Shown here: positions 1 to 64,000 of the stretch, one piece after another | Layout of the letters: the number at the start of each line of letters is the position of its first letter | Numbering within the stretch: the stretch's first letter is position 1 | DNA from: a virus | Virus record (IMG/VR): IMGVR_UViG_3300036861_000275 | Span: 28,313-92,312 of that record | DNA: 64,000 nucleotides | Reading direction: 5' to 3' (one strand) | Made by a program: the position numbers and the translations under genes | Notes under the pieces: generated by a model | Seen by the model: only the letters and a program-made list of their open reading frames with translations | Told to the model about the DNA's origin: nothing | Databases searched by the model: none

Positions 1-803
1 CCCTGTAGCCGGCGAGGGTGTAACCTATACCAGACCCTAAATCTGCGTTTCCTTGCCAGGTTAGCCAGATCCCTGACTAGGCCCTCCTCGTCCCGCATAT
101 AGGCTATAGACGTACCGGCCACAAGCACTATCGGTGGTTTGCCTGGTAGCAACCTTTTATTTATAGCCTCCGATGCTGGGGCGTCTAGGCGCAGCGATCC
201 AATGATATGCACTTTGTCTGAGTCGAATCCGTGACAAAGAGCATGCGCTAAGGACGCCTTACCCCACACCGCGACGTGGTCAGGCTTGACTAGATAACTA
301 CCCTTCGATGTTAACGTATCCCAGGAAGCAACGATGCCGAGAGTCGGGATACCTAGGCGCCTTGCGGACTTGAACAGATCCGCCTCTTGGCCGCGGTAAA
401 TATCCGTGACCGCAACTATGACGTCAGGTTGAAGCACTTTGAGCGCTTGCACGGTCAGTCTACGTACCGGGATCAGCTTTTCGATACTCCTAGCAAGCCG
501 CTCGCCGTCGCGCACATACCGATCAACAAGACTACATAGCCAGATCTCAAGCCGGAGTCGTGTTGCTCTACGCCTGCCCAGCTTCGTCTTGGCCGTCACA
601 GAACCGTGTCGTTCCCAGGCGGTATAGATGAGAGTCCTGAGAATCCGACGCCGCAGCCAGGATACCGGAGCCGGCGCTTGCACGTCTTTGTCTAACAGAT
701 GTTCCGCCGTGATGCCGGCTCCAGATAGATAGTAATCCATCTTCGCCTGGTACCAGTCGCGCTCCAGGGCCTCGCTCCCTAAGTAGACTAGAACTCGTTT
801 CAT
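1..803 (-). CDS. GT-B fold glycosyltransferase, putative nonulosonic acid transferase (3' end truncated by window edge; not in ORF track)
   Basis: Manual translation from ATG 803 (ATGA overlap with upstream stop) is open to the edge: MKRVLVYLGS...ARRLGIPTLGIVASWDTLTSKGSYLVKPDHVAVWG...IGSLRLD...VWYRLHP. The GIPT/SWD/D..VWG/HP pattern resembles CDP-glycerol-phosphotransferase/sialyltransferase-like GT-B proteins. Confidence 0.7.
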   Translation of the reverse strand, partial: MKRVLVYLGSEALERDWYQAKMDYYLSGAGITAEHLLDKDVQAPAPVSWLRRRILRTLIYTAWERHGSVTAKTKLGRRRATRLRLEIWLCSLVDRYVRDGERLARSIEKLIPVRRLTVQALKVLQPDVIVAVTDIYRGQEADLFKSARRLGIPTLGIVASWDTLTSKGSYLVKPDHVAVWGKASLAHALCHGFDSDKVHIIGSLRLDAPASEAINKRLLPGKPPIVLVAGTSIAYMRDEEGLVRDLANLARKRRFRVWYRLHPRRLQ

Positions 804-1060
804 GGCCTAGGAGGGCTATTGATTTCGATCCAGGCTCGCGCGCCCCATGGTAGAGGCTTGTTTTTGTCGTACACCACCCGACCCATCACGCCCTCGTGCC
901 CACATTGCTGACAGACGGCAGTGAGCGGTATCTGGTGGGCGTAATCCTGTTTACCGTACTTGCCATTACTGATTCGCAGCGGTGGCTTATTCTCGCCTCG
1001 CTTGAGGTTCGAGATGATGGTGTTTTTGCAGACAGTGATGTAGATCAGAAAGCTCTTCAC
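800..1060 (-). CDS. small hypothetical phage protein
   Basis: Probable GTG start overlapping upstream TGA; ends VVYDKNKPLPWGARAWIE. Confidence 0.55.
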   Translation of the reverse strand: MKSFLIYITVCKNTIISNLKRGENKPPLRISNGKYGKQDYAHQIPLTAVCQQCGHEGVMGRVVYDKNKPLPWGARAWIEINSPPRP

Positions 1061-1266
1061 GGCTGGCAAACTGGACACGGTACCATATCGTGTTCAGTCT
1101 CGGGGTCTGCGCAGCAGCAGGTGTCCTCGAAACAGTCATCAAGGACGATGCCTTCTCCGCCGCATTCGTAGCACTCGTCTCCGTCATACTCATCCGGCCA
1201 TTCTTCGGTCCCGTTTGTCTCATCAATGGCATCGTCAGAGTATCGCGGATCATCCGGATTCATCAC
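1057..1266 (-). CDS. acidic Cys-rich (zinc-finger-like) small protein
   Basis: CYECGGEG...CCC...CPVC; packed between neighbours. Confidence 0.6.
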   Translation of the reverse strand: MMNPDDPRYSDDAIDETNGTEEWPDEYDGDECYECGGEGIVLDDCFEDTCCCADPETEHDMVPCPVCQP

Positions 1267-1270
1267 ACCA

Positions 1271-2158
1271 TCACCTTACCTGATGATTGTCCGCGTGGGC
1301 AACAGGAAACTGCTGGATGCGTAGGTCCTCTGGCCATTCGGCCGGATCGCTGCCTTTGCGGTCGCGGATATTGACTGTCTCGATCCTTCCGCTAGCCGTA
1401 AGGTCGCTGTCGTAGACATTAGCCCCTAGCTGCTTGACGAACACTGGTACGCCGTAGCATTGTGCAACCACATCGCGAATCCAGTCGAGGTCGCATGGTC
1501 TAGCGTGAGGCCCGCTCTCGCCGCCTATGATGACCCACTGCTGGGTGCCTTTGTAGGTGAGCCACGTCTTGGGGATCTCGACAGGGCCTAGCAGCGGCTC
1601 TATCGAGAGAAACTGCACGGCGGCCGGCGTAGCTTGCAAGTCGGATATGCGCTGGTCCATGGCGGCCTGATTCTCGATAGAGACGCCGAGCCAGACGTTA
1701 GGGAGGACCGGATAGCCGCGGCGCTGCATAGTCTGCATCGACTCCATCATCCGCTCGGGCCGCTTCGTGAGGACCTGGTAGGTGTGTCGCGGCGTGTGTT
1801 CCATCACGCTGAAGATGGCGTCGATCCACCCGTCCTCGACCTTCTCGTGGAACAGGTCGGACATGGAGTTGACGAAAATCCTCTTGGGCGATTTCCAGCG
1901 GAGCGGTAGATCTAAGGCTTCTTCGATGAACCGGACCTCGCCGGTCCAGCGGGCAACCGTAGCGCTTTCGCCTGTCCCGTCTTCTACGATGCGCTTACGT
2001 CGGGCAAGCCCCTCGTATGGCTGGCCCGGACCAGAGAACCGAGCGGCGATCACCTCGGCATAGCAGTTACGACAACCCTCGGAGACGCGAGAACATCCTC
2101 TGATTGGATTCCAAACCATATCCGTCCAGGAGATTGAGGTCTTACCGGCCACTGGCAA
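1271..2158 (-). CDS. DUF5131 / phage Gp37-Gp68 family protein (three-Cys, radical-SAM-like)
   Basis: WTDMVWNPIRGCSRVSEGCRNCYAE, FVNSMSDLFHE, QVLTKRPER, FLSIEPLLG, WVIIGGESG, FVKQLG. Confidence 0.92.
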   Translation of the reverse strand: MPVAGKTSISWTDMVWNPIRGCSRVSEGCRNCYAEVIAARFSGPGQPYEGLARRKRIVEDGTGESATVARWTGEVRFIEEALDLPLRWKSPKRIFVNSMSDLFHEKVEDGWIDAIFSVMEHTPRHTYQVLTKRPERMMESMQTMQRRGYPVLPNVWLGVSIENQAAMDQRISDLQATPAAVQFLSIEPLLGPVEIPKTWLTYKGTQQWVIIGGESGPHARPCDLDWIRDVVAQCYGVPVFVKQLGANVYDSDLTASGRIETVNIRDRKGSDPAEWPEDLRIQQFPVAHADNHQVR

Positions 2159-3134
2159 CTCGGTCTTCGAGATCCATCACGATCCGTAGGCCCGCTTTAC
2201 CATCCGCCCATCCTAGATACCGTTCGATGTACTCCTGCCGGGCCGACTCAATCATCCCGAATGGCACGAATCCGTACGCGGCTTCGTAGCGCATGCCAGT
2301 TCCGGGCCAACTGTAAAAGTTACGCTCAGACCAGGGATTGAAGTCCACACCTCGGCCGGCGTAAGCGTTCCATCCTCGCGGCGCTACATTCCAGGACGGA
2401 ACATTAGCAAGCACGGCCTCAGCCACTCCAGAGGAGCAATGGTGAATGAAGAGCCCGGCCCGGTTCAACAGCGTCACCGGGTCCTGATTGGCTACTACGT
2501 CGGCAGCGTCGCGCGTGTACTCCGGCAGATACACCTTGTCGCGGGCCGAAACCACCAGCGGCCAGCCTAGCTTGTCGGCAGCCTGCCTGGCCGCCTTCAC
2601 AGTCCGCCGATCCTCGAACTGCATCTTGAGCCAGAAAAGACTGTCAAGGTGGTGCGCGCCCCATGGGAACGGGTAGTAGAGTACCGATTTCGGCGGTAGC
2701 GGTAGCGGATCGGTGGGCCCACTCATAGGATGCCCGACCGGGACGAAGTTTCTAGGAAACAGCCTTTCCTGCCGTTCCTGCCAGAAGCCTAGCCATGCCG
2801 AGCTCCAAGAGTACACGACGTCCCAGTGCTCTGGGTTCAGATAAACCAGATCCGACCACGAAGTCTGGAGTGCGGCGCATATCCCACCGATGCCGCGAGG
2901 ATCAATGTCTAGAGCTGCTGGAACCAGCCAGGCGTCCATGGCCGGTGTCAAGTCATCCGGACCGCGGTAGTGGACCCAGTATGGCAGGCGCTCTCTGCTA
3001 ACCGTGTGCTTGGCGTCACCCGGCTTGGGTCGACCTAGCACATAGACATCATGCCCACGTGCCGTGGCTACTAATGCTGTCCCCTCGCACCAGCGCCATT
3101 GATTAGCTCGCCTGATTACGATGCCTAACTTCAT
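2142..3134 (-). CDS. putative GT-B glycosyltransferase (candidate nonulosonic acid transferase)
   Basis: SWSD, VGHP, HHCSSGVAEAVLANVP (S.++EA..+P GT-B motif), C-terminal DGKAGLRI; coupled (ATGA) to NeuB paralog. Confidence 0.55.
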   Translation of the reverse strand: MKLGIVIRRANQWRWCEGTALVATARGHDVYVLGRPKPGDAKHTVSRERLPYWVHYRGPDDLTPAMDAWLVPAALDIDPRGIGGICAALQTSWSDLVYLNPEHWDVVYSWSSAWLGFWQERQERLFPRNFVPVGHPMSGPTDPLPLPPKSVLYYPFPWGAHHLDSLFWLKMQFEDRRTVKAARQAADKLGWPLVVSARDKVYLPEYTRDAADVVANQDPVTLLNRAGLFIHHCSSGVAEAVLANVPSWNVAPRGWNAYAGRGVDFNPWSERNFYSWPGTGMRYEAAYGFVPFGMIESARQEYIERYLGWADGKAGLRIVMDLEDRVASGR

Positions 3135-4192
3135 ACCAGGTAGCTCCACATGATCGTACTGCCGGCCGGAATATCGACGGCCACACGACGGCCTATCAGA
3201 TACACTTCGTCCGGCGGCTCGAACCCGCCTAGGACGGATGGTCGGCGATAGTCGAAATCATCGCACTTGATAGTATCGCCAGCGTGCAGCGTGCTACTTG
3301 CGAAGGCGCAGCGCCTAGCGGCGGCTTGGCTATAACGTTCGGCCGGGAGGATACGTTTCCTCTCCGGCTTACCTATCGACGTCCAGACATTGTGCATGGC
3401 AAGCACAAAATCCCGAGCCTCGTTTGGCGCTACGGCCGTCGACTGCTCAGGTCCAGCGCTGTGACGATCTAGCGTCAAGTTTTTTTCGATCATAGAGGCG
3501 CCGAGGGCCACTGCGGCGGCATCCACATGCCAGCTCCGAATGTGCGATGAGTAACCGATAGCAGCCTCCGGAAAAGCAGCCATCAAGACAGGTATCTGAG
3601 ACAGGTTGACTCGACGCATCGCGGCTGGGTACCCACCCGCTACTTGGTGTATCATCACTTCGCTGGCGGCATCAATAACGGCGTTGACCGAGCGCTCTAA
3701 TTCTCCCAGCGTTGCGTGCCCGGTATCGAGCAGGATAGGCTTCATAGTCCTAACAGCGATACACCGAATCAATTCCGTGTTTGTGATGTCGCCAGAGCAG
3801 ATCTTGATCGCTTTAACCTTGGCTGCGATGGCTGTATCTAGGGAAGTCTCGGCATTGTCGACCGTCGCGATCAGGTCGAGCCCTAACTCCTCGCAGCGCG
3901 CCCCGACGATCTTCCATTCATCACGGGTCAATGTCCGCCGCTGGAGAGCCGCCCGTTGAGATTCCTCGCGTTCGACACCATCGGCATCGGTAAAGTGGAC
4001 TACGGGAGCGCCTCCGATCAATGTATCCACATCCAATATCTGGACCTTGAGAGCGTCGGCGCCGGCATTGGCCGCACACTCTGCCAGTCTCATGGCAGAC
4101 ATCAGACCTGACATGGTCCCGCCGATTTCAAACGTGATATACGGCGCGAGATCCGATCCTAGCGTCTTGTAGCCTATTCTGATGGTAGCCAT
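3131..4192 (-). CDS. neuB: NeuB-family nonulosonic acid synthase with C-terminal SAF/AFL domain, divergent active site
   Basis: GADALKVQ, KICSGD, GYSSH, MIEKNLTLDR, C-terminal RRP...GRRVAVDIPAG. Confidence 0.85.
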   Translation of the reverse strand: MATIRIGYKTLGSDLAPYITFEIGGTMSGLMSAMRLAECAANAGADALKVQILDVDTLIGGAPVVHFTDADGVEREESQRAALQRRTLTRDEWKIVGARCEELGLDLIATVDNAETSLDTAIAAKVKAIKICSGDITNTELIRCIAVRTMKPILLDTGHATLGELERSVNAVIDAASEVMIHQVAGGYPAAMRRVNLSQIPVLMAAFPEAAIGYSSHIRSWHVDAAAVALGASMIEKNLTLDRHSAGPEQSTAVAPNEARDFVLAMHNVWTSIGKPERKRILPAERYSQAAARRCAFASSTLHAGDTIKCDDFDYRRPSVLGGFEPPDEVYLIGRRVAVDIPAGSTIMWSYLV

Positions 4193-4707
4193 GTGTCTCC
4201 CGCAATAGAAAAGTAGAGACTGTCCCACAGCTTTCCGTTCCAGAACTTGCGGCGTGGTAGCGTCGTGGTGTAGGCGGATAATCTTTCGGCTATAGTCTTC
4301 CAGAAGACTACAGCGTCAGTATTACAGGTGTACACCTCTCCGTACACAGTCTCCAGACGCATCCGCATGAACGCTTCCACCAGTATCGCTTCCACGGTTC
4401 TGCTACCGTACCTAGTCCCGCTATGCCTATACCTAGGGGCTACGATGAGGCTGATTTCAGCAGAGCCGTTCTCTGGCGAGATGTCGGTCAAGCCCGCCAT
4501 CCCCAGGAAGTCATGTTGTCGGACAGCCCAATACCTGTGGCGACTCAATGGGTTACAGACCACGTTACGGTAAAACTCGCGTTGCGACTCTGGCGTAGAG
4601 AGCGTGGCGGTGCGTAGCGCCCCTCGAACACCATTGCGCCACGCCGCTACTTCAACACACTCCTCTTCCGAGAGCGCATCTAGCCGAATGTTAACAGGCG
4701 GAATCAA
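4174..4707 (-). CDS. GNAT N-acetyltransferase (RimJ/PseH-like)
   Basis: WRN, FLGMAGL, AEISLIVAP, G.G, GEVYTCN; sits inside the sugar cluster. Confidence 0.8.
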   Translation of the reverse strand: MIPPVNIRLDALSEEECVEVAAWRNGVRGALRTATLSTPESQREFYRNVVCNPLSRHRYWAVRQHDFLGMAGLTDISPENGSAEISLIVAPRYRHSGTRYGSRTVEAILVEAFMRMRLETVYGEVYTCNTDAVVFWKTIAERLSAYTTTLPRRKFWNGKLWDSLYFSIAGDTWLPSE

Positions 4708-5507
4708 GGCCGAACCTGATATGGAACCATAGGCTGTTCACACTCCTGTAGGCGTTTCACTCCGTGTCCTACCATCGCCTCGGCGTGACGGATGAATTGA
4801 ACGTACTCTGCCAGAGACTGTGGGTCGTGCGCAACAGCATAATCCGCGTTCGTGGATGGCGTATCCTCCAGTCGGGCATGGACTTCGATGATCTCTGCTC
4901 CGGCAGCCACAGCCAGACCACCGGTCGTACGTAGTCTAGTATGGTCACTGAAGCCTACTGGCACCGGCGCCAGCATTCGGCGTAGCTGATAGATGGCGTC
5001 GAGGTGCACGTCTCGGGGAGGCGTCGGATAGGCAGAAACGCAATGCAAGACTCCTCCCAGGTTGCCCACCTGGGCAACCGCCGATGCCACATCGTGGATG
5101 TCCAGCATACCGGTGGACAGCAGTATCGGCGTGCCAGGAAACCGGTCGTGCGCCCGAATGAAGACCGTATCCCTCGCCTCGAAGCTGGCTATCTTGAACT
5201 GCTTGACTAGCGGCGCCACCGCTTCTATATCTTTCGGGAGGTAGACGGTGCACATAAAATCGAGGCGGGTTTCGTGCGCCATGAAGGCTATTTCGTTGAG
5301 CCAGGTCCCCGGGAATTCTATCAGCTTGTAGGCGTCCAGGTACTCAGGGGCCCGCCGTCGCTCACAGATAGCCTTGGCGTCGGACGTCCATTGAAACTTC
5401 ACGGCGTCGGCTCCGGCAGCCTTGGCGTTGGCAACGTGGGCCCGCACCATGTTTCGGTCACGCATGTGCGTGCTGCCGACTTCCGCTATGATGTATGTCT
5501 GGCTCAT
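4704..5507 (-). CDS. neuB: NeuB/PseI-family synthase lacking SAF domain
   Basis: IIAEVGSTH, ADAVKFQ, KIASFE, LSTGM, LHCVSAYP, GFSDHT, IIEVH. Confidence 0.92.
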   Translation of the reverse strand: MSQTYIIAEVGSTHMRDRNMVRAHVANAKAAGADAVKFQWTSDAKAICERRRAPEYLDAYKLIEFPGTWLNEIAFMAHETRLDFMCTVYLPKDIEAVAPLVKQFKIASFEARDTVFIRAHDRFPGTPILLSTGMLDIHDVASAVAQVGNLGGVLHCVSAYPTPPRDVHLDAIYQLRRMLAPVPVGFSDHTRLRTTGGLAVAAGAEIIEVHARLEDTPSTNADYAVAHDPQSLAEYVQFIRHAEAMVGHGVKRLQECEQPMVPYQVRP

Positions 5508-6445
5508 CCCAACATTCCTTTCAGGACATTCGGGTCTAGCTTCCTCGCGGTGCGGCTTGATACTTCTCCTCTCACGGCGCCCACTGTCGCATCGGTGGAT
5601 TTAATGACGTAGTGTTCAAAATCAACCCCGTACACAGAGTTTATGAGCGTCGCGCGTCTAGCCTCGTCCGCCGAGATGACTACTTCATGGAGTTTTTCTC
5701 CGGCCCGCAAAGGAATTCGGCGCTGTTTGGCTCCAGGCGCCACTACTTCAGCTAGTGTCGCCAGACTTGCAGACTCCATCGCCGGGATGTATACCTCCCC
5801 TCCTTCCATCAGGCTTATGGCCGCGATCGCGAAGCCCACCACTCGGTCCATCGTGATCCAGAACCGTGTCGCCTCGGGGACGGTGATGGTGATAGGCAGC
5901 CCGGCCGCGGCCTGCCGGCGCCACGTCAGGATAACCGACCCAGCACTACCTAAGACGTTCCCCCAGCGCGTACAGGAGATGCGTGTATGAGGGCGCCCCC
6001 ATTTATTGGCATGGACGGCGTAGAATTCGGCGGCTAGCTTGCTGGCCCCATAAGCAGTGGCCGGGGCAGCTGCCTTGTCGCTGGAGAGAACCAGCACCTT
6101 CGGCACATTGCGTTTTAGGGCCGCCCGGATCACCTGGATAGTCCCGTCTATATTAATCGAATACATCTCGCGCGGGTCATTCCCGTCTACGCGCTTCATG
6201 GCGGCCGCATGGATGATGGTGTCGATTCTGTGCATGGCGTCGTAGAGCGACTCCGGCGAACGTATGTCGCCGAGAATCCATTCCACCGTGGCAGGATAGT
6301 CCAAGGATTCCCGTAGCTTGGCCTGGACGGATTCATTTCTGGAGTAGGCCACTATCTTCTCGGGCGGCACCTTGGACGCCAGCAGATTCCTGATGAGCGC
6401 GCTCCCGAAAGAGCCCGACGCTCCCGTAATCAGGACTCTCGTCAT
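5504..6445 (-). CDS. pseB: UDP-GlcNAc 4,6-dehydratase (PseB-like, Polysacc_synt_2)
   Basis: ITGASGSFG, HAAAMK, SSDKA, YGASK, RWGNVLGSAGSV, TRFWI, RAGEKLHE. Confidence 0.85.
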   Translation of the reverse strand: MTRVLITGASGSFGSALIRNLLASKVPPEKIVAYSRNESVQAKLRESLDYPATVEWILGDIRSPESLYDAMHRIDTIIHAAAMKRVDGNDPREMYSINIDGTIQVIRAALKRNVPKVLVLSSDKAAAPATAYGASKLAAEFYAVHANKWGRPHTRISCTRWGNVLGSAGSVILTWRRQAAAGLPITITVPEATRFWITMDRVVGFAIAAISLMEGGEVYIPAMESASLATLAEVVAPGAKQRRIPLRAGEKLHEVVISADEARRATLINSVYGVDFEHYVIKSTDATVGAVRGEVSSRTARKLDPNVLKGMLG

Positions 6446-7101
6446 ATCTTGCCCCTGTCGACCAGGGTATTCGCGAACAGAAGGTCGACGGCATCGTTCA
6501 CGTCGACTGACTCTACCGGGTTAACTAAATATGGCACAATACTGAGAGAATCGTACCAGGACTTCGGCTTACGGCACAGCCAATCTGCTCTAGCCCAGAT
6601 GACAGTTCCGTCATGCTTAAGAGCGTCACCTGGCCATCCTGCCGCATGAGATAATACCAGTTTACCTTGGCTGTCCAGAAAACACATATACCGATAGTCT
6701 TGCCTGAATGGCACCATCGACATGACGGCATCCACTGTGCCGTCGTATAGCAATCGAGATTCTACCAGGTGTCGTAGGGTGCGTAATGGCGACGTCGGCA
6801 GGAGTAACGCAAATAGATCCCACTGACCGTGTTTAGGCTGAAGGAACTCTTGAACACATTCCAACGTTCTAGTTGGTTTAGGGTCCTGTTGTGGGTGTAG
6901 GAAGATGTCTTCATATTCCTTAAAACTTTGATCCCAGCCGTCGTATGAGATCGCTATCTCGTCCACGAGCCCCAACCATTTGGCTTGTCGTGCAATCTTG
7001 ACCGCTCGACCCACAAGCGTTTCCCCGCCGACTAGGCGGAAGTTTTTGCGGGTTAGCCGTTCCGAATGGATCTTCACCGGGATCACTGCTAGCGTTCTCA
7101 T
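6442..7101 (-). CDS. neuA: acylneuraminate cytidylyltransferase (NeuA/PseF family)
   Basis: AVIPVKIHSERLTRKN, LLPTSPLR, SVDVNDAVD. Confidence 0.88.
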   Translation of the reverse strand: MRTLAVIPVKIHSERLTRKNFRLVGGETLVGRAVKIARQAKWLGLVDEIAISYDGWDQSFKEYEDIFLHPQQDPKPTRTLECVQEFLQPKHGQWDLFALLLPTSPLRTLRHLVESRLLYDGTVDAVMSMVPFRQDYRYMCFLDSQGKLVLSHAAGWPGDALKHDGTVIWARADWLCRKPKSWYDSLSIVPYLVNPVESVDVNDAVDLLFANTLVDRGKI

Positions 7102-7454
7102 TTTGGCCCTCCGGTAAATTTAGCCACCAGATCATCGACCAGTGCTCGAAACCTGGCCCGCGCCCGGTCAGCCTCAGCCTGCTCCTCGGCTGTCATTGGT
7201 GCCGGTGGCAGCGCCGGATTCTCGATACGCCGACGTTCCCGTATAGCTCTCGCTCGCTCTATGATATCCGGCGCCTGAGGGAAGAATGTAATCTCCTGCC
7301 GGCACCGTTTCAGCGCTGCTAGGACGTCTTCCAAGTCGTATGGCTCAAGATCTTCCCAGTATGCTTCTATGACGTGCCGCTCAAGATCCCGTTGCTTCAC
7401 GGACGCCAGTGCCGTCAGCGCCACCACGAACGGCCGCTTATCCTCAGTCTTCAC
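7098..7454 (-). CDS. phage replication accessory protein (helicase loader/inhibitor-like)
   Basis: YWEDL...FFPQAPDI pattern; directly follows the initiator-domain gene. Confidence 0.55.
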   Translation of the reverse strand: MKTEDKRPFVVALTALASVKQRDLERHVIEAYWEDLEPYDLEDVLAALKRCRQEITFFPQAPDIIERARAIRERRRIENPALPPAPMTAEEQAEADRARARFRALVDDLVAKFTGGPK

Positions 7455-7824
7455 CGAGGAACTCCTTGGCGGCCTGAATGTTCTTCCGAGTGCGCTCGGT
7501 TAAGATCGTGGTCGGCTTGGTCCGTACCAGACCCAAGTAGCTCTCACACTTCGTCCGATTGAAGAGCGTAGCCGGGCGAAGGTATTCGCTCATCTTGGGA
7601 TCATCCTTCCAGGCCGCGACACGGTTGTCGATCACGGCCATCAATTGCTGCACCGTGATACCTTCAGACAGACGGGCCCTTACAAACTCCACACTCTTGC
7701 CCTCCGCTCTGAAGTATCGCTCGGCTTTCTGATTCAGGTATGTGATGACCTGTATCGCCGGGTCAGTGCATGTGGTGGCGAGGGCGGCTTCGTGTTTGTG
7801 CGCCAGCGCTCTTATATCACTCAA
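7444..7824 (-). CDS. conserved phage C-terminal domain protein (replication-initiator type, Phg_2220_C-like)
   Basis: YLNQKA...VIDNRVAAWKDDPKMSEYLRPATLFNRTKCESYL. Confidence 0.85.
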   Translation of the reverse strand: MSDIRALAHKHEAALATTCTDPAIQVITYLNQKAERYFRAEGKSVEFVRARLSEGITVQQLMAVIDNRVAAWKDDPKMSEYLRPATLFNRTKCESYLGLVRTKPTTILTERTRKNIQAAKEFLGED

Positions 7825-7854
7825 CGTGCCTTATCCCTCCGCTGGAACACGGTT

Positions 7855-7884
7855 ACCTTACGCGACCGTGAGAAACTCTGTCAA
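7855..7884 (-). promoter_or_regulatory. sigma70-type promoter
   Basis: TTGACA-N18-TAAGGT in the intergenic gap upstream of 7824. Confidence 0.65.
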
Positions 7885-7921
7885 TCCCATTTATATAGTG
7901 GTCGTGTACAGACCAGAACCA

Positions 7922-8278
7922 CTATACGTTGGGGACCCCAATAGAATCCAAGAACATGGACGCTTTCTGATGGCCTGTTTGACATTCTGCCGAACGCTGT
8001 GCCTGTCTGACATCAGACCATTTCACTAGATGTTCTTGGCCTGGGCGCCATACATATACAGATTCACTGAGGCCCGACAACCAGTCGAGCACAAATACCT
8101 GCTCATCCGAGAATCCGCTTCTGTCTTTGACCTCTATAACCACTACACGACCATCTTTCTCAGCTATAAAATCCGGCCAGCCACGCCTAAATACTTGCCA
8201 GCCGGCCTTCTGAAGGCGTAGCAGACAGTCTTGTTCAGCGCGATTGCGTACCAGTATCAAAGGCTCCGGCTGTCCCAT
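7922..8278 (-). CDS. VRR-NUC / PD-(D/E)XK nuclease
   Basis: GWPDFIAE...IEVK...S.EQ. Confidence 0.8.
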   Translation of the reverse strand: MGQPEPLILVRNRAEQDCLLRLQKAGWQVFRRGWPDFIAEKDGRVVVIEVKDRSGFSDEQVFVLDWLSGLSESVYVWRPGQEHLVKWSDVRQAQRSAECQTGHQKASMFLDSIGVPNV

Positions 8279-8773
8279 TTATAGCTCGTTCCAGTGGTCC
8301 GTCAGGAACGTTTTGATGCCCTCTCCGGCGCTGTAGTCTGGGTATAGTGGCAGGAACTTCATCGCCGCCGCGGGGTAGCTATCAGCTTCCCTTAGGACCT
8401 TCGATCTCTTTGCCAGCCACAGGAGCGCTAGGGACGGCGCCCGGCTGAGACCATGGTTGCAATGAATCTCGACGCCTGGCTTGCTCGGGAGCATCCATTG
8501 GTCCAAAAAGTCCAGCGCTGTCTGGAACGACTTCAATTGAAACAGCGGCAGAGGCGGGTCGATGAGATTTAGGACCAGGTGCTCGCCGAGATCTCCGCGC
8601 AGGCACGACAAATACTCTGGATGGTCCTTTGGGAGTCGGCGACTCCCCACCGCCTGGACGTGACATGGATCTTTCGCCGCGTGAATCATCGCCGGCTGCT
8701 TGCTCGACTTGGTCATCCATGAGCGGCAGTCTGTCACGTCCCCTAGCCAAAGCCGAGGATGTACCTCGATCAT
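8279..8773 (-). CDS. dual-specificity (CX5R) phosphatase
   Basis: LWLG, IHCNHGLSRAP P-loop. Confidence 0.88.
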   Translation of the reverse strand: MIEVHPRLWLGDVTDCRSWMTKSSKQPAMIHAAKDPCHVQAVGSRRLPKDHPEYLSCLRGDLGEHLVLNLIDPPLPLFQLKSFQTALDFLDQWMLPSKPGVEIHCNHGLSRAPSLALLWLAKRSKVLREADSYPAAAMKFLPLYPDYSAGEGIKTFLTDHWNEL

Positions 8774-8989
8774 GTATCTTCTCTCTGGCCGGCGGATGGC
8801 TGGCCTCGTCTCCGGATTGAATAACCAGCCCGCAACGGCACTGGTGCGGTTCTCCGTGGTGGTAGCGCCCCAGGACGCACCAATGTGCGATGCCGGTCGT
8901 GCCGTGTACCCTGTCTAATCCCCGACACGATGGCATCCCAGGGTTAACATCAAACAGCCAAGCCAACTTAACCTCCTCTACTAATTTCC

Positions 8990-9802
8990 CTATTCAGGGT
9001 ACCCTGCCGCTCCCAAGAGCCCATTCTTGCCTTCTGGAAGCGGAAACTGCTCTGACGTCGCCGCATAGATGCGGGTCAGCACTTCTCCGACAGAGAATGC
9101 CTTCAGGGCGCGCTCGGTTTTCCAGTAGATTTCGGCGTTGATGGTGCCGTTGCTGGCCCCCACCATGTCCTTGAGGAAACCCCTGAAGTACATCATGGTG
9201 GCCTCTTCTGGCTTGGGGAGGCCACCAGAGAGAATCGCTGCGGCCCGCTCCAGGGTGGCGGAGTGGAGATGATAGTAGGCACGCCCGAACACCGATCTCA
9301 CCGGAGCTATGTCCACACCCTTGCCGCCTCTGGACAATAGCTTGGTGGCGTATCGGATGGCCAGTTCGTGTTGTTTGAAGAACGTCCTGGCTGTGTTCAA
9401 GCTGCTCGGCCTCAAGCTGGGGGCACCAGCTCGATACATCTGATTGGCCGTCGCCGACTCGGCGGCTGAAACCGAGACGTCGTCCACGATTCTCATGGTA
9501 TCCGCCAGCGTGCGTCCGCGCTGTTGGTCGATGGCGGCGACCGCCTCATCCGATAGCCCATAGGCCACCATCATCCACACGCCGCGGTTGGCCCGGATGA
9601 TCGCCAGAAGCCTGTGCTGGCCGTCGCGTAGCCGGCCCTTATCGTCGAACGCAATCCCTTGATGATGCAGATAGAACCTGCCGGCGAGGATGTCCGATGT
9701 CAACCTCGCGATGTCGTACTCGTTGATCTTCTTGTTCTTGTAGTTAAGAGCAAAGTACACTTCTGCCAATGCCGGGTCGATGTATTGCTGCTCGATTCTC
9801 AT
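8990..9802 (-). CDS. ParB-like N-terminal domain phage protein
   Basis: QGIAFD...LRDGQHRLLAI...ID..R.RT..D. Confidence 0.7.
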   Translation of the reverse strand: MRIEQQYIDPALAEVYFALNYKNKKINEYDIARLTSDILAGRFYLHHQGIAFDDKGRLRDGQHRLLAIIRANRGVWMMVAYGLSDEAVAAIDQQRGRTLADTMRIVDDVSVSAAESATANQMYRAGAPSLRPSSLNTARTFFKQHELAIRYATKLLSRGGKGVDIAPVRSVFGRAYYHLHSATLERAAAILSGGLPKPEEATMMYFRGFLKDMVGASNGTINAEIYWKTERALKAFSVGEVLTRIYAATSEQFPLPEGKNGLLGAAGYPE

Positions 9803-9813
9803 TACGGTCTCCT

Positions 9814-11058
9814 TTATGCCCTGAGTGTGGGCTCGAAAGTGATCCCGGACGCCTCGAATTCCGCCCGGTCTATAAAAAAATGGGGCTTGCTATCGAACTC
9901 CGCAGTAACCATCGGATAACACGTCCTTTTCACAACGCAGTAGCTGCACGGATACCCTAATTCCGCCCGGTCCAGCTTGCCAGTGCTATTGCATTCTTCG
10001 CACGCTTTTGGTCCCCGCGCAAGAGGGATCATAGAACCTTTCCTAGTTCTCTGGATACCGCTACCGCCGCAGGTAGGACAGTCGAAAACTGGTCCGTACT
10101 GTCGAAAAACATCCTTAGAACCTGGGCCAGCGTCGCGAGAGAACAACAGCGTCCGCCGGACGTGGTCGTGAATTAGCGTCAGCATCCCATCATCGTAGGG
10201 ATTGTCCACGTGGGCAAGATCCCATTCCTGGTCTCCGGGCAGCTCCGGTTCCCGATCGTCCTTGAGCATGTACTCCTCGGTCTTGCCGGTCAGCTTTGTG
10301 ATGGTCAAGACCTTCCGCTGATGCCGGCGCGAGAAGTCCAACTCGACCAGGTGGCTGGTCTCTTTGCGCTCAGCGATCATAACGACGTCTAGACCTGTGG
10401 CCTCGCTGAGCCCGATCATCTGAGCCAGCCTACCCCAGCCTAGACGCCCCAACAGTACGTCCCTGAAGCCGAAGTTAGACATGCTCTTATTCTCGATCAC
10501 GACCAGGCGGCCGTCGATCAAGCCGAGCCAGTCAACGAATGTCGGCACCCAAACACGACTGCCGACAGAATCGACCACGAAGCCTAACATCTTGCCGCAC
10601 CAGCCGTGAGCCGGGCGGTCGTCGCGCGATATGCCTGCATCGCAGGATGGACAGGCAATCAGTTTCATTTTTAGACGGCCATCCACGAGACGTACGTAGG
10701 GCGGCGAGAAAGTGTCGCGCCGAATGCCCCATATACGGCGGCGGGAGACCATGTCTATCATGATCCTTAACTCCTCGTCCTTGAGTGGCACCGGGAAGTA
10801 GAACGGCTCTTGCCGCAATCCGGTCAGGTTGGGGATGCACTGCCGGAAAACGTCATTCAGCCACTCTTCTTCGATGCGGCCATGAGCAAAGCGGATGAGA
10901 TCTCGTGGCTGCAACGCTTCCGGGTTAGACTGCTCCGGGAAGCGCCGGAACTGAAGCGAAGCCGTGCAAGTGCCCAGCTGTGAACCGGTCGGATTGCCGC
11001 GTTCTTTGCGTTCAGCGGCTAGCCTGCCGTAGTGTGCACGTACGGATTCGATAATCAT
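9814..11058 (-). CDS. PD-(D/E)XK exonuclease-like protein with zinc-finger insertions
   Basis: TGSQLGTC, HG..EE, VD...IENKS, Q, terminal CSYC...C, plus CPSC and CPTCGGSG/CEECNSTG. Confidence 0.7.
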   Translation of the reverse strand: MIIESVRAHYGRLAAERKERGNPTGSQLGTCTASLQFRRFPEQSNPEALQPRDLIRFAHGRIEEEWLNDVFRQCIPNLTGLRQEPFYFPVPLKDEELRIMIDMVSRRRIWGIRRDTFSPPYVRLVDGRLKMKLIACPSCDAGISRDDRPAHGWCGKMLGFVVDSVGSRVWVPTFVDWLGLIDGRLVVIENKSMSNFGFRDVLLGRLGWGRLAQMIGLSEATGLDVVMIAERKETSHLVELDFSRRHQRKVLTITKLTGKTEEYMLKDDREPELPGDQEWDLAHVDNPYDDGMLTLIHDHVRRTLLFSRDAGPGSKDVFRQYGPVFDCPTCGGSGIQRTRKGSMIPLARGPKACEECNSTGKLDRAELGYPCSYCVVKRTCYPMVTAEFDSKPHFFIDRAEFEASGITFEPTLRA

Positions 11059-11243
11059 CCGACAATCATCCGAGGTTTCCGGATTCTCCTGACTTCTTGG
11101 ATGGCCGAAATCTGCTCCAGGGCGTGCTCGGCCATGGCCAAAATTAGGCGCAACTGAAGCTGGTCAAACACTAGCGCCTCCCTGGATTGCAGTGTGTCTC
11201 GGATCTGGGTCACCGCTCGTATCGCTTCGTCCTTGGCGCTCAT
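11055..11243 (-). CDS. hypothetical protein
   Basis: AGGAGG RBS before MSAKDEA; coupled to the next gene. Confidence 0.6.
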   Translation of the reverse strand: MSAKDEAIRAVTQIRDTLQSREALVFDQLQLRLILAMAEHALEQISAIQEVRRIRKPRMIVG

Positions 11244-11309
11244 TGTGTCCCCTCCTTTCCAAGTTCCCCTATTCAGCATGCCGTTGCTCAGCCCCGCCAC
11301 GCCTCGGTT

Positions 11310-12308
11310 CTACCTGCGCTTTCCCTTCAGCCGGATGGTCTGCGCCAGTATATCTCTGGCCCCACGGCCGCCGGCTTCGGCACCCTCGAACATATCGCCC
11401 TGCTCTTTGATCTGTCCGCCGTTCAGGTCTGGCGATCGGTACACCGCCGTCAAATACGCCTCGTACTCAGCCGGAGTTAGCCCGTTAGACTGCGCCGCAC
11501 GGTAGCAGCTTTCGACGGTCCATCCGTATGTTTTCTGTGCCGGCGCCCCAGCACCATCCGGGGTGCTCAATCCGGATGGGCCCATTGCTGGAGACGCCGG
11601 CTCAGACTCGATCACGTCGTCGTCGATTTCGTCCACCGGCGCGGCCGGCAGGCTCATCACTTCCACCTTGCCACCCATGGCGCGACGGTACTCGAAGACG
11701 TCCGCGTAGCTCACCGGCGCGTCGATTCGAGGCACGTGGATCGTGGTCCGCACCATATCCTGTTTCTTGGGATCGTGTCGCTGGGTCTCCTGGGGCTCCA
11801 GCTTCAGCAGGAACGGGATGCCCCTAAGTCCCCCGAACGTAGCCGCGAAATGGTCCAAGCAAGAATTTAATGAGATGATGCTGGTCCGGCCGTGCACGGT
11901 CAATTGCCAGACACCCAGCATCTTTACGTCCGGTAGCAGGAAGTTCAGCGTGGCGGTCGGCTTGCACTGCGGCTTGTCACCGTCCAGGTACTCGCAGGGG
12001 CAGGTCCGCTCCACCAGGTCGCCACCCGGGGACCAGCGCCGCGCCACTTCGCCGTTGCCGGCGCAGAAGAGACCGCCGCCGGACCGGTACATCTTCAGGG
12101 ATTGCGGGAAAATCATATCCGGGTCATCAACCGGGAGCATGATCCTCAACTCTTTCGGTTTGTCCCCGAAGACGGCCTTGACCGGGTCGGGACAGACGAA
12201 GTAGTCAGTCGCCCGCGGGAACGTTCTCCCATTGGACTCGACCATCACGCCGAGCTTGATCTTGCCGGCTCTAGGTAGCCGGCGCTTCTCCGACAATCCT
12301 TTAATCAC
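11310..12308 (-). CDS. Gp3-like / recombination-directionality-factor family protein
   Basis: RLPRAGKIKLG...FPRATDYF...GDKPKEL, C.G.GE, CPC...CKP; probable GTG start after GGAG. Confidence 0.7.
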   Translation of the reverse strand: MIKGLSEKRRLPRAGKIKLGVMVESNGRTFPRATDYFVCPDPVKAVFGDKPKELRIMLPVDDPDMIFPQSLKMYRSGGGLFCAGNGEVARRWSPGGDLVERTCPCEYLDGDKPQCKPTATLNFLLPDVKMLGVWQLTVHGRTSIISLNSCLDHFAATFGGLRGIPFLLKLEPQETQRHDPKKQDMVRTTIHVPRIDAPVSYADVFEYRRAMGGKVEVMSLPAAPVDEIDDDVIESEPASPAMGPSGLSTPDGAGAPAQKTYGWTVESCYRAAQSNGLTPAEYEAYLTAVYRSPDLNGGQIKEQGDMFEGAEAGGRGARDILAQTIRLKGKRR

Positions 12309-12321
12309 TTTTTCAACTCCC

Positions 12322-13077
12322 TTATAGGGTTTTGATCGCAATACTTTCCTTCTGAAACACTGCAATTCCCGGAATGTTGATCTGCGCTGCCGTGAGCCCG
12401 GTCTTACCGAGACGCACGATTTCGGCCCGGATGGCTGGCTCATCAGGCTTCATCAGATGACGCGGCACTAGAGCCGTATTGATGACATTAAAATCCCAGA
12501 GCTTCCGGACGGTGGACGTCGCCTCTTCGGTGACGGTGGTACGCTTTGGCGCCATAGCTACGGCGCGTAGGTCGACAGCCTTGACTTGCTCCTGTTGAGC
12601 CACGGTGTCCGCCGCAGCGGCCGTATCGAGGGCCTCCGCAACCGCCTCATGCTGCCCCGCCCTGTCGGCCTCGAGGGCGCGCGCCATGGCATCGTCGGCT
12701 TCCCGTTTGGCGCGTATGGCCTCTTCCTGTGCCTTGCGCGCCAGCGCGGCGGCTTCGTCGGCTTTACGTTGCTCTTCACGGGCGAAAGTTAGTATGCGCT
12801 CGCGCAGAATAGCATCCGCTTGGCTCACTGGGAGCATCACGCTTCTGAACTCAGCGTTCAAGCTATCCTTCCAGGCTTCGACCGGTTTCAGGAAGCTCCT
12901 CCGGCCAGCCTCGGCTTGATTGAGGATCGTGGAGATGCGCCCCAGTATGGTGACAGCCTGCGCCCTGGAATCAGCGTCGATGACTACAAGCGCCTTCGCC
13001 TGCTCCAAAATCGCCGCGGCTTGTGAACGGTAATCCTGAACAGCCAGCCCCTTGTCGATTAGCACTGGTACGCTCAT
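12322..13077 (-). CDS. coiled-coil phage protein of recombination module
   Basis: Ala/Glu/Arg-rich helix, C-terminal W.F.V....VP..L..PDE..I...IPG; AAGGTGG RBS before ATG 13077. Confidence 0.65.
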   Translation of the reverse strand: MSVPVLIDKGLAVQDYRSQAAAILEQAKALVVIDADSRAQAVTILGRISTILNQAEAGRRSFLKPVEAWKDSLNAEFRSVMLPVSQADAILRERILTFAREEQRKADEAAALARKAQEEAIRAKREADDAMARALEADRAGQHEAVAEALDTAAAADTVAQQEQVKAVDLRAVAMAPKRTTVTEEATSTVRKLWDFNVINTALVPRHLMKPDEPAIRAEIVRLGKTGLTAAQINIPGIAVFQKESIAIKTL

Positions 13078-13108
13078 TGTGGCCACCACCTTTTTGTGTG
13101 TGATCCGC

Positions 13109-13138
13109 ATACTACGCTATCGACACAATCGTAGTCAA
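13109..13138 (-). promoter_or_regulatory. leftward promoter of divergent pair
   Basis: TTGACT-N18-TAGTAT. Confidence 0.65.
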
Positions 13139-13145
13139 TACCCTA

Positions 13146-13175
13146 TTGCGACCAATTCACTTTTAGGAGTAGGGT
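13146..13175 (+). promoter_or_regulatory. rightward promoter of divergent pair (probably leaderless)
   Basis: TTGCGA-N18-TAGGGT, ATG 7 nt downstream. Confidence 0.5.
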
Positions 13176-13182
13176 GGGTTTT

Positions 13183-13521
13183 ATGGACCCAACGAAAAGA
13201 CGGTCTACCAGAAACTCCCGATTCATCGTGGACTGGAACGCCGGAATGGACGAGGAGGTCCTGCGTAAGAAATACCTGTTCAATGACCGCCGCGCTGTGC
13301 GCGATTTGGCGTCATGTCTGCGCCGGCTAGGCTATACAGTGAAGCGGCGACTTCCCACCAAAAGCAAGCGTAAGGTATGGGCGGAAACTGTCATACTCAG
13401 GACAAGGGCAGCTACCGCGGTCCTCATGGACGCAGATGGTAAACAGATTGGCACCATGGACCCCATGACTAGAAAACCAAGCTGGTTCGGCGTGCCGACC
13501 GACGGAGGGCGATATGAGTAG
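13183..13521 (+). CDS. basic putative DNA-binding regulator
   Basis: One of only two convincing plus-strand genes; basic, HTH-like N-terminal half; at the divergence point. Confidence 0.5.
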   Translation: MDPTKRRSTRNSRFIVDWNAGMDEEVLRKKYLFNDRRAVRDLASCLRRLGYTVKRRLPTKSKRKVWAETVILRTRAATAVLMDADGKQIGTMDPMTRKPSWFGVPTDGGRYE

Positions 13522-13906
13522 AGAGAGCGATTTCCTGAATGGTCTCATGGAGAAGAACAAAGAGGTCGAGCGTCTGACGGAAGACGTCGCCAGACTGCGC
13601 ACCGAACTGGATGGACAATTGGCGGCTACGCTTCGCGTCAGAGAGGACGCCAACAAGTGGTTTCACGCCTATCAGGACGAGTTTAGCGAGAGCATCCGCC
13701 TGCGCGCCGAGCGAGATGAGATGTTCACCGCCAAAGTTATGGATGAGGTAGTGGCGGCTGAAACGGAGAAGCTGAGGGCCGAGGTAGCCCGTCTGCGTGT
13801 AATCGCAGACAAGGCGTATGCGCTGGCCGTATTTATGGGACGGGATGCAAACCCCACATCAGCTTGGGCGGACTTCTACAATACCGCTATGGCCGTCCAG
13901 CCTTGA
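13514..13906 (+). CDS. coiled-coil hypothetical protein
   Basis: GGAGG RBS; repeated E(R/K)LR.E..RLR heptads. Confidence 0.65.
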   Translation: MSRESDFLNGLMEKNKEVERLTEDVARLRTELDGQLAATLRVREDANKWFHAYQDEFSESIRLRAERDEMFTAKVMDEVVAAETEKLRAEVARLRVIADKAYALAVFMGRDANPTSAWADFYNTAMAVQP

Positions 13907-14075
13907 GACAAACAAGCCTGGGGCGCCGGCACACAGAACATTCAAGCGTGCGCCAAGCGTCCCCAGGCCCGATCCGAAACGCTCTACCCGGCACGTCGTG
14001 ATGTCCTAGCCAGGAGCAGAGCAGGCCGCCTAGAATACGATCCTTCCACGTGCGCGGCCTGGCTGGCCGGCGCAT
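13887..14075 (-). CDS. small Zn-binding protein (DUF1660-like)
   Basis: LLCSWLGH...CSVC. Confidence 0.5.
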   Translation of the reverse strand: MRRPARPRTWKDRILGGLLCSWLGHHDVPGRAFRIGPGDAWRTLECSVCRRPRLVCLKAGRP

Positions 14076-14088
14076 CTAGGCACCTCAG

Positions 14089-14373
14089 TTACTTCGTCGA
14101 CAGCTTGTCGACGCCAGTCAACTTCTGGAAAAGGTTGACTAGTACGTCTCCTGCCAGGTATGCAACAGCCCCCACTAGGGCAGCCTGTTGCAGCACGCTG
14201 GCGTCCTTCGGGATCGGGATCACTGGGAAGAGCGGGAGGAGGACTCCGACCGCGCCGCCCAAGAGAACGTCCGCAATCGACTTCCGGGAGAGCGTGACCT
14301 GATCGTTGCTGACGAAGGCTTTGAGGGCTGACCCGGCGATGCCCCCGAGGGCAAGGTAGACACTGACGTCCAT
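14089..14373 (-). CDS. putative holin
   Basis: Three hydrophobic segments, charged C-terminus, AGGAGG RBS, near endolysin. Confidence 0.6.
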   Translation of the reverse strand: MDVSVYLALGGIAGSALKAFVSNDQVTLSRKSIADVLLGGAVGVLLPLFPVIPIPKDASVLQQAALVGAVAYLAGDVLVNLFQKLTGVDKLSTK

Positions 14374-14664
14374 AGGATACCTCCTGTCGTGGTTGAAGGA
14401 ACTACCGTCCGTGCTTCTAATATAGCGCAGATGATGCCCATCACCGCTATGATTATTGCGAGTCCCGCAAAGCCTATGGCAAAGTATCCGGCCATGGCTG
14501 ATGTCTGAGGAGAAAAGAGCACTATATCGCGTAGTTCCATTACACGCTCTGCCTGGTGGAGCCGTCGACCCACCCGCACACACATCTCCACAGGCGCACA
14601 ATCGGGTCGAAATACGCCGTGTGTTGCCCGCATCTTTGGCAGTGCCGGGGATCATTGGCTAGCA

Positions 14665-15096
14665 TTAGTTCCATTCTCCGGTCCGAAGTTGTGTCATCAA
14701 TCTCTCTGCCCGTATTCCTACCTGACGGGCCCACTTTGAAGCAAGCCCCTCTCGGGCAGCTGTCTCCCAGTCTCCAGCCTCAGCGGCCTTGAGCATTTTC
14801 TCGAACTTGGCAAGTCCAGCGACACCGAGATTATACCCCATGTTCACGAAGGCTCCGCGTCTCGGTTCATCCAGAATTCTCATCCACGGCCATCGCCCTA
14901 AAACCTCGGCCGTGGTCTCGGAAAGCACCTCGTCGAGAATGAACTCAGCCGCTCTCAGGGAGAGCTTTCGCCGCTCCAGACAGAACCCGATTCCTACCGT
15001 CCAGAGCCCTTGAGAATCCTGGTATGGGGTCGGACGATAGCCCTCGTCCCGTATAAGCTGCTCACGGAGGTTAGTCGGAGCACTCATCAGTCGCAC
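14665..15096 (-). CDS. endolysin, T4-lysozyme-like (GH24)
   Basis: DEGYRPTPYQDSQGLWTVGIG catalytic E/D/T; NMGYNLG; SKWARQV. Confidence 0.92.
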   Translation of the reverse strand: MRLMSAPTNLREQLIRDEGYRPTPYQDSQGLWTVGIGFCLERRKLSLRAAEFILDEVLSETTAEVLGRWPWMRILDEPRRGAFVNMGYNLGVAGLAKFEKMLKAAEAGDWETAAREGLASKWARQVGIRAERLMTQLRTGEWN

Positions 15097-15308
15097 TCCC
15101 TTTGTGCCACTTCGTCACCGCGCCATGTGCCGCGGCAGATAAGACGCAACGTCTTCTGATTACTCTCGTCGTGTCTCTTCAGGGCAGTCGTCAACGGGCT
15201 CGCTAGGACACCGTCAAAGGCTCCAAGTATGTATAGACACAAGAAAGTAGGTACTCCGATCACCCCTACGGCTTTAACCCACCACGGCATCCGATCTGTA
15301 GGGTTCAT
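15087..15308 (-). CDS. small membrane protein of lysis region
   Basis: MNPTDRMPWW start coupled to giant-gene stop; one TM segment. Confidence 0.55.
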   Translation of the reverse strand: MNPTDRMPWWVKAVGVIGVPTFLCLYILGAFDGVLASPLTTALKRHDESNQKTLRLICRGTWRGDEVAQRECD

Positions 15309-18300
15309 CGGCCGTGCTCTTCCATGATCATCCTCTTCACCGGACCCATTTTTTTCATCTTCATCTCTTTCCATAGCTCAGGATCTTGTGCTCGGACACG
15401 GCTATTGGCCACCCCTCGGACTTCGCGTAGCTTTTTAGCTAGCGCCTCGCGTTGTTCAGCGTCAGTCAGGGATTGATAGGCCGACGATGACACGTATGGG
15501 TCGATGCGCTCCTCGACTAGCGGACCCATCTCCTCTTTGACCATGCGGTCCCATTCCGGGATTCCGATTGTAGGTAAGATCTCTCGCGACTCAAAACCTA
15601 GCCGGTCTAGTTCTCTCTCGGCATCGTTTTTGGGTTGCGTCACGGTGGCGCCCAGCATGCCGGCTATCGGCATCCGGCGCTTTGACACCTCCCCGGTGGT
15701 CGGCGCTATTCTCTCCGGCAACGTTTCGGCGGCGAATGGTGTCGTCGCTTTGATGGGTCCTAGGAACGGCTCCAGGGAAGGGTCTCTTTGGGTTGCGAAC
15801 TTATCGGAAAAGATGGCCATGGTCTCTTGGATGTTTTTCAGGGGCACTAACAGGCCGGCGACGGCCTCTCCGAAGAGTTTGCCGGTCAGCCTACCCTTCA
15901 TACCCTCCGTGTCAAGATCCCCCAAACCCTTGAAGAGCTGGTCGACCAGCGCCATACCCACGCCAGCCCTCATGTTGACAGACAGAATCCCCCGTAGTAT
16001 CGACCATGAGTCTATGTTGTACAGCGTGCCACGCCTGGCTCGGACCATCAGGTCGCCCACGAATAGGTATGCCGCGAACGGGTTGTAGGGAGTGATGTCG
16101 ATATTGTGGCCGCCGACGTTGACCTCATACCACTTATCACCCGCCCAGTCGCTATCCCGCAGCGCATACGAGAGACCCAGCAACATCGCGCCCATCAATG
16201 AGTGGCTGATAGCTCGAAAGTTGCCCTTGGCGAATTCAGCGCGCTCGGCCTTAGACAGCAGTGACAGGAAGCCGAGCGGGTTGAACTTGCCATAAAACTT
16301 CAGAGTGTTCAGCATGAACCGCGGGAACGGTATCACGAAACTAAGCGGGAGGAACCTGTTTACCAGATTCATAAAAAGCCACGGTACGCTGCCATGTTCA
16401 GGGCTCTCGGCGAACGTCAGCTCGAGTGACTTCTGAATGGCTGCCTTCACATCGTCTAGATGGATTTCATCGGCCCGGTTCCCTTTGATGAGTGTCTCTA
16501 GATCCTTCCCGCGCAACGTAGTGAGTCGATCTAGCTCGGCATGGAGGATGGCGTTACGGAAAGCATTCTCCTGCCAGTTGTTCACGATGTTTAGCAGGCT
16601 GACGCCCTGATCCATACCGTCTAGGATACGATCCAGCCTAGCCTGACTTCCTCCGGCTGCTTTCTTGTATAATTCGTTGCTGCCGTAAGTGCTAAAGGCG
16701 CGTGAGAATTCCTTTGGGAATGCTGCCAATATCGCCCGGATCTCCGCCTCGTTCTTGGATGGTCCCTGGAGCGCGGTCCCGCGTTGGCCAGGTCGGAACC
16801 ACATGTCGATGAGCTGGTGCATCGCGGCCGAAGGGTCTGCCATCCGACTAGGATCAATCTTCCCGCCGAGACCTTTCACGCCGGCCTGAATCATTCTCTG
16901 TAGCCCAACGTCGGCTATATCCAGACCGACTCTCACGTTCTGGCCCCAGAAGTTATGAGTACCGGTCGCCCATCTAGTCGTCAAGAGACCACGGCGGATG
17001 TTATTCAGCCGATTCCACCAACGCCGCTGGATTTCTTGCTCGCGCATCACCTCTTTGAGCCCTTGTTTCTCTGCGACCTCGTCTAGGGCTGCCCTTATTT
17101 GCGGATCGGCTCGCTTGATAGCTTGAGCCAGACGTCCTAATGCACCAAGACGTCTAGCCGCATCTCTGACGGCATCCCGGAAGAGAGCGTCAGCAAATTC
17201 GGTGTCAGTGAGTCCGAACTTAGCCCGGACACTCTGGAGATGATCGCTCGTCAACTTGCCGTCTTCCATAAGGTTCCGGATCTGATCCGAGATTAGCATG
17301 TCTGGGTCACGAGCTACACCGGCCGCAGTAAATAGATCCTTGGCTACGGCAAGCACTTGACTGTGCTCCCCTAGAGCCAGTATAGGATCGACCACATTGA
17401 CGTCCGCTTGCGACAGAGCGCCCGGCTGAGCGCCTTGCATGTTCTGTGGATTCGCCACCAGCGGGTCAGGTGACGTTTCGCCCGGCGCCGGCAAAGACTT
17501 CTGCACTGCCTGACTAAGCTCCTGCTGCCGCGCCAAGGTACGTTCACGGATGCGCCGGCCGACTTCCTCTTGGATCTGGCGTCGGCGATCTTCGGTAGGT
17601 TCCCGGGCCATCAGCCCGGTCTCTCCAGGTCTGGCCTCAGCAGCTCTTGCAGCGGGAAGAACGCCGGTGAGTCGTTCCCGTTCCACGGCATATCCAGTAA
17701 CCTTTTCCCCGTACTCCAGGCCACGTTCTACGTTTGTCCGCACAGCCTCGCTGCCGGCTGCTCCCGTCACCGGGGAGCGCCACACGTGGTCTGTGATATT
17801 GCCGTTCTTAATCAATGTACGCGAAATCTGATCTGTGCCAGCCCACAGGGAGTCTGTGTAGACCAAGGCTCTCATAGCACCGAAACCGCGCTTTTGATCC
17901 TGAAGCCATTGCCTGAATTCAGGGCCGGAGTTGTATTCAGCTAGAGGTAAGGTCTGAATGGCCCGGACCTTATTGCGCGCATCGGAATAAACAAGCACAA
18001 TCTCTTGATGCCCATGCACGATCTGCCCGGCAACAGCAGCCATCGCCTGAGGGGTCCCGACGTCAGCATTGAGCAGCTTATGCTCGACTAGCGGCGTTAG
18101 AAGCGTATCCGGGCCTGTGCCAGGGAGTTTATGGATGGTTGCCATCTCAGGAGTCCTGGCACCGCTAGAGATCACGGCATACGTGCCTGAATCTATGACT
18201 ACGTGGCCCTGAAAACCGGGCACTTCACCGCTGATCGTGGTAGTCATGTTCACGTCGTCCTGAGATACGGCAGGGTTGCCTGATGGATGGTTGTGCATCA

Positions 18301-21300
18301 TCCAATACCCATCAGCCCCCAGATCCTTCATCGTAGCCTTCATCCTGGCCATGCCTTCAGCGTTTGTGCCGTTTCCCTCGAAAGCTAGAGTGACGGCCGC
18401 CAGCCTTGACGAGACAGGAGTCCAACCTACTAACCGGCCCTGTTTCGTGTACAGTATCCGGAATGTCTCGTACCTAGGATCACGTAGTACCTGGGCCATC
18501 TCGGCGAGCTGGCGATGTCCCTCTATCTTGCGCCCTATCCAATCCAGTTTGCCGGTCTGGACAAGATCGGCGCGGATGCCGAGGCCCAGTACCTTAACGC
18601 CTTTCGGCCAGATAGCTGAGGATGGGGCCATGGACTTGAAACTATCCTCCGGGGTCGCCTGGACGGCTTGTAGATCCCAGAGGGCATCCATCGTTAGCTG
18701 GTTCGTGCGCGCCGAGGCGTCTTTGCGTTTTTTGTAATCCTGTACGCGCTCAAATAGCGCCTGACCTCGGTCCAGCACGCTCTCTCGCATGGCCGTGGTG
18801 ACTTCGAGGGAATGCACCGGATGGCCTTTGCTGATCGGGTCTATCAGGTTGTCCATCCACTGACCGTTCCCACGGTCTAGGGCCGATTGAGCCTCTCTCC
18901 TAGTCGCATACTGACCGACAACCGTACCCGAACCTGTAAGAGTAACCCAAGGCTTGGCGGCCTTTTCGGCATCGCTGACAGGCCCAAGGAAAACCAAGTT
19001 GGGCCGGTCCACCTCGACCATCGAGTACTTGGCGCCCCACTTCTTCCCGTACTTGACGGCAAAGTCCTTGAGGATCTTGTCGTAGAAGCCGCGCATGCCT
19101 TCGCCGCCAACCTCTAGCCCGTCGCCAGCTATGTATCCCTGGGCTTCGCCTACAATGCGGGCGGCTATCGGTTTCGGTAATACGTCATCGACCTGGTGTC
19201 CGACAAAACGTTCAGCGCCTCTGTTGGCTGTGCTAGCCAGCACTTTCCCATCCGAGCCGACCAGAAACTTAATGTCGCCGCCGCCGCCCTGTTTGCCCAA
19301 GACAACCATTGGCTGATGCTCGCCTCGGAGCGTGTTGGCCCACGTCACGGAATTGATCACGTGAGAGATTGAATAGCGCTCATTCTGCTGGGCGCCGGTG
19401 GTCCAGGATACCCTGTCGTAGCCGTTCTCTGCCGCCCAGCGCAACACTCGCTTGAAGGCGAGCTCGTGCCAGGTCTTCGCGAATGGAGCGTCAGGGACTC
19501 CTGTTTTCCCGACGTCTTGCAGCTTGTGAATCATATCTTCCTTCTCTACGAGGCTCTTATGCCTACTCCTGATCTCATCTGGTTCCGCCTGCTCAGCGCC
19601 ACGTCGCCCGATTAGAGTCTCATACTCTGCACGCTCTTGATCGAACGATTGCTGAAGGGCCTTAATCTGGGCGATTTCGGGTATCGTCAGCTCGCGACGG
19701 TAACCCTGCTTGCGGCCTTTCTGGTGCCAATCGGACTGGAGCTCCTCGATATGCAGCGTCCTACGACCTTCCGGATCGGTTCTGTCATTGAATCGTGTGT
19801 GCACTAGGATATTTGGTGCATCCCAGTGCGCCGACTCGAACACTACCGGTTTGCGTTTAGAGACTGTAGGTGCAGGTGATTCGTAGAAGCGGGTTCCATC
19901 CTTGACCATGTCGGCTACGTGACCAGCGTGACCCCTAAAAAACTCAAACACATTTCCATTACGATTAAGAGCTAAAACCTCGCCGCCATTATTCACTCTA
20001 CTGGCAGCGTCCTCGGCAGAAAGCCGAGCGCCTGTTTTAATAAACCCGTTGGGTCCCTGAGTCTCGGCCTGGATAATAGCGTCCATCCGATCCCGAGCTA
20101 GGTACGAGCCTATCGGGCGGCCCTTGTCATCAAACACGTCGAATACGTCCGCTCCCTGCATTTTGTTATGCCATGTAATACCCGCCGATACCGCTTCAGC
20201 AGGAAGACCCCTGATCGGCTGCTCGTCGCTGACGGAGACAGCCTGCTCGTACAGCATCATCCACTTATAGAACTCGTTCAGGTCCGATCTGATCTGGCCC
20301 TGGGCGGATTCCTGGACACCCGGGATCGGAATGCTGTATCGAATACTTCTGGCCTCATTGGTGTGGTACCCGAGCAGCAGATTAGCCTTTAACAGCTGCG
20401 GTACCCCGGCGGCGTTCTGGTCTAGCGTGATAGCAGCCGTGGCTTTAGCCTGGTCGGCCCGCTTCAGAATTGCTTCCTTGATACGCCTGTCGTCCGTCGG
20501 CTGATTTGCGTGCGTCAATTCCACCCAGCGCTCGAACTGGTCTTGTGTCATCTCTTCTAGTGCTTTGCGATTAAGCCCATGCAATTCGGCCGACTCGTTT
20601 GGATTGAGAGGGCTCACGTTACCTAGAGTCAGGAGAAGTTCACGGCCGTTCTTGGCCCCTGGGAGGACGTAAGCTGCATACTTCAATCCTTGCCCTGCAT
20701 TGGAAATATCCCTAGCGGCTTGATTCAGGTCACGACTCAGGTCGGCCACTCTATCCCTGGTCTCGAAAAATCTATCCGTCAAAGCTGCCAACCGATCTTC
20801 GACGGCCTGAATCGGCGGGCTGGGGACACCATTAATCAACATGGAGTCAGTGCCAGTGTAGAGAGCTGCCCGAAGATTTTTTAGCCCCCTATGAACCATC
20901 TGATTATCAGCACCGGCGCTTAAATCATCCATGATCTGATCGGCGCGATAGCCGCTCACTAAAGGATCAACGGCTCGCCATATATCCCCTTTGGCTGAGA
21001 CGTACTCACGATGAGCCGCTGAATGAGCCGCCTCTATGGTCTCTTTCTTCGCCAGCAATTCTGGCGGTGCCATTCCATAGACCACCTCGTCGACCTTGAC
21101 GGCGTTAGCATCCAGGAAGTTCACCACGTCCTGCTTGGTGACCGGCCCTGTCTTGTCGCGTAGCCAGTCATCCAGGCCGCTCCACTTAACTTCGTCCTGT
21201 TTGACCTCGTTCGACCTGAGAATGGCCCGAAGCTGGTCTACGCTTGCCCGCGTGGGCAGTTTGGTCTCTATCAAATCCTTGAGGCCAGAGTAAAATACTG

Positions 21301-24300
21301 GACCAGGCTCTCGCCTTACTCCATACTCTTGAGCCGCCTCGGCTAGCATTGAATGCTGGGCCGAATCGTAGCTGCCACGATTTCCGAGCGCGCTCTTAAT
21401 CTGTCCCGGGTTGAATGCTATCCAGACACGATGCTCCGGACTACCGGTTCTCTGGCCGCCGATATGAGTGATGCCGTCGTAGCCGGCGTTACGCAAACTC
21501 TGATTAGCTTGGCCGGTGGAGAACTCGTTGCCGTTAGCGCGCCAAGCGTCCGTCAACGCATCCCAGACTTGAGCCCCTCTGGCGTACGGCTTGTCCATAC
21601 CCTCACGGAGCATGGTAAGGGCCTCTGTGATCGTGAATTCTGGGAACATGCTCTCGTAAAATTCTTGCTGGACATATCCAGGCAGGGAATCGACAATGTC
21701 GCTCACCTGTCGGCCGGTCATTAGCGTATCATCGGCCTGGAATGGATTCTCTAGGCGGGCATACAGAGCGTAGACCCCTCCGACGCCGCGCTCCCGCTCT
21801 AGGATCTTCTGAATGACACGCATGTTGTAGGGCTGACCGCTAAGTTCGTCGAGCCACGCGTACTGTCCAGTTTCCAGAAAGCGCTGCACGTTGTTATCGA
21901 CCCGTTGCTGCTCCCCCTGGGAGAGATAGCCGCGCTCGATCATCCCGCGAGACCAATCCCTACTAGACTTCAGCTCGCTCACAACCCGATTGCGCTCATC
22001 TTGATCCGCGACTCCAACGTCCAACCCTTTATGGGCGTAGCCTCGGCGCTGGAATGTCGGTGTATGGATAGATGCTGCCCATTGCCTCTCCTCAATCGGT
22101 CCTTGACCTACACTCCATACGAATCCTTTTCGTCCAGGGGCGGCCATGGCTTCTTCCTGGGTCGGGAAGTACTTGACCTCGGTATCTTCTTCCACGACCC
22201 CGCCGGCAATGTTGGGCGATTCTGTCATGTAGAACCCGGGACCGTAGAGTGCCCCTGGATCAAATTTCTCAGGATTCACTTCCTCGAAGCCGGGGTTACC
22301 TGTGCCGTGGTAGACAACGCGTGGATCGCCGTTCTCGTTTCGGACATGGCTATTCCCGAACCACTGCCGGAAATTATCGGCGTGACTCCCGCTGCGGTTG
22401 TAGGGCGAGATAGGCTCGAAGAGTAGCATTTGGTTCTGCTTCTCTTCGAGACTGCCGCGGCCGAGTGGGGTTTGCTCGAATCCCTTTTGCTGCACCCCCG
22501 CCTTAAGCGGGGTCGCTGGCATCTGGCGGGGCGCTACTCCTGGGACGAGGGCTTGCTCTCCGATGGGGGTTTGTTCGTATCTGAGGCCCGCTTTGCCTTC
22601 CAGTGAGCCGATATCTTCTCGACCATTTCCTTGTGTCTCGGCAGAAGTGCCAAGTCGTCCTCGTGTAGGAAATGTTCCCCCGGTTTCGGTCTGGGTCGGT
22701 CGTTGCCCTCTGGGGACATCGTTGTTCCAGGCTTCATAGCTGTCCACCCTTTCCGTATCGTTCTTGAGAGCATCATATGTCGCAGCCGGCCTGGCGTCAA
22801 CCTCTAACACATAAGCCGGATCTACGAACTGAGTAGGTTCGCCCCTCTGGAGGCGATTCATGTAGCGGTCGACGGCTCTTTGAGCCGCCTTCTCCTCAGG
22901 TAATGCCATATAAGCCAAGTGCACTCGGTAGCCGTTCATCTTTGCCTTATTCAGGACTTGCGTGATACGGTCCGGGTTTTTGCCGGTCAACACATACACA
23001 ATATTGTCGCCTTGCGACACGGCATGATCGTAGACATCGTCGGCCACCGCCGATGACTCCATATGAACGGCGCCGTTGAATCTGCCGTTCTCTGATTCCG
23101 GGATCATCAGTTTAACGATGTCGCTATCAATAAGAAGAGCCGACAGCCGATCCTGAAGAGGCTCCGCGAGATGATCGGTCTTACCAGAAGCCGGACCACC
23201 TAGAACTACCGCTAGGATCTTGTCCTTGCCACGGGTCCCTTCGTCGGTATTGGCCAGCGCTCCGCGCTCCCACATTCGGACTGTCTGACCGTCACCGTAG
23301 AGTTGGTCTGCCCAGCCATCTCGCATCTGCCGCCGCTCGATCGTATTGATTTCGTCGGTAGGCTCTTTCGCTGCCTGCTCTTGGCGGGCGGCTACAATCT
23401 CAGGGGTATCGTATGGGGTGGATACCTCCAAGGTCTCTGGATTACCGGCGAACTCACCACCAACAGCCTTGCGGAGCGCTTCACCCTCTGGCGTTGTAGA
23501 CGTCCAGATTACCGGCTCATCGCCCTTTTGCAATTCCTCGACAAGGGACTTCCCGACCCCCTGCCTACGGGCATCCGGCTCGACATGGATGTACTGGATA
23601 TATGTCTTGCCGCGGTACGACGCCCAGTCTATGTGCCCGACCTGGGTATCGCCGCGCATGGCGCGTAGAGTTCCATCGGTCTGACCATGACTGACCCCTA
23701 GGACGTCGTTCTGGAAACTTATCTCTGGCAGTTGGCGGCCGCCGGCCTCCCGCACCACGGTCGGTTGCTCCACCTTGACAGCTTCCATGACTTGGCGATG
23801 GATAGCGAGCAGCCTGTCTTGGCCTGAATTGATGTCTCGCTTCCAATTTATGTCCTTTGGCCTGTTTTTGTTATGCTTTTCCACCGCGGCCCGCATTTCG
23901 GCCTTAGCGGACGCTAGCGCTTCGCTGGGGTCCATACCCTTCCGAAGGCCACGAACGTACTCACCTGGAGCCAGAGAACGGAGCATGTCGTCGAAGTGGG
24001 CCGCCCCGACAGGAATAGTGCCAAATGGACCCTGGTTCTTCCTGGCTACATTCTCTAGGCGTTCCGCTTCCGTATCCAGTTTGCGCATAACCGCAAAGAG
24101 CGCTTCCCTGGGCTTCTCTTCCAGGGCGCTATAGTATGGCTTTGGCTTCTCTACCTCGGCCGGAACGGCTTCGGCAGGTGCTTCTCTGCGAGCCTGCGCT
24201 TCTCGGCCAACATGTTCTGGACCTGCTGGCGGACCTTGGACCTGGCTGCGAGGTTCTTCTGGATTCTCTTTACCACCTCTTTCCTGGGCAACTTCGACAT

Positions 24301-27244
24301 TCGTACCTCCCTCGGCGGATGGGAGAGCGTACTCCAAGAGCTTACGCATATCAGCCCCGGATAGCGTCCTGCCGCCTGGTGTAGTGTACTGCGCGTCCTC
24401 CCCTTGACGATAGATGAGATCTAGCAATTCAGGCACGCCGCCGGCCGCATCAACCTGCTCTGCAATGGCCTCTACTAGATCATGGCTCTGGGGACCGCCT
24501 TCGGTCATGGTAGTGATAATGTCCGAGGCTGCTGGTACAGCTATGGTCTCGGTGTCTATGACCTCGTCGCCAAAGGTATCCGCCTGCTCACGTTGGACAC
24601 GGGTCTCCCATTCCTGCTTGGATAAGTTCAACCGCCCTAAATCGCTGAGCAGTTGAGCATCGGTGTACGGCTGCCCAGTGACCTCTTGGACTGCTTCTGC
24701 CATTCTGGCAGGAGATAGTCCGTTCTTGTTCTTGTATCTAAATGGTACAGGCGCATACTCTCCTTTAAGATCCTGAGTCGGAGACATTGCAATACCGCCC
24801 TTGGCGCGCACGAACTCACCTAGCCACCACGGATTAGTGGGGTGGGCGCCAACGGTATTCATGGCCTGTTCACGCGTAGTAGGTTGCGCAGGAGCCTGTT
24901 TCGGGGCCTGTGCCGGCGGCTGTTGGGCCTGGACGGCCTGTTTTGGCGCTGGGAGTACGGCAGGCGTAGCCGGCGGTATCGGTTGGGCGCCTTGAGTCTT
25001 AGCGGCCGTCTTGACTGCCTTCTTTCGAGTAACCGGCTGGGCCTGGACGGCGGCTGCCTGTGGCGCTTGCTGGGCGGCCTTTTCTTCGATAGCAGGGGCG
25101 GCCGGCGCAGCAGGGACAGTCTCCGGCTGAGCTTGCGGTGTAGCGCCCAGCGGAATATCAGTCGTCTGACCTGATTTCGATGAGAACTGAACGGTGTCTA
25201 TTAAGGCGCGCATGCCAGCGAATGGCGGCGATATCCCGACGTACTTGTCGCCCATGCCGGGCTTGAGATACGCGATGGTGACGTGCGGTACATACTCGCC
25301 GTGCTCGTTTGTATTCGGCAGATTACCCAGTTCTGTGTTGAGCCGCTTCAGGTCGGCGCTTCTCACTTCCGAATACAGGACATCGTAGCCTTCCTGCTTG
25401 AAAATGTTCAATGGTCCTAGCGTGACCTGAACGGCCTCCGATCCGGCCAGCTTATCTCGAATCGGGCCAGGGTCCTCGTCGTGTAGACCGAACCGTACGG
25501 TGGCGTGCGGAGTTTCCTCCCTGCCTTTCTCCGCAAGTTCTGCGTCCGGGATCGTGTCAGCAAATGCCCTAACATTTCCTGACATTTCATCAGGCAGGTT
25601 GACCTGGGTAGAAGAGTGCTCAAACTTCGGTTGTGGCTGTTCTTCGGGCGGCTCAGCCGGCTTCTCGACTGGCTTCTCAACCGGCACCTCTACTGCTGCT
25701 GCCGCCTCTGGTGATGCCTGTTCTGCCTGCTTGCCCACAGGGGCAGCAGTGGGCGGCGGTGGTGGTGGGGGCGGCGGCTCCTCGGCTGGCGGCTTAGCTA
25801 CTGCCTGCTGGAACTCGGCCTCGGCGCGCGCCTTCTCGGCCGGCGCCAGTTCCGGTCTAGCAGCAATCTTAGCGGCAATCTCTGTGCTTAAGATGGTCCG
25901 AAGCGGTGTTACGTAGCCCGCCGCAGATCCAGGGGCTGCCTCATATTGTTCTTGCGCTTCTCTCCGTGTCGGAGGCATGCCATGATGAGCCAGTGCCCCG
26001 GCGGGGGCGGCCACGATACCACCGATGACTCCCTGATAGGCTATGTCGCCGGCTCCGGCTTTCAGACGGTCCAACGCGTCCTCTAGATCCTGCGATGGAA
26101 TAGCCGTACTTATGGCTTGCTGCCCGGCCTCTTGGCCTCCCTCTGACCCTATCGTGGCCGCAGTGCGTTTAGCTTTTGCTACGATACCTTTTCCCTTCAC
26201 TTCCCCGAAGATGCCCCAGTGGTTCGTGAATGCCAGCAACATCGTGTTTGAGACAAACGACACAGCCGAACGCCTCGCCGCTTGATCGGGCGTCATGCCC
26301 TCGGCTACCATTTGTCTGTAGTCATCGCCGGCTTGCTGCATCGACTCCAGCCCAACCATGGCGCCTTCACCGAACAGGCGAGCCATATAGGGAGCGAACC
26401 TGCCGATCATCGAGGCTGCTTTCGCAGTCCCCATGGCGGGGACCATGAACAGAGCCATGGATGTCGCGGCGTTCACTAGATCATCGTAGAGTCCTGGGTT
26501 TTGCGGAGTTAACGACTCCTCGATAGCCTCCATCTTCTGCGCCAAAGGCTCTAGGTATTTATCTGCGTATGCTGTGAGAGTCCGCTCAGTCTTAGGAGTC
26601 GTCGTGACAGGTCCGCCGGCGAGTGACGGGCCCTTTTTGAATGATTCTGCGTCAGTTTGTCCCAACTGGTCAGCTAAATTGGCCATGGCTTGTCCAAAGC
26701 CAACAAGTCCGGTCCCCATGCCAACCGTTCCGCGTGCCACGCCGGCACCGGTACGTTCCAGGTATGTATATGGACGCTCTGGCGTTATAGGCCGATACGG
26801 GGTTCTCATGCCGGATAGGCCGGATGTGACTTCAGCTGTAACCGGCTCTTCAATCGGCGGGCCCGGCCGATTAGGAGTGGCCATACCTTCACGTTGCTGG
26901 GCGGCCGCTACAGCGCCCTGCGCCTCCTGGACTTCAGGACTGACAGTAGGAGCAGCTGGCGCAGGCATCCACGGGAATGATGCCCTTGGTGTAGTCGGTG
27001 GTAGGGGGGTGGGCTCTTCCTCGATCGGAGGACCAGGCCGATTAGGGGCGGCCATACTCTCGGTCGTGGTTTCATTGACCGGGGTTTTTTCTGGCGCCCC
27101 CCTATTGGCTTGATCTATAGCGATAACATCATCTACTGACAATTCTCCGGTAATGGTTGGAGCCGGAGTCGGGGCCTGGGCTGGCTTTGGGGCCCTGTTC
27201 GCCTTGTCAATCTCTACGACTTCATCGAGAGACAGATCGGCCAT
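15305..27244 (-). CDS. large polyvalent (probably virion-ejected) protein, 3979 aa: 2H phosphoesterase, GNAT, zeta-toxin-like kinase, ART-like, JAB/RadC domains
   Basis: PHATV/PHVTIAY; YIHVEPDARRQGVG; GGPASGKT; FRQWFG..VYHGT..GPGFY..GYDG; EELQSDW; HNHPSG.PAVSQDD; last gene of the ejection-protein block. Confidence 0.88.
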   Translation of the reverse strand: MADLSLDEVVEIDKANRAPKPAQAPTPAPTITGELSVDDVIAIDQANRGAPEKTPVNETTTESMAAPNRPGPPIEEEPTPLPPTTPRASFPWMPAPAAPTVSPEVQEAQGAVAAAQQREGMATPNRPGPPIEEPVTAEVTSGLSGMRTPYRPITPERPYTYLERTGAGVARGTVGMGTGLVGFGQAMANLADQLGQTDAESFKKGPSLAGGPVTTTPKTERTLTAYADKYLEPLAQKMEAIEESLTPQNPGLYDDLVNAATSMALFMVPAMGTAKAASMIGRFAPYMARLFGEGAMVGLESMQQAGDDYRQMVAEGMTPDQAARRSAVSFVSNTMLLAFTNHWGIFGEVKGKGIVAKAKRTAATIGSEGGQEAGQQAISTAIPSQDLEDALDRLKAGAGDIAYQGVIGGIVAAPAGALAHHGMPPTRREAQEQYEAAPGSAAGYVTPLRTILSTEIAAKIAARPELAPAEKARAEAEFQQAVAKPPAEEPPPPPPPPPTAAPVGKQAEQASPEAAAAVEVPVEKPVEKPAEPPEEQPQPKFEHSSTQVNLPDEMSGNVRAFADTIPDAELAEKGREETPHATVRFGLHDEDPGPIRDKLAGSEAVQVTLGPLNIFKQEGYDVLYSEVRSADLKRLNTELGNLPNTNEHGEYVPHVTIAYLKPGMGDKYVGISPPFAGMRALIDTVQFSSKSGQTTDIPLGATPQAQPETVPAAPAAPAIEEKAAQQAPQAAAVQAQPVTRKKAVKTAAKTQGAQPIPPATPAVLPAPKQAVQAQQPPAQAPKQAPAQPTTREQAMNTVGAHPTNPWWLGEFVRAKGGIAMSPTQDLKGEYAPVPFRYKNKNGLSPARMAEAVQEVTGQPYTDAQLLSDLGRLNLSKQEWETRVQREQADTFGDEVIDTETIAVPAASDIITTMTEGGPQSHDLVEAIAEQVDAAGGVPELLDLIYRQGEDAQYTTPGGRTLSGADMRKLLEYALPSAEGGTNVEVAQERGGKENPEEPRSQVQGPPAGPEHVGREAQARREAPAEAVPAEVEKPKPYYSALEEKPREALFAVMRKLDTEAERLENVARKNQGPFGTIPVGAAHFDDMLRSLAPGEYVRGLRKGMDPSEALASAKAEMRAAVEKHNKNRPKDINWKRDINSGQDRLLAIHRQVMEAVKVEQPTVVREAGGRQLPEISFQNDVLGVSHGQTDGTLRAMRGDTQVGHIDWASYRGKTYIQYIHVEPDARRQGVGKSLVEELQKGDEPVIWTSTTPEGEALRKAVGGEFAGNPETLEVSTPYDTPEIVAARQEQAAKEPTDEINTIERRQMRDGWADQLYGDGQTVRMWERGALANTDEGTRGKDKILAVVLGGPASGKTDHLAEPLQDRLSALLIDSDIVKLMIPESENGRFNGAVHMESSAVADDVYDHAVSQGDNIVYVLTGKNPDRITQVLNKAKMNGYRVHLAYMALPEEKAAQRAVDRYMNRLQRGEPTQFVDPAYVLEVDARPAATYDALKNDTERVDSYEAWNNDVPRGQRPTQTETGGTFPTRGRLGTSAETQGNGREDIGSLEGKAGLRYEQTPIGEQALVPGVAPRQMPATPLKAGVQQKGFEQTPLGRGSLEEKQNQMLLFEPISPYNRSGSHADNFRQWFGNSHVRNENGDPRVVYHGTGNPGFEEVNPEKFDPGALYGPGFYMTESPNIAGGVVEEDTEVKYFPTQEEAMAAPGRKGFVWSVGQGPIEERQWAASIHTPTFQRRGYAHKGLDVGVADQDERNRVVSELKSSRDWSRGMIERGYLSQGEQQRVDNNVQRFLETGQYAWLDELSGQPYNMRVIQKILERERGVGGVYALYARLENPFQADDTLMTGRQVSDIVDSLPGYVQQEFYESMFPEFTITEALTMLREGMDKPYARGAQVWDALTDAWRANGNEFSTGQANQSLRNAGYDGITHIGGQRTGSPEHRVWIAFNPGQIKSALGNRGSYDSAQHSMLAEAAQEYGVRREPGPVFYSGLKDLIETKLPTRASVDQLRAILRSNEVKQDEVKWSGLDDWLRDKTGPVTKQDVVNFLDANAVKVDEVVYGMAPPELLAKKETIEAAHSAAHREYVSAKGDIWRAVDPLVSGYRADQIMDDLSAGADNQMVHRGLKNLRAALYTGTDSMLINGVPSPPIQAVEDRLAALTDRFFETRDRVADLSRDLNQAARDISNAGQGLKYAAYVLPGAKNGRELLLTLGNVSPLNPNESAELHGLNRKALEEMTQDQFERWVELTHANQPTDDRRIKEAILKRADQAKATAAITLDQNAAGVPQLLKANLLLGYHTNEARSIRYSIPIPGVQESAQGQIRSDLNEFYKWMMLYEQAVSVSDEQPIRGLPAEAVSAGITWHNKMQGADVFDVFDDKGRPIGSYLARDRMDAIIQAETQGPNGFIKTGARLSAEDAASRVNNGGEVLALNRNGNVFEFFRGHAGHVADMVKDGTRFYESPAPTVSKRKPVVFESAHWDAPNILVHTRFNDRTDPEGRRTLHIEELQSDWHQKGRKQGYRRELTIPEIAQIKALQQSFDQERAEYETLIGRRGAEQAEPDEIRSRHKSLVEKEDMIHKLQDVGKTGVPDAPFAKTWHELAFKRVLRWAAENGYDRVSWTTGAQQNERYSISHVINSVTWANTLRGEHQPMVVLGKQGGGGDIKFLVGSDGKVLASTANRGAERFVGHQVDDVLPKPIAARIVGEAQGYIAGDGLEVGGEGMRGFYDKILKDFAVKYGKKWGAKYSMVEVDRPNLVFLGPVSDAEKAAKPWVTLTGSGTVVGQYATRREAQSALDRGNGQWMDNLIDPISKGHPVHSLEVTTAMRESVLDRGQALFERVQDYKKRKDASARTNQLTMDALWDLQAVQATPEDSFKSMAPSSAIWPKGVKVLGLGIRADLVQTGKLDWIGRKIEGHRQLAEMAQVLRDPRYETFRILYTKQGRLVGWTPVSSRLAAVTLAFEGNGTNAEGMARMKATMKDLGADGYWMMHNHPSGNPAVSQDDVNMTTTISGEVPGFQGHVVIDSGTYAVISSGARTPEMATIHKLPGTGPDTLLTPLVEHKLLNADVGTPQAMAAVAGQIVHGHQEIVLVYSDARNKVRAIQTLPLAEYNSGPEFRQWLQDQKRGFGAMRALVYTDSLWAGTDQISRTLIKNGNITDHVWRSPVTGAAGSEAVRTNVERGLEYGEKVTGYAVERERLTGVLPAARAAEARPGETGLMAREPTEDRRRQIQEEVGRRIRERTLARQQELSQAVQKSLPAPGETSPDPLVANPQNMQGAQPGALSQADVNVVDPILALGEHSQVLAVAKDLFTAAGVARDPDMLISDQIRNLMEDGKLTSDHLQSVRAKFGLTDTEFADALFRDAVRDAARRLGALGRLAQAIKRADPQIRAALDEVAEKQGLKEVMREQEIQRRWWNRLNNIRRGLLTTRWATGTHNFWGQNVRVGLDIADVGLQRMIQAGVKGLGGKIDPSRMADPSAAMHQLIDMWFRPGQRGTALQGPSKNEAEIRAILAAFPKEFSRAFSTYGSNELYKKAAGGSQARLDRILDGMDQGVSLLNIVNNWQENAFRNAILHAELDRLTTLRGKDLETLIKGNRADEIHLDDVKAAIQKSLELTFAESPEHGSVPWLFMNLVNRFLPLSFVIPFPRFMLNTLKFYGKFNPLGFLSLLSKAERAEFAKGNFRAISHSLMGAMLLGLSYALRDSDWAGDKWYEVNVGGHNIDITPYNPFAAYLFVGDLMVRARRGTLYNIDSWSILRGILSVNMRAGVGMALVDQLFKGLGDLDTEGMKGRLTGKLFGEAVAGLLVPLKNIQETMAIFSDKFATQRDPSLEPFLGPIKATTPFAAETLPERIAPTTGEVSKRRMPIAGMLGATVTQPKNDAERELDRLGFESREILPTIGIPEWDRMVKEEMGPLVEERIDPYVSSSAYQSLTDAEQREALAKKLREVRGVANSRVRAQDPELWKEMKMKKMGPVKRMIMEEHGR

Positions 27245-27268
27245 GATGGTCTCTATTGTACCCTGGTA

Positions 27269-29239
27269 TTACCTAATCTGCGCGGATCGGCTATTGATAA
27301 GATTGTTCACCATCCGCAGAGCCCGTGCTTGCTCGGACGGTGGCAAATCGGCCATAGGCTTGTCCCCGAAGTAGTACTTCAGGGTCTGCCGGACCGCCTC
27401 CTCTCTGCTCATGGCTGCTGGTCCGCCGCTTGGCCCTGGTTGGGCCGGTTGGCCTCCTGGTTGGGCTCCCGGAACCGCTGTAGTGCCACCGAATTCCTTG
27501 TATATGGCGTCCACGTTGACATCAATTCCGGGCCTCTTGACCGCAGATTCCCAACCTCCCGGCACCGACAAAAGGGCCTTAACCTGGTCGACACTGAGCC
27601 CCTTATCCGTGATCAGGCGTCGTACTTCGTTTCTGAAAAGGCGCTCCCCTGTGGACGATGAGCGAGGATTAGGTACGGGGCCCGGTTTCGGAGCCAGTTC
27701 TCCAGTTGGCTCTGGCGGTGTCGGGGCGCCCTTGATAAGGGTAGCCTGCTGTTTCTGCCAGTCCGCCACATGCTTATTAGCCTGCTCATAGTCCGCTTTC
27801 GCTTTCTCGATATCCTCTGGCGTCGCTCCGGAATTAGGCTTCCGAAGATTATTCAGTTCAATCCTAAGCGAGTTGGCGTGTTGCTGCGCCGTGATGAGGG
27901 CGTGTTGCGTCTGACTAATATCGGTAGCCGAGGCTGGAACCTTAGCGAGATCCTTGGTGATTTTAGCAAACTCGGCTGCGTAGACTGCGCCGTTCTTCGG
28001 CAAGGTCGGGTCCAGGCCCCTATCACGAAGATTCTGCGCAGCCATATCGGCAACAGTCTTTGAGATATGCCCAAGACCAGTGATCCTCAACAGCCATTCC
28101 GGCGGTTTCTTGCCGGCCTCAATCTGATTAAGAAGAACACTCTGCACAGCGGAGCGGCGGGCCGGGTCTTTATTGAGGATCGCATCGGCATTATTCTCTA
28201 TGACCATAGTCTGATCCAAGTCCTTGCCGATGTTCATGTTCTGGCTTGCCTTATCCGAAGCCTCTTGACGTAGCGCATCCAGCACTGGATGACTCAGGAC
28301 CCTAGATTCTTCAGCGATCTTTCGTAGCATGATCGGCGCCATCTGCCTAGCTAGATGACTGTCGATAGGGTAATCCTGGACCGCCATCATGTAAGAAGTC
28401 ATATTAGCGTCGGTCGGGTCATCGCTGTATTTCTTCTGCAACTTCGACGTTTTAGAGACCCATTCCTGGGTCGCCTGCTGGATCTTCGGGTTGTCCTGGT
28501 CTTTCGCCCAAGCCTTCAGTTCTTCCTGCTTGGCAAGATACCGATCCATCCACTTCTGTGGGTCATCGTCTAGAGCGCTCTTGGCCAAAAAAGCAGAGCG
28601 TTGCGCCTGTAGACCTTTTTCTATGTCGCCATTATCAAATGCAGTCTGAGCCTTTTCCATGGCCTCCCTGAGCTGCTTGTAACCCTCGTGGTTCCGCCGC
28701 TGCTTATCGACCTCGGCCTCGGTCATCACGTTCTTGAGTTTAAGGATGCTTTGAGCGCGGGGGCTCATAAAAAAGGAAGACTGCTGTCGGGGCGTCATCT
28801 TCTTGCGGGTCTCTTCCATGGACACATACGGCGCTCCGGCCACGGCAGGCTTCGGTGCGGTCACAGCAATGCTTGGCATGACTTCGTTTCCGGGAGCGGC
28901 GACGTAATTCCCGGCCTCCCCTCCGATTTGTGGCTGTCCAGGTGGTGACCACGGCTCTACACCCGGAGTAACCCCAGGAATGTTGGCCGCGATACTGCCC
29001 TCGACTGCGGGCTCATACAATGGCGTCGTGCTCGGTGCCCCTAAAACTATCTGTGCGCCCTCTTCTTCGGCCTGCTGCTGTTGCAGACCGAGAGCCTCTC
29101 TCTGGGTCTGAAGGCCGCGGAGCAGAGATAGTTCGTCGGCCTGACGCAGCTTGAGTCCGGTCTCTAGACCCTGGACTAACCCGGCGTTCGCCCCCAGGGC
29201 CGCCGCTCCTGAGACGCCAGGATACGCTATGCCGGCCAT
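27269..29239 (-). CDS. putative ejection/internal virion protein
   Basis: Helical, Q/A/K-rich; between nozzle and giant protein. Confidence 0.55.
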   Translation of the reverse strand: MAGIAYPGVSGAAALGANAGLVQGLETGLKLRQADELSLLRGLQTQREALGLQQQQAEEEGAQIVLGAPSTTPLYEPAVEGSIAANIPGVTPGVEPWSPPGQPQIGGEAGNYVAAPGNEVMPSIAVTAPKPAVAGAPYVSMEETRKKMTPRQQSSFFMSPRAQSILKLKNVMTEAEVDKQRRNHEGYKQLREAMEKAQTAFDNGDIEKGLQAQRSAFLAKSALDDDPQKWMDRYLAKQEELKAWAKDQDNPKIQQATQEWVSKTSKLQKKYSDDPTDANMTSYMMAVQDYPIDSHLARQMAPIMLRKIAEESRVLSHPVLDALRQEASDKASQNMNIGKDLDQTMVIENNADAILNKDPARRSAVQSVLLNQIEAGKKPPEWLLRITGLGHISKTVADMAAQNLRDRGLDPTLPKNGAVYAAEFAKITKDLAKVPASATDISQTQHALITAQQHANSLRIELNNLRKPNSGATPEDIEKAKADYEQANKHVADWQKQQATLIKGAPTPPEPTGELAPKPGPVPNPRSSSTGERLFRNEVRRLITDKGLSVDQVKALLSVPGGWESAVKRPGIDVNVDAIYKEFGGTTAVPGAQPGGQPAQPGPSGGPAAMSREEAVRQTLKYYFGDKPMADLPPSEQARALRMVNNLINSRSAQIR

Positions 29240-31008
29240 TAGGCTGTCCCTCCTAGGTTGAACACTGGCGCGGGTCGGCTAGCCGCGAGAGCGGCGCCAC
29301 CTGCACCAGTGAAGAGCCCTGCGATGCCCTTAGCGGTGTCTGCCGCGTTCTGGCCACCTGCCTTGAAGGCTTCCAACGCCGCCTGATTCTGTAGCTGATT
29401 CGCCTGTTCCGCGGATCGGCCGGCTACATCCAAGCCAAGCAGTTCGCGGGCCGATGGAGCCGTAGCACCAATGGTCGTAGCCGTCGTAGCCAGCGGTGTC
29501 CGCCCTAAGCCTCCGGCGATGCCCTGCGCCTGACCGAGACGATTAGCTTGAACGTTCTCACCAAATTGAGCTCGCTGGAGCTCATTCGGCGCAAAGTTAG
29601 CTAGTCGTCCCTGGAATACGTTTTCCGGCTGAGTGATGTTGAACTGCCGGCGGCTTTGTTCCTGACCGGCTAGATTGACCAGGACTTGCTGTTTATACTG
29701 TTCCCGCCGGACCTGTTGACTCTCCCGCATCCTTTGGAGGGCCTCGATACCAACCGACGACGTCTCATAGGCAGGGCCCTGACTCCTCAGTAGATCATTA
29801 CGTAGAGTCTGCTCTTCGATCTTGTACTGGCGGTCCAGTTCCGGTGTCGGCAGATTGCCAGCCAATACACTTCTTACCTGGGCCGCCATGGCCTGCTGAA
29901 TCGGATCTTCATATAGCGCCGGTGCGATGGTCTGGCCGGGCTGAGGCGCCGCGGCAAGCGTATTCTGGGTGGCATTGCTGAACAAAAGACCAGATGCTAA
30001 TGTCGGCGCCAGCCCAGCGGTTGGTCGCTGCAACCCCTGGATGTCCTGAACGGCCTGGATTCTGGCGGCGCGTTCGCCAGGGGCCTGTTCTTGCTGAGCC
30101 AGCAGTTCCCGTCCAGCAGCGCCAAGGGCAGCATCCGATACAGTCCTCTGGCCTGCGACAGCATTCTGAACGTTCGTCGTTAGATCGGACGTCACGCCTC
30201 GAGGAGCGAACTGAGAGAGATTCTGTGGCGCTAGAGCATTCGCCACGCCCCCGGTACCGCCGGCTGGCATTGATGCGGCCAGAGATCCCGGGACTGTGCC
30301 GGGAGCGTTCTGAGCCCCAGCCAGCACGTTCTCGCCTATTCTTGTGGCCGGGGTTGTCACTGGCGTCGGAGTCTGGAGTTTAGGCGGCGTCGGAGCGAAG
30401 AGTCTGCCGGCAGCCATGCCGACTACACCGAGCCCAAGAGATGTCAGCGCGGCGATACCGGCTGAGCCGGTGGCAAACTCCCCCAGCTTTTGAATAAATG
30501 TCTTCTGTTCCGGTGTTGGTTTTTGAGTGCCAGTACCAGGACCTAAATCCAAGACTTTGCCGGTAGCCAAATCGACTAGCTGATGCTGCGCGTTTGTGCC
30601 GAGCGTATCCATGGCCGCATCTGTGGCGGCCTTTTCATCGGGCGTCAATTTGTTGAAATAAGCTTGGGTCTGGGCGGCTGCGTCCGCTTGACTCATCATC
30701 GGCTGCGACTGGAACTCTGGCTGTGTCTGGAATCCGCCCCCTACCGGCTGAGCAAGCGACGGGATATTGATCGGTCCTCCAGCCGTAGGTTCTCCGGTGG
30801 CGGAGGCTAACTCACCCGGACTCGGTGGAGTTGGGATATTGATGGGATTGACTGGTGATATGGAAGGGAAATCGGTGGCCGGCTGAATGGGTTCTGCCGG
30901 TGGCGTCAAGTCAATGGGCGTATTCGGCTGTTCCCAGACCGGCGTGAAGTCTAGGGGTTGCCCGTCCTGAATGATGCCGCCAGTATCCGTCCAGTCCCAT
31001 TCGGCCAC
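29239..31008 (-). CDS. putative ejection/pilot protein
   Basis: Q/A/G-rich with glycine-rich hydrophobic segments; follows nozzle gene. Confidence 0.55.
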   Translation of the reverse strand: MAEWDWTDTGGIIQDGQPLDFTPVWEQPNTPIDLTPPAEPIQPATDFPSISPVNPINIPTPPSPGELASATGEPTAGGPINIPSLAQPVGGGFQTQPEFQSQPMMSQADAAAQTQAYFNKLTPDEKAATDAAMDTLGTNAQHQLVDLATGKVLDLGPGTGTQKPTPEQKTFIQKLGEFATGSAGIAALTSLGLGVVGMAAGRLFAPTPPKLQTPTPVTTPATRIGENVLAGAQNAPGTVPGSLAASMPAGGTGGVANALAPQNLSQFAPRGVTSDLTTNVQNAVAGQRTVSDAALGAAGRELLAQQEQAPGERAARIQAVQDIQGLQRPTAGLAPTLASGLLFSNATQNTLAAAPQPGQTIAPALYEDPIQQAMAAQVRSVLAGNLPTPELDRQYKIEEQTLRNDLLRSQGPAYETSSVGIEALQRMRESQQVRREQYKQQVLVNLAGQEQSRRQFNITQPENVFQGRLANFAPNELQRAQFGENVQANRLGQAQGIAGGLGRTPLATTATTIGATAPSARELLGLDVAGRSAEQANQLQNQAALEAFKAGGQNAADTAKGIAGLFTGAGGAALAASRPAPVFNLGGTA

Positions 31009-31022
31009 GAATCATCCCCCCT

Positions 31023-32567
31023 TTACGCGAGCACGTCTAGTCCGATATAGAGCTTCATTAGCGATACATCGGCCGCAGTTGTAGTCAACCCGCTAAATCC
31101 CCAACGGTAGGCAATCCCTTTCAAACGCTTCGGCCTGGTGCGTCGCGGCGTGCTCTCGCCGAGAATGAATGGGAGCACCTGAGGCAGAACCGCGGGCTGC
31201 TCCACCAGACTAAAACTGATGACTTGAGACTTCTGTCCATCCCGGAGCGCCGTGATGGTGTGGGTTGCAGCATTTCTAGGGTCATATTCGAGCTGAAGGA
31301 ACCGACCGGCAGTCCTGCGGCCTACGGCCTGTCCTAGCACCGCAGCGAAGTCCGTATCCCACATGTTCCAGTAGAAAGTAAAAGCGGCGCCGTCCTGGCT
31401 CCTATTCGTGCGGTCCAGTTCCCATAGTTTCCCGTTAGCATCGGTCATGGCTGGGATCTCGAAGTTGCCGCTCTTCCGCATAAAAAGAGCCTCATTACGG
31501 TCACGGTCCGAATAGGACCACTTCTCTCCAATCTCCGCCACGTCCAGAACGTCCATGTGTATCCGGACATTCTTGGTTGTAAGACCGGCCTGATGGCATG
31601 CCAACATGGCAACAGCCTTCTGCCCGTAGTAGACGAGTTGCGCCGTGGCCAATTGCGCCAGATTGATCCGCTCCCGCATGAAAGCGCCCAACTTCTTCGC
31701 AGTGATGTCAGATGCCCGCACTGAACCTGACGCCTGCGTCTGGGAGATGAGATGCCAGCCGCCGGCAGGGTCTATAGATAAAACATCGTCCTCCAACCCG
31801 GTCACGTTATAAGGTCCGACGGCACCGGCAGGCCCGACTTGGGTTACGGTCCAGTTAGCCTCGGCCGCATTCCTGGTGTCTAACAGGAACACCCCTCGAG
31901 GGAACTTCCATATGACCAGGAAGCCCTTGTATGACCACATTGCCGAGATATACTCGCCTACGCCGGGGAAGATAGGCCGCTGGTACGGGAATGTCAGGAA
32001 GTCCTCGTGATCCAGTATGGAGGATCGGTATACCCTGTCGCCGAGCGCGCCCCACAAGAAGCCGGCGTGCGCACAGAGACAGAACGGCTGATTGGCCCCA
32101 GACCAGTCTGCTGGAGGGTTAGAGATGGTAGTCATCACGGTGCCGTCGCCAGAGAGTACCCTGACCGCATTGACGCGGTCCGCCATGAACAACTTCACGT
32201 TGTTCCCGAGCTGCTCGGCGCCACCCTTTACGAAGTGCGGTATCTGACCGGACGTCGTTAGACCCGAGACTAGAGCCGCGCTGTATGTACCATTCCCGTC
32301 GTCTTTACGGACCGTGCCATCAGCAAACGCCGTCACGGTGCGCTGCTGTGTCTGGGTAGGGAAGTAGTCGAAGGATGCCAGCCCAGACGAGCCTATAGCT
32401 ACACCAAGCGACGCTGCGCCACCTTCAGTCCGGAGCGTGCGGTCTTCCATAGATACGTTTCTCAATAGGCGCGCTGACCCTAACGGCACTCTATCGGCAT
32501 TCCGAATGCCGTAGATACCGTCCTTGCCGAGAACCACCGGCACTATTAGGGTGTTTTCGTACGGCAT
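31023..32567 (-). CDS. tail nozzle/stabilization protein (P22 gp10-like position)
   Basis: 514 aa beta-rich, 'LRNV...' N-terminus, RVYRS...DF; position in module. Confidence 0.65.
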   Translation of the reverse strand: MPYENTLIVPVVLGKDGIYGIRNADRVPLGSARLLRNVSMEDRTLRTEGGAASLGVAIGSSGLASFDYFPTQTQQRTVTAFADGTVRKDDGNGTYSAALVSGLTTSGQIPHFVKGGAEQLGNNVKLFMADRVNAVRVLSGDGTVMTTISNPPADWSGANQPFCLCAHAGFLWGALGDRVYRSSILDHEDFLTFPYQRPIFPGVGEYISAMWSYKGFLVIWKFPRGVFLLDTRNAAEANWTVTQVGPAGAVGPYNVTGLEDDVLSIDPAGGWHLISQTQASGSVRASDITAKKLGAFMRERINLAQLATAQLVYYGQKAVAMLACHQAGLTTKNVRIHMDVLDVAEIGEKWSYSDRDRNEALFMRKSGNFEIPAMTDANGKLWELDRTNRSQDGAAFTFYWNMWDTDFAAVLGQAVGRRTAGRFLQLEYDPRNAATHTITALRDGQKSQVISFSLVEQPAVLPQVLPFILGESTPRRTRPKRLKGIAYRWGFSGLTTTAADVSLMKLYIGLDVLA

Positions 32568-32568
32568 T

Positions 32569-32793
32569 TTACTTGGCGTCCTTCGCCTTCAAAAGGAGCT
32601 CCACTTGAGCCTGTAGCCCCTCGATCTGCTTCAGGAGCCGGCTGATAACCTGAGCCGCTTCCGTCTCTCCGCGGGTCCGGCTGGCGGAGAGCTGGTCGAG
32701 CGCGACCTTGGCGGTACGCAGATTGTCCTCGCACGTGTCGGCGGCCCACGCCAAGCTGGGCCACAAGAGGAGCGCTACAAGGAGACGCTTCAT
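32569..32793 (-). CDS. signal-peptide-bearing coiled-coil protein (spike chaperone-like position)
   Basis: MKRLLVALLLWPSLAWA|AD; coupled to spike gene. Confidence 0.65.
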   Translation of the reverse strand: MKRLLVALLLWPSLAWAADTCEDNLRTAKVALDQLSASRTRGETEAAQVISRLLKQIEGLQAQVELLLKAKDAK

Positions 32794-35129
32794 GGCATCA
32801 CCACCGTGGATTCGTGAACGTAACCCCCGCCCAAAAACGTGTCGAGCGCTTTCATCATCCGCTCCATGTCGATCCTGAGTTTGCGCCCTGTCGTGGTGTC
32901 GACCGAGTCGAAGATCCACTCTCGCGTGTAATGATCGTGAGGCGATAGGAGAGTGGCGCCGCCGGCAGCATCCATGACCCGCAGTTCTCCGGCCGTGGAG
33001 TATAGCGAGACGCCGTTAGCCAGAGTGCCGACCGGAGCCGTGCCGTCGAAGATATTCAGGCAATTGGTACAAGTCGTGGCCGATCGACCGAATGTGCCGC
33101 CGATGTAGAGGCTCGATTCCGTGCTGTTTTGGAGATAGACCGAGCCCGTGTTACGCAACTCGAAGAGCGCGCTGCCACCGGTGCCGCCGAATGATAGGCC
33201 GGAACCGCCAGTGATGTGCCTTATCTGTAACGGGTTGTTCGTGCCGGCCGGGTCGACGAAAAACATCCATCCGTCACCGTTACCGACCATAGCTAGCGCG
33301 GTGCGTCTAGCCGCTCCAGAACTGGCTGTCGAGTGAATGGTCAGTATCGGTGTGGAGGCTCCCGTGATGGTGCCAAGGTTGGCAGTCGTTTGTGCCACGA
33401 GGGCCTGATTGGTGCCGGATGACTTATAGTACGAACCGACTCGCAAACCAGCCGATGCTGACCCTACGACGGGAATCGTAGTCCCTGTAAACGTGTCTGT
33501 GATCATGTAGCTTCCAGCCGAGCGCAGCATGTCTCGCAGCATTACGCTCCCGGATGTATGGATAGCTACGGAGATATTCTGGTCCGTCCCGGAAAAAGTA
33601 AGCCCGTCCGCCATCAATTCCGTGTTGTTACCCAGGAAGACCCCGATGAGGCCGTTCTCCAGGTTGACTGTCTTCATGTGAATCCCGGAACCACCGGCGG
33701 CTTGATTCTCGACCCAGACGTTAGCTAGATAGGACGTCGTGGTTCCGTTGCTATTGGTTATAGACGTCCGTCTGATGAGGCCGTTGTTTGAAAACGTATT
33801 AACATAGATACCAATGGTATTGCGCGTGCCACCGTTTGCGGTACGCCAGAGCTCGCTGTCGGAGATGTCCCAGTTAGCGTTGTAGATTGTGGACGAGGTG
33901 TCCTGGAAAAGAGCCCCGTGAGTGATAAAGCCTCGGATACGCACCCGGCGTAGACCGGAATTCTCATTAGCCCGATCAGATCTAACGGCGATGTTAACTA
34001 CGTGATTCAGGTTCATCTGGAGATCTTCCAGCCGCGTATTAAACGCCAGAGCGGTCCCGTTGGTGCTACCAAGCAAGACTGCCGGCGTCGAAATAGCTAT
34101 AGCCGTCGTGTAGTGAAGTGTCGTCTGTTGTGGCCCGCGGCCGCGTAGCACGACGCCGTTCTGGATGATCAACTGTCCACTTACCACGCAGTCTCCGGCC
34201 GGCAAATCTACATAGTTACCGAAGCTCATATTACCGATCGTGTGGGCGGCTTTGACTAGGGCCGAGCGTATCGCAGCGGTATCATCGGTTGCGCCGTCAC
34301 AACGGATGCCGTGGTCCGCAGCGTTAATCACATCATTCGTAGCAGGTGGAGTTAGGCCGAAGAGTAATGCGCGCACGTGGCGCGTACTCGAGCTCTGAGG
34401 GCCTGCGGTAGCGTGCAGAGCCACGGCAAAGGCGCCAGCCGGCGGCTGGCTCGAGGAGGCGTGATACCTCGTCGCCGCAGCCAACTTGGCCGTACCGGAA
34501 GTCACGAGATACGCCCCAACATGTACATCGGTGGACACCCCGATGTGGTGAATGCCGAAGAACGCGACCCGGCCATATGCAGCGTGGGCGATGCCCTCAA
34601 GGGCAACTCCCACTATCCCGCGCTGGGCGTAGGCGGTTGTGGTGGTTATCCTCGGGCCGGGAGTGTCCTGCGATGTCGCTGCCGGACCCAGGTAGTTAGC
34701 TAAGGGTGCTCCTGGGTCCAACGTGATGACGTCGCCGGCCGAGATCCCGCCTCCGGAGTGATTTTCTGCCCGCATAGCAGGCACGTACCACTGAGAGACC
34801 TGGGCGCTATCCATGGCCTGGCCAAGGCGTAAAAGCAGACCGCGTAGCCCCTGGATTTCACCCGTCAGGGATGGGGTTAGATCGGGATTCAATCCGACCT
34901 GGAGTGGCTGGCGCGTCGTCTGGAGAGCGGCTACAGATGTTGAATGGCTAGCCGTACAATCCGCGTTCGCATTGGTCACGCCGACAGTAGTAAAGGACGT
35001 CGTCAGGTCGCCGGCAGTCAATTGATCGCCGGTCTGCCAGGAGCGGAAGATCGAGCAGTTGCCGTTGACGGCCCATGCAACCCCTGGGAATAGTGTCAGG
35101 ATGGCTAATACGAGCATAACCTTCTTCAT
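32790..35129 (-). CDS. tail spike/fibre with pectate-lyase-like beta-helix, N-terminal signal peptide
   Basis: INAADHGIRCDGATDDTAAI...VDLPAG...VLRGRG; start MKKVMLVLAILTLFPGVAWA|V. Confidence 0.8.
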   Translation of the reverse strand: MKKVMLVLAILTLFPGVAWAVNGNCSIFRSWQTGDQLTAGDLTTSFTTVGVTNANADCTASHSTSVAALQTTRQPLQVGLNPDLTPSLTGEIQGLRGLLLRLGQAMDSAQVSQWYVPAMRAENHSGGGISAGDVITLDPGAPLANYLGPAATSQDTPGPRITTTTAYAQRGIVGVALEGIAHAAYGRVAFFGIHHIGVSTDVHVGAYLVTSGTAKLAAATRYHASSSQPPAGAFAVALHATAGPQSSSTRHVRALLFGLTPPATNDVINAADHGIRCDGATDDTAAIRSALVKAAHTIGNMSFGNYVDLPAGDCVVSGQLIIQNGVVLRGRGPQQTTLHYTTAIAISTPAVLLGSTNGTALAFNTRLEDLQMNLNHVVNIAVRSDRANENSGLRRVRIRGFITHGALFQDTSSTIYNANWDISDSELWRTANGGTRNTIGIYVNTFSNNGLIRRTSITNSNGTTTSYLANVWVENQAAGGSGIHMKTVNLENGLIGVFLGNNTELMADGLTFSGTDQNISVAIHTSGSVMLRDMLRSAGSYMITDTFTGTTIPVVGSASAGLRVGSYYKSSGTNQALVAQTTANLGTITGASTPILTIHSTASSGAARRTALAMVGNGDGWMFFVDPAGTNNPLQIRHITGGSGLSFGGTGGSALFELRNTGSVYLQNSTESSLYIGGTFGRSATTCTNCLNIFDGTAPVGTLANGVSLYSTAGELRVMDAAGGATLLSPHDHYTREWIFDSVDTTTGRKLRIDMERMMKALDTFLGGGYVHESTVVMP

Positions 35130-35992
35130 GATCCGTACGCCCCCCTGTAGCCAGTTGGCGACTTGGTCTGGAGCCCATGTAGGCGCTGTTTCTCGTAAGC
35201 AATGCACGCCTCTATCATACGCTCAGCACGTGCCAAAGTGTCGTTCTCTCTACGGTCAAACTTCATACCGATGAGAATCGCTAAAGCCTTCACTGCTAGA
35301 GCCGGTCTCCAGAATGACGGTAGTGCTAATGTGGTCGTTCCCGAAGGATCATCGGGGACGAACGAGTACGGGTACTCGACCCGCTTCACGCTGGTCGGAT
35401 AACTGGACAGCCGTATCGTTCTTTGGCCGATTCGAGCAAAGTACTCTGGGATGTCGCTGGCGTGCGGTACCGGGAAGCTGGTCCGCATGTATTCCTCGCT
35501 CTTGAGCGCCACGAACTTGCTGGTCGGATACCACAGGCCGTCCACGAAGAGCCCCAGGTCGGCGTTCAGCGTGTACTCGTCCTGGTAGATCGTGCATGCC
35601 TGTCCGGCCGCTAGCGCTTCCTGAGCTACGTCCAGGGTGAAGGCCGTCTCATTGGCATTGTGTGCCGTGATGATCCCGTACCATTCCTTCCCGGTAGGCT
35701 TTAGCTTCCTGCCCAGTAAGGACGAGGTCGGCGCCGAGGATAGCACTCCGGCAGCGCTGGCGCCGGCCGCTGCGATCGTCACAGTCAGAGATGTCACCTG
35801 GGCTGTCGTAATGAAGGAGCCTACGGGACTTTTACGCCATTCTAGAATTGGCCACCGTGTCGCAATATCACGCCACGCCTCGATGATGGCGTCGGCAGCC
35901 AGAGAGTAGAAGTCCCCTGTTGTGTCTGTGCTGTCCTCATAACCTCTTTCCAGGATATGTGCCCGAATCTGCTCGAACGTGTCGAATGCCAT
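35126..35992 (-). CDS. head-tail adaptor-like protein
   Basis: TFEQIR N-terminus, P.YF...IRL..YP, LP.FW..AL; position. Confidence 0.65.
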   Translation of the reverse strand: MAFDTFEQIRAHILERGYEDSTDTTGDFYSLAADAIIEAWRDIATRWPILEWRKSPVGSFITTAQVTSLTVTIAAAGASAAGVLSSAPTSSLLGRKLKPTGKEWYGIITAHNANETAFTLDVAQEALAAGQACTIYQDEYTLNADLGLFVDGLWYPTSKFVALKSEEYMRTSFPVPHASDIPEYFARIGQRTIRLSSYPTSVKRVEYPYSFVPDDPSGTTTLALPSFWRPALAVKALAILIGMKFDRRENDTLARAERMIEACIAYEKQRLHGLQTKSPTGYRGAYGS

Positions 35993-35995
35993 ACG

Positions 35996-36349
35996 TTATC
36001 CTAAGATCGGCCCGAATCCAGGCGGAGGCGCCTCGGGAGTGGGCTTCGCCGGCACCGGTCGATGAATCGCTTCAGCCGCCTCGGGCGCTAGACCATTTTC
36101 CTTGAGGATTGAGATGAGCCAACTCTCTAACTCTTTCGAGAGCGTCTCTGGCAGCTTTTCCATGATCCCAGGTTCTAGCGCCATTCTAAGTTGCTGTTGC
36201 TCTGGCAGTCCGTCTCGAATCATGGCCACAGATATCTCGCCACCAGACTTCCCGCCTACTGGCGCGCGTAGGATTAGCTCTACTAGAGTGACGCCCGCGT
36301 ACGGCTTGCTTCCTCGTTCCGGTTGCGGTTTGAATTGCCATGAAAGCAT
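35996..36349 (-). CDS. hypothetical protein
   Basis: TAATG-coupled start MLSWQFK; the longer track ORF overlaps the previous gene. Confidence 0.6.
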   Translation of the reverse strand: MLSWQFKPQPERGSKPYAGVTLVELILRAPVGGKSGGEISVAMIRDGLPEQQQLRMALEPGIMEKLPETLSKELESWLISILKENGLAPEAAEAIHRPVPAKPTPEAPPPGFGPILG

Positions 36350-37533
36350 TACGGGGCACTCCTGTAGGACATACCGCCGGATACTCTGCCGCCGGCTACG
36401 AAAATGCACACCGCGTTGCCGGCTGTGTCGGTTGATAGGAAGGGAAATGGCGACGTCGCCGACAATGTCGCGCTGCTGACCGGGACACCGTTCGCCGCCA
36501 CCGTTGAGCCTAGCATGGCTCGCGTGTTCGTGGCGCATGTGGCTCCGGTGCCTTCCACTAGGGAGAAGTTCGCGCTGGCCGTTCCGCCGGCAATGATCGA
36601 GCAGATGAAGATTTTCTGCCCGGTCGCGCCATGAGCAATGATCCCGTCCGTCGACTGTGAGAATCCCACGTAGGTGTGGCATACCAGGTTGTTTGTACCG
36701 GTCCCGCCGGCCACGTGCAGTGGCGCCGATGCCGTCGTGGCAATGTGCGTCACGGACGAGATATGACTGAGTGTCCATGGCGTACCGCCCTGATGCGACA
36801 GTATGATCCACGGAACCCCTTCTGCCGCTTGGACTATACGTAGCGGAATAGTGCTGGAGGCGACGTGTACTACGCCAGATATGTGACTCACGGTCTGCGT
36901 GTTCCATGACCCGCCTTGGTGGGCCACAACCGGAATCGGGAACGTGGAGGCATTCAGGTGGGCGATGGTCGGCAGCGGGAGACCGGCTATGGCGATGTGG
37001 GCCCTGACGTCCAACGGCGCTCCCTGCGGAGAGATCACCACCGGCACAGGGCCGGTCGACGTGTCGATAGTGGTCCCGCCGGTAGACGACACCTGCGGGT
37101 CGCCGGACGTCATGATGCCGAATACGGAGACCGAACCTGGTCCAGAAAACTCCCGTAGATCGGTACGGAACCAGTACGATCCCGAGATGTTACATCGCCA
37201 TTGAAGATCCGCGGTGCCGACATTGGCCGGCGTGAATTTGACCGATACGTGTGCCGTATTGCCACTGACAGGCAGGCACCGCACGTTTGTGTAGTGAATA
37301 TTGTTCAGGGACGTCTGGAAGACCACCGTGGCGGCCGGCGAGGAGCCAGCAGGCACAACTATCTGAACTGTGGCAACAGTGAACCCGGCTACGTGTGCCA
37401 CAGTACCGGTCGAAGCGACTGTGGCAGCAGACTGTAATATCCAAGTTTTCGCGACGCCCTGACTACTGGCTTCTCGGCCGGCCAGAGCCAGCACGAGCCC
37501 CAGGATGAGTGCCAGCCAGGAGCGTGGCTTCAT
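36349..37533 (-). CDS. signal-peptide-bearing beta-rich protein with His motifs (paralog of 37545..38495)
   Basis: MKPRSWLALILGLVLALAG; S/T/G/V-rich; C-terminal 4-Cys domain. Confidence 0.75.
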   Translation of the reverse strand: MKPRSWLALILGLVLALAGREASSQGVAKTWILQSAATVASTGTVAHVAGFTVATVQIVVPAGSSPAATVVFQTSLNNIHYTNVRCLPVSGNTAHVSVKFTPANVGTADLQWRCNISGSYWFRTDLREFSGPGSVSVFGIMTSGDPQVSSTGGTTIDTSTGPVPVVISPQGAPLDVRAHIAIAGLPLPTIAHLNASTFPIPVVAHQGGSWNTQTVSHISGVVHVASSTIPLRIVQAAEGVPWIILSHQGGTPWTLSHISSVTHIATTASAPLHVAGGTGTNNLVCHTYVGFSQSTDGIIAHGATGQKIFICSIIAGGTASANFSLVEGTGATCATNTRAMLGSTVAANGVPVSSATLSATSPFPFLSTDTAGNAVCIFVAGGRVSGGMSYRSAP

Positions 37534-37544
37534 CGGGCTAGACC

Positions 37545-38495
37545 TTACTGGCCGCCTACTCGGTCAGGATAGGCTCCGTAAGTCACTATGCCGGAGACTC
37601 TCGACGTAGCGTTTTGTTTATGGACACACAGCGGATTCCCGGCGGTCTGCGTTGAAAGCCATGAAGTTCCCTGGACTGCCCCCACAATCGGCGTCGTGCT
37701 CACATGCCATACGGCGGCCAGGTGAGGCGCTGAGGCTCCCGGCCATACACCTAGCGTGCCGGTCTTGCATCCCGCAGTCGTCCCTTCTACCAAAACTACT
37801 TGTTCGTCCTGCGTCGGCGTGAGGACAATGCCGCAGATGTAGAGTCTCTGACTGTTGCCTGTGTGGGCAACAATGGTCTCCGGGGCCGACGTGACAAAGT
37901 TAGCCTGTGTGTGGCAGTAGAATCCTGTCTTGCTGCTGGCGCCCTGGTGGGAGACCGTCGGACTATACGTGGCTCGCGAAAGTCTGATTCTGGAAACTAC
38001 GCTGCCCGAAGTAAAGTCGGCTATGCGTGTGCGGAATGCTTGGACGCCGTTGATAGGGACCACGTAGACCCCGGCTGCCGTCGCTGTGAGTATCGGAACC
38101 CCGTTATTATCGACAGCTGCCCTGGATACAAAGGTGGAGCCATCATTAGCCGTCTCGAACACGACACCGATGTTGGCCGACATAGCCGTCAACTGCACAA
38201 TCGCGGTGCTGTAACCCTCCAGGTTCGTGATGGTGTTGGCGGCGCCCAAAGAGGAGAGGGTGGAGTTCTGAGCTAGATCACCTACGGCCGCTACGTTCAT
38301 GTGGGTCACGCTGGAAACGTGATTAACGATTTGAACGTGTGCTACCACGGCGAGCGGCGTGGCGCCTGAGCTAATGCTAGAGACCGAGAGCACATTGACC
38401 CAGTCTACGGTCCTGGTAACTGTCGCCGCGCCCATCAGTAGAATGGCCGCCAGAGCGACGGCAAAGACCTTTTCGCGCCTCGTCCATGCCTTCAT
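37545..38495 (-). CDS. signal-peptide-bearing beta-rich protein (paralog of 36349..37533)
   Basis: MKAWTRREKVFAVALAAILLMGA; same C-terminal CHT/IC/LVEGT/TAGN..C/RVSG domain. Confidence 0.75.
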   Translation of the reverse strand: MKAWTRREKVFAVALAAILLMGAATVTRTVDWVNVLSVSSISSGATPLAVVAHVQIVNHVSSVTHMNVAAVGDLAQNSTLSSLGAANTITNLEGYSTAIVQLTAMSANIGVVFETANDGSTFVSRAAVDNNGVPILTATAAGVYVVPINGVQAFRTRIADFTSGSVVSRIRLSRATYSPTVSHQGASSKTGFYCHTQANFVTSAPETIVAHTGNSQRLYICGIVLTPTQDEQVVLVEGTTAGCKTGTLGVWPGASAPHLAAVWHVSTTPIVGAVQGTSWLSTQTAGNPLCVHKQNATSRVSGIVTYGAYPDRVGGQ

Positions 38496-38839
38496 TAGCG
38501 CGTCTCCTCGAGAATCTGGAGTTGTACGGTGCCAGGAGCTCGGCAATCGAGACTGCCGACGTAACTATCTAGTGACAGCGTAGACCCAGCATGGAGCGTG
38601 AACGGTTGAGACTCGCCCCTACTGCTGTTCCATAACACCACATGGGTCGTGCCGACGTTCTCGACGCTGATGGAGACACGCTCGGCGTTGTGCGAAAACA
38701 CGTTCACCGGATTGGCCAACAGACAGTTGACGTTCGAGGTGCTGATATTCCGGCCCTTCTGGAGCGTAGGTTGCGCAGCGCCCTGGGCCGTCCACACCAC
38801 CAAGCCAATGACCAGTAATGCCGCCAGAATGCGCTTCAT
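38495..38839 (-). CDS. small signal-peptide-bearing beta-rich protein
   Basis: MKRILAALLVIGLVVWTAQGAAQP; two Cys. Confidence 0.7.
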   Translation of the reverse strand: MKRILAALLVIGLVVWTAQGAAQPTLQKGRNISTSNVNCLLANPVNVFSHNAERVSISVENVGTTHVVLWNSSRGESQPFTLHAGSTLSLDSYVGSLDCRAPGTVQLQILEETR

Positions 38840-39339
38840 GGGGCCACCTTAGCCAAAGCAAGGCCGAACCGCGTGATTCCGCTCATGTCAGTCTCCACTT
38901 CTGGGTAGGACACCCCGATCAGCATCAGTCTGACAGCTCCGTGAGCCATGTTGTATGCTCGCCCGATACTGGCCTGCGTTTCTCCAGAGGCGTGCCTACG
39001 CCGCGCCTCTTTGATCTCTACGTCCGTAAGTTTGTTCGTGCCGCGACGTCTGATAGCCGCATCGCGCATGTTGTCGGCCTGTGTTCCCCTAACTAGATGA
39101 TTAGGGCTGAAACACAACGGTCTATCGCAGGTGTGACGCACATTGGGGCCTTTGCCTGGTAAACCTATGGCATCCGCCATCACGCGATGCACGAGTCCTG
39201 TCTTGTCATGGCCAAGACCGATACGACCGTATCCCTGCTTACTCTTGAATCCAGTGAACAACCAACACCCGGTCGCCGGATCAAAGACCATCTTACTGAG
39301 TAGCCGATCCATGACCGGCGCCGGTTTTGGTCCTCTCAT
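38836..39339 (-). CDS. HNH homing endonuclease
   Basis: GCWLFTG...GYG...HRV...RHTCDRPLCFSPNHL..GT..DN..D plus C-terminal HTH. Confidence 0.9.
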   Translation of the reverse strand: MRGPKPAPVMDRLLSKMVFDPATGCWLFTGFKSKQGYGRIGLGHDKTGLVHRVMADAIGLPGKGPNVRHTCDRPLCFSPNHLVRGTQADNMRDAAIRRRGTNKLTDVEIKEARRRHASGETQASIGRAYNMAHGAVRLMLIGVSYPEVETDMSGITRFGLALAKVAP

Positions 39340-39755
39340 TTCTTGCCGCCGCCAAACCAGGGCGAGTCGGAATTCCAGCCGTAATCGCTTCCCTTGCCGA
39401 TACCCAGCACGTCACCGGCCACGTCACTCTTTTCTTCCGAGGCGAAGTGGTCGCCAGCTGCGACGCCGCCCCACTGAGACAACGCGCCCTCCTGGGTATC
39501 GGGAGACTCCAGGGCCATGTCCTCAGAGTTGTCGTAGTTGGCACCGCCACCCTGCCCAGGGTTCTGCTTGCCGGTGTCCGCCTTGCCCTTGACGTTGAGC
39601 GGCTTGTAGTTGCCGACGCCGCCGAATTCCCCGATGGCTTGGTCCTGTGAGCCTGGCTCGTACGCTGCTCGCTGATCCTTGGCATAATCCTTGACCTGCT
39701 TGGTCATCGGCCCCTCAGCGGGTCCGTTGAGTCCGCCACCCATGCGCTTCGCCAT
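39336..39755 (-). CDS. hypothetical Gly/Asp-rich protein
   Basis: AGGAGG RBS; coupled to next gene. Confidence 0.65.
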   Translation of the reverse strand: MAKRMGGGLNGPAEGPMTKQVKDYAKDQRAAYEPGSQDQAIGEFGGVGNYKPLNVKGKADTGKQNPGQGGGANYDNSEDMALESPDTQEGALSQWGGVAAGDHFASEEKSDVAGDVLGIGKGSDYGWNSDSPWFGGGKK

Positions 39756-39782
39756 TGATTGATCCTCCTAGTTGATGCTACG

Positions 39783-40319
39783 TTACTCTGCGCCGATCGC
39801 GTCGCTCGCCGTGGCCCCGGTCCGGATCGCAGAGAAATCTTCGTCGGCAGCCCGCAACGCCCTGGTGCGACGGATGAAGTATTCGTCCAGAAGGGTCGCG
39901 CTCTTTCCGCCGGCCAGAATCTCGAACTCGTGGTTCCCTTCCGCGTCCTTCGACTTGTGAAACGCCCAGAGATGGTCCGGGTGCTTGACAATACAGAATG
40001 GACGTCCGCGGACCTTGTGATTCGGATGATCCATCGGAATCAACTTCTTCTCCATGAGCCGCCCGCGCAGGTCATGGCTAGAGAAGTCGTAGGGGGTGAA
40101 GCCAGAATCGGCAATCTCTTCGACCGCTCCCCCGTCATCGAATCTAGACACGCTGATAGTGCCCTTGAGCGGCTGTTGACGGTTGCGACGCGAGCCGAGA
40201 TACACCACTCTGGCGTTCACCACGCCGAGCCGGCCCTCGATCAGCCCCGCCCCTACTGTCCGCTCGTCGTCCTTCTGGTCCATCACTTCCTCGACGGTCT
40301 TGTCCGTGATCTTAGGCAT
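39783..40319 (-). CDS. hypothetical protein in head module
   Basis: GAGGAG RBS; TAATG coupling. Confidence 0.7.
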   Translation of the reverse strand: MPKITDKTVEEVMDQKDDERTVGAGLIEGRLGVVNARVVYLGSRRNRQQPLKGTISVSRFDDGGAVEEIADSGFTPYDFSSHDLRGRLMEKKLIPMDHPNHKVRGRPFCIVKHPDHLWAFHKSKDAEGNHEFEILAGGKSATLLDEYFIRRTRALRAADEDFSAIRTGATASDAIGAE

Positions 40320-40681
40320 TACGCGATCTCCTCTTCCCTCCAGGCATATCCTGAAGGCTCTGGGTTAACTGCGTACCGTCTCTCTAGCATGTTCTGAGCG
40401 TGCGTGCCGCGATACAAATGCTCTGGATTACAGCATGGCCGGTTATGGCAGGCGTGCATAATGAAAGGCCCGTCGCCAGGCAGGCCGACTAGATCCGCCA
40501 TCAGGCGGTGAGTGAATATGTGGCGCACTACATTAAGACGCTGAATATCAACTACGCCGTATCCATCACGATCCAGTCTCCCCGTAAACACCCAACAGCT
40601 CCCCTCTACGCGAACACGCGCTACAAGACGTTCGATCGTCCACGGAATTGATGGTCGGCCCATCGGCTTTCCGGTTCTCAT
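40319..40681 (-). CDS. HNH endonuclease
   Basis: CWVFTG...GYG...HRL...HACHNRPCCNPEHL..GT...N. Confidence 0.88.
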   Translation of the reverse strand: MRTGKPMGRPSIPWTIERLVARVRVEGSCWVFTGRLDRDGYGVVDIQRLNVVRHIFTHRLMADLVGLPGDGPFIMHACHNRPCCNPEHLYRGTHAQNMLERRYAVNPEPSGYAWREEEIA

Positions 40682-41988
40682 GCGTGCAACGCTTTCCCAG
40701 CGGCTTTGTGTTGCTGCGCCTTCTCACGCGCGCCACGCGCTCTGCTCTTATCCAGTGACAGCATCCCACTAGCCGACTTGTCGAGCGCGAGCCAAGCCGC
40801 CGCGGAATACTGCAAACGAGCCAGCGAGAAAGCCGCGATGGCAGCTTGCGCTGGTAGATGGAACGTCGGACTACCGAAACTATTCACCACCGCCACAACG
40901 CCGACGGACAGCCAGGCCATGTCCATGGATAGGGGTCGCTTCCACCAGTTACGCCTGACCATCTCATTATTCTTCTGCCAGACAATTCTGGCGGATACTC
41001 CAGCCTGAAGAGCAATCCCCAGCCCTAACACCAGCCCAATCAGGCCGAGCTCGAAAAGCAATTGGTATGGCTCATTGTGGGCCTGTAGCGTCGCAAACGC
41101 CTCGACTTTGCCGGATACGGCGCTCAGTTTCGCGTTGTATTGATCGGCCCAGACTCGCCAGTCGCCAAAGCCTTGACCGATGAGAGGGTACCGGATCAGT
41201 TCAGGCCAGATCGCCTGCCACACTTCTCGGCGTCCAGAGAGTCGCCATTCATGGACTGTCATGACCCAGCTCGCCGCCCCGGTCGCTAGACCAATCACGA
41301 AGTACCTCGTCTTACGCCCGAGATCGGGCCAGATGGCCACAATGATGCCGGCGAAGGCCGACAGAACAGGCCCAGCTGAATGAGAGACCACGATAGGGAT
41401 CAGGATGGCTACCGCGGCCAGCGGGCCAAGAAGGGCCCACATTATCGGAAGCGTCAGGGCCATGATCGAGCCCCAGTAGTTAGGATGTGTCAGGAGCCCC
41501 ATCGCGCGCCCTGTTTGATCCGGCAGAACCCAAGCCATCCACGGATAGATATGGAATAGATTGAGGTAGCCGAGGACCAGCTCGAAACCGACACCAGCGG
41601 CCAGGACCCAGCAGAAGAGACGAGTTCGTGGGATGTCCATGTCCCGCGCAACGGCGTACAGGTAACTCACCAGAAGCGTCAGCAACAGAAGTTGTACCGA
41701 CCGGATTTGAAAGCTATTGATGCCCGCACGGACAACTGCCCATGCGATCAGAGCCGCCAGAGGGATCGAAGCCTTCGCCACCCGAAATATCAGGGCAGCT
41801 GCCCCGGTCAGGACGAGCCACAGAATCGGGATAGCCCGCTCCAGAAGCGGTGTCTGGCCCATCGGGAATGGAGAGATGGCGGTATAACCTATGACCGGGA
41901 CCAACAGCAGGAAACCGAGCGGCAACCATAGCCAAGACATTACGTCCTCAGCCTTGCGCCACTCGAAGGACCGCGGACTCAGATTCAT
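40678..41988 (-). CDS. O-antigen ligase / O-oligosaccharyltransferase family (Wzy_C) polytopic membrane protein
   Basis: About 10-12 hydrophobic segments; G.LTHPN, SGR..VW, PLIGQGFG, AHNEPYQLLFELGLIG, SPTFH. Confidence 0.85.
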   Translation of the reverse strand: MNLSPRSFEWRKAEDVMSWLWLPLGFLLLVPVIGYTAISPFPMGQTPLLERAIPILWLVLTGAAALIFRVAKASIPLAALIAWAVVRAGINSFQIRSVQLLLLTLLVSYLYAVARDMDIPRTRLFCWVLAAGVGFELVLGYLNLFHIYPWMAWVLPDQTGRAMGLLTHPNYWGSIMALTLPIMWALLGPLAAVAILIPIVVSHSAGPVLSAFAGIIVAIWPDLGRKTRYFVIGLATGAASWVMTVHEWRLSGRREVWQAIWPELIRYPLIGQGFGDWRVWADQYNAKLSAVSGKVEAFATLQAHNEPYQLLFELGLIGLVLGLGIALQAGVSARIVWQKNNEMVRRNWWKRPLSMDMAWLSVGVVAVVNSFGSPTFHLPAQAAIAAFSLARLQYSAAAWLALDKSASGMLSLDKSRARGAREKAQQHKAAGKALHA

Positions 41989-42044
41989 ACTCTTCCTTTC
42001 TGACTTCCCGCCGGACCTCTTCCGGCGGCTTGTGGTTGTGAAGC

Positions 42045-42078
42045 GACGGCGGCCCCCTCTGATGAGAGAGCCGCCGTC
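42045..42078 (-). terminator. GC-rich hairpin after capsid-associated genes (terminator/attenuator-like, weak U-tract)
   Basis: GACGGCGGC...GCCGCCGTC stem; second hairpin CCGCCGGA-N5-TCCGGCGG at 42008-42028. Confidence 0.5.
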
Positions 42079-42093
42079 ATGTAGCCTAGGCGC

Positions 42094-42972
42094 TTACTGA
42101 CCAGCCGGCGACCTATTGAGTGACGTGTGGAACTTCGACCAGTACACGAACACGTGAGCGTTGATCGGGCTCGCCGTCGAGCCGTTCGAGGTGAACGTGA
42201 CGTCGAGTCCGCTAGCCACGTGGATGAGGTACGGAACCTCGATAGCCACGTGATTTGCGCCCGCTGGACGGTAGATCAAAGCCGCCCCGCGATGCGTGGT
42301 GGAGGCGCTACCGCCGCTGGAGAAGCTGGGCCGGATGAATTCGGCGCCGCCAGTGCCAACGTTGGTCGCAGACCCGGTCAGGTCGATCGGGCCGGCAAGG
42401 GAATTGGAGAAGCCCACCACATGGTTCCCAGTGAAGCCGATGCTCAGGTGGGAGGTCTGTCCCGTGATGGGAGACAGGTTCTGGATGATGATGTCCGTGA
42501 TCAACGCGCCCTGCGGCAGGGAGGTGCCGACACTCTGGTACACAGTGCCGGTGCGCACGTTGACCGCGAACCTGGAGATGTTACGAGCCGCGTCACGCGG
42601 AATGACGATCTTGTGCGTGAAACGATCCAGCTTGCCGACGCTGGTCGAGCCGCCGTAAGCGTACACGCAGTACAGATCGACAGGGTCCGAGATGGTGCTG
42701 TAGAAGTGTAGCCGGCCGTTGGCATCGCTGAACGTTGGGTTGTCCTTGATGCCCTGGAGCGCCACCGTGGCGTGCAACAGAGCGGCGCCGTGCACATTCG
42801 TCCGATAGACCGAACACTGTACGTCGCCGACACCACCGGTGTTCGTCTTGTAGACTCGGCCCTGTTCGTCGACCGTGGTCCACCAGAAGTAAAACGGGGA
42901 CTGCGCTGCCGCGGGCGCCGCGCAGAGGATCAGGGCGGCCAGCGAGGCCGCCAGCCACTTGAGCGTCTTCAT
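42094..42972 (-). CDS. capsid-adjacent (decoration-like) protein with signal peptide
   Basis: Directly after MCP, similar high-GC3 codon usage; MKTLKWLAASLAALILCAAPAAA|QS. Confidence 0.7.
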   Translation of the reverse strand: MKTLKWLAASLAALILCAAPAAAQSPFYFWWTTVDEQGRVYKTNTGGVGDVQCSVYRTNVHGAALLHATVALQGIKDNPTFSDANGRLHFYSTISDPVDLYCVYAYGGSTSVGKLDRFTHKIVIPRDAARNISRFAVNVRTGTVYQSVGTSLPQGALITDIIIQNLSPITGQTSHLSIGFTGNHVVGFSNSLAGPIDLTGSATNVGTGGAEFIRPSFSSGGSASTTHRGAALIYRPAGANHVAIEVPYLIHVASGLDVTFTSNGSTASPINAHVFVYWSKFHTSLNRSPAGQ

Positions 42973-42994
42973 GGTGTATCCCCCTTTCCTCATG

Positions 42995-43975
42995 TTAGGC
43001 ACCCAGGTTGGTGCGGGCCGTGCGAAGCGCGATGACCGCGTGATCTTGGGCATTGAAGACCGATTTCTTAAAGCCCCAGATCGCTCCTATCGCATAGCCA
43101 GGACTGTTACCGTAATCAAACTCCTTCTCCCATGCGAATGGCCGGCGCCCCCACGCGAATAACCCGGACTGCATGCCCAGGAAGTAGTTGGAGGCGTAAG
43201 CTACGGCGCCACCGCCGCCATCAGTCGCGACGGGCACCTTCTCATGCGCATGTACGACAGTTCCGCGCCACATACCGTAGCGGCCGGTGAAAATCTTGTT
43301 CTCGTCGCCGCGGAGCCCGGCATCCCGTTGGGTACCGTGCCACGTGGTGTCCTGCTCCAGGTCGAAAGCCACGTCGGTGTGGATGACCAGGACGAAATAC
43401 GCCTCGCCGTTGATCTTGACGGGCCAGATCTTCGGATCGGCCTTTGCCGCCCGCCCAACACAGCGGTCGATGAGGGCCGGGGTGATTACGTCAGCAGCGG
43501 TCAGTGCGCCCAGGTTGGCGCGGTTACCGCCGAACTGAATCGTGCTGGAGTTGGTGTCTATCTTGCTGAAGATGTCGTCGTCGATGACCTCAGCGAGCCA
43601 CGTCTTCAGGTGGCCCTTGGCCTGGGTCGGCTGGTCGTAGGCGGTACGCTTCATGGACAACTGGCCCTTGAGTCGAACAGCGTTACGGCGCTGGTCGAGG
43701 GTCACGGTGTCCTGAAACGTGTTGAGCAGCTCTTCCGATCCTTCCAGCTGGTTGTCACCAGTCACGCCAGCCCCAGTCAGCTTGCGGCTGAGGGAGTAGT
43801 TGTAGACGTCGCCCGGGAGACCTTCCAGGTCACGCCTAACTTCGATGATGGCGTTTTGGTCATTTTCCTTCATGAAACGGCCCCAGAAAATCTCTCTAGG
43901 CAGTTCGACCCAAAGTCGCTTTGCCCAGAGCTGGACTCGCTCAGCGCTTGCAGTGGTGTATTCCGTCTCGGCCAT
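42995..43975 (-). CDS. major capsid protein (N4-gp56/DUF4043-like)
   Basis: GD......L.G.GVTGD..LEG.EE, L..W, IFTG..GMW.G.V.H, E..DYGN. Confidence 0.88.
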   Translation of the reverse strand: MAETEYTTASAERVQLWAKRLWVELPREIFWGRFMKENDQNAIIEVRRDLEGLPGDVYNYSLSRKLTGAGVTGDNQLEGSEELLNTFQDTVTLDQRRNAVRLKGQLSMKRTAYDQPTQAKGHLKTWLAEVIDDDIFSKIDTNSSTIQFGGNRANLGALTAADVITPALIDRCVGRAAKADPKIWPVKINGEAYFVLVIHTDVAFDLEQDTTWHGTQRDAGLRGDENKIFTGRYGMWRGTVVHAHEKVPVATDGGGGAVAYASNYFLGMQSGLFAWGRRPFAWEKEFDYGNSPGYAIGAIWGFKKSVFNAQDHAVIALRTARTNLGA

Positions 43976-44162
43976 GTTTATTCACCTTTTCAGGTACTTA
44001 CTGCCGAGTTCATAACTAGCGGGTTAATACCCGAAGCGCCGCATTCTTGGGGTGCTGATACGGCGATGGTCCCCTTGCTGCCTGATTTTGCGGTGGCAGC
44101 CAACCGAAGCAGGAACCTTTGCCGCTCGTGTTGCACGGAAAGATTCCCGTGATATTCCATGT

Positions 44163-45266
44163 TCACGCCTTAGGCTTTCCGCGGTCGAACCAGCTCGAGA
44201 TGGCTGGGTTCTTATCCATGAAATCCACGAACTTCTCGGGATTAGTGTCCATCATGCGGTTGAGAGAATCCCAGAATTCAGGCGACTTACCCACCTGCGG
44301 ATTGCTGGCGCCAGCGCTCTGGAAAACACGCACACCGCGCGGTTTAGCGGCAGCATTGACAACCGTCTCCACCACTTCTTTGGCGCCTTCCCGACGGGCA
44401 GCCTCGATCTCGGTCTCGGCCGGCTTCGCCGCTGGCGTTTTGACCACGGCCTCCGGTTTAAGCGGCTCTTCCACTTCTTCTGCCTCCGGTTCCATCGAAG
44501 CGATCTTCGCTCGCGCGATACGTAGGGCGGCCTTGGCTGGATTGGCTGAACCGTAGATTCGCTTGGCAATCACCGGGTCCGCGTAGTTGCCCTGCGTGTC
44601 CCGGGCGATAGCGGTGTAGATGCCGGCCTTCGTGAGAATCTCGGTCAAGTTCTCTCCGGAATCTTCCGATAGATCCTCGGCAAGTTCGCGCTCCTGTTGC
44701 TGGATGCGCCTCTCGTCGAGTTTCTCGACCAGCTTCTCGGTAGCCTTCTGGGCAGCCATGTCGACGGCGTTCAAGACCCCTTCGATGACCTTCGGGTGCA
44801 CACTCTCGCCCCGAGCCTCGGCCTCCACAGCGGCCCGCACGATGTCGTCGGGCTTGCTCTTGTCGACCCTAACCTGGAGTGGCGGTAGAGCTCCCTGCAT
44901 CGACTTCATGCCTACCGTGCGTTCCGATTCGATCTCGGCCCACTTCTCACGGAGACGCTTGTTCTCTGCGCGCAGGTCCTTCGACTTCGCCCGCTCCGCT
45001 GCCAGGGCTTTCCCGGTAGAACCTTTCACCGGTGCCGCAGCGACAGAAGTAGCGACTTCCGGTGCAGCAGTGGTAGCGGTGACTACGGAAGCCTTCTCGG
45101 CTGGCTTGGCGACGACTTTCTTCTCTTCCGGCTTCTCATCGACAGGCGGCTGAATGGAGCGCTCGAACTGTTCAGCGTCCATATCCTCCGGCAACTCGAC
45201 GTCGAAAGCGTCGACTGGCGCGTCGGTCTTGGTAACTTCCTCGGTTGTTTCGACTGCCTTGGGCAT
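44163..45266 (-). CDS. scaffolding protein
   Basis: Acidic, A/E/K-rich, AL.AER.K motif, upstream of MCP; GGAGG RBS. Confidence 0.7.
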   Translation of the reverse strand: MPKAVETTEEVTKTDAPVDAFDVELPEDMDAEQFERSIQPPVDEKPEEKKVVAKPAEKASVVTATTAAPEVATSVAAAPVKGSTGKALAAERAKSKDLRAENKRLREKWAEIESERTVGMKSMQGALPPLQVRVDKSKPDDIVRAAVEAEARGESVHPKVIEGVLNAVDMAAQKATEKLVEKLDERRIQQQERELAEDLSEDSGENLTEILTKAGIYTAIARDTQGNYADPVIAKRIYGSANPAKAALRIARAKIASMEPEAEEVEEPLKPEAVVKTPAAKPAETEIEAARREGAKEVVETVVNAAAKPRGVRVFQSAGASNPQVGKSPEFWDSLNRMMDTNPEKFVDFMDKNPAISSWFDRGKPKA

Positions 45267-45345
45267 ATAGCCCTCCCTCTGGTTTGCTCGCTCAAGTTCG
45301 CGGTGGCGAGCTTCCCGTCTAGCGGAGCTAGCGAGCTTTCCCCGG

Positions 45346-45400
45346 AAAAACAAAAGGCGCCCGGCAGTAGGAAGATCATCCTTCCCACCATCGGACGCCT
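45346..45400 (-). terminator. intrinsic terminator in scaffold leader
   Basis: AGGCGTCCG.TGGTGGGAAG-loop-CTTCCTACTG.CGGGCGCCT followed by TTTGTTTTT. Confidence 0.75.
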
Positions 45401-45444
45401 CTGGCCTGTCCAGCAGGTCGGCCCGGTTTACTACACTTACGTAA

Positions 45445-45474
45445 AGCCTACTACTATTTGTGTCAGTCCGTCAA
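45445..45474 (-). promoter_or_regulatory. sigma70-type promoter
   Basis: TTGACG-N18-TAGGCT. Confidence 0.65.
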
Positions 45475-45482
45475 GATTACTC

Positions 45483-45860
45483 TTACGCCTTATGAAACAT
45501 AGGCACTGCGCCAACAGTCCGGCGGCCTCTCTGGTCCTGGACGGCATCCGCCATGACCAATTCCCGATGCGCCTCGAACGGCGTCAGTACCATCTTCTTC
45601 TGTTCGATCTTCGGCTGTTCCAGTTTCCCGGCCAGGCTTTGCGATAACCTTTCCAGGCCAGCGATCATCATGTTTTCCAGGAACGCATCCCAGGATACGG
45701 TAGGCAATTTCCGATCCTGCTGCGCCTGTGTCAGTCTGGCGTGTCCCTCTCGTAAGATGTCCGCCGTGCGTTTAGCGATCCGGAGAGGGATTTTCTCTTG
45801 TTCTGGCCGGATCGGCGGAAGAGGGCCCGCCGCCAGTCTCTTGATCTTAGCTTGACCCAT
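45483..45860 (-). CDS. hypothetical protein
   Basis: TAATG-coupled start MGQAKIKR. Confidence 0.6.
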   Translation of the reverse strand: MGQAKIKRLAAGPLPPIRPEQEKIPLRIAKRTADILREGHARLTQAQQDRKLPTVSWDAFLENMMIAGLERLSQSLAGKLEQPKIEQKKMVLTPFEAHRELVMADAVQDQRGRRTVGAVPMFHKA

Positions 45861-46267
45861 TACTGTGTCTGCCTCTCTTTGTTTCGGTATGGCCGTAATT
45901 CTGACTCTAACCCGCGCCAGCAACCTCGGCGAACGCAGGCTATAGTATTCCCGTAATCACCATCCCGCTCCACTTGACCGCCGCATACTGGGCACATCCA
46001 TGCCTTCGGCGGAAATATCGTCTCTGACTCCACGATGTCGGCCACCACTCCACAAATCAGGAATACATCAACATACCCGCTGGTTTTGTGCTCGGCCCAA
46101 CACCTCAAAACTTCCGGCAACTCCTTGGAGTTAGTCTCTGATGGCGTAACCGGCATCTGCGCTCGCTCTATGTATTGAACGCGGCCGTACCGGTGTGGCA
46201 TATGGAGACGCCCGGTAAACTTTCTACTCTGAGCATCTTCTATGACACTTGCTATCCAATTCACCAT
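45860..46267 (-). CDS. hypothetical protein with duplicated small domain and Zn ribbon
   Basis: FTGRL...G.V..I / TSGYV...G.V..I repeat, CPVC...C...C. Confidence 0.6.
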   Translation of the reverse strand: MVNWIASVIEDAQSRKFTGRLHMPHRYGRVQYIERAQMPVTPSETNSKELPEVLRCWAEHKTSGYVDVFLICGVVADIVESETIFPPKAWMCPVCGGQVERDGDYGNTIACVRRGCWRGLESELRPYRNKERQTQ

Positions 46268-46274
46268 CTTGATT

Positions 46275-48461
46275 TCATCCTATTCCGTGTGGCGGAGTTA
46301 ACGGGGCTGGCGGCGGCGCCACGGTTAGAGTTGTCTCGCCGCGGGTACCCGGTACCCCGGCAACGCCCTGAGTGGGTGGAGGTAACGGAGTAGTTCCGCC
46401 TTGTCCGGGCGGTAGTGGCCCGCCGGCCGGAGGTCCACCGGACGGTTCTCCGATGCCTTGTGACGCTTGGAGCTGTTTGACTCTGGCTAGCAGTTCCGGC
46501 TTGTCGGGCAACCCATCCGTCAAGCGGATCATGGTGTCCATGATAATCGGCAGCATGGTCGGCACACGAGATGTCATATTCATCAGGACTTCCAGCGCCT
46601 CGGCTCGAGCTGTTGGACTCGACGGCGTCTCGGAGAGCACGAGATCCCACTTAAACTTATCGACGTTGGCGAGGATCTCTGGTTTGCTCGGATCGGTGGC
46701 GGCCAGCTTCCGCCATTCCTTGACCTTGTTGCGTCGTTCGTCTTTGTCCTTAACCCGATTCACCGCCGGCGGATTCAGGTGAACCATGACCGATGAGCCG
46801 ACGTCGTTGGTCAGCCGGACGTACTCGTCGCGGGTGAACTTCTGTTGGATGCGCCGACCTAGCTGGCGGCCGAATATCTCCCCAGCCCATCGGTTCTGGT
46901 CAAACACCTCAGTTGCGATAATCTGCCCCTGCGCCTGCTGCCGCGCCATCGCGATGCCTGAGTTTGCGGTCGTGTTCTTTTCTCCGAGCAGAGACGAGTT
47001 AATGCCAGACGTCTCCCGGATGGAGACTTTCATCTGATCTGCAAGGCCCACGATCAACCGCGTCAGGTCGGCAATGCCCTGCGGAATATCCCACCCCGGC
47101 GCCTGCTTGCCGGCGCGGTAATAGATCACGCCCTCGGCGAGAGGATCATTCATCAACCCTTCCGACTGTGCCGCGATGCTGTTCTCTTCAGCCACCCGCC
47201 GAATCTTGCCCCACCGGCTCACGAGGTCGAGGGCTTGGCTAATACGTTTGTTCTCGACGCGTTGAGCGTCACGGAGATCTCGGACCATGCCCCGTATATC
47301 ATCGCCTGTCCGTTCGCTGAGAACCAGCGTATACGGGTAGTTCTGCCGGTCATTTACGTAAGGGGTTTCGTCCTCTTCCAGAGTCACATTGACAGCCGGC
47401 AGAACGGTGCCTGTCCTCATGTATCGGCGGACCCGCTTGATGGCCTGTACCGCGCCCCCGCTGGCCTCCTGAGAACCTCTGGCAAATTGGCCTGGATTCG
47501 GCATGTCATCCGGCACTTCTTCTAGCTTACCTGAGTCCTTGTGGTAAAGGTGCCACCGTGTCTCATAGTCCGGGTACCACGCCTCGACCACCAGCACACG
47601 CTGAAGTTGCTTGTCGTAGAAATAGCGGTCAGCGTTCATCTCGTCGATATGAGGCGATGAGACAGGCCCGTATGCGTCACCGCTGTACCCTCTCGACATA
47701 CCACCGGTCTGTGATAGATCCGATAGAATCTGATTCAGATCCCCGACGGCCTGTTTAATCTCGTCCTCGAATTGCGAGTACTGAGCGATCACGTCCCTAA
47801 TCCAGGCCCAGCGGTATCTAAGGAAGTGGCCCGCATCGGAAAAGTCTGGCATCGTCCAGTGCGGGTCCCAGATGCAGTCCCGGCCAGGAGTCAGCGATTC
47901 GCTGACGATTTCACCGGAGATGGGGTTGTCGTCCCACGTCATACCGCAATGGAGTACCGACATGCCGCGGATCAAGGCTTGCTTGAAGGCCATGGACTTC
48001 GTCTCTGGGATGTGGATATTGTTGGAGACGAACTTGAAGAGCCAGCTCATAATCCGGGCGTCGTCTTCATCCTCTTCGCCTTGTGGCAGGATCTTCGTAT
48101 CAAAACGTGTCTGGCGTTCCAGGCCGGTCAAGACTTTGATGATGGGCTTAATTTGGTTAATGCTGACCGTGGCCCGTTTTTGCCTCTTCAGGAGATCGTA
48201 GTCGTCCTTGTTGCCGTTGTCGTCAACCCATTGATGGGCGCCACCAATGTAGAACCCCTCGTCGATATCCGCCTGTTTGATGTAGGTCGACCAGAGAGGG
48301 TGGCTGGCGTCGGAGAGGTACCACATTCTGACCCTGCGGGCAAAGGCCGCATCATTCCGTCCAGGCCCGTCGTCGGAGGTGGTCGCCGAGCCTCCGGCTA
48401 CGCCTGCCCCTGGAGGCGCTACGCCTTCCGCTAAACTTAATAGGTTGGCGCCCTGGGTCAT
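46275..48461 (-). CDS. portal protein (P22-like)
   Basis: D..FY.G..QW, INQIKP....G, GMVRDLRDAQ...N, SG, SGIA...Q.QG; Pro-rich tail. Confidence 0.9.
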   Translation of the reverse strand: MTQGANLLSLAEGVAPPGAGVAGGSATTSDDGPGRNDAAFARRVRMWYLSDASHPLWSTYIKQADIDEGFYIGGAHQWVDDNGNKDDYDLLKRQKRATVSINQIKPIIKVLTGLERQTRFDTKILPQGEEDEDDARIMSWLFKFVSNNIHIPETKSMAFKQALIRGMSVLHCGMTWDDNPISGEIVSESLTPGRDCIWDPHWTMPDFSDAGHFLRYRWAWIRDVIAQYSQFEDEIKQAVGDLNQILSDLSQTGGMSRGYSGDAYGPVSSPHIDEMNADRYFYDKQLQRVLVVEAWYPDYETRWHLYHKDSGKLEEVPDDMPNPGQFARGSQEASGGAVQAIKRVRRYMRTGTVLPAVNVTLEEDETPYVNDRQNYPYTLVLSERTGDDIRGMVRDLRDAQRVENKRISQALDLVSRWGKIRRVAEENSIAAQSEGLMNDPLAEGVIYYRAGKQAPGWDIPQGIADLTRLIVGLADQMKVSIRETSGINSSLLGEKNTTANSGIAMARQQAQGQIIATEVFDQNRWAGEIFGRQLGRRIQQKFTRDEYVRLTNDVGSSVMVHLNPPAVNRVKDKDERRNKVKEWRKLAATDPSKPEILANVDKFKWDLVLSETPSSPTARAEALEVLMNMTSRVPTMLPIIMDTMIRLTDGLPDKPELLARVKQLQASQGIGEPSGGPPAGGPLPPGQGGTTPLPPPTQGVAGVPGTRGETTLTVAPPPAPLTPPHGIG

Positions 48462-48464
48462 GTT

Positions 48465-48674
48465 TTAGTCCAATCGCTTCGACATAACTTCCATGATGGC
48501 GCTCGTGATGGCGTCCTCGCGCTGCTTCCGTTCCTTGCGTTCTGCCGGGTCAGTGTCGACGGCTATGCGCGCAGCATCCTCGGCGGCCATGCGTCGGCGC
48601 TGCTGTGGAGTCGGCGGCTTCCATGCCGTGATAGGAGCTTGCATATCCGCTTCTTTCTTCTTTTTCTTCGCCAT
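48465..48674 (-). CDS. small basic protein
   Basis: GGAGG RBS; fills the gap before portal. Confidence 0.6.
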   Translation of the reverse strand: MAKKKKKEADMQAPITAWKPPTPQQRRRMAAEDAARIAVDTDPAERKERKQREDAITSAIMEVMSKRLD

Positions 48675-48675
48675 G

Positions 48676-51129
48676 TTATCCTCCGTGCGCAGCTATTACT
48701 TCTGCGTATAACTTCCGCTCCCAGTCCGTGGCGGCGTTAGGCAAGGAATCCTTGAGTGCTTGGAGACCCTGTCGTGCTATGAATGACTCCACTCTGCGAA
48801 CGCGTTCGGTGTGAAGTGCCTGCTCGGCCGCGCTTACTGGAGCCGCGAGGTGCTGATTCGTGGTATTCGAGGTTGTGGCTACCGGACTACCGTAATCAAA
48901 ATGAAATGGTCCCCCCAGGATGTCGTTAAACTGTTGGCTGAGAACGTAAGCCTGCCCGTTCTTCTGGGTCTTAGATACCTGCTTTGCCCACTGAGGCATC
49001 TCAATGGCTGTTGGTTGATTAGCTATCTCAGCCAAACCGGAGGGGAGCGGCTGGCCAGGTTTAGCTTGTGCCAACCAGTGTTGTAGATCCTGTGCTTGAG
49101 CGGCGCCGTGTGACGGATCGAGCCCGGACATAACCAGCAGATTACGCCATTTCTCGGCGTCATTTACGCCTACCACGTTCTGGAAATCCTTGGCTCTGTT
49201 TGGGTCCTCGATGCCGGCCTTCGTGAAGTACTTGTCACGAACCCACTTCGCTGCCCAGTTTCTCGCCTGCGCTAGGTCGACCATCTGCTTTGCGTACGGG
49301 TCATCTTGGTTCATCGTGCCACTCAGGAACCGTTGCTTGGCAGCAATGAGGTCTTTGGTGCCCTGCGTGAGGTTGGCTGTACCTCCGACGCGCTGCACAG
49401 CGTCGTCTATTTCCCACTGATTACCCGATCCGAGTAGCTGTTGAAGAACGCCGCGTTTCGTGACTTCTCGCTTGTAGCGCGTGTCTACATCCTTCGGGAT
49501 TTCTATGAAACCCGGCTTCGTCGTGAGGGTCTTGTAGACGTCGCTAGCTTCAGGCGACAGCTCGAGAGCATTGCCGGTCTTGAAGGTGGTGGCCACATTG
49601 CCAGCCTTTGACATCTCTGGGGTTACCCTAGTAGCCCACTTGGTGACGTCGTCCGGCCAGTCTCCATGAAATCTGATGCCGGCTTGCTGGGCGATGGTGC
49701 CCCACTTCTCTTGCGCTGTGCCGGGCAGCTTGTTCCAGTAATCTAAGGCTTCCTTACTCTGAATACCGGCCGGCGTGAAGAAGACGTCGTACATGGCCTG
49801 CGCTGATTGATTCTTCGCGTTAGACTGGTTTACGACGAACTGCCCGAGCGTGGACTTCGTGTCCAGCCTCGGCAGGGACTTCAAGGTGCCGTCCCAGATA
49901 GCCTGTCCTACTGTTGAGCGCGCTTCTTGCGAATCCTGTATGGAGTTTATGTCGCCTCCACGCCGGATGACATCGGTGGGGTGGACTCTCCTGACCGCGG
50001 CCTGGAGCATCGCGTTAACGCCCTGATCAATCTGCCCCTCTTCTCCGTAGAAATTGGCTGCCATCACGTTCGGTGCTGATCCGTTCCTGATCGAGTTAAT
50101 CAGCTCCTCGCGCGTGTACATAACGGGCCCGTCTTTGCGGTTGAATTGTTCCGCAATCAGGCCGTCGGCTATTTCTTCCGGTGTCCAGGCGTTTTTGAGA
50201 GTCTCTGTCATAGCAGGGAATCGTTGAGCCATATCCACAGCCGATTGCTGCCGCTTGGCTTGATAAACAGCAGGTTTATTGAAGATGTTGTATAGCAGGT
50301 TGCCGACCGCGATGACAGCGCCGACGTATGGGATGGCTTCAGATGCCGTAACAAGACCCAACTCGGCCGCGGTCGCGGCAGCAGACGTTGCCACTCCGGC
50401 AGTGCCAAGAGCCTTCTGTGTGTCGTCCATCCTATCCCAGTTCTGGGCAAGGTTAATTGCGCCCGCTACCGTGCCAGCTCCAGATCCGACCGCGCCCAGT
50501 GTATGCGATATATCGGGCGATATATTGATGATGCCTAGGTCTCCAGCGCCTCGGATGACGTCGGTGGCCCCACCTACGCCAGAGGCGGCGCGAGCCACCG
50601 GATTACCGCGCTCGTCTAAAACGGCGTTCGCGATATTCCCGAGTCCGCCGGCTAATCCAAGACCCCCAGTAACTTCTCGCGGCACGAGCGGTTCAGTGCC
50701 GCCGGCCAGCTTGTTCACTAGATTGACAGTGTTTACCCCGGTACGACCCATACCTATCATACTACGGAGCGATTGAAGACCTTCGGGTGGTGCTCCACGC
50801 GAACCAGGCACCGAGATAATGCCTCGAGCTGTGCCCTGGACTAATGGCGCCGGCTGTTGGCCTGGCCGTGGCGCATTCTGGGCTATGCTTGACTGTTGCT
50901 GCGGAGGTCCGGATGCCATAGCGTTGCCGCCCAGTAACTTACTGAGCGGCGTCGTGCCGCTGGGCGCCTCGCTGCCGCCTAATAGGCTTCTCAGTGGAGT
51001 CACGCCGGACGGTGGAGGACCCTGTTTCGAGAGATCCGTGCTAGCAGAACCGGTAAAGATTTCCCGCAGCGGCGTGAACTGACCACTGCCAGACGTCTGC
51101 GTCTGCGGGACCTCGATCGGGTCCGCCAT
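48676..51129 (-). CDS. 817-aa unknown protein with N-terminal repeats and glycine-zipper region
   Basis: TPLRE/TPLRS/TPLSK repeats; GxxxG-rich hydrophobic helices; coupled to GT4. Confidence 0.75.
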   Translation of the reverse strand: MADPIEVPQTQTSGSGQFTPLREIFTGSASTDLSKQGPPPSGVTPLRSLLGGSEAPSGTTPLSKLLGGNAMASGPPQQQSSIAQNAPRPGQQPAPLVQGTARGIISVPGSRGAPPEGLQSLRSMIGMGRTGVNTVNLVNKLAGGTEPLVPREVTGGLGLAGGLGNIANAVLDERGNPVARAASGVGGATDVIRGAGDLGIINISPDISHTLGAVGSGAGTVAGAINLAQNWDRMDDTQKALGTAGVATSAAATAAELGLVTASEAIPYVGAVIAVGNLLYNIFNKPAVYQAKRQQSAVDMAQRFPAMTETLKNAWTPEEIADGLIAEQFNRKDGPVMYTREELINSIRNGSAPNVMAANFYGEEGQIDQGVNAMLQAAVRRVHPTDVIRRGGDINSIQDSQEARSTVGQAIWDGTLKSLPRLDTKSTLGQFVVNQSNAKNQSAQAMYDVFFTPAGIQSKEALDYWNKLPGTAQEKWGTIAQQAGIRFHGDWPDDVTKWATRVTPEMSKAGNVATTFKTGNALELSPEASDVYKTLTTKPGFIEIPKDVDTRYKREVTKRGVLQQLLGSGNQWEIDDAVQRVGGTANLTQGTKDLIAAKQRFLSGTMNQDDPYAKQMVDLAQARNWAAKWVRDKYFTKAGIEDPNRAKDFQNVVGVNDAEKWRNLLVMSGLDPSHGAAQAQDLQHWLAQAKPGQPLPSGLAEIANQPTAIEMPQWAKQVSKTQKNGQAYVLSQQFNDILGGPFHFDYGSPVATTSNTTNQHLAAPVSAAEQALHTERVRRVESFIARQGLQALKDSLPNAATDWERKLYAEVIAAHGG

Positions 51130-52151
51130 TAGACCACCAACCTCCGGTAGAGCGCGTCGTGCGAGGTTACCATGTGCTGGTGTTCATGTTCGCGCCTTAT
51201 CTTATCGACTTGTATCGGGCGCGGACGTAACAGGCCCAACCGTTCCGTGCCTAACAGATACGTCAGTTTGGCGTTCCAATCCCAGTCCGTCTTGACCAGG
51301 TATGGACTGTCGGCACCAAGGATTTCTCGGTGCGCTGGTATGTCCGAACATAAGATCGGTACACCTAGAGCAGCGGCTTCCAGGACAATCAGCGGGCATC
51401 CTTCTTCTCTGGATGGAAGCACAAGCACATCGAACGCTCGCAGATATGCCCAACCATCCCGCCTGGCAGGAATGAAGCTAGCATCTATTCCGATACGCCT
51501 CGCTCTCCTGAAAAGTCGTTCATACTCTGCACCGTTGCCCATGAAGACAATCCTGGCGCTGGTCGGCATTCCGTACAAAGCAAGATCCCAGCGCTTCACT
51601 CTATCGAGTCGCCCCACCGCTCCGACTATCTGCTCTTTCGAGGACAGCCCGAGCATGAAGCGGGCTTCTTTCTTCGATAGCGCTAACCTCTCGATCCGGT
51701 TCTCGTCCAAGCCTAGCGGGATCGTAATACCGGACAGCCCTATAGCCTTCCCACGGGCTGCTTGATGATGTGCGACGTGAATAGTGGCAGCAGTGAATTT
51801 CCTGGCCAACCACCGTTCTATTCCAAGCCAGACGTGCCCGCTGAGACCGCGGAAGTGTAAGCCGTGGTGCGTATGTACAACTTGCTTCCCCATCCTGTGC
51901 GCGGAGATCCTGCCTAGTAAGCCGGCCAGCTTGCCATGCGTATGGACCACATCGGCTTCCTGGACAAGGTTGCTGATACGGCCACTCGTCGACACCTGCA
52001 CGCCAGTTGCTTCTATGATAGCGGTGGCCGGACCTTTTGGCATCGCCACCGCGATCTCATGCCCCATGCCCCGTAGTCCGGCTGCTAGAAGTTCCACAGC
52101 TCTCGGACCACCGCCTAGCTCGGCGTCTCCAAGAATATGCAGGATCTTCAC
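51129..52151 (-). CDS. glycosyltransferase family 4
   Basis: MKILHI...GG, HTHG, VGRL..VK, DVLVLPSREEGCPLIVLEAAALGVP. Confidence 0.92.
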   Translation of the reverse strand: MKILHILGDAELGGGPRAVELLAAGLRGMGHEIAVAMPKGPATAIIEATGVQVSTSGRISNLVQEADVVHTHGKLAGLLGRISAHRMGKQVVHTHHGLHFRGLSGHVWLGIERWLARKFTAATIHVAHHQAARGKAIGLSGITIPLGLDENRIERLALSKKEARFMLGLSSKEQIVGAVGRLDRVKRWDLALYGMPTSARIVFMGNGAEYERLFRRARRIGIDASFIPARRDGWAYLRAFDVLVLPSREEGCPLIVLEAAALGVPILCSDIPAHREILGADSPYLVKTDWDWNAKLTYLLGTERLGLLRPRPIQVDKIRREHEHQHMVTSHDALYRRLVV

Positions 52152-52414
52152 GTGCCGACAAACCCTCCCGCCCGGTCGTCGTAACTCATTGACTCGCCGC
52201 CGAGACCAGGCAGCGGAGTCCGGTGGGCGATATGTATAAGCATGTCCATTCTGAACTGGCCCCTAGTTCTGACGGTCCGCCCAAATGATTCCATCAGGTC
52301 GAAGTCTACGGTGAAGCTCTCCTCATCGGAATCGACGTACTCGCATCCACTGATGACACGTCCGTTCCCAAGCCAGATGTCGAAAGGCACCTTCATTGGA
52401 AAGCGCCAGACCAT
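52148..52414 (-). CDS. hypothetical protein
   Basis: GAGG RBS; GTGA coupling to GT4. Confidence 0.55.
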   Translation of the reverse strand: MVWRFPMKVPFDIWLGNGRVISGCEYVDSDEESFTVDFDLMESFGRTVRTRGQFRMDMLIHIAHRTPLPGLGGESMSYDDRAGGFVGT

Positions 52415-52467
52415 AGGACTTCCTCCTCTTCGCGGGTAACAACCCCCACAACCAGCCGCTCCCTACT

Positions 52468-52653
52468 TTAGGGCTGAGCGGCACGCCCTCCGGAACTCAG
52501 CTTCGCGAACTTCTGAGCTCCGTACTTTTTTCGGCCCACGGCAGCTGCGACTGCGCCTGGGTCTCTGACGTCACCCTTCGCAGCGATCTTCTGCTTTAAT
52601 GCGGCGAACCTACCGCCTTCGCCTAGTGGCGCCTTCGCGTTCGGCTTTGCCAT
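52468..52653 (-). CDS. small basic phage protein
   Basis: GGRFAAL...DP.AVAA..GRKKYG pattern. Confidence 0.65.
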   Translation of the reverse strand: MAKPNAKAPLGEGGRFAALKQKIAAKGDVRDPGAVAAAVGRKKYGAQKFAKLSSGGRAAQP

Positions 52654-52956
52654 CAGTATCTCCCCCCAAAGTCGATCTTGTCCCCTCCGCCACTGATGCC
52701 GATCTTGTCGTACATGTTAGTATCCTCCTCCTGTGCTGCCGACTCCGCTCGTGTTGAGCTTCTTGAACGGCATCGCTCCTTCGGCCAATCCGGGGGCCGG
52801 CATCATCTCTTCCTTCTCCACCTGCTTGGGAAGGACCTTCGGCTTCTTCTTGATAGGCCGCTTCATCATCTTGCCTTTATTCATGGCCCTGCGTTCCCCC
52901 CATGTCTGGACGCGCTCAGGCGAGCCCGTGCCGTAATCTGTCTCCACAGTGCCATT

Positions 52957-53166
52957 TTAACGCGGAGTGATGAATGGTGCCTTGATATTATGTTCCACGA
53001 ACTCCCTTTCTACTGGAGAGCACAACATCAAACTGTCTCCATCCAGGTCCTGACCCTGATAGCAGACTAAGTACGGAATTTCGGGCATCTTTACCGCCGC
53101 GCATCCGGTCAGAATCAGCGCCATCCCTAACCCGACCGTGAACCATAGCCAAAACACTCGCTTCAT
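52957..53166 (-). CDS. predicted lipoprotein
   Basis: MKRVFWLWFTVGLGMALILTG|C lipobox; ATGA-coupled to GT2. Confidence 0.65.
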   Translation of the reverse strand: MKRVFWLWFTVGLGMALILTGCAAVKMPEIPYLVCYQGQDLDGDSLMLCSPVEREFVEHNIKAPFITPR

Positions 53167-53879
53167 GCCAGCCTCCTGATGGTAGCGTTTAAATTGATCC
53201 GGTATGTGTCCCATCTTCTCCGCCAGGCCCTATTGGACCGTTGCTTCGGGTGGATAGTGCGAACAGTGAGTGGCTGTTCCAAGTTCCCCATGAAACCAGG
53301 CCGACGGGCCATCTCTAAAAACAGGGCCAGGTCTTGAGACAGATTCCAGCGCGGGTTGTAATTACCGGCTGCCACCACAGCTTTTCTGTCCATGAGGACA
53401 GATGGATGAGCAAAAGGGCTCCGAGCCCAGATTCCGGACAGCATGTCCCTACATTCTCTGTCGGTGGTGGGGTAGTTAACGATACGCTGCCCCGGGTTCT
53501 TTTTACATCTCTCCAAGGTCGCAGATCCAAGGACAGCGTAATGGCCATTAATCGCTGTCCGTAGCTGTCTTTCGAGTCGCGTCGGTGTCATCGCGTCATC
53601 GGCATCAAGCCGAGCTATCCATGGCGAGCTAATTCCGGCGACAGCATCGCGTAGCACCGACGTGATTCCTCTGTGTTCTCGCGCCATCACGATGCAGCGA
53701 CTGTCGTACTCACACTCTGCTTTAGCGATCTTGACGGTGTCGTCATCAGACCCGTCGTCTATCACCATCAGCGTCCAGTCAGTGAAAGTCTGCTGGCGCA
53801 CGGACCGAACGGCCGCTCCGATGAAGTCGGCGGCGTTGTAGGCCGGCAAGACAATGGTGACCGGCGGAGAGAGGCTCAT
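53163..53879 (-). CDS. glycosyltransferase family 2
   Basis: IVLPAYN, IDDGSDD, RLDADD, HPSV, QD..L. Confidence 0.92.
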   Translation of the reverse strand: MSLSPPVTIVLPAYNAADFIGAAVRSVRQQTFTDWTLMVIDDGSDDDTVKIAKAECEYDSRCIVMAREHRGITSVLRDAVAGISSPWIARLDADDAMTPTRLERQLRTAINGHYAVLGSATLERCKKNPGQRIVNYPTTDRECRDMLSGIWARSPFAHPSVLMDRKAVVAAGNYNPRWNLSQDLALFLEMARRPGFMGNLEQPLTVRTIHPKQRSNRAWRRRWDTYRINLNATIRRLA

Positions 53880-54280
53880 TGGCCAGGAGGACAGCCATCC
53901 GCGGTACACGGGTTCTCTTGATCCATAGGCGGAACTGCTTGGCATAGGGTTGACTTAATCAAGCGCCATCCCCCGTCGCTGCCGCTTAGTGGCTGATCAT
54001 CTGCGTCGATGAGGCGGGATGAGACCACCACGATACATTGCTTGATCGGATTCCAAGACGTCGGTGGCTCTGCGCAGGTGGCCACTTGTATCTCTTGACG
54101 CCAGTTCTTCATACCCTGCGGCGCAAACTCAGGCAGGATAGGAAAAAAGTCGTTCCAGACCACGGTACAGGCAATCAGTAAGACAATGCGGAATTGGTTG
54201 CGGAGCCCGGAATGTGCGCCGGGTGGTTTCTGCCGTATGAGGGCAGCGAGCCACTGCTTGCTCCATCTCCGCGACACCAT
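53876..54280 (-). CDS. hypothetical protein with Cys-containing C-terminal region
   Basis: TGATG-coupled upstream and ATGA-coupled to GT2. Confidence 0.45.
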   Translation of the reverse strand: MVSRRWSKQWLAALIRQKPPGAHSGLRNQFRIVLLIACTVVWNDFFPILPEFAPQGMKNWRQEIQVATCAEPPTSWNPIKQCIVVVSSRLIDADDQPLSGSDGGWRLIKSTLCQAVPPMDQENPCTADGCPPGQ

Positions 54281-54399
54281 CACAGAAACGCCCAAAGCGC
54301 TACAAGCAGGAACATCGCCCCTATCCAGAACGCGTGCGGCCAATCGCGGTCAGCACAACCGGGGCAGCCCTTTTGAAAGTGCAGTTTACACTTGGGCAC
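54280..54399 (-). CDS. 39-aa Cys-rich membrane peptide (probably leaderless; not in track)
   Basis: GTG 6 nt after -10 box: MPKCKLHFQKGCPGCADRDWPHAFWIGAMFLLVALWAFL. Confidence 0.45.
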   Translation of the reverse strand: MPKCKLHFQKGCPGCADRDWPHAFWIGAMFLLVALWAFL

Positions 54400-54405
54400 T
54401 TTGGC

Positions 54406-54435
54406 ATTCTACCATTCTCCGAGCTGTCTAGGCAA
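54406..54435 (-). promoter_or_regulatory. sigma70-type promoter with extended -10
   Basis: TTGCCT-N18-TAGAAT, TGG before the -10. Confidence 0.6.
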
Positions 54436-54436
54436 T

Positions 54437-54772
54437 TTAAGGCGCCTGGACTTCATCAACAGGGAGTCTGAATAGATCCGCCTGGTACACTTCCGGACAA
54501 GGCGCCGAGCTTGTCTCTTCTTCTTCCCCTTGGGCCCAGTTCCAGTGGCCGGGCCAGCCCCCGAAAATGCGCACCGCTTGATAGGCTGTCTCGCAGACGG
54601 GCCCCGGAGCCGGGGACTCTAGCAGGAGTCAAAGCAGGAATTCAGCATCAGCCACGCGGCGTAGGCGAGCATCCCCGCCTATCGTGTAGGCTTCATCGTG
54701 AGCAATACAGCACGCCTCTACCTGCGGCCAAAGCCTGGCCATCATCGCGCCAGGACCGCTACAAGAACTCAT
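54437..54772 (-). CDS. phospholipase A2-like protein interrupted by in-frame TGA (recoded or pseudogene; not in track)
   Basis: MSSCSG...CCIAHDEAYTIGG...RRVADAEFLL*LLL...AYQAVRIFGG...WNW; TGA at 54629-54631. Confidence 0.75.
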
Positions 54773-54957
54773 CCTAGCGTTCCACCAAACCGCCTTGTTC
54801 CATGAACTGGAACGGCCGGCCTGTGTGAGACAAACTCCGCTGGCCCCTCGTCCGGGTCATTGGCCATCAGCGCAACCGGACACGTCAGGATGTATTCCGT
54901 CACCAGGATCTTGTTAGAGCACGGCAGACCGGAGGGCCCTGCTGGCATACCCATATT

Positions 54958-55320
54958 CTACCGCCCATCTCGCTCGGCCCGCAAGAGCTCGTGCAAGTAT
55001 CCTTGGCTATTGAAGATTATGGCACAGAGATCTTCCTGGATGTCCGCGCCGGCTCGTGGGTCTAGCACGGGCCATCCACGATGCCGGAGCCAGAGATGTT
55101 GGACGTGCCGCTTTAGTCCTTTCATGTAACTAGACAGAGGCAGACCCTTCTGCCAGTTGTCGCTGTCTCGGAGAGTCCCGTCCGCTTGCACTCGATGCTT
55201 GGCCATGTACTGGCAGAACCTTTGTTCGACCAATGGACTCATGAAGCCTTCCGGGTCATCTCGTGCCATGTCTGGACTACGAGTTGCCCCGGTCTCGAAG
55301 GTGCGGATAGTGTCGCTCAC
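54958..55320 (-). CDS. dATP/dGTP diphosphohydrolase domain (DUF5664-like)
   Basis: FETGATR, DNWQKG.P, KRH, EDLCAIIFN. Confidence 0.75.
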   Translation of the reverse strand: MSDTIRTFETGATRSPDMARDDPEGFMSPLVEQRFCQYMAKHRVQADGTLRDSDNWQKGLPLSSYMKGLKRHVQHLWLRHRGWPVLDPRAGADIQEDLCAIIFNSQGYLHELLRAERDGR

Positions 55321-55742
55321 GCCATAACCTCCGCATCTCTTTGGTGTGGGCAGGTGCCGAAGATCGACAGCGCCTTGTTGCAGTTGGAACAGAGTAGCCG
55401 GAATCCTTGCCTGGGAAAGCCCCTGCGCTTCAGCCAGGTGTATAGCGCTACTCCAGAGCCGCCAATCTGGCGTCTGTGTTCATTCCCGCCGCCTCCTTCG
55501 TGATCCATCTCCAGAAACTCTCGATGCGACTCACCGCAACAGGCACATCTATTTTCGTAGGCGGCGTGAACCTCGGCGCGCAATCTAGCCCTAGATCGTC
55601 GGCTCGCGGCTGCGCCTAGCTCTCTGGCGCGTGGCAAATCTTTCATGCGCCAACGCGTCTTTGCGGCGGCCTGACTACCTGGATGGTTGTCGCGCCAGCG
55701 TTTCGCCTTCTCGGCGTCTGTCATCCGCACAGGTCCTACCAT
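55317..55742 (-). CDS. HNH-like endonuclease
   Basis: Y..RCACCGE...LEMDH...LLCSNCN...CPH. Confidence 0.8.
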   Translation of the reverse strand: MVGPVRMTDAEKAKRWRDNHPGSQAAAKTRWRMKDLPRARELGAAASRRSRARLRAEVHAAYENRCACCGESHREFLEMDHEGGGGNEHRRQIGGSGVALYTWLKRRGFPRQGFRLLCSNCNKALSIFGTCPHQRDAEVMA

Positions 55743-56806
55743 CCCTCAGACCTTCGGTCCTGGACAAAGACAGGGGCGCTGAAGGTGATCCCGCGTTCTG
55801 GAGTTGTTATCCAGAGCGACTGCTGCGGCGGCTCCGGTTCGAAGTTGCTGACATAGGCGTACTCGTCGTAGCCCTTGAGACAGCCGCCTACCAGAAGACC
55901 GCGCGACGGCAGGAAGATGTTTTGATGCCAGTGCCCGATTAGCATGATGTCGTATGGACGGCCGGCCGCGGCCTGACGACGGGTCTTCCGATGAGTGCCC
56001 AACATCAAGGGCGCCAGCGCTCCTGAAATACCGGACCCGCCTCTAAATTGATCACCGTGGGTGAGCAGATACCTGGTCGAGTAGACACTCACGTGGGCGT
56101 CCGCCGCCTGGGAGATCTCCCACGTAATGCGGGCGTCTAACGCTAGTTCTCGTGATAGCAGCCGATAGAGCAGCCAGTCCAGGTTATCGGCGGCACGCTT
56201 CTTAGCGATCGGCTTGCGCGTCATGCGACCGTGATTACCCGGCACGCCGGCTACATGCACCCTGCCGAACTCGTTGGCTAGTAGTTTGATACCTTGAGCC
56301 ATCGGTCCAATCCAGTGCAGCAGTGAACCGAATAGAGTATCGGAGTTGGTGCGGGCTAACTCCTCATGAATGTTGCCAGAAAATATGTCCCCGCCTAAGG
56401 CAAGAAAGACGCCGTCATACTTCACGCCGCCGAGATAATGGCGCCCTAGCAGGATGGCCCTCTCAAAGCAGCGGCGCAGCCGTAATTCGGCTATCTCCCG
56501 ATTGTAGGCATTGATGCCGTCGACCTCGGCCGGGTCTACGACCTCATCGAAGTGTGTGTCCGTGATAAGCAAACACAGTGTTGCGTGATGCTCTTTCTCG
56601 GTCTTCTTAGGCGGCGCAATCCAGGTGGGTCGCCTGATGGCGGTCGCGTCCAGCATCTCAATCAGATGCACCTGCTCATCGAGGCGAGACCGTTCTTGCT
56701 CTAGGAGTCGGACGCTAGCCTTTAGGGCTGCAATCTTGCGTCCAGCCGTGTCCTGTTCGCGTTGCGCCGCAACAGCCGCTTCATGGACACCGCCCTTTTT
56801 GCTCAT
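55736..56806 (-). CDS. calcineurin-like metallophosphoesterase
   Basis: DTH, GD, GNHG, HGD, GHWH; N-terminal coiled coil. Confidence 0.88.
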   Translation of the reverse strand: MSKKGGVHEAAVAAQREQDTAGRKIAALKASVRLLEQERSRLDEQVHLIEMLDATAIRRPTWIAPPKKTEKEHHATLCLLITDTHFDEVVDPAEVDGINAYNREIAELRLRRCFERAILLGRHYLGGVKYDGVFLALGGDIFSGNIHEELARTNSDTLFGSLLHWIGPMAQGIKLLANEFGRVHVAGVPGNHGRMTRKPIAKKRAADNLDWLLYRLLSRELALDARITWEISQAADAHVSVYSTRYLLTHGDQFRGGSGISGALAPLMLGTHRKTRRQAAAGRPYDIMLIGHWHQNIFLPSRGLLVGGCLKGYDEYAYVSNFEPEPPQQSLWITTPERGITFSAPVFVQDRRSEGW

Positions 56807-56819
56807 CTCTGGCTGTCCC

Positions 56820-57104
56820 TCATACCTTGTTCCCCTTCTTGGGCCTTATAGCATCGCAGTGTTCGCAGCCGTGCGCTCGGTTGATCACGATGGCGTTGCG
56901 TCCACCAGTGTAACCGTATTTCTGGAGCCCGCGCACGATCGCCGCGACGGTGACGGAATAGTCATCCAGGGCATCGAATGTGCCCTTCACGTGTTCCGGG
57001 TGCTTAATCAGGAACTTTACCAGTTTACAGGGGCCTGGATTGTTGTTTCGCATCTCCTTCCGAAACGTATCCAGAGTGAGCGCTGACCTCTTCGATATTG
57101 CCAT
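56820..57104 (-). CDS. hypothetical protein
   Basis: GGAGG RBS; terminal HGCEHC. Confidence 0.6.
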   Translation of the reverse strand: MAISKRSALTLDTFRKEMRNNNPGPCKLVKFLIKHPEHVKGTFDALDDYSVTVAAIVRGLQKYGYTGGRNAIVINRAHGCEHCDAIRPKKGNKV

Positions 57105-57113
57105 ATCCCTCCC

Positions 57114-58742
57114 CTAAACTCCCATGAAAGTGCCCGGCCCAGCCTCTCTAGGTGGCGGCGCGCTGCGCCTCATACCAGCTCGTAGCCATTCAGCGGCCGG
57201 GTACTTGACTGCGAGTGCATAGAATAGGGCGTCGCATGTGTTACTCCAGCGCCCCGAGACACGCTTGGCAGCCTCCGCGGTCATAATGATGCGCCCGGTC
57301 GATTGGTCCTTGGGATACCTGAAGCGGCCCTCTAGACCGGAGATCAAATCCCTATTCTCGCCCTTTTCGATCATCATGAACCGCCTACCGCCTTTCGCGC
57401 TCCGCTCGAAACAGGCTAGAGCCGATGCGCGTCTCTCCTCCCATCCTACCGGACCAGGCTGTAGTGATGTGCCTAGTAATTGCATCAAGACCTGCCCCGC
57501 CGTTAGCTGTTGATTCAGAAATACCGGGTCACCTATGTCCTCAAATACAAGTCCGCCCTTTGGACCTCGACCCCACGACGTCGGCTGTGCCCCGCGCATC
57601 AGTAGACCATTCTTACCGAGCCATGGCAACAGCCATCCTCGGATTAACTGCTCCATCGTCGCGTTCTCCATGACGTGGCTGCCGAGCACGTTGACGCCCC
57701 TGTTCTCCGGGAGTATCTGCATGATGACACAAGCAGGATTCGGCTCTTGATCCCACCCTCGTATGATAGGCAGGAACTTGAAAACCGGAAGCGTCTCCGT
57801 TGAAATGTGCTCTTGCGAGAAATTCGGGACGACAGGTTCGCCAACCTGGACGCCGCCGCGCCGGCCTTCCACGAGGCGCGCGACTAGATCATGCCGTCCA
57901 ATAGACTCTAGGAGTTGTTTGTTACGCTCTCGGTAAAGATCAAACTCTCTGGCGCTCTCGGACCAGGCATCACTAGTGGATTGATCAGCAGCTGTTTCGA
58001 TGGCTAAAGCCCTGAAATGAGACGACTTTTCGCCTTGTGGGATCAAGACCCTAGTCACCGACATACTCGCCATGCCAAGTTCTTCCAGCCGCTCCTCGAC
58101 TTTACATATCCAGTGGTCCTGGTCCGGGCTATTCATGGTGACCAGGATTCTCTGCCAGGATACGCCGCTCTGTCTGAGGCAGCTGCCGCCTAGAGCGAAT
58201 ACCTCTTCCGGCACACCTGTGTCCAGTCCCGCAGCAGGCGCGACCTCCTCGAGCCATAGCACCCCGCAGACGAAGCCTTGTAGCTTGTCCGAGTCGGCCT
58301 GCCGATCGAGTCCGAAGAAGTAGATATGCACCATCGGGCGCAGGCCGTCGTTGTCTAATAGGACGCACTCTCGCTTCCCGTCGTGCCAGGCCATCTTGAC
58401 ACCCTTACGTCTCATCTCCTCGATAGAGACCAGGGTCGTGCGCTGGAGGTTGATGAACGTATCCCGGACGCATGCTACCCGGAGTGGAAGCGCCCACTTT
58501 CTGCCCTCGCGGTCAATTCTGTCCGCTAACGCCACGCAGGCCATGAGCCCAGAAGCCGTCTTGCCCTCTCCTCGAGGGCCCTCCAGGATCATAATCCTCA
58601 TCTCGCCCGCGGGCCCGCTGGCAGTACCGGCTATGTAGTATTCCTGGCTGGCCGTCGGTACGAACTCGGGGGAGATGGATGGCGTCGATGCTTTCCATGC
58701 GTCGAGTGGGGACGGATTAACAGACCGTTCGTCGTCGCTCAT
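57114..58742 (-). CDS. terL: terminase large subunit
   Basis: EGPRGEGKT Walker A, WLEE Walker B, TMNSP coupling motif, IRGWD and CDAL.Y nuclease motifs. Confidence 0.85.
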   Translation of the reverse strand: MSDDERSVNPSPLDAWKASTPSISPEFVPTASQEYYIAGTASGPAGEMRIMILEGPRGEGKTASGLMACVALADRIDREGRKWALPLRVACVRDTFINLQRTTLVSIEEMRRKGVKMAWHDGKRECVLLDNDGLRPMVHIYFFGLDRQADSDKLQGFVCGVLWLEEVAPAAGLDTGVPEEVFALGGSCLRQSGVSWQRILVTMNSPDQDHWICKVEERLEELGMASMSVTRVLIPQGEKSSHFRALAIETAADQSTSDAWSESAREFDLYRERNKQLLESIGRHDLVARLVEGRRGGVQVGEPVVPNFSQEHISTETLPVFKFLPIIRGWDQEPNPACVIMQILPENRGVNVLGSHVMENATMEQLIRGWLLPWLGKNGLLMRGAQPTSWGRGPKGGLVFEDIGDPVFLNQQLTAGQVLMQLLGTSLQPGPVGWEERRASALACFERSAKGGRRFMMIEKGENRDLISGLEGRFRYPKDQSTGRIIMTAEAAKRVSGRWSNTCDALFYALAVKYPAAEWLRAGMRRSAPPPREAGPGTFMGV

Positions 58743-58952
58743 TAACGCCATTCGTCAGGATCTACATCAGAGGAACCCATCAAGAGCAAAACCGACAGGA
58801 TCAAAGCGGCACCTGTGATGAGACCGACTAGTAGTGCCATACCGTAGTCGCATTCCATAGATCCTATTCTACCTCCTCGTGACGCTCGCCGGCCCCAATG
58901 TCGTCTGAGGCCGGCGGGCCACGTGGATCGACCTATATAGTGTAACCAGTCG

Positions 58953-59438
58953 TTATTGTGTCACTTCCCCTTCTTGCCGAACGGATTCGGCTTTGGGGCG
59001 CCCTTTGGGGGCGCCGGAGTCTTGGGGTACGCCATCTGTATCACCTCCCTTCTTTGGTACTGCTATGCACGGCCTGTCGAGCTTAATCACTTCTATCACG
59101 GTCCTAGGGTTAGCTTTGTCGTAGTAGCGCCATGCCGCCACCGAGAGGACCTGGGAGTCGTCATCCCACACAACCCCTGTCAGCGCGTCGATGGCTAGCT
59201 TCAGGAGATTGTCGATGTCCTGCCGTCGGCGAGTGGCGTGGAAGAATGCGACCGCGAGACCGTATGCGGTATCGGCTTTTGGTTTGATGTCCTGGATTTG
59301 TGATTTGACCGTGATTGCGATGTGTTTCTCCCGGTCTCTGGTCGTCTTAGGCGTGAACGCTATACCGGTCTTGCGGACAAAGCGTGGCCTGCCCTTCCCG
59401 ATAGGATCTCCTGGAATGGTAATACTGAGGATGCTCAC
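58953..59438 (-). CDS. rusA: RusA family Holliday junction resolvase
   Basis: P.GKGRPR, DIDNLLKLAIDAL.G.VWDDDSQV. Confidence 0.92.
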   Translation of the reverse strand: MSILSITIPGDPIGKGRPRFVRKTGIAFTPKTTRDREKHIAITVKSQIQDIKPKADTAYGLAVAFFHATRRRQDIDNLLKLAIDALTGVVWDDDSQVLSVAAWRYYDKANPRTVIEVIKLDRPCIAVPKKGGDTDGVPQDSGAPKGRPKAESVRQEGEVTQ

Positions 59439-60346
59439 TGGGCCGGCTCAGGCGACTCCGGCTCGGCGAGCTTCGCCTTCCACCAATCCGGCAGCCCTGC
59501 TGCTACCCCCCGGACAATCTTCGGCATCGCCCACGCCATCAGCTTGTCTGCAATTTCCTCCCGACATTCCTTCTCGACGTCGGCTCTCACCTCTCGCATC
59601 AGCGCCCCGATGTCTTGGGGGGAGTTCGTGAGCACCCCTCGCTCTTGGAGGTGTATAGCGGCCTTGTTCCATCTCGCCGGTGTCGCAAGGGCCTTTTGAA
59701 TCCCGGTGATGATGTCAACGCTGCCCGGATTCGCAGCCTTCCATGCGGCGGCGTGGATCTCCGTGAATTCCTTGCTGACCACCTTAGCCATCAGCGGGAA
59801 TTTCTTGGAGTTGGGGTCCATATCGAAGTAGTTCTTGATGACCACGCCCTCAATGTCCTGTCCGCCCAGAACACTCGGTCGCTTCAACAGGCCAAGCCAG
59901 TCGAACCCGAGGGCCGCCGTCCCGACGTAGATGATGGGTACCGTCTCCCATCCAAGCCCCTGTGCTTCATACAACAGCTCTGCTGGAACTAGAAATCTAC
60001 CCGGCTCAGTCTCGACGTCGAACAGAATCACGTTATCTTGAGGAATACGGTCGTAGGCTAGAACGTTGTGCCTCGGTCTGGATAGGTACTCTGCCCGATA
60101 GATCCATCCAGGCTTGAGCGTCGAGGCCCGGCTTAGAATCTGTTGCACTCCCGGCGCGAATAGCTTCTCCGGTGCTTCCAAGTCGATTCTGGCGCCCTTC
60201 GATCGGATCTCGATGCCGCCGGCGCCATCAGCCGAGAAAGAGATTTGAGACCCGTCGATTTTCTCCTGTATGACGACAGGTCCGGTGAATAGCCTTTCGG
60301 CGTACTTGTGTTTCAGGTGGTAGATATTGGCGTAGGACTCTAGCAT
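59435..60346 (-). CDS. RNA ligase family (Rnl2-like nucleotidyltransferase)
   Basis: QEKIDGS, AEY, LFDV, EGVVIK, AK.VS..F.E. Confidence 0.85.
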   Translation of the reverse strand: MLESYANIYHLKHKYAERLFTGPVVIQEKIDGSQISFSADGAGGIEIRSKGARIDLEAPEKLFAPGVQQILSRASTLKPGWIYRAEYLSRPRHNVLAYDRIPQDNVILFDVETEPGRFLVPAELLYEAQGLGWETVPIIYVGTAALGFDWLGLLKRPSVLGGQDIEGVVIKNYFDMDPNSKKFPLMAKVVSKEFTEIHAAAWKAANPGSVDIITGIQKALATPARWNKAAIHLQERGVLTNSPQDIGALMREVRADVEKECREEIADKLMAWAMPKIVRGVAAGLPDWWKAKLAEPESPEPAQ

Positions 60347-60359
60347 CCCTATCCCCCTT

Positions 60360-60548
60360 CTAGGCGTCCGTCGCACTCACGTAGGGATTGTGCCGGTTGC
60401 TGCCAGGTTCCGGACATGGCGGGTTCAAGTCTTTGTCGTCACCATCCGGCTCGATCGTGCCATCGGCGAGGGCAATCTCGTTCTGGTCCTCGATACCACA
60501 ATCTAGACACCAGGCTCCGGGCCATCCACTCCACCTATGATTCAGCAT
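60360..60548 (-). CDS. small Cys/His protein
   Basis: H.WSGWPGAWCLDCG..D. Confidence 0.55.
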   Translation of the reverse strand: MLNHRWSGWPGAWCLDCGIEDQNEIALADGTIEPDGDDKDLNPPCPEPGSNRHNPYVSATDA

Positions 60549-60979
60549 TGGTAGAGCACCACCTCGGCTCCCGCCTCGAGAGCGAGAGCCCGAGCCTGCT
60601 CGAGGCTCATCCCCCAGCGATCGACCTTATCCTGCGGTATCGTCGGCGCTACGAAGCGCTTGATACCGGCCGACAGCATCAGCATGGCACATCTGGTACA
60701 GGATAGAAACGGCCATGTGTAGAGTGTCGCCCCTCGGACCGACCTGGTAGCGTTGACCAGCGCGTTACACTCGCAGTGCACGATCAGTTCGTACTTGATG
60801 ACCCGATCGTTAAGGCGCTCTTCTGTGTCCGCAATGCCTGGTGGGAAGCCGTTGTAGCCAGCACCTATGATGATCCGGTTCTCGACAATGACTGCGCCTG
60901 TCTTCGTGCTCGGATCTTTACTCCAACCAGCGATGCTTTGAGCAATGCTCAGGAATCGTCGATCCCACTTCTCATTCAT
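60542..60979 (-). CDS. dCMP deaminase
   Basis: SKDPST..GA, GYNG.P, HCE.NA, C..C. Confidence 0.92.
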   Translation of the reverse strand: MNEKWDRRFLSIAQSIAGWSKDPSTKTGAVIVENRIIIGAGYNGFPPGIADTEERLNDRVIKYELIVHCECNALVNATRSVRGATLYTWPFLSCTRCAMLMLSAGIKRFVAPTIPQDKVDRWGMSLEQARALALEAGAEVVLYQC

Positions 60980-61126
60980 CTATTTGCCTCCAGGGGCAGA
61001 GTGACAAGCATGCTCCCTGAGGGCCTCCTTGAGAGTCCTGTCGATATTACCCAAGCCGGTCGCTAGGGTGGCAACCAGGAAGAAGCCTATTACGACAATC
61101 GTGATGCCTGTCAAAACATCGCTCAT
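60980..61126 (-). CDS. small membrane protein
   Basis: ATGA-coupled start MSDVLTGITIVVIGFF. Confidence 0.5.
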   Translation of the reverse strand: MSDVLTGITIVVIGFFLVATLATGLGNIDRTLKEALREHACHSAPGGK

Positions 61127-61299
61127 TGGTGCGAGCTGTCCTTTCTGAGATATGCTGGTCCTTGCCACTGCCGCCACGGGTGTCCAGGTTTGTGTTGCTT
61201 TGCCAGTTTGGCGGCAAGGGCCGGAGTGAAGTGCCCTGCCAGGTTGCGGCCTGGCTTGGGCTTGCTCACTGTAGGGCGCGCCGGCTTCTTGTTGGTCAT
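61123..61299 (-). CDS. 58-aa basic protein (not in track)
   Basis: MTNKKPARP...HPWRQW; ATGA-coupled at both ends. Confidence 0.5.
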   Translation of the reverse strand: MTNKKPARPTVSKPKPGRNLAGHFTPALAAKLAKQHKPGHPWRQWQGPAYLRKDSSHQ

Positions 61300-61475
61300 G
61301 GATCGGTACAGTCCCTCGTGTAGCCACAGGCCTCACAACGCAACTTACAGTGATGCTCGGTCATGACATTACCGCATTGATCGCAAAGCGCGGGGGCACC
61401 ATCGCGAGGAACTTCATATTCGCGCCTCTCCGGCAGATCCTCTCCCCCGGGGTGGGAACCTGCTGGCGCCATCAT
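61296..61475 (-). CDS. 59-aa zinc-finger protein (HVO_2523-like; not in track)
   Basis: CDQCGNVMTEHHCKLRCEACGYTRDCTDP. Confidence 0.65.
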   Translation of the reverse strand: MMAPAGSHPGGEDLPERREYEVPRDGAPALCDQCGNVMTEHHCKLRCEACGYTRDCTDP

Positions 61476-61581
61476 AAAGGTTGGGCGCCGCCGCGTCGCG
61501 CATCGGCGGTTTCAATCCCCTTAGGGACACCAGGCCGGTCGTGTACGGCTGGTGCGCTCCCTCCAGGGCCATCGCCCAAAA

Positions 61582-62574
61582 TCACTTGGTTTTCTCTTCC
61601 CAGTACGACAGGATGTCCTTCAACGTCTGCTCGAACTTGATTGTCGGGGCCCAGCCCAGCTCTGCCGTTATCTTGTCGTGGCTCCCCCGTAGAACTGGCA
61701 CGTCAGACGGGCGAAGACGGTTCATGTCCAGTCGAATATCTACCTGGTCATCGGTGAGACCGGCCTCCGTCAACAGTGTGTCCAACACGTCAGCTATCTC
61801 CCAGTCTTCCCCTGAGCACAGATTGTAGACTTCGCCCGGCGTCCCTCGCAACAGTAAATCCCAGTATCCCCGGACGATGTCTCGGACGTCGGTATAGTCG
61901 CGTCTCGCCATCAAGTCGCCGACGAAGATGGGGGGATGTTTCTCTCCGGCCTCGATCGCCTTCCGAGCCCTGAGAACTTGGCGGGCGAAGTTCGATGTCA
62001 CGAAATGTTCGCCTCGACGTGGCCCTTCGTGATTGAAGGCCCTGGACCGGATAATCTGTAGACCGTAGCTCTTGAAGTACTGATAGCCCATCAGGTCTTG
62101 AGCTACCTTCGATACTGCGTATGGAGACAGCGGCCGTAGTGGTTGGCTCTCGGAGACAGGTAGTTCCTCCTCGGCGATGAATCCATACTCCTCGCTCGAC
62201 CCGATTACCAGGACCCTGGTGTCTGTCCCGGCCATGGCGGTCCCGAGTACTGCTTCTAGCACGTTCATCTGGCCTATCACATTGTTGGTCAACGTGTGAT
62301 GCGGCTGATCCCACGATGCCCGCACGAACGACTGGGCGGCCAGGTGGATGATGTATCTGTATCCGCTCTCTTCGTTGATCAGATCCTGCACCGACACAGG
62401 GTCCGTCAGCTCACAGTGGGCCAGCCTCAGCCGCGTATTGCCCAACACGCCCTGTAGATTCTCGACATTAGACCGCAGCCGTATGGCGGCGGTGACGTCT
62501 GCCCCCTTGCCGAGAGCGTACTCGACAAAGTGAGAGCCTACGAATCCATTAGCGCCGGTTACTAAGACTTTCAT
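61582..62574 (-). CDS. gmd: GDP-mannose 4,6-dehydratase family SDR
   Basis: VTGANGFVG, HLAAQSFV..SW, SSEEYG, SPYAVSK, FNHEGPRRG..FVT, RDYTDVRD. Confidence 0.85.
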   Translation of the reverse strand: MKVLVTGANGFVGSHFVEYALGKGADVTAAIRLRSNVENLQGVLGNTRLRLAHCELTDPVSVQDLINEESGYRYIIHLAAQSFVRASWDQPHHTLTNNVIGQMNVLEAVLGTAMAGTDTRVLVIGSSEEYGFIAEEELPVSESQPLRPLSPYAVSKVAQDLMGYQYFKSYGLQIIRSRAFNHEGPRRGEHFVTSNFARQVLRARKAIEAGEKHPPIFVGDLMARRDYTDVRDIVRGYWDLLLRGTPGEVYNLCSGEDWEIADVLDTLLTEAGLTDDQVDIRLDMNRLRPSDVPVLRGSHDKITAELGWAPTIKFEQTLKDILSYWEEKTK

Positions 62575-62921
62575 CGGGACGCCTGGATCGCTCTCCGCAG
62601 CAGAGCTATGACGTCTCTTTTTTCCGTGCGTAGGTCGTCGTTGAAATTTTCCACCGAGAAAGCCAGCCAGATTGGCTTGTTGATCGTATCCTTCAGTAAC
62701 CCTAGAGTGTTTTCGACGGTCCTCTTCGGGGCGTGTAGGCGGCGCGCACAAACCAAGACGGCTCCATTGAGACAGAAGCGCACAGCTTCCCGATCGCGAA
62801 TATTGGTCCAGGTCCCGTCGCGTAGTTGCGCGTTACCGCCTTGACACCAGGCCCTTCGCCCGCTGAGAAGTTTGAGCGCCCGTTGCAGCACCATCCGCGT
62901 CGTCACTTTACGGTTGATCAT
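62571..62921 (-). CDS. DUF6197-like protein, copy 3
   Basis: AWCQG..A...FCLNGA...FND. Confidence 0.7.
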   Translation of the reverse strand: MINRKVTTRMVLQRALKLLSGRRAWCQGGNAQLRDGTWTNIRDREAVRFCLNGAVLVCARRLHAPKRTVENTLGLLKDTINKPIWLAFSVENFNDDLRTEKRDVIALLRRAIQASR

Positions 62922-63253
62922 GAGCGCACCCGGATAGCGCGTTTCAGTACAGATACTACTTCTTCCCACCGCCGACCTTCCGTATCGTTATACGCCACGA
63001 TAGGCGGCAAGTTAAGGTTTCCCAGTGTTCTCAGTACTCTCCGCCTCGCCTGCCATATCTCGTCGGAGTCAGCGCCTAATCTGTATCCCGCCGCTATGAT
63101 AGCGCCGCTGAGACAGAATTGGCAGGCCGATGGATCATTCACGTTCACGTACATTCCATTAGAGTTTTGAGCCTCAAGATATTGTATCCAGTTTCTCTTC
63201 CGGCCTAGCAGCTTCAGCGCCAATCTGAGGATATTTAGTGGCCGCACTTTCAT
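62918..63253 (-). CDS. DUF6197-like protein, copy 2
   Basis: NWIQ...A...FCLSGA...YND. Confidence 0.7.
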   Translation of the reverse strand: MKVRPLNILRLALKLLGRKRNWIQYLEAQNSNGMYVNVNDPSACQFCLSGAIIAAGYRLGADSDEIWQARRRVLRTLGNLNLPPIVAYNDTEGRRWEEVVSVLKRAIRVRS

Positions 63254-63286
63254 GTTTTCCGCCCTACTTAGAAGGCCATGGCCTAT

Positions 63287-63655
63287 TTAGGAGAGTCGCT
63301 CTATCGTCCGTCGGAGCATGTCTAGAACCGGCGCCTTACTGCACTGCCTGTCATTGAAGGCTTCCACGCTCGGATACTCGGATAAAAATCCCATATGGGA
63401 GATGGTCTGGTACACGGCTCCGGAGGCGTAGTTTTCTACTTGGCCTATAAGGCTAGGGGAGATGTCGAGGCTGTAGCTGGCTTCGATGATAGCGCCACTC
63501 AAACACCAGGAACAGGCACTCTTACTGCCAGCATAGACCACGTTATCTCCCGCGTCTCGGGCGTAGGCCCTCTGGGTCCATGCTCCACGCTTACTCAGAA
63601 GGCCCATTGAGCGGTGCAAGACTGTGAGGACATGCTTCCGTTGGGCTATGGTCAT
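63287..63655 (-). CDS. DUF6197-like protein, copy 1
   Basis: AWTQ...A...WCLSGA...FND. Confidence 0.7.
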   Translation of the reverse strand: MTIAQRKHVLTVLHRSMGLLSKRGAWTQRAYARDAGDNVVYAGSKSACSWCLSGAIIEASYSLDISPSLIGQVENYASGAVYQTISHMGFLSEYPSVEAFNDRQCSKAPVLDMLRRTIERLS

Positions 63656-63765
63656 CGAGTCCTCCTATTCAGGAGGCACACTACCATACAGAGCACTCCC
63701 GTCAATACAGACAATCCAAGCCAGGCAAGTGCTCCCCACCAGGCACACGCGGGTAAGCCCCTCAC
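63652..63765 (-). CDS. 37-aa membrane peptide
   Basis: GTG overlapping the upstream TGA; single hydrophobic segment. Confidence 0.45.
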   Translation of the reverse strand: MRGLPACAWWGALAWLGLSVLTGVLCMVVCLLNRRTR

Positions 63766-64000
63766 CTCTGGCTGGCGTGCTCTGGGATCAGCCGGGAGAG
63801 CATCTCGACGCCCTTCAGTACGCCCCGATCGAATACATCGCCTTCGATCAGATGGATCTTGAGGACCCCGCACTCGGAGTGGCAACGTACCACCTTGGGG
63901 GCCTTGTAGGGCGGCGGCGGCGGGCAATCGGCCGCTATGGTCCCAGATCCGATCTGCTTCCTGTCCTCCAGGTAACAAAACAGAACCTCCAGAAGAGGGT
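63762..64000 (-). CDS. hypothetical protein, 5' truncated by window edge
   Basis: Open frame ...LEVLFCYLEDRKQIG...HASQR* ending in a GTGA overlap. Confidence 0.5.
   Translation of the reverse strand, partial: PLLEVLFCYLEDRKQIGSGTIAADCPPPPPYKAPKVVRCHSECGVLKIHLIEGDVFDRGVLKGVEMLSRLIPEHASQR

Follow-up and report, generated by a model that had tools for sequence, protein, structure and literature searches.

A conserved phage operon predicted to make and attach sialic-acid-like sugars

Related systems in bacteria and phages

In Helicobacter and Campylobacter, CMP-pseudaminic acid is made by the PseB-PseC-PseH-PseG-PseI-PseF pathway. An operon in an uncultured soil phage shares with this pathway a PseB-like dehydratase with the catalytic motif, a DegT aminotransferase, a GNAT, a NeuB-family synthase, a CTP_transf_3-type activator, and the operon organisation. 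However, every score is below the NCBIfam equivalog cut-off, there is no GT28-type PseG, the aminotransferase is nearer to LegC and perosamine synthase, and there are three synthase paralogues, two of them without a SAF domain and one with a changed metal site. The bacterial Pse-type clusters that carry the same variant NeuB (signature xEKT/N, xxDTGx), for example locus L019 of the Oleiphilaceae MAG OZ246020, also combine it with PseB, DegT, a cytidylyltransferase and a second, canonical NeuB. In contrast to the phage, these bacterial loci have in addition a PIG-L deacetylase, formyltransferases and a GT28-type PseG, and their canonical NeuB has its own SAF domain. In the phage, the variant is instead coupled to an orphan GT-B protein.

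Two glycosylation systems are also relevant. In general O-glycosylation by PglL-type O-oligosaccharyltransferases (Neisseria, Acinetobacter), lipid-linked glycans are moved en bloc to periplasmic Ser/Thr. The phage resembles this system in having a Wzy_C membrane protein, GT4-type assembly enzymes and exported Ser/Thr-rich candidate acceptors, but the acceptors would be virion proteins, and no initiating transferase or flippase was found on the contig. Virion glycosylation by phage glycosyltransferases is established for mycobacteriophages, in which these enzymes are reported to decorate capsid and tail proteins (Freeman et al. 2023, PMC10527164). Those phages carry only a few transferase genes, two in the example that we saw (PMC11256854), and we saw no sugar-synthesis genes reported for them, whereas the phage studied here encodes whole predicted sugar-synthesis pathways, including nonulosonate enzymes. 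We found no paper describing a nonulosonate cluster in a phage.

Gene content of the operon and of the phage contig

The analysis concerns a 64,000-nucleotide stretch of DNA (the window; positions 28,313 to 92,312 of IMG/VR virus record IMGVR_UViG_3300036861_000275). The surrounding 92-kb contig (G000; CheckV estimate 80% complete) is a genuine phage contig that also carries terminase, portal and capsid genes. The original prediction described tightly coupled NeuA/PseF-like, PseB-like, NeuB, PseH-like GNAT, second NeuB and GT-B genes, followed by a second GT-B, downstream of the replication genes, and this observation is confirmed. All the named ORFs exist on the minus strand, with start/stop overlaps of 4 to 19 nt (Table 1). 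Some corrections are needed, since the DUF5131 gene and a 92-aa ORF had been overlooked, and the PseF-like and PseH-like assignments rest on weak scores. Moreover, the operon does not end at the window edge, but continues for a further 8.9 kb to the left. Window 1-7101 is the upstream half of a 16-kb, roughly 19-gene operon (G000 19453-35413).

Table 1. Predicted features of the operon within the window and of the remaining contig
Position (window, unless stated)	Strand	Predicted product	Supporting data
6442..7101	-	219-aa divergent CMP-sugar cytidylyltransferase (PseF/NeuA-like)	PseF E 3.4e-4, CTP_transf_3 E 8e-3 (both weak); hallmark motifs AxIPxK..S.RL..KN and LLLPTSPLR; VIPVK..SERL..KN and LLLPTSPLR conserved in the G001 orthologue; hhalign to the phage's second cytidylyltransferase E 1.2e-4
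5504..6445	-	313-aa PseB-like UDP-GlcNAc 4,6-dehydratase (short Polysacc_synt_2 SDR)	PF02719 223 bits; TIGR03589 (PseB) 249 bits, below its 408-bit cut-off; best solved relative H. pylori FlaA1/PseB 2gn4, 181 bits, E 3e-52; S-D-K ... Y..K catalytic motif kept
4704..5507	-	267-aa NeuB-family synthase with canonical catalytic residues, no SAF domain	PF03102 151 bits, no SAF hit; residues matching NmNeuB E25, K53, Q55, K129, S132, E134, S154, H215, H236 and D247 kept
4174..4707	-	177-aa GNAT N-acetyltransferase (PseH-like role)	Acetyltransf_3 E 4e-9; PseH 36 bits, below its 93-bit cut-off
3131..4228	-	NeuB+SAF of a variant subfamily; real start probably the ATG at 4192 (353 aa)	PF03102 161 bits plus SAF; H236->N, S154->D, E134->D, D247->E, N29H30->TM; R314 kept
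2142..3149	-	335-aa orphan GT-B enzyme, either a sugar-nucleotide hydrolase/2-epimerase-like protein or a CMP/CDP-donor transferase	No Pfam hit; AF2 pLDDT 91.9; at least 500 PDB GT-B hits; Z 19.8 to NeuC 5zlr and 18.4 to TagF; three family members hit Glyphos_transf
1271..2158	-	295-aa DUF5131 protein (radical SAM superfamily subgroup)	PF07505 E 1.8e-80; Cx6Cx2C motif
800..1078	-	92-aa ORF	phrog_8676 E 6e-14
3..803	-	N-terminal 267 aa of a 422-aa GT-B protein (full ORF G000 27847-29115, running 465 nt past the left window edge)	12 homologues; Atlas model matches a Glyphos_transf cluster at TM 0.85; CapG 2-epimerase E 1.4e-3
40678..41988	-	436-aa, 8-TM Wzy_C (O-antigen ligase / O-oligosaccharyltransferase-like) protein in the virion module	PF04932 over its cut-off; also present in G001
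51129..52151	-	340-aa GT4 glycosyltransferase beside the portal region	Glycos_transf_1 E 2e-17
53163..53945	-	260-aa GT2 glycosyltransferase	PF00535 E 1.2e-25
60542..60979		dCMP deaminase	
61582..62751	-	389-aa GDP-mannose 4,6-dehydratase-like SDR	PF16363 E 2.9e-75

Left of the window lie a DegT aminotransferase, a third NeuB (333 aa), a second cytidylyltransferase, an SDR, two methyltransferases and three GT4s. The original prediction had noted that no PseC-type aminotransferase was visible, and that it might be off-window. The DegT protein, the only one on the contig, resolves this point, since it is encoded 3.6-4.7 kb left of the window start. It scores 138 bits with the PseC model (cut-off 424 bits) and 176 bits with LegC, its best model, and its best solved relatives are perosamine synthases, so that it resembles GDP-sugar aminotransferases more than PseC. 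The two cytidylyltransferases score 64 bits and 20 bits with the PseF model (cut-off 206 bits). The three NeuB-family proteins score 123-182 bits with PseI (cut-off 340 bits), and the NeuB model scores higher in each. With respect to a legionaminic acid pathway acting on a GDP-sugar, the SDR scores 66 bits with LegB, below GalE, no hexapeptide-repeat (LegH-type) acetyltransferase was seen, a GT-B protein resembles hydrolysing NeuC/LegG at Z 19.8, and no GDP-GlcNAc-forming enzymes were identified. None of the cluster ORFs scanned hits PF04101 or TIGR03590, the families expected for PseG, and no canonical NeuC or LegG was recognised by sequence.

Elsewhere on the contig, no Maf (MptE-like, PF01973) transferase was found at E <= 0.1. 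There is no Bac_transf hit for an initiating phosphoglycosyltransferase, in a search that did not cover the WecA/MraY-type family PF00953 as such, and the Wzy_C protein is the only multi-TM protein, leaving no candidate for a flippase. In view of the incompleteness of the contig, the host or the missing part may supply these functions. The Wzy_C gene lies in the virion module in both this phage and a diverged relative (G001), and four neighbouring proteins have Sec-type signal peptides and 18-23% Ser+Thr.

Synthase paralogues and predicted GT-B proteins

The 267-aa NeuB and the 333-aa off-window paralogue both keep the two metal-binding His residues (H215 and H236 in N. meningitidis NeuB) and the E25, K53, K129, S132 and S154 set. 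Both end before the SAF domain, which supplies Arg314 to the active site in the N. meningitidis enzyme. Only the third paralogue has SAF, with the RRP motif, and this protein belongs to the family by homology but has a remodelled active site, lacking one metal-binding His and a phosphate-binding Ser. The same changes occur in its G001 orthologue and in 28 database clusters, which define a distinct subfamily with the second metal His replaced by Asn or Thr. In bacteria, the variant is an extra gene inside otherwise complete Pse-type clusters, beside a canonical synthase, and all five genomes checked hold at least two NeuB genes.

The 335-aa protein is predicted to adopt a GT-B fold with two Rossmann-like domains. 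The 422-aa protein is GT-B-like by profile and by the Atlas structure search, and is a remote paralogue of the 335-aa protein (hhalign of the two family profiles, probability 98%, E 2.6e-13). The two proteins belong to an orphan family between sugar-nucleotide 2-epimerases and TagF-like transferases, and either could be the missing sugar-nucleotide hydrolase rather than a transferase. The 335-aa protein stays next to the variant NeuB in three contigs that were retrieved. DUF5131, listed within the radical SAM superfamily (PMC9477430), is absent from G001, but syntenic in another locus (L096).

Predicted pathway and possible acceptors

The original prediction inferred that the phage makes its own nonulosonate and transfers it onto virions or the host surface. 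This interpretation is partly supported: the locus is phage-borne, the enzyme families are those of CMP-nonulosonate synthesis, and GT-B proteins follow them, but the product cannot be called pseudaminic or sialic acid, and the acceptor is inferred only. In the explanation that we favour with moderate confidence, the PseB-like dehydratase, the single DegT aminotransferase and the GNAT would make a 2,4-diamino-2,4,6-trideoxyhexose nucleotide, one of the two orphan GT-B proteins or a host enzyme would remove the nucleotide, a NeuB-family synthase would condense the sugar with PEP, and a cytidylyltransferase would activate the product. It is a difficulty that the only aminotransferase resembles GDP-sugar enzymes, whereas PseB acts on a UDP-sugar. 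The duplicated set (three NeuBs, two cytidylyltransferases, an extra SDR, two methyltransferases) implies either two different nonulosonates or a tailored one. The remaining GT-B, the three GT4s, and the GT4 and GT2 elsewhere on the contig would assemble a glycan, most likely ending on the phage's own exported, Ser/Thr-rich virion proteins through the Wzy_C ligase-like protein. While the gene families, the predicted fold, the conservation under purifying selection and the phage context are established by the analysis, every chemical step and enzyme activity, the identity of the sugar and the acceptor are inferred from sequence and predicted structure alone.

The absence of a Maf, together with two orphan GT-Bs, several GT4/GT2 enzymes and a Wzy_C ligase-like gene, suggests a lipid-linked en-bloc route, which in view of the missing initiating transferase and flippase would depend on the host. 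A more far-reaching version, possible but doubtful, is that the glycan is built on a host lipid carrier and ligated by the Wzy_C enzyme in the periplasm onto secreted virion proteins, a sugar-coating route that has not been described for tailed phages, and that the variant NeuB with an obligate GT-B partner is a new enzyme pair making an atypical ulosonic acid. If the phage really coats its particle, or its host, with a sialic-acid-like sugar, glycan-based camouflage and receptor biology would extend to tailed phages, with consequences for phage persistence in soil, immunological recognition and host range. The variant NeuB subfamily and the orphan GT-B family, uncharacterised enzymes of both bacteria and phages, could explain atypical nonulosonic or higher-carbon ulosonic acids whose genes are unknown, and the compact operon, predicted to be co-transcribed, is well suited to heterologous reconstitution.

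Alternatively, the product may modify the host envelope (LPS core, O-antigen or capsule) rather than virions, with the Wzy_C protein acting as a WaaL-type ligase or Wzy polymerase, so as to mask receptors against superinfection or change the host serotype. The Wzy_C family includes O-antigen ligases and polymerases, phage-encoded Wzy and nonulosonate-tailoring enzymes that act on the host capsule are documented in Acinetobacter (PMC9241936, PMC12053666, PMC6586298), and a phage without its own initiating transferase and flippase must plug into host envelope machinery. However, the documented cases that we found involve one or two phage genes, not about 20, and the Wzy_C gene lies inside the virion module among signal-peptide-bearing structural proteins, so that this alternative appears rather unlikely. 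It is less likely still that the window's half of the operon does not make a classical nonulosonate, and that the canonical pathway is the set lying left of the window. In this view, the variant NeuB with its inseparable GT-B neighbour (and DUF5131 where present) would carry out different chemistry, such as a second condensation or a tailoring step giving an atypical or higher-carbon ulosonic acid. The conserved, remodelled active site, the occurrence as an extra gene in bacterial clusters and the adjacency to the GT-B protein are in line with this possibility, but the variant keeps E25, K53, Q55, K129, S132, H215 and R314, and on sequence alone ordinary synthase activity with an altered metal site is equally possible.

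Hypermodification of phage DNA by the sugars is very unlikely. Phage glycosyltransferases that decorate hydroxymethylated bases are known (Pyle 2024; bioRxiv 10.1101/2023.12.21.572611), and a dCMP deaminase is present, but there is no thymidylate-synthase-like hydroxymethylase on the contig, the terms pseudaminic and legionaminic occur nowhere in that preprint, and the membrane Wzy_C protein and exported acceptor candidates point to the envelope. Finally, a host LPS locus joined to phage DNA by misassembly, which the original prediction had named as a possible refutation, is excluded, as is a decaying cargo. We found no evidence for either: phage genes flank the region on both sides and on the same strand, and the GC content is even along the window (0.55-0.61). 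In the independent relative G001, the same seven genes, in the same order, follow the same replication genes at 53-72% amino-acid identity, pN is far below pS, and dN/dS is 0.11-0.19 in the four genes for which dS could be computed.

Extent and gene content of the sugar operon

The original prediction described a tightly coupled set of sugar genes at the left end of the window, and this observation was confirmed. From 7101 down to 1, the minus strand carries a run of ORFs whose stops and starts overlap by 4-19 nt, and HMM scans identified them as listed in the table. The cytidylyltransferase match is weak, but it is strengthened by two hallmark motifs, VIPVK..SERL..KN and LLLPTSPLR, both of which are conserved in an orthologue. 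The PseB-like protein is closest to H. pylori FlaA1/PseB (E 3e-52) and keeps the S-D-K...Y...K motif. A DUF5131 protein, which the original prediction did not list, is also part of the run. DUF5131 is a subgroup of the radical SAM superfamily (PMC9477430), and the protein here carries a Cx6Cx2C motif. The GTG start of the SAF-bearing NeuB gene at 4228 overlaps the GNAT gene by 55 nt. The orthologue and the database record begin at the position of the ATG at 4192, which is the likelier start. A scan for promoters and terminators was at chance level.

Features of the window and of its left flank (window coordinates unless stated otherwise; the record as a whole is designated G000)
Position	Strand	Feature
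6442-7101	-	weak cytidylyltransferase match
5504-6445	-	PseB-like short SDR
4704-5507	-	267-aa NeuB without SAF domain
4174-4707	-	GNAT
3131-4228	-	NeuB with SAF domain (variant)
2142-3149	-	335-aa protein without family hit, predicted GT-B
1271-2158	-	DUF5131 protein
800-1078	-	92-aa ORF
3-803	-	start of the 422-aa ORF, predicted GT-B, that runs off the window
G000 19453-35413		sugar module, about 16 kb
3.6-4.7 kb left of the window start	-	DegT aminotransferase
15305-27244		3,979-aa ORF
32790-43053		region with four signal-peptide-bearing structural-module proteins
40678-41988		Wzy_C protein
42995-43975		capsid gene
51129-52151		GT4, next to the portal region
53163-53945		GT2
59435-60979		RNA ligase-like, RusA and dCMP deaminase genes
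61582-62751		GDP-mannose 4,6-dehydratase-like (Gmd-like) SDR

The operon extends beyond the window. In the 28 kb to the left, the edge ORF is a complete 422-aa gene, which is followed on the same strand by an FkbM-like methyltransferase, an SDR epimerase/dehydratase, a clear CTP_transf_3 cytidylyltransferase, a third NeuB (228 bits, no SAF), a DegT aminotransferase, a GT4, a methyltransferase and two more GT4s. HNH and other phage genes come next. The aminotransferase that was not visible to the original prediction lies 3.6-4.7 kb left of the window start, and it is the only DegT on the contig. It resembles LegC and perosamine synthases more than PseC. Since its best solved relatives are perosamine synthases, GDP-perosamine synthesis is also conceivable.

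The original prediction had named misassembly with a host LPS locus as one outcome that would overturn it. The window is bases 28313-92312 of a 92,312-bp IMG/VR virus record. This record, which CheckV estimates to be about 80% complete, encodes a terminase, a portal, a capsid protein and exonucleases, and the GC content is even along the window. A second viral contig of 67.8 kb (G001) has the same replication genes followed by the same seven sugar genes in the same order, at 53-72% amino-acid identity. This contig lacks DUF5131 and is cut inside the 422-aa gene. Synonymous sites are saturated between the two, while pN is 0.18-0.30, and dN/dS is 0.11-0.19 in the four genes where dS could be computed. 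Misassembly and gene decay are therefore excluded. Among GenBank phages, a megablast search with window 1-7500 and a tblastn search with the terminase found nothing, and the variant NeuB has only hits of 26% identity or less. Scans of viral contigs with a single protein and with alignments returned G001 as the only relative, and the genome scan with the 422-aa family found nothing.

NeuB paralogues and predicted GT-B proteins

The three NeuB paralogues were aligned to N. meningitidis NeuB. The 267-aa protein and the 333-aa protein from the left flank keep the catalytic set, except that N29 is Thr in the 267-aa protein and that the E134 position aligns to Cys in the 333-aa protein. Both lack the SAF domain. 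The SAF-bearing protein keeps E25, K53, Q55, K129, S132, H215 and R314, but differs at several other positions, with N29 H30 changed to TM, E134 to D, S154 to D, N184 to G, H236 to N and D247 to E. Among 113 database homologues, the 28 nearest clusters share this signature (xEK[T/N], xxDTGx, KICSGD, PE[H/Q]x), whereas all the more distant ones are canonical. In this subfamily the second metal His is replaced by Thr or Asn and Ser154 by Asp, and no characterised member was found.

In bacterial genomes (loci L014-L022, for example L019:7917-9011), the variant sits between DegT (or PseB) and a cytidylyltransferase, inside Pse-type clusters of Alphaproteobacteria, Paraburkholderia, Oleiphilaceae, Saprospiraceae and others. 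In one annotated case, L019, the cluster also holds a PIG-L deacetylase, a GT28-type PseG, formyltransferases and a canonical NeuB with its own SAF domain. All five genomes checked have at least two NeuB genes. The variant is therefore a conserved extra enzyme and not a decayed copy. It was considered whether it generally serves as an obligate SAF donor in a heterodimer with a SAF-less paralogue. This idea was down-weighted as a general rule, because the bacterial canonical partner that was checked, in L019, has its own SAF domain. A structure prediction for the complex of the SAF-less NeuB with the SAF-bearing variant scored 0.00, which counts neither for nor against a heterodimer.

In phage-like contigs, the variant is followed directly by the 335-aa GT-B protein. 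This is the case in the present record, in G001 and in the metagenome contig L096, and probably also in a 4,554-bp ENA contig, although the latter is judged only from two homologues (P0002 and P0167) that are both recorded from an ENA contig of this size. DUF5131, which is absent from G001, lies again downstream of the variant NeuB and the GT-B gene in L096.

The GT-B assignment in the original prediction is right. A first AF2 model of the 335-aa protein, built from 3 sequences, was unusable (pLDDT 39.8), but with 40 homologues from an exhaustive profile search the protein is predicted to adopt a GT-B fold at pLDDT 91.9. By VIA-align, the best matches are hydrolysing and non-hydrolysing sugar-nucleotide 2-epimerases (NeuC 5zlr at Z 19.8), TagF (Z 18.4) and GT1 enzymes (Z about 17.5), scores that are too close to separate. 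A few family members hit Glyphos_transf, and the Atlas neighbours are mostly viral hypothetical clusters, with minority Glyphos_transf, polysialyltransferase and LIC12162 labels. The 422-aa protein has 12 homologues, and its family keeps an invariant R-x-H-P-R motif. Its Atlas model matches a Glyphos_transf cluster at TM 0.85, and it is a remote paralogue of the 335-aa family (hhalign probability 98%, E 2.6e-13). Profile searches of the two families against PDB sequences gave only marginal hits, among them a CapG 2-epimerase for the 422-aa protein. Either protein could be the missing sugar-nucleotide hydrolase (the PseG, LegG or NeuC role) or a CMP-donor transferase, and the data do not decide between these alternatives.

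Possible destination of the glycan and relation to known systems

The interpretation that the phage makes its own nonulosonate and transfers it to virions or to the host surface is partly supported. The gene families, their conservation and the phage context are observed directly, whereas the chemistry and the acceptor are inferred. The enzyme kinds are those of bacterial Pse/Leg clusters, but no protein reaches an equivalog threshold, so that the sugar cannot be named. The contig carries further sugar genes outside the operon, namely the Gmd-like dehydratase, a GT4 and a GT2. It also encodes a Wzy_C protein with eight predicted TM segments, which is the only multi-TM protein on the contig. 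The Wzy_C gene lies beside the capsid gene, and G001 has one too. Four proteins of the structural module, which flank the Wzy_C and capsid genes, begin with classical Sec signal peptides and are 18-23% Ser+Thr. On the contig there is no Maf, no Bac_transf initiating enzyme, no flippase-like protein and no ThyA-like hydroxymethylase. The simplest reading is a lipid-linked glycan that would be started and flipped by host enzymes, and that Wzy_C would ligate to exported virion proteins. Ligation to host LPS or capsule is the main rival.

The papers found on phage genes acting on nonulosonates describe single tailoring enzymes or a Wzy polymerase acting on the Acinetobacter capsule (PMC12053666, PMC6586298, PMC9241936). 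Virion glycosylation is known for mycobacteriophages (PMC10527164), and the example seen has two transferase genes (PMC11256854). Literature searches found no report of a phage-encoded nonulosonate pathway. Particular to this phage are the three NeuB paralogues, including a member of the variant subfamily, the pair of orphan GT-B proteins, and the likely link to a Wzy_C en-bloc route.

Outside the sugar genes, the long 3,979-aa ORF lies between the replication and the structural genes, and the RNA ligase-like, RusA and dCMP deaminase genes lie near the right end of the window.

Follow-up and report, generated by a model that had tools for sequence, protein, structure and literature searches.

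The question raised by this locus is why a tailed phage should carry, between its capsid gene and the gene for a nozzle-like tail protein, a series of genes whose products begin with apparent signal peptides, together with a gene for a membrane enzyme of the O-antigen ligase family. The window analysed here (64,000 nucleotides) is part of a 92-kb contig of an uncultured soil podovirus, the contig being about 80% complete. The explanation that we tentatively prefer, at a probability of roughly 0.4, is that outer virion parts are exported, acquire disulfide bonds and probably O-linked glycans, and attach to the particle at lysis. A preliminary description of this DNA had proposed such a secretion of decoration and spike proteins, and its interpretation is partly supported: conserved leaders, likeness to virion parts, a link between cysteines and leaders, and a WaaL fold encoded next to a cement-like gene all speak for it, while the label of oligosaccharyltransferase is not established. 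If true, making the outer virion layer outside the cytoplasm would be new to tailed phages; no paper describing exported outer virion proteins of tailed phages was found in the literature. The genes concerned are as follows.

42995..43975, minus strand: major capsid protein, leaderless (Pfam Phage_capsid_3, 3.9e-32; PHROG 334)
42094..42972, minus strand: SP1, putatively exported cement-like protein, 292 aa, with leader, Ig/transthyretin-like domain and jelly roll
40678..41988, minus strand: polytopic membrane glycan ligase of predicted WaaL fold, 436 aa (Pfam Wzy_C, 33.9 bits against a cut-off of 31.7)
40319..40681, minus strand: HNH homing endonuclease, mobile insertion (Pfam HNH_3, PHROG 1872)
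39783..40319, minus strand: p178, conserved and leaderless, 3' of the ligase gene; no family match
39336..39755, minus strand: p139, small Gly-rich protein; no family match; a 115-aa counterpart lies at the same site in the closest relative, L003
38836..39339, minus strand: second HNH homing endonuclease, mobile insertion (PHROG 1872, 6e-21), missing in L003
38495..38839, minus strand: SP2, small beta-rich putatively exported protein, 114 aa, with conserved Cys pair
37545..38495, minus strand: SP3, fibre-like, exported or membrane-anchored, 316 aa, an SP4 paralogue
36349..37533, minus strand: SP4, fibre-like, putatively exported, 394 aa, with conserved N-domain, HxSSVTHV-type repeats and variable C-domain
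35996..36343, minus strand: p115, small leaderless protein ahead of the adaptor, with same-site homologues in L003, L037, L050 and L057
35126..35992, minus strand: head-to-tail adaptor, leaderless (Pfam SU10_adaptor, 23.9 bits, under the 27-bit cut-off)
32790..35129, minus strand: tailspike with leader, 779 aa, comprising N-terminal anchor domain, pectate-lyase-type beta-helix and C-terminal domain (Pfam Pect-lyase_RHGA_epim, 36.4 bits)
32569..32793, minus strand: SP6, putatively exported coiled-coil protein, 74 aa, its single Cys lying close to where the mature chain begins
31023..32567, minus strand: nozzle-like tail protein, leaderless, named by position only
51129..52151, minus strand: GT4 glycosyltransferase, cytoplasmic, in the morphogenesis region (Pfam Glycos_transf_1, 2e-17)
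53163..53945, minus strand: GT2 glycosyltransferase, cytoplasmic (Pfam Glycos_transf_2, 1.2e-25)
3131..6445, minus strand: part of a nonulosonic-acid pathway, i.e. two NeuB (Pfam 3.8e-47 and 5.3e-44), a GNAT (Acetyltransf_3) and a PseB-like dehydratase (Polysacc_synt_2, 7.8e-66)

Six signal peptides had been reported between the capsid and nozzle-like genes (starts 42972, 38839, 38495, 37533, 35129 and 32793, minus strand), with none on capsid, portal, adaptor or nozzle-like protein; both statements stand, the leaders being of Sec type, and the second extends to the scaffold-like and ejection-type proteins, so that leaders occur on peripheral parts only. Each of the six starts is an ATG, after which come a basic n-region, a hydrophobic h-region free of charges and a small-x-small site; a Shine-Dalgarno-like stretch lies ahead of five of them, and the start of the spike gene overlaps the stop codon of the adaptor gene in ATGA. 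The leader calls come from a home-made heuristic applied to all ORFs on the 92-kb contig (SP6 being confirmed by eye), and the five best scores all fell within 32.7-43 kb of the window; the cleavage site of SP3 is weaker, and this protein could have a signal anchor. Across 16 related loci, leader-bearing ORFs are overrepresented downstream of the capsid gene (46/175 vs 4/91, Fisher p = 4.6e-6). Leaders are retained in SP4 relatives at 26-33% identity, in 17 SP1 homologues and in 7 SP2 homologues, and among homologues the h-region drifts while the mature N-terminus directly past AxA stays fixed.

In 18 long related loci, whose capsid proteins are 48-60% identical, the order capsid, SP1, ligase, further exported proteins, adaptor, nozzle, spike is kept without exception, SP1 and ligase genes being adjacent in 18/18, and the ligase was present on all six viral contigs retrieved using SP1 alone. 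The module of exported proteins and ligase is thus a clade feature and no chance insert, and the co-occurrence that the preliminary description had wished to see surveyed, of Wzy_C beside the capsid gene with structural genes bearing signal peptides, holds in all 18. Predicted secretion signals on cement-like, fibre-like and tailspike proteins are a trait of the whole clade. Among the leaderless genes, adaptors are 34-49% identical across related loci; counterparts of the nozzle-like protein, 43-49% identical, follow the adaptor in relatives, and this protein gave no Pfam, PHROG or PDB sequence match. A p178 homologue stands directly behind the ligase in L003, L007, L008/L045, L012/L070, L015 and L054. 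The HNH gene at 40319..40681 is missing at the same site in L003 and does not belong to the module. A 90%-complete relative keeps the module and lacks the glycosyltransferase and NeuB genes. A separate low-GC lineage has small exported proteins and then a polytopic membrane protein directly after the capsid gene, one with a TPR domain, a domain typical of protein binding.

The capsid protein has as its nearest solved relatives those of GP4 (8h89_A, 3.7e-33) and Pam1 (7eel_A, 4.3e-19), and it is from these same two phages that the cement proteins best matching SP1 come. In the GP4-like cultured phage Eline the cement gene, which has no leader, directly follows the capsid gene; SP1 sits exactly in the cement-gene slot of this capsid lineage. 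Its leader ends in ...APAAA and the mature protein would start QSPFYFWW; a leader is likewise present in the 17 homologues, in which Gln at +1 and two Cys never vary. In the AF2 model (pLDDT 74.5) the jelly roll (residues 104-258) resembles the cement proteins of Pam1 (7eel_H, Z 10.0), GP4 (8h89_J, 9.0) and KHP40 (7dou_4, 8.6), values of 9-10 being only moderately higher than the usual background of 7-8, and sequence similarity to cement proteins was not significant (hhalign E 0.12 and 0.13). For the jelly roll a homotrimer was predicted: ipSAE was 0.78 against 0.00 for the best control, pLDDT was 73 or higher, and runs had no fewer than 76% of their contacts in common. This mark was reached by 20/30 solved homo-pairs and by 1/23 solved single chains, although memory of solved trimeric jelly rolls may be the cause of this result.

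For SP2, all seven homologues have a leader, with C39 and C99 invariant. Over its C-terminal 129 residues SP3, whose leader is retained in L003, shows 33% identity to SP4 (E 2e-12), and four Cys align. Homologues of SP4 (P0001-P0005, 26-77% identity) all carry a signal peptide, and their C-terminal domains diverge; the Atlas clusters nearest SP4 are about 90% viral, and a XepA domain is annotated on one relative, P0003. The N-domain of the spike belongs to a fibre-anchor family of 94 members, in which leader and Cys pair occur together in 66, a Cys pair without leader in 8, neither in 10, and a leader without Cys pair in none. One leaderless member resembles tail fibres of cultured phages in its later regions, and C-terminal domains vary across the family; a constant N-terminal anchor combined with changing distal domains is the usual mark of particle-bound receptor-binding proteins. 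SP6 has homologues with a leader in L003 and L057 and an SP6-like ORF in L034; no lipobox was found in it. The mature regions were confirmed as Ser/Thr-rich (18-23% Ser+Thr in SP1-SP4 and spike, vs 9-13% in most other proteins, the leaderless adaptor having 17%) and as containing Cys (SP1 2, SP2 2, SP3 4, SP4 6, spike 6, mature SP6 1); the ejection-type p589 and p656 and the 3979-aa protein, 5224 residues in total, have none. By sequence and model, the putatively exported proteins are homologues or look-alikes of true outer parts of virions: a cement protein, fibres and a tailspike anchor.

The AF2 model of the ligase (pLDDT 89.4) matches WaaL (7tpg_B) with Z 21.1 and rmsd 4.4 across 304 residues at 14% identity, the best SEDS protein reaching 12.9; it has the motif H304-N-x9-G315-x2-G318, and R253, R278, H246 and H304 are invariant in 25 homologues. 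About 100 homologues were found, many on contigs of 57-92 kb; the subfamily was seen solely on phage-sized or viral contigs and had no match in a motif scan of 185,579 bacterial and archaeal species genomes. That an O-antigen-ligase-family gene lies among the exported proteins is therefore borne out by Wzy_C and the WaaL fold, but in the comparison of WaaL with PglL the PglL_A motif was searched for and found absent, and, as sequence cannot tell a protein acceptor from lipid A-core, the description ‘O-oligosaccharyltransferase-like’ is not established; lipid A-core would suit the enzyme just as well as acceptor. The GT4, GT2 and nonulosonate-pathway genes reported elsewhere in the window have the Pfam matches listed above, and the nonulosonic-acid genes possibly supply the glycan donor. 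As observed earlier, neither a flippase nor an initiating transferase can be seen; on this contig, about 80% complete, there was no Bac_transf match and no second polytopic membrane protein.

Leaders on proteins resembling outer parts, and a ligase adjoining them, suggest that the outer layer of the virion is made outside the cytoplasm and perhaps coated with sugar. The particle core (portal, scaffold, capsid shell, adaptor, nozzle and ejection proteins) would be made in the cytoplasm, while the Sec pathway would carry the outermost, last-added parts, i.e. SP1, the fibre-like SP2-SP4, the tailspike and the coiled-coil SP6. Beyond the inner membrane, where a periplasm is assumed because the endolysin is a small GH24 enzyme and cultured relatives infect Proteobacteria, leaders would be removed and conserved Cys pairs oxidised, and the WaaL-fold enzyme would then probably move a lipid-linked glycan onto Ser/Thr of the exported proteins, this glycan being assembled on host undecaprenyl carriers and including phage-made nonulosonic acid in some members. 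Once the holin opens the inner membrane, the matured parts would reach DNA-filled particles and bind; in vitro, P22 tailspikes and the decoration proteins of lambda and T4 can be attached to completed particles. We infer that the proteins are exported and cleaved, that disulfides form, that the glycan acceptor is a protein, and when and where the parts attach.

Several observations count against the preferred reading: the absence of PglL_A and of a visible flippase or initiating transferase, the relative that keeps the module without glycosyltransferase or NeuB genes, the insignificant sequence similarity and moderate fold Z of SP1 against cement proteins, the eight leaderless spike relatives that keep the Cys pair, and the XepA domain on the SP4 relative. 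A somewhat less probable, though still serious, competitor is that the exported proteins once belonged to the virion but now work in the periplasm or at the cell surface, without being built into particles (in receptor destruction or masking, envelope binding or help with lysis), the ligase placing a partly phage-made glycan on lipid A-core and so causing superinfection exclusion or reducing loss of progeny to debris. Phage-encoded modification of O-antigen is well known (P22 gtrABC, D3 wzy-beta/iap) and gives such remodelling its precedents; the sole solved relative of the ligase is an LPS ligase, and the PglL_A motif is missing. XepA of prophage PBSX, whose domain recurs on P0003, is an exported late protein absent from virions (PMC6834076), and exported bacterial enzymes with a tailspike fold exist, e.g. 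WceF (PMC7949094). Against envelope remodelling, the phage has, its leader-bearing proteins aside, no recognisable receptor-binding or cement protein; SP1 occupies the cement-gene slot, the spike combines conserved anchor with variable distal domains, and the module is fixed clade-wide within the capsid-to-tail operon, unlike a movable add-on.

It seems rather unlikely that outer parts are exported just for disulfides or timing and join at lysis, with the ligase acting only on LPS or another lipid acceptor. All the evidence for export of virion parts would hold equally in that case, the enzyme lacks PglL-specific motifs, and the link between leader and Cys makes oxidative folding a sufficient reason for export; set against this are the adjacency of SP1 and ligase in every long locus, the ligase on each contig retrieved by SP1, and the low-GC lineage, which repeats exported proteins plus a polytopic membrane protein, one with the TPR domain. 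Very improbable, finally, is that the hydrophobic N-termini are mis-called starts, cytoplasmic membrane tethers or assembly helices and no export signals at all: the calls come solely from a home-made heuristic, SP3 may be anchored, and eight spike-domain relatives start right at the mature end, but the six ATG starts each have a ribosome-binding site or ATGA coupling, dozens of homologues keep n-, h- and c-regions with a conserved +1 residue, and every leader comes with a Cys pair.

Among known systems, the cement proteins in 7EEL (chain H), 8H89 (chain J) and 7DOU, those of cyanophage Pam1, Ralstonia phage GP4 and Helicobacter phage KHP40 respectively, share with SP1 the fold, the (for SP1, predicted) trimer and a gene directly 3' of a capsid gene of the same lineage; SP1 differs from them in its Sec leader, in its additional Ig-like domain at the N-terminus and in its invariant pair of Cys. 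With WaaL of Cupriavidus metallidurans (PDB 7TPG) the phage ligase shares fold, Wzy_C, the H-N-x9-G-x2-G motif and invariant loop Arg, but its gene lies outside any LPS core locus. Glycosylation of mycobacteriophage virions uses cytoplasmic glycosyltransferases that add sugars stepwise; phage sugar enzymes near structural genes are common to both (here GT4 and GT2), whereas a periplasm-facing en-bloc ligase with exported acceptors is proposed here. The conversion modules of P22 and D3 likewise encode a membrane enzyme of O-antigen metabolism, but temperate phages carry these as accessory genes, away from the virion operon and without exported virion-like partners, whereas here the ligase is inside that operon and has such partners. 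In pairs of O-oligosaccharyltransferase and acceptor (pilin-PglL, A. baylyi ComP-PglL, P. aeruginosa PilA-PilO/TfpO), a Wzy_C gene again stands beside a co-directional gene for an exported protein (21/31 pglL homologues adjoin an acceptor gene), both keep the catalytic His motif of Wzy_C and the Arg residues of the loop, and the lipid-linked donor glycan is made by other genes (PMC3643930); the phage pair differs in lying inside a capsid-to-tail operon, in having a cement-like neighbour rather than a pilin, and in lacking PglL_A, its activity being only predicted. PBSX XepA, the Sec-exported fOg44 endolysin and SAR endolysins are late phage proteins that cross the cytoplasmic membrane before lysis (PMC6834076), but those are lysis factors absent from particles, while the set encoded here resembles cement, fibre and tailspike.

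The IMG/VR virus record to which the window belongs (as its bases 28313-92312) is 92,312 bp long and is estimated to be about 80% complete. The region is contained in two soil-metagenome DNA sequencing runs, and no RNA run containing it is among the sequencing runs listed. Distant cultured relatives, with capsid proteins 24-33% identical, are Klebsiella phage LASTA, Bcep22, the GP4 group and 933W; a capsid scan of species genomes returned only one relative, 31% identical, in an alphaproteobacterium, and indicated no host. Nearly all genes of the window lie on the minus strand, and the late region is made up as follows.

Features of the late region (window positions; nearly all window genes on the minus strand)
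57114-58751: large terminase, first in the order listed
53163-53945: GT2 glycosyltransferase
51129-52151: GT4 glycosyltransferase
48676-51129: p817, a Cys-free protein of 817 aa with one hydrophobic segment, directly upstream of the portal gene
46275-48461: P22-type portal
44163-45266: scaffold-like protein
42995-43975: capsid protein (Phage_capsid_3), followed by the flagged block of putatively exported proteins
starts at 42972, 38839, 38495, 37533, 35129 and 32793: the leader-bearing genes SP1, SP2, SP3, SP4, tailspike (here "spike") and SP6
40678-41988: membrane protein of 436 aa, here "the ligase"
31023-32567: nozzle-like protein, after the flagged block
15305-31008: ejection-type proteins, namely p589 (589 aa), p656 (656 aa) and then one of 3979 aa
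14089-15374: lysis region, with a one-TM holin-like gene and a 143-aa GH24 lysozyme

Several further observations belong with this list. No spanin pair was recognised in the lysis region, where the C-terminal part of an ORF at 14089-14655 is a possible three-TM protein. Upstream of the window, at contig bases 14185-14754, an ORF of 180 aa begins with a leader of lipoprotein type (LSTSA then C); it lies on the plus strand, opposite to most genes, and may encode an accessory lipoprotein. Proteins of 955-976 aa occupy a place similar to that of p817 in the related loci L007 and L008. Neither PHROGs nor Pfam gave a match for p817, p115 (a small leaderless protein of the block), p135 or p125, and NCBIfam gave none for the ligase, p178, SP1, SP4 or the spike; sequence searches of the PDB with the spike, the ligase, SP1, the nozzle-like protein and an SP2 profile (XepA included) returned nothing useful. 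The gene pair for the leaderless protein p178 and the small Gly-rich protein p139 is flanked by HNH homing endonuclease genes at 40319-40681 and 38836-39339; as both are missing from L003, the closest relative (capsid 94% identical), in which the gene order is otherwise unchanged and none of the six leaders is lost, they are recent mobile insertions in the structural operon.

The proposal under examination was that six genes between capsid and nozzle encode exported proteins. Every ORF of the contig was scored by a heuristic of our own, requiring a positive n-region, 8-16 uncharged hydrophobic residues and small residues at -3/-1, and the five best scores on the contig fell to SP1, SP2, SP3, SP4 and the spike, SP6 being recognised by eye. 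All six starts are ATG; that of the spike overlaps the adaptor stop codon as ATGA, and the others have ribosome-binding stretches. The capsid, portal, adaptor and nozzle-like proteins lack leaders, as had been stated, and so do the scaffold-like and ejection-type proteins. The mature regions of SP1-SP4 and the spike are indeed rich in Ser and Thr (18-23% together) and contain 2, 2, 4, 6 and 6 Cys respectively; the exported proteins as a group have 21 Cys in about 1970 residues, and p589, p656 and the 3979-aa protein together have none in 5224. Leaders are retained in remote homologues (SP4 relatives at 26-33% identity, and 17 SP1, 7 SP2 and 66 spike-domain relatives), and between L003 and the window the hydrophobic cores of the leaders diverge while the mature ends are kept (e.g. 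VNGNCS in the spike). By the heuristic, then, the six N-termini have the characteristics of Sec/signal peptidase I substrates, and export and cleavage are predicted.

A survey for Wzy_C genes near capsid genes accompanied by signal-peptide genes had been suggested, and the association proved to be a feature of the clade. Scans found 9 related loci among viral contigs and 77 among metagenome contigs, many of them from Hainich groundwater. In all 18 of the long loci (capsid 48-60% identical) the order is capsid, leader-bearing SP1, ligase and often p178, after which come 2-5 further leader-bearing proteins, the adaptor, the nozzle and then, where the locus extends far enough, the spike. Retrieval through SP1 alone yielded six contigs, each of which carries the ligase, and leader-bearing ORFs are commoner downstream of the capsid gene (46/175 versus 4/91, p = 4.6e-6). 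That the ligase is a recent add-on gene was considered and rejected, as it is fixed throughout the clade. For one relative (G004) we doubt the label "provirus", its full contig of 85.9 kb being expected to prove phage-sized.

A separate low-GC lineage (40% GC, capsid 31% identical, four loci) has a somewhat similar arrangement: in L004 (7483-9377) and L005 (11214-13593) two small leader-bearing proteins directly follow the capsid gene and precede a polytopic membrane protein. That of L005, with some seven hydrophobic segments, an early acidic FISDDN motif and C-terminal TPR repeats, looks from its sequence like a PMT/TMTC-type GT-C enzyme, while that of L004 has ligase-like motifs as judged by eye. 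This lineage may represent the same strategy, evolved or kept elsewhere.

The description of the membrane gene as belonging to the O-antigen ligase family holds, with a Pfam Wzy_C (PF04932) score of 33.9 bits against a gathering score of 31.7. Its AF2 model (pLDDT 89.4) has a single strong structural match, to WaaL 7tpg_B (Foldseek probability 1.00; VIA Z 21.1, rmsd 4.4 over 304 residues), the next being the SEDS proteins FtsW and RodA at Z no higher than 12.9 (VIA). WaaL-type enzymes share the motif H[NSQ]x9Gxx[GTY], which includes the catalytic His, and in E. coli the loop residues R215 and R288 are essential. The motif is present here as H304-N305-x9-G315-x2-G318; R253, R278, H246 and H304 do not vary among 25 homologues and R228 hardly does, and a count of helices from the basic N-terminus would place the conserved Arg and His residues in loops outside the membrane. 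Some 100 homologues are 33-80% identical to it, and many of them lie on 57-92 kb contigs; among 185,579 species genomes of bacteria and archaea, scanned by motif, no relatives were detected. The comparison of WaaL with PglL that had been called for divides the original label of an O-oligosaccharyltransferase-like enzyme: the WaaL fold stands, and membership of the PglL family does not, since the PglL_A motif (PF15864), used by Schulz et al. to separate PglL from WaaL (PMC3643930), has no match in the ligase (E ≤ 0.01) or in the whole contig (E ≤ 1). The protein is thus a WaaL-fold ligase outside the PglL family, for which protein and lipid are both candidate acceptors.

As to the glycan itself, of the genes reported elsewhere on the contig the GT4 and the GT2 were confirmed and, for the nonulosonate pathway, two NeuB genes, a GNAT and a PseB-like dehydratase; the reported lack of a visible flippase or initiating transferase was likewise borne out, in that no polytopic membrane protein other than the ligase is encoded on the contig and no Bac_transf initiating transferase was found. 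A complete relative of 89 kb has two NeuB genes and one GT4, and a 90%-complete relative has no NeuB or GT gene at all and yet keeps the ligase and the exported proteins, from which it follows that the latter module is the constant part. The glycan donor may often be a host glycan.

Of the predicted exported proteins, SP1 comes first. All 17 of its homologues keep the leader and two invariant Cys, together with an invariant Gln at +1 that an aromatic motif follows, and its AF2 model (pLDDT 74.5) consists of an Ig/transthyretin-like domain at the N-terminus and a jelly roll at the C-terminus. Foldseek against the PDB gave only low-TM matches to jelly-roll capsid and pilin structures. In an exhaustive VIA search with the jelly roll, three phage cement proteins were among the top six matches, namely those of Pam1 (7eel_H; Z 10.0, rmsd 2.7 over 114 residues), GP4 (8h89_J; Z 9.0) and KHP40 (7dou_4; Z 8.6), values which lie moderately above the usual VIA background of Z 7-8. 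By sequence, and independently of the SP1 search, the nearest solved relatives of the window's capsid are those of GP4 (3.7e-33) and Pam1 (4.3e-19), the very particles that supply the best cement matches. The SP1 gene directly follows this capsid gene of the GP4/Pam1 lineage, and in Eline, a GP4-like phage, a leaderless 157-aa homologue of 8h89_J (2e-96) is encoded directly after the capsid gene. Comparison of the SP1 profile with the cement proteins of LASTA and Eline by hhalign was non-significant (E 0.12 and 0.13 respectively), the same region being aligned both times; LASTA, too, is devoid of leaders and of a ligase. For the jelly roll a homotrimer is predicted (ipSAE 0.78, best control 0.00; pLDDT at least 73, with at least 76% of contacts common to the runs), the mark used being one that is reached by 20/30 solved homo-pairs and 1/23 solved single chains, although the score may reflect memory of solved jelly-roll trimers. 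Taken together, fold and gene position make SP1 a candidate jelly-roll capsid cement protein of the Pam1/GP4 type.

All SP4 relatives, down to 26% identity, have leaders and share an N-domain and HxSSVTHV-type repeats, the C-terminal domain differing among them, a build that from sequence is fibre-like; a C-terminal domain with four Cys is common to SP3 and SP4. The small SP2 domain contains two Cys, and its homologues carry leaders throughout. SP6 (32569-32793), between the spike and the nozzle-like gene, appears as a 74-aa exported coiled-coil protein with one Cys 4-5 residues past the cleavage site and a Lys-rich C-terminus; it has homologues in two related loci (L003 and L057), and SP6-like ORFs occur in two more (L034 and L040). 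Its size and build are reminiscent of Braun lipoprotein, but it has no lipobox, and for this reason, and because it lies outside the lysis cassette, identification as a lipoprotein or a spanin was rejected.

The spike carries a beta-helix domain of depolymerase type (Pect-lyase_RHGA_epim, 36.4 bits against a 27-bit cut-off). A search of 1.84 billion representative proteins with the first 110 residues of the mature spike gave 94 matches, which form a family in which a conserved N-terminal anchor is joined to differing distal domains (of pectate lyase, glycine-rich or unknown type), as is characteristic of tailspikes and tail fibres. Both the leader and the two conserved Cys are present in 66 of these; 8 begin directly at the mature end and keep both Cys, 10 have neither leader nor Cys, as do a further 2 overlooked by the motif, and none of the 94 has a leader without the Cys pair. 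The later regions of one leaderless member (P0179) match tail fibres of cultured cyanophages and of Klebsiella and Burkholderia phages. Because every leader is accompanied by the Cys pair, and because of these fibre matches, it appears that a cytoplasmic fibre anchor gained leader and disulfide together.

What, then, would the predicted exported proteins be for? Leaders are confined to the outermost candidate parts of the virion. Outermost parts such as the P22 tailspike, lambda gpD and T4 Soc and Hoc can be added last, and even in vitro. It is because only such last-addable parts bear leaders that we favour, with a probability of roughly 0.4, a reading in which these proteins are exported, fold oxidatively, are probably O-glycosylated and dock at holin-triggered lysis. 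The main competitor, which we consider somewhat unlikely, is that they are former virion proteins which, with an LPS ligase, now remodel the host envelope; its best argument is that an SP4 relative (P0003) is annotated with Pfam PF27453 (XepA), and that the prophage PBSX exports its own XepA as a late protein which is absent from particles (PMC6834076). An intermediate case, with virion parts exported and the ligase serving only lipids, we regard as improbable. That the N-termini are not export signals at all is very improbable, given how consistently leaders persist across divergent homologues.

Extension of the favoured reading, late docking of exported parts, to the whole clade is more tentative still. 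The cement or decoration protein, the fibres and the tailspike would be carried by Sec beyond the cytoplasmic membrane, would there become disulfide-bonded through oxidative folding, and would be O-glycosylated by the phage's own WaaL-fold ligase, some members contributing sialic-acid-like sugars made by the phage; only once the holin opened the membrane would these outer parts dock onto particles waiting in the cytoplasm. If true, this two-compartment route would be a new phage assembly pathway, and would explain how a phage surface could acquire disulfides and en-bloc glycans, with consequences for stability, stealth and adhesion. It would also give the WaaL/O-OTase enzymes a large phage-specific branch, with possible use in glycoconjugate engineering, and would change how signal peptides in viral contigs, usually taken as marks of accessory or host-derived genes, are read.

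Tailed-phage assembly is taught as purely cytoplasmic, and literature searches yielded no account of tailed phages exporting their virion proteins or carrying a ligase gene within a structural operon. Set beside known systems, SP1 differs from the cement protein of the GP4-like phage Eline in having a leader. WaaL is encoded in LPS loci, whereas the present ligase sits in a phage capsid-to-tail operon. Genes for pglL usually adjoin that of their acceptor (PMC3643930), and the ligase gene similarly lies beside SP1, a predicted exported protein and candidate acceptor, a likeness to the PglL-type O-oligosaccharyltransferases that is one of context only.

Follow-up and report, generated by a model that had tools for sequence, protein, structure and literature searches.

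Background

Selenocysteine (Sec) is normally found in catalytic redox sites. In the selenoprotein genes of Bacteria, of which E. coli fdhF is the prototype, an in-frame UGA aligned with cysteine is followed immediately on its 3' side by a stem-loop that lies within the open reading frame (ORF). The apical loop is small and has G, mostly as GU, within its first two positions, and in many families the Sec and Cys forms are scattered through the tree; all these features recur in the phage family described below, in which 17-19 nt separate the UGA from the loop. According to the published model of this bacterial-type SECIS element (bSECIS), the apical loop comprises 3-9 nt and the stem 4-16 bp, a G occurs in the first two loop positions and is usually followed by G or U, the UGA and the loop are separated by 16-37 nt, and the minimum free energy (MFE) is at most -7.5 kcal/mol (PMC13188914).

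Selenoproteins are encoded by viruses as well, and a few viruses are known to redefine UGA as Sec (review: PMC8310308). The virus-encoded examples depend on the host for Sec insertion, as the phage gene reported here would. Those of eukaryotic viruses include the glutathione peroxidase homologs of poxviruses. A 2026 review of the prokaryotic selenoproteome and the paper on BSepDB, which covers 111 families, mention neither phages nor phospholipases (PMC13188914, PMC13326102), and our full-text literature searches returned no phage-encoded selenoprotein and no phospholipase-like selenoprotein family.

The second group of proteins relevant to this study are the microbial secreted phospholipases A2 (PLA2s), i.e. 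bacterial group XIV and fungal group XIII enzymes (structures 8k1w, 7ygk, 4aup and 1faz; PF09056), together with PLA2G12 (PF06951). They share with the phage family the arrangement DGCS...C-x2-HD-x2-Y...D...AVRxFG. To our knowledge, no PLA2 of solved structure is a selenoprotein.

Here we describe a family of small phage proteins of the PLA2 superfamily, in which one codon of several members is UGA, and we argue that this codon is probably decoded as selenocysteine by the machinery of the host.

The locus and its in-frame UGA

The window analysed is a stretch of 64,000 nt from an IMG/VR virus record (IMGVR_UViG_3300036861_000275, positions 28,313-92,312), which is 92,312 bp long in total, has a GC content of 58% and is about 80% complete. 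The record was traced to soil-metagenome runs, with no RNA run listed among them, and the phage is thus an uncultured one from soil. The gene of interest lies on the minus strand at positions 54437..54772 of the window and consists of 47 codons, a UGA at codon 48 (54629..54631, minus strand; TGA in the window sequence), 63 further codons and a terminal TAA (54439-54437), with a predicted product of 111 residues that would carry Sec at position 48. A preliminary description, made from the sequence alone, had reported the TGA and the 63 open codons with intact family motifs, and both were found as described: the second part of the frame contains AYQAVRIFGG and W..HWNW before the TAA. The codons of the catalytic CCxxHD motif (C21, C22, I, A, H25 and D26) occupy positions 54695..54712 on the minus strand, in the part preceding the UGA.

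The start codon ATG (54772-54770) overlaps the TGA (54771-54769) of an upstream ORF of 61 codons (54769..54954, minus strand), which has no Pfam or PHROG match and is of unknown function. This ATGA arrangement, also noticed in the preliminary description, suggests from the sequence that translation of the two genes is coupled, and the position of the start is common to the relatives L004, L246, L195, P0016 and P0031. In the probable source run, the only run that covers the site, the TGA is present at a depth of 13.6 with no variant, so that neither TGC nor TGT appears in these reads; in a second DNA run the contig ends at position 54531, short of the TGA.

The gene sits in an accessory block between the terminase and portal genes, with genes for an HNH endonuclease and an exonuclease upstream and a gene for a GT2 glycosyltransferase downstream. 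The terminase has no match in cultured phages, and the portal protein is only about 25% identical to the portals of podophages of Proteobacteria and Cyanobacteria. Among the relatives, the locus of L004 is syntenic with that of the window, in L012 an SU10-type adaptor gene precedes the family member, and the neighbours in L004, L008 and L012 comprise HNH endonucleases, a GT2 glycosyltransferase, an SU10-type adaptor and proteins of unknown function; searches with the neighbours in the clade B contigs (see below) gave no matches. An amidase is the upstream neighbour in just one of 20 family members, most of the others being without a Pfam match, and a role in lysis as a general feature of these loci is therefore not supported. 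A role directed at membrane lipids, at entry or at lysis, is plausible, judged only from the family resemblance.

Relationship to microbial phospholipases A2

For database searches the window protein was read through with X at the stop (P0001). It has no match in Pfam (E <= 0.1) or NCBIfam, and residues 17-73, which extend across the UGA, are matched by phrog_6098, a family of unknown function. An exhaustive HMMER search of 1.8 billion representatives yielded 35 hits, a word-index homolog search and tblastn against GenBank phages gave no match, and searches for related loci with the family alignment or with short proteins found nothing. In the alignment the family is compact, with about 80-120 residues and a C-terminal AVRxFG motif, and C22, H25, D26, Y29, G33 and D42 are invariant. 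The family HMM matches the window protein across the UGA with an E-value of 7.7e-31.

Comparison of a profile built from full-length homologs with the solved microbial secreted PLA2s detected 8k1w with an E-value of 1.1e-5, followed by 7ygk (5e-4), 4aup (5e-3) and 1faz (0.04). Residues C22, H25, D26, Y29 and D42 align with the CxxHDxxY motif and the additional Asp of 8k1w, 7ygk and 4aup; the phage family thus possesses both hallmarks of the secreted PLA2 superfamily (PF09056, PF06951 and PF00068), namely the His-Asp pair in a C-x2-HD-x2-Y helix and a second Asp on the antiparallel helix. By its place in the alignment, D42 would be the partner in the catalytic dyad. At the gathering score no Pfam model is matched by the window protein or by 29 Cys-type and other homologs. 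Below the threshold, PLA2G12 is found in 11 of these 29 homologs, DUF1353 in nine and Phospholip_A2_3 in two, all of which we count as PLA2 superfamily.

For structural comparison we folded P0006, a natural homolog with Cys, which made it unnecessary to choose a residue for the stop codon. The core of the model has pLDDT values of 94-98. Its best structural matches are 8k1w, 4aup and 7ygk (Z-scores of 7.7-7.9 over 79-83 residues, with 23-24% identity, values below 8 not being decisive for helical proteins), the next unrelated structures score Z <= 5.6, and the Foldseek E-values of 2-5 are weak. In the model, the two halves of the protein are predicted to form one compact, four-helix PLA2-like domain, to which the first half contributes the catalytic His and Asp and the second half the invariant Arg and Gly of AVRxFG. 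Given the predicted fold and the motif, it is reasonable to regard the protein as a remote relative of microbial secreted PLA2s and to call it "PLA2-like", and the window protein may have lipolytic activity.

The two-halves architecture bears on a simple reading of the locus, namely that the UGA is a real stop and that the gene makes either a peptide of 47 residues alone or two separate halves by termination and reinitiation. Gene callers do annotate the short form: four of the HMMER hits (P0007, P0016, P0018 and P0031; 45-65 aa, from ENA and Logan contigs of 670-1390 bp), which are known from their proteins alone and are outside the set of UGA-bearing members counted below, end exactly one residue before the TGA column. 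Besides, a GTG that could serve reinitiation follows the TGA directly in L003, L005 and L012. However, the codon after the TGA is CTC, CTG or ACA, none of them a start, in the window, L004, L195 and most of clade B, and the first in-frame start after the TGA of the window is a GTG 19 codons downstream (54574); moreover, the 47-residue fragment would be deprived of half of the four-helix fold, as judged from the model of the Cys homolog. Taken together, we consider a true stop very improbable.

Recurrence of the UGA among relatives

Members of the family with the same recoding were sought at the DNA level, using a degenerate pattern that required H25-D26, Y29, G32-G33, D42 and then a TGA as codon 48, and only matches in which the family HMM spanned the TGA column were accepted as true members. 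In the window the pattern matches once, at its own site. In total, 24 members with TGA were found: the window, 10 contigs from IMG/VR and 13 from metagenomes. With TGY in place of the TGA at its end, the pattern retrieves 69 Cys members (TGC or TGT) from IMG/VR, where the TGA forms thus make up about one eighth of the Cys-or-TGA members. A scan of bacterial genomes gave 67 matches, none of which was a true member spanning the column, and no prophage or host was found there.

The TGA forms belong to the following lineages: the window itself; L004, a related phage of 67.8 kb that is 86% identical in the domain; L246/L195/L242/L257; clade B, with 13 contigs that include a 108-kb record rated 100% complete; L012; L181; and L163/L179. 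In the phylogenetic tree they occupy at least five positions nested among Cys forms, which requires at least five changes; the tree is based on 63 columns and weakly resolved, and its well-supported branches force at least two. One of the well-defined cases is L163 (TGA), the sister of L023 (Cys) with an SH-aLRT support of 95.

The preliminary description had placed the TGA at a conserved cysteine of the family. The homologs with Cys do share this column, but the column is not universally Cys: among 24 full-length homologs collected without selection for this residue, nine have Cys and 15 have G, D, A, N, E or R. Trp never occurs there among the homologs. In this unselected set Cys48 is found only together with Cys21 (nine of nine, compared to seven of 15 otherwise; Fisher p = 0.009), and in the dereplicated tree set Cys21 accompanies Cys48 in 57 of 61 members, which comprise 51 pattern-selected contigs and the Cys-bearing representatives. 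Cys21 is present in all TGA forms. Since Cys48 co-occurs with Cys21, the sequences suggest that the two residues form a bridge linking two central antiparallel helices. The solved PLA2s are devoid of this pair (Ala and Asp occupy the two columns in 8k1w), and hence the bridge cannot be mapped onto a known disulfide. Position 48 is apparently a variable, structural Cys position and not a catalytic redox residue, which, given the usual placement of Sec, speaks against the selenocysteine reading.

Selection downstream of the UGA and the genetic code

Between the window and L004, the 24 codons that follow the TGA show a proportion of synonymous differences (pS) of 0.99 and of nonsynonymous differences (pN) of 0.14; the values for the 27 codons that precede it are pS 0.90 and pN 0.09. 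The corresponding pN/pS ratios in clade B are 0.28 after the TGA and 0.20 before it. This pattern of substitutions indicates that the part after the TGA is translated and under purifying selection. The TGA was retained while synonymous sites became saturated, which rules out a pseudogene, misassembly and a nonsense mutation of recent date.

The preliminary description had entertained that TGY became TGA by nonsense mutation or through a sequencing error, and with some reason, as a single base separates TGC and TGT from TGA and the site is covered by the probable source run only. The purifying selection just described, the read depth without any variant and the occurrence of the TGA in 24 members from many independent assemblies and at least five lineages leave next to no probability for this explanation, which we regard as excluded by the conservation of the codon across the family.

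The genetic code of the phage offers another way of making the UGA a sense codon: TGA might be reassigned throughout the genome of the phages or their hosts to Trp or Gly, the assignments known from codes 4 and 25. In support of this, a few homologs have Gly at the column, and recoding of stop codons is known in some phages (for example PMC10607447). In the genome of the window, though, more long ORFs end in TGA (90 of 178) than in either other stop codon, in agreement with the earlier remark that it is a normal stop elsewhere, and it is a frequent terminator in every TGA-bearing contig; in the 61-codon ORF it acts as a stop just 140 nt upstream of the recoded TGA. The GC content of 51-68% is also unlike that of known TGA-recoded lineages. 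ARAGORN detected no tRNA in the window or in the whole genome, only tRNA-Met or tRNA-Glu in some of the relatives, and neither a suppressor tRNA nor tRNA-Sec in the window genome and the TGA-bearing contigs. A genome-wide reassignment is thus extremely improbable. Searches for tRNA-Sec with the Rfam model RF01852 in the window genome and the TGA-bearing records L004, L008 and L012, and for the SelB wing domain in these four and in L003, were negative too; with no Sec machinery in the phage records searched, decoding of the UGA as Sec would need the machinery of the host.

The putative SECIS hairpin

Downstream of the UGA, at 54602..54615 on the minus strand, the window contains a candidate bacterial-type SECIS hairpin with a 5-bp stem (CCCCG/CGGGG) and the loop GCUC (54610-54607), as the preliminary description had pointed out. 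The G that opens the loop is the 19th base after the TGA, leaving a spacing of 18 nt, the predicted free energy of the hairpin is -8.2 kcal/mol, and the MFE of the 48-nt segment is -14.3 kcal/mol. These values fall within the published bSECIS ranges, with the reservation that the base after the loop G is C, where G or U is usual. By itself the hairpin does not stand out, as a 71-nt fold has a z-score of +0.46 against shuffled sequences, and its weight comes only from the comparison with relatives. No SECIS family of Rfam was matched at E <= 10.

Hairpins in the same place were found in the other TGA lineages, with different sequences: AACGCC/AGUUCCA/GGCGUU in L004 (-7.2 kcal/mol), GGCCGG/CGUGC/CCGGCC in L195 (-10.7 kcal/mol), GAAGAGG/GUC/CCUCUUC in clade B (-7.8 kcal/mol), GCAGAGG/GUC/CCUCUGC in the L003 type of clade B (-10.0 kcal/mol), GAUCCUC/UGGUUUU/GAGGAUU in L012 (-8.2 kcal/mol) and AGCGGA/CGUGCC/UUCGCU in L163 (-5.0 kcal/mol); L181 has an interrupted stem-loop only. 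Eight of the nine dereplicated TGA sequences agree in geometry, with the first base of the stem at +12 to +14 and that of the loop at +18 to +20. The loop core of clade B, G-GUC-C, resembles the GGUC loop of the fdhF SECIS of E. coli, which is the loop of the minimal element (PMC10945757). Reportedly, this minimal element is required to sit 11 nt downstream of the UGA in E. coli (Liu et al. 1998), which matches the stem start at +12 here.

The Cys forms provide a natural control. A hairpin with G in the first two loop positions, located 17-19 nt after the codon, is present in eight of nine TGA forms versus four of 51 Cys forms, both sets being dereplicated. With the bSECIS criteria, a spacing of 16-20 nt and a free energy of at most -5 kcal/mol, the counts are again 8/9 and 4/51 (Fisher p = 1.6e-6), and with a limit of -7.5 kcal/mol they are 6/9 and 2/51 (p = 4e-5), both p-values being optimistic since the nine sequences represent about five independent lineages. 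The best hairpins of the 51 Cys forms are weaker (median -1.3 versus -7.8 kcal/mol; Mann-Whitney p = 0.003) and their positions are scattered. G at +19 occurs in 7/9 TGA forms versus 8/51 Cys forms, and GU at +19/+20 is found in six of the nine TGA forms; the six dinucleotides seen most often there in the Cys forms (each at least three times, n = 51) do not include it.

Within clade B, seven base pairs are formed in all 11 distinct sequences; one of them changes from A-U to C-G (eight versus three sequences), the other six are invariant while both flanks vary, and controls with slid pairing partners are paired to 53-71%. Clade A has three stems of different sequence at one and the same position. 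The evidence from clade A is weaker than that from clade B, because the encoded P-x-P-G peptide by itself predisposes the RNA to form a hairpin (16-34% of recodings reach -5 kcal/mol or lower) and the lineages differ by one base in the register of the pairing. When the 12 codons after the TGA were recoded synonymously, the share of trials that reached the observed hairpin was 0-0.5% for clade B, 1.6% for L163, 2.4% for L012, 4% for the window, 8% for L195 and 18% for L004.

A conserved UGA, a downstream region under selection and a hairpin would also fit a signal for programmed readthrough, in which an ordinary near-cognate Trp or Cys tRNA, perhaps helped by the hairpin, would decode a fraction of the UGA codons and give a mixture of the 47-residue fragment and a selenium-free full-length protein. 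UGA is the leakiest bacterial stop codon, and phage Q-beta makes use of UGA readthrough. No homolog, however, has Trp at the column, the tree places the TGA forms among Cys forms, and the hairpin is distinguished by specific bSECIS features (a G in the loop, usually followed by U, at 17-19 nt) and not by mere stability; we know of no hairpin that stimulates readthrough in Bacteria with this geometry. We therefore consider programmed readthrough unlikely, and decoding as selenocysteine remains the preferred reading.

A genome-wide scan for a UGA combined with a hairpin returned three further candidates, one of them antisense to a gene of 3979 aa and the other two outside the window.

Probable host-dependent decoding as selenocysteine

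Surveys of selenoproteins recognise candidates by an in-frame UGA, by homologs with Cys, by conservation of the UGA in several sequences and by a bSECIS-like structure (for example PMC1088965). All four are found in the family described here, which makes SelB-mediated insertion of Sec by the host the most likely mechanism. The selenocysteine reading put forward in the preliminary description is thus strengthened by the TGA in the same column of relatives, by the homologs with Cys, by the selection downstream and by the hairpin kept among relatives, and the TGA is not peculiar to one genome. In our view the gene probably encodes a small phage protein of the PLA2 superfamily, whose codon 48, UGA, is decoded as selenocysteine.

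By analogy with the bacterial system, a complex of host SelB, GTP and Sec-tRNA(Sec) would bind the stem-loop that starts 13 nt after the UGA and exposes the loop G at +19, and, competing with release factor 2, would bring Sec to the ribosome. Only the signals in cis, i.e. the UGA and the hairpin, would be of phage origin, and SelA, SelB, SelC and SelD would be provided by the host; dependence on SelB is what we infer from this analogy. In the product, Sec48 would replace the Cys that co-occurs with Cys21 in the Cys-bearing relatives, and the two central helices would then probably be connected by a Cys21-Sec48 selenylsulfide in place of a disulfide, as the co-occurrence of Cys48 with Cys21 in the sequences implies.

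A selenylsulfide is harder to reduce than a disulfide. It is conceivable, and we offer this as a speculation more likely to fail than to hold, that several unrelated phage lineages repeatedly turned one Cys of a PLA2-like helix-helix disulfide into Sec, and that the Cys21-Sec48 bridge would allow a fold that is normally extracytoplasmic and disulfide-dependent to be attained in the reducing cytoplasm of infected cells or to last in the virion; production of the protein would then be conditional on the Sec machinery of the host and on selenium, and the use of Sec would be structural and not catalytic.

If decoding as Sec is confirmed, it would mean that phages can exploit a specialised recoding system of the host with nothing more than a UGA and a hairpin of roughly 17 nt, and that gene callers for phages systematically truncate such genes, as probably in the four database entries of the family that end just before this column. 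The presence of the gene would predict a Sec-competent host and could serve as a new marker of host range, and a non-catalytic Sec that serves in a bridge would broaden the range of uses seen for this amino acid. The natural Sec/Cys pairs in a very small protein are well suited to experiments.

Comparison with known systems

Relative to the microbial PLA2s, the phage proteins are shorter, have no signal peptide recognisable by reading the N-terminus, and add the Cys21/Cys48 pair. The selenoproteins of eukaryotic viruses use a SECIS in the 3'-UTR and are captured host redox enzymes with a catalytic Sec, whereas the phage gene has a hairpin of the bacterial type within the ORF and belongs to a non-redox family. 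From the selenoprotein genes of Bacteria the phage gene differs in two respects: the phage genomes searched carry no Sec machinery, so that a viral gene would use the recoding apparatus of its host, and the Sec position is variable and apparently structural and not a conserved catalytic redox residue. The gene thus appears to combine a known mechanism of recoding with a new carrier, the phage, a new protein family and an apparently structural use of selenocysteine.

Genomic context of the PLA2-like gene

Immediately downstream of the PLA2-like gene, and on the same strand, lies an ORF of 39 aa (window 54280-54399, minus strand) whose N-terminus is rich in Cys (CKLHFQKGCPGC) and whose C-terminal segment is hydrophobic (FWIGAMFLLVALWAFL); its product may be a small membrane protein. 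On the upstream side, three minus-strand genes are located between the PLA2-like gene and the large terminase gene (57114-58751): they encode a 120-aa protein with a weak match to the N-terminus of dATP/dGTP diphosphohydrolase (54958-55320), an HNH/endonuclease VII-like nuclease (55317-55742) and a phrog_284 exonuclease (55736-56806; E = 1e-42).

In two clade-A relatives carrying the TGA form, a tRNA-Met (CAT) gene is located a few hundred bases 3' of the PLA2-like gene (L004:9610-9688 and L242:722-798), unlike in the window, where no tRNA-Met is found downstream of it. A tRNA-Glu (CTC) gene is present in four loci of clade B, several kb from the family member. The contig L181, representing another TGA lineage, is unusual among the family loci in that a BrnA-type antitoxin gene (L181:623-934, minus strand; Pfam E = 3e-20) is found upstream of the TGA-bearing member.

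UGA codons, hairpins and the reading frame

Elsewhere in the genome, outside the window, a TGA codon (G000:C1:13332-13334, minus strand) follows 168 open codons in a frame that runs for 47 codons further, and is accompanied 18 nt downstream by a hairpin with a G-containing loop (dG -7.0); the whole arrangement could be a chance occurrence. A comparable match in the window (19370-19372, plus strand) is antisense to the gene for a 3979-aa protein and is probably spurious.

Among the family members, the copy in L256 (4919-4978, minus strand), which belongs to the L246/L195 lineage, has TGA at the same site and lacks 2 nt immediately 3' of it, so that the downstream frame is lost (it reads PARGRRARPG...). 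Either this copy has decayed or the missing bases reflect an error in the assembly.

Compared to the Cys forms and to clade A, the members from clade B and L012 possess an insertion of ~17-20 residues that immediately follows the UGA (L002:10372-10450; L012:12731-12810). The SECIS-type hairpin of these members falls within the insertion, which looks as if coding sequence had been gained to accommodate the RNA element.
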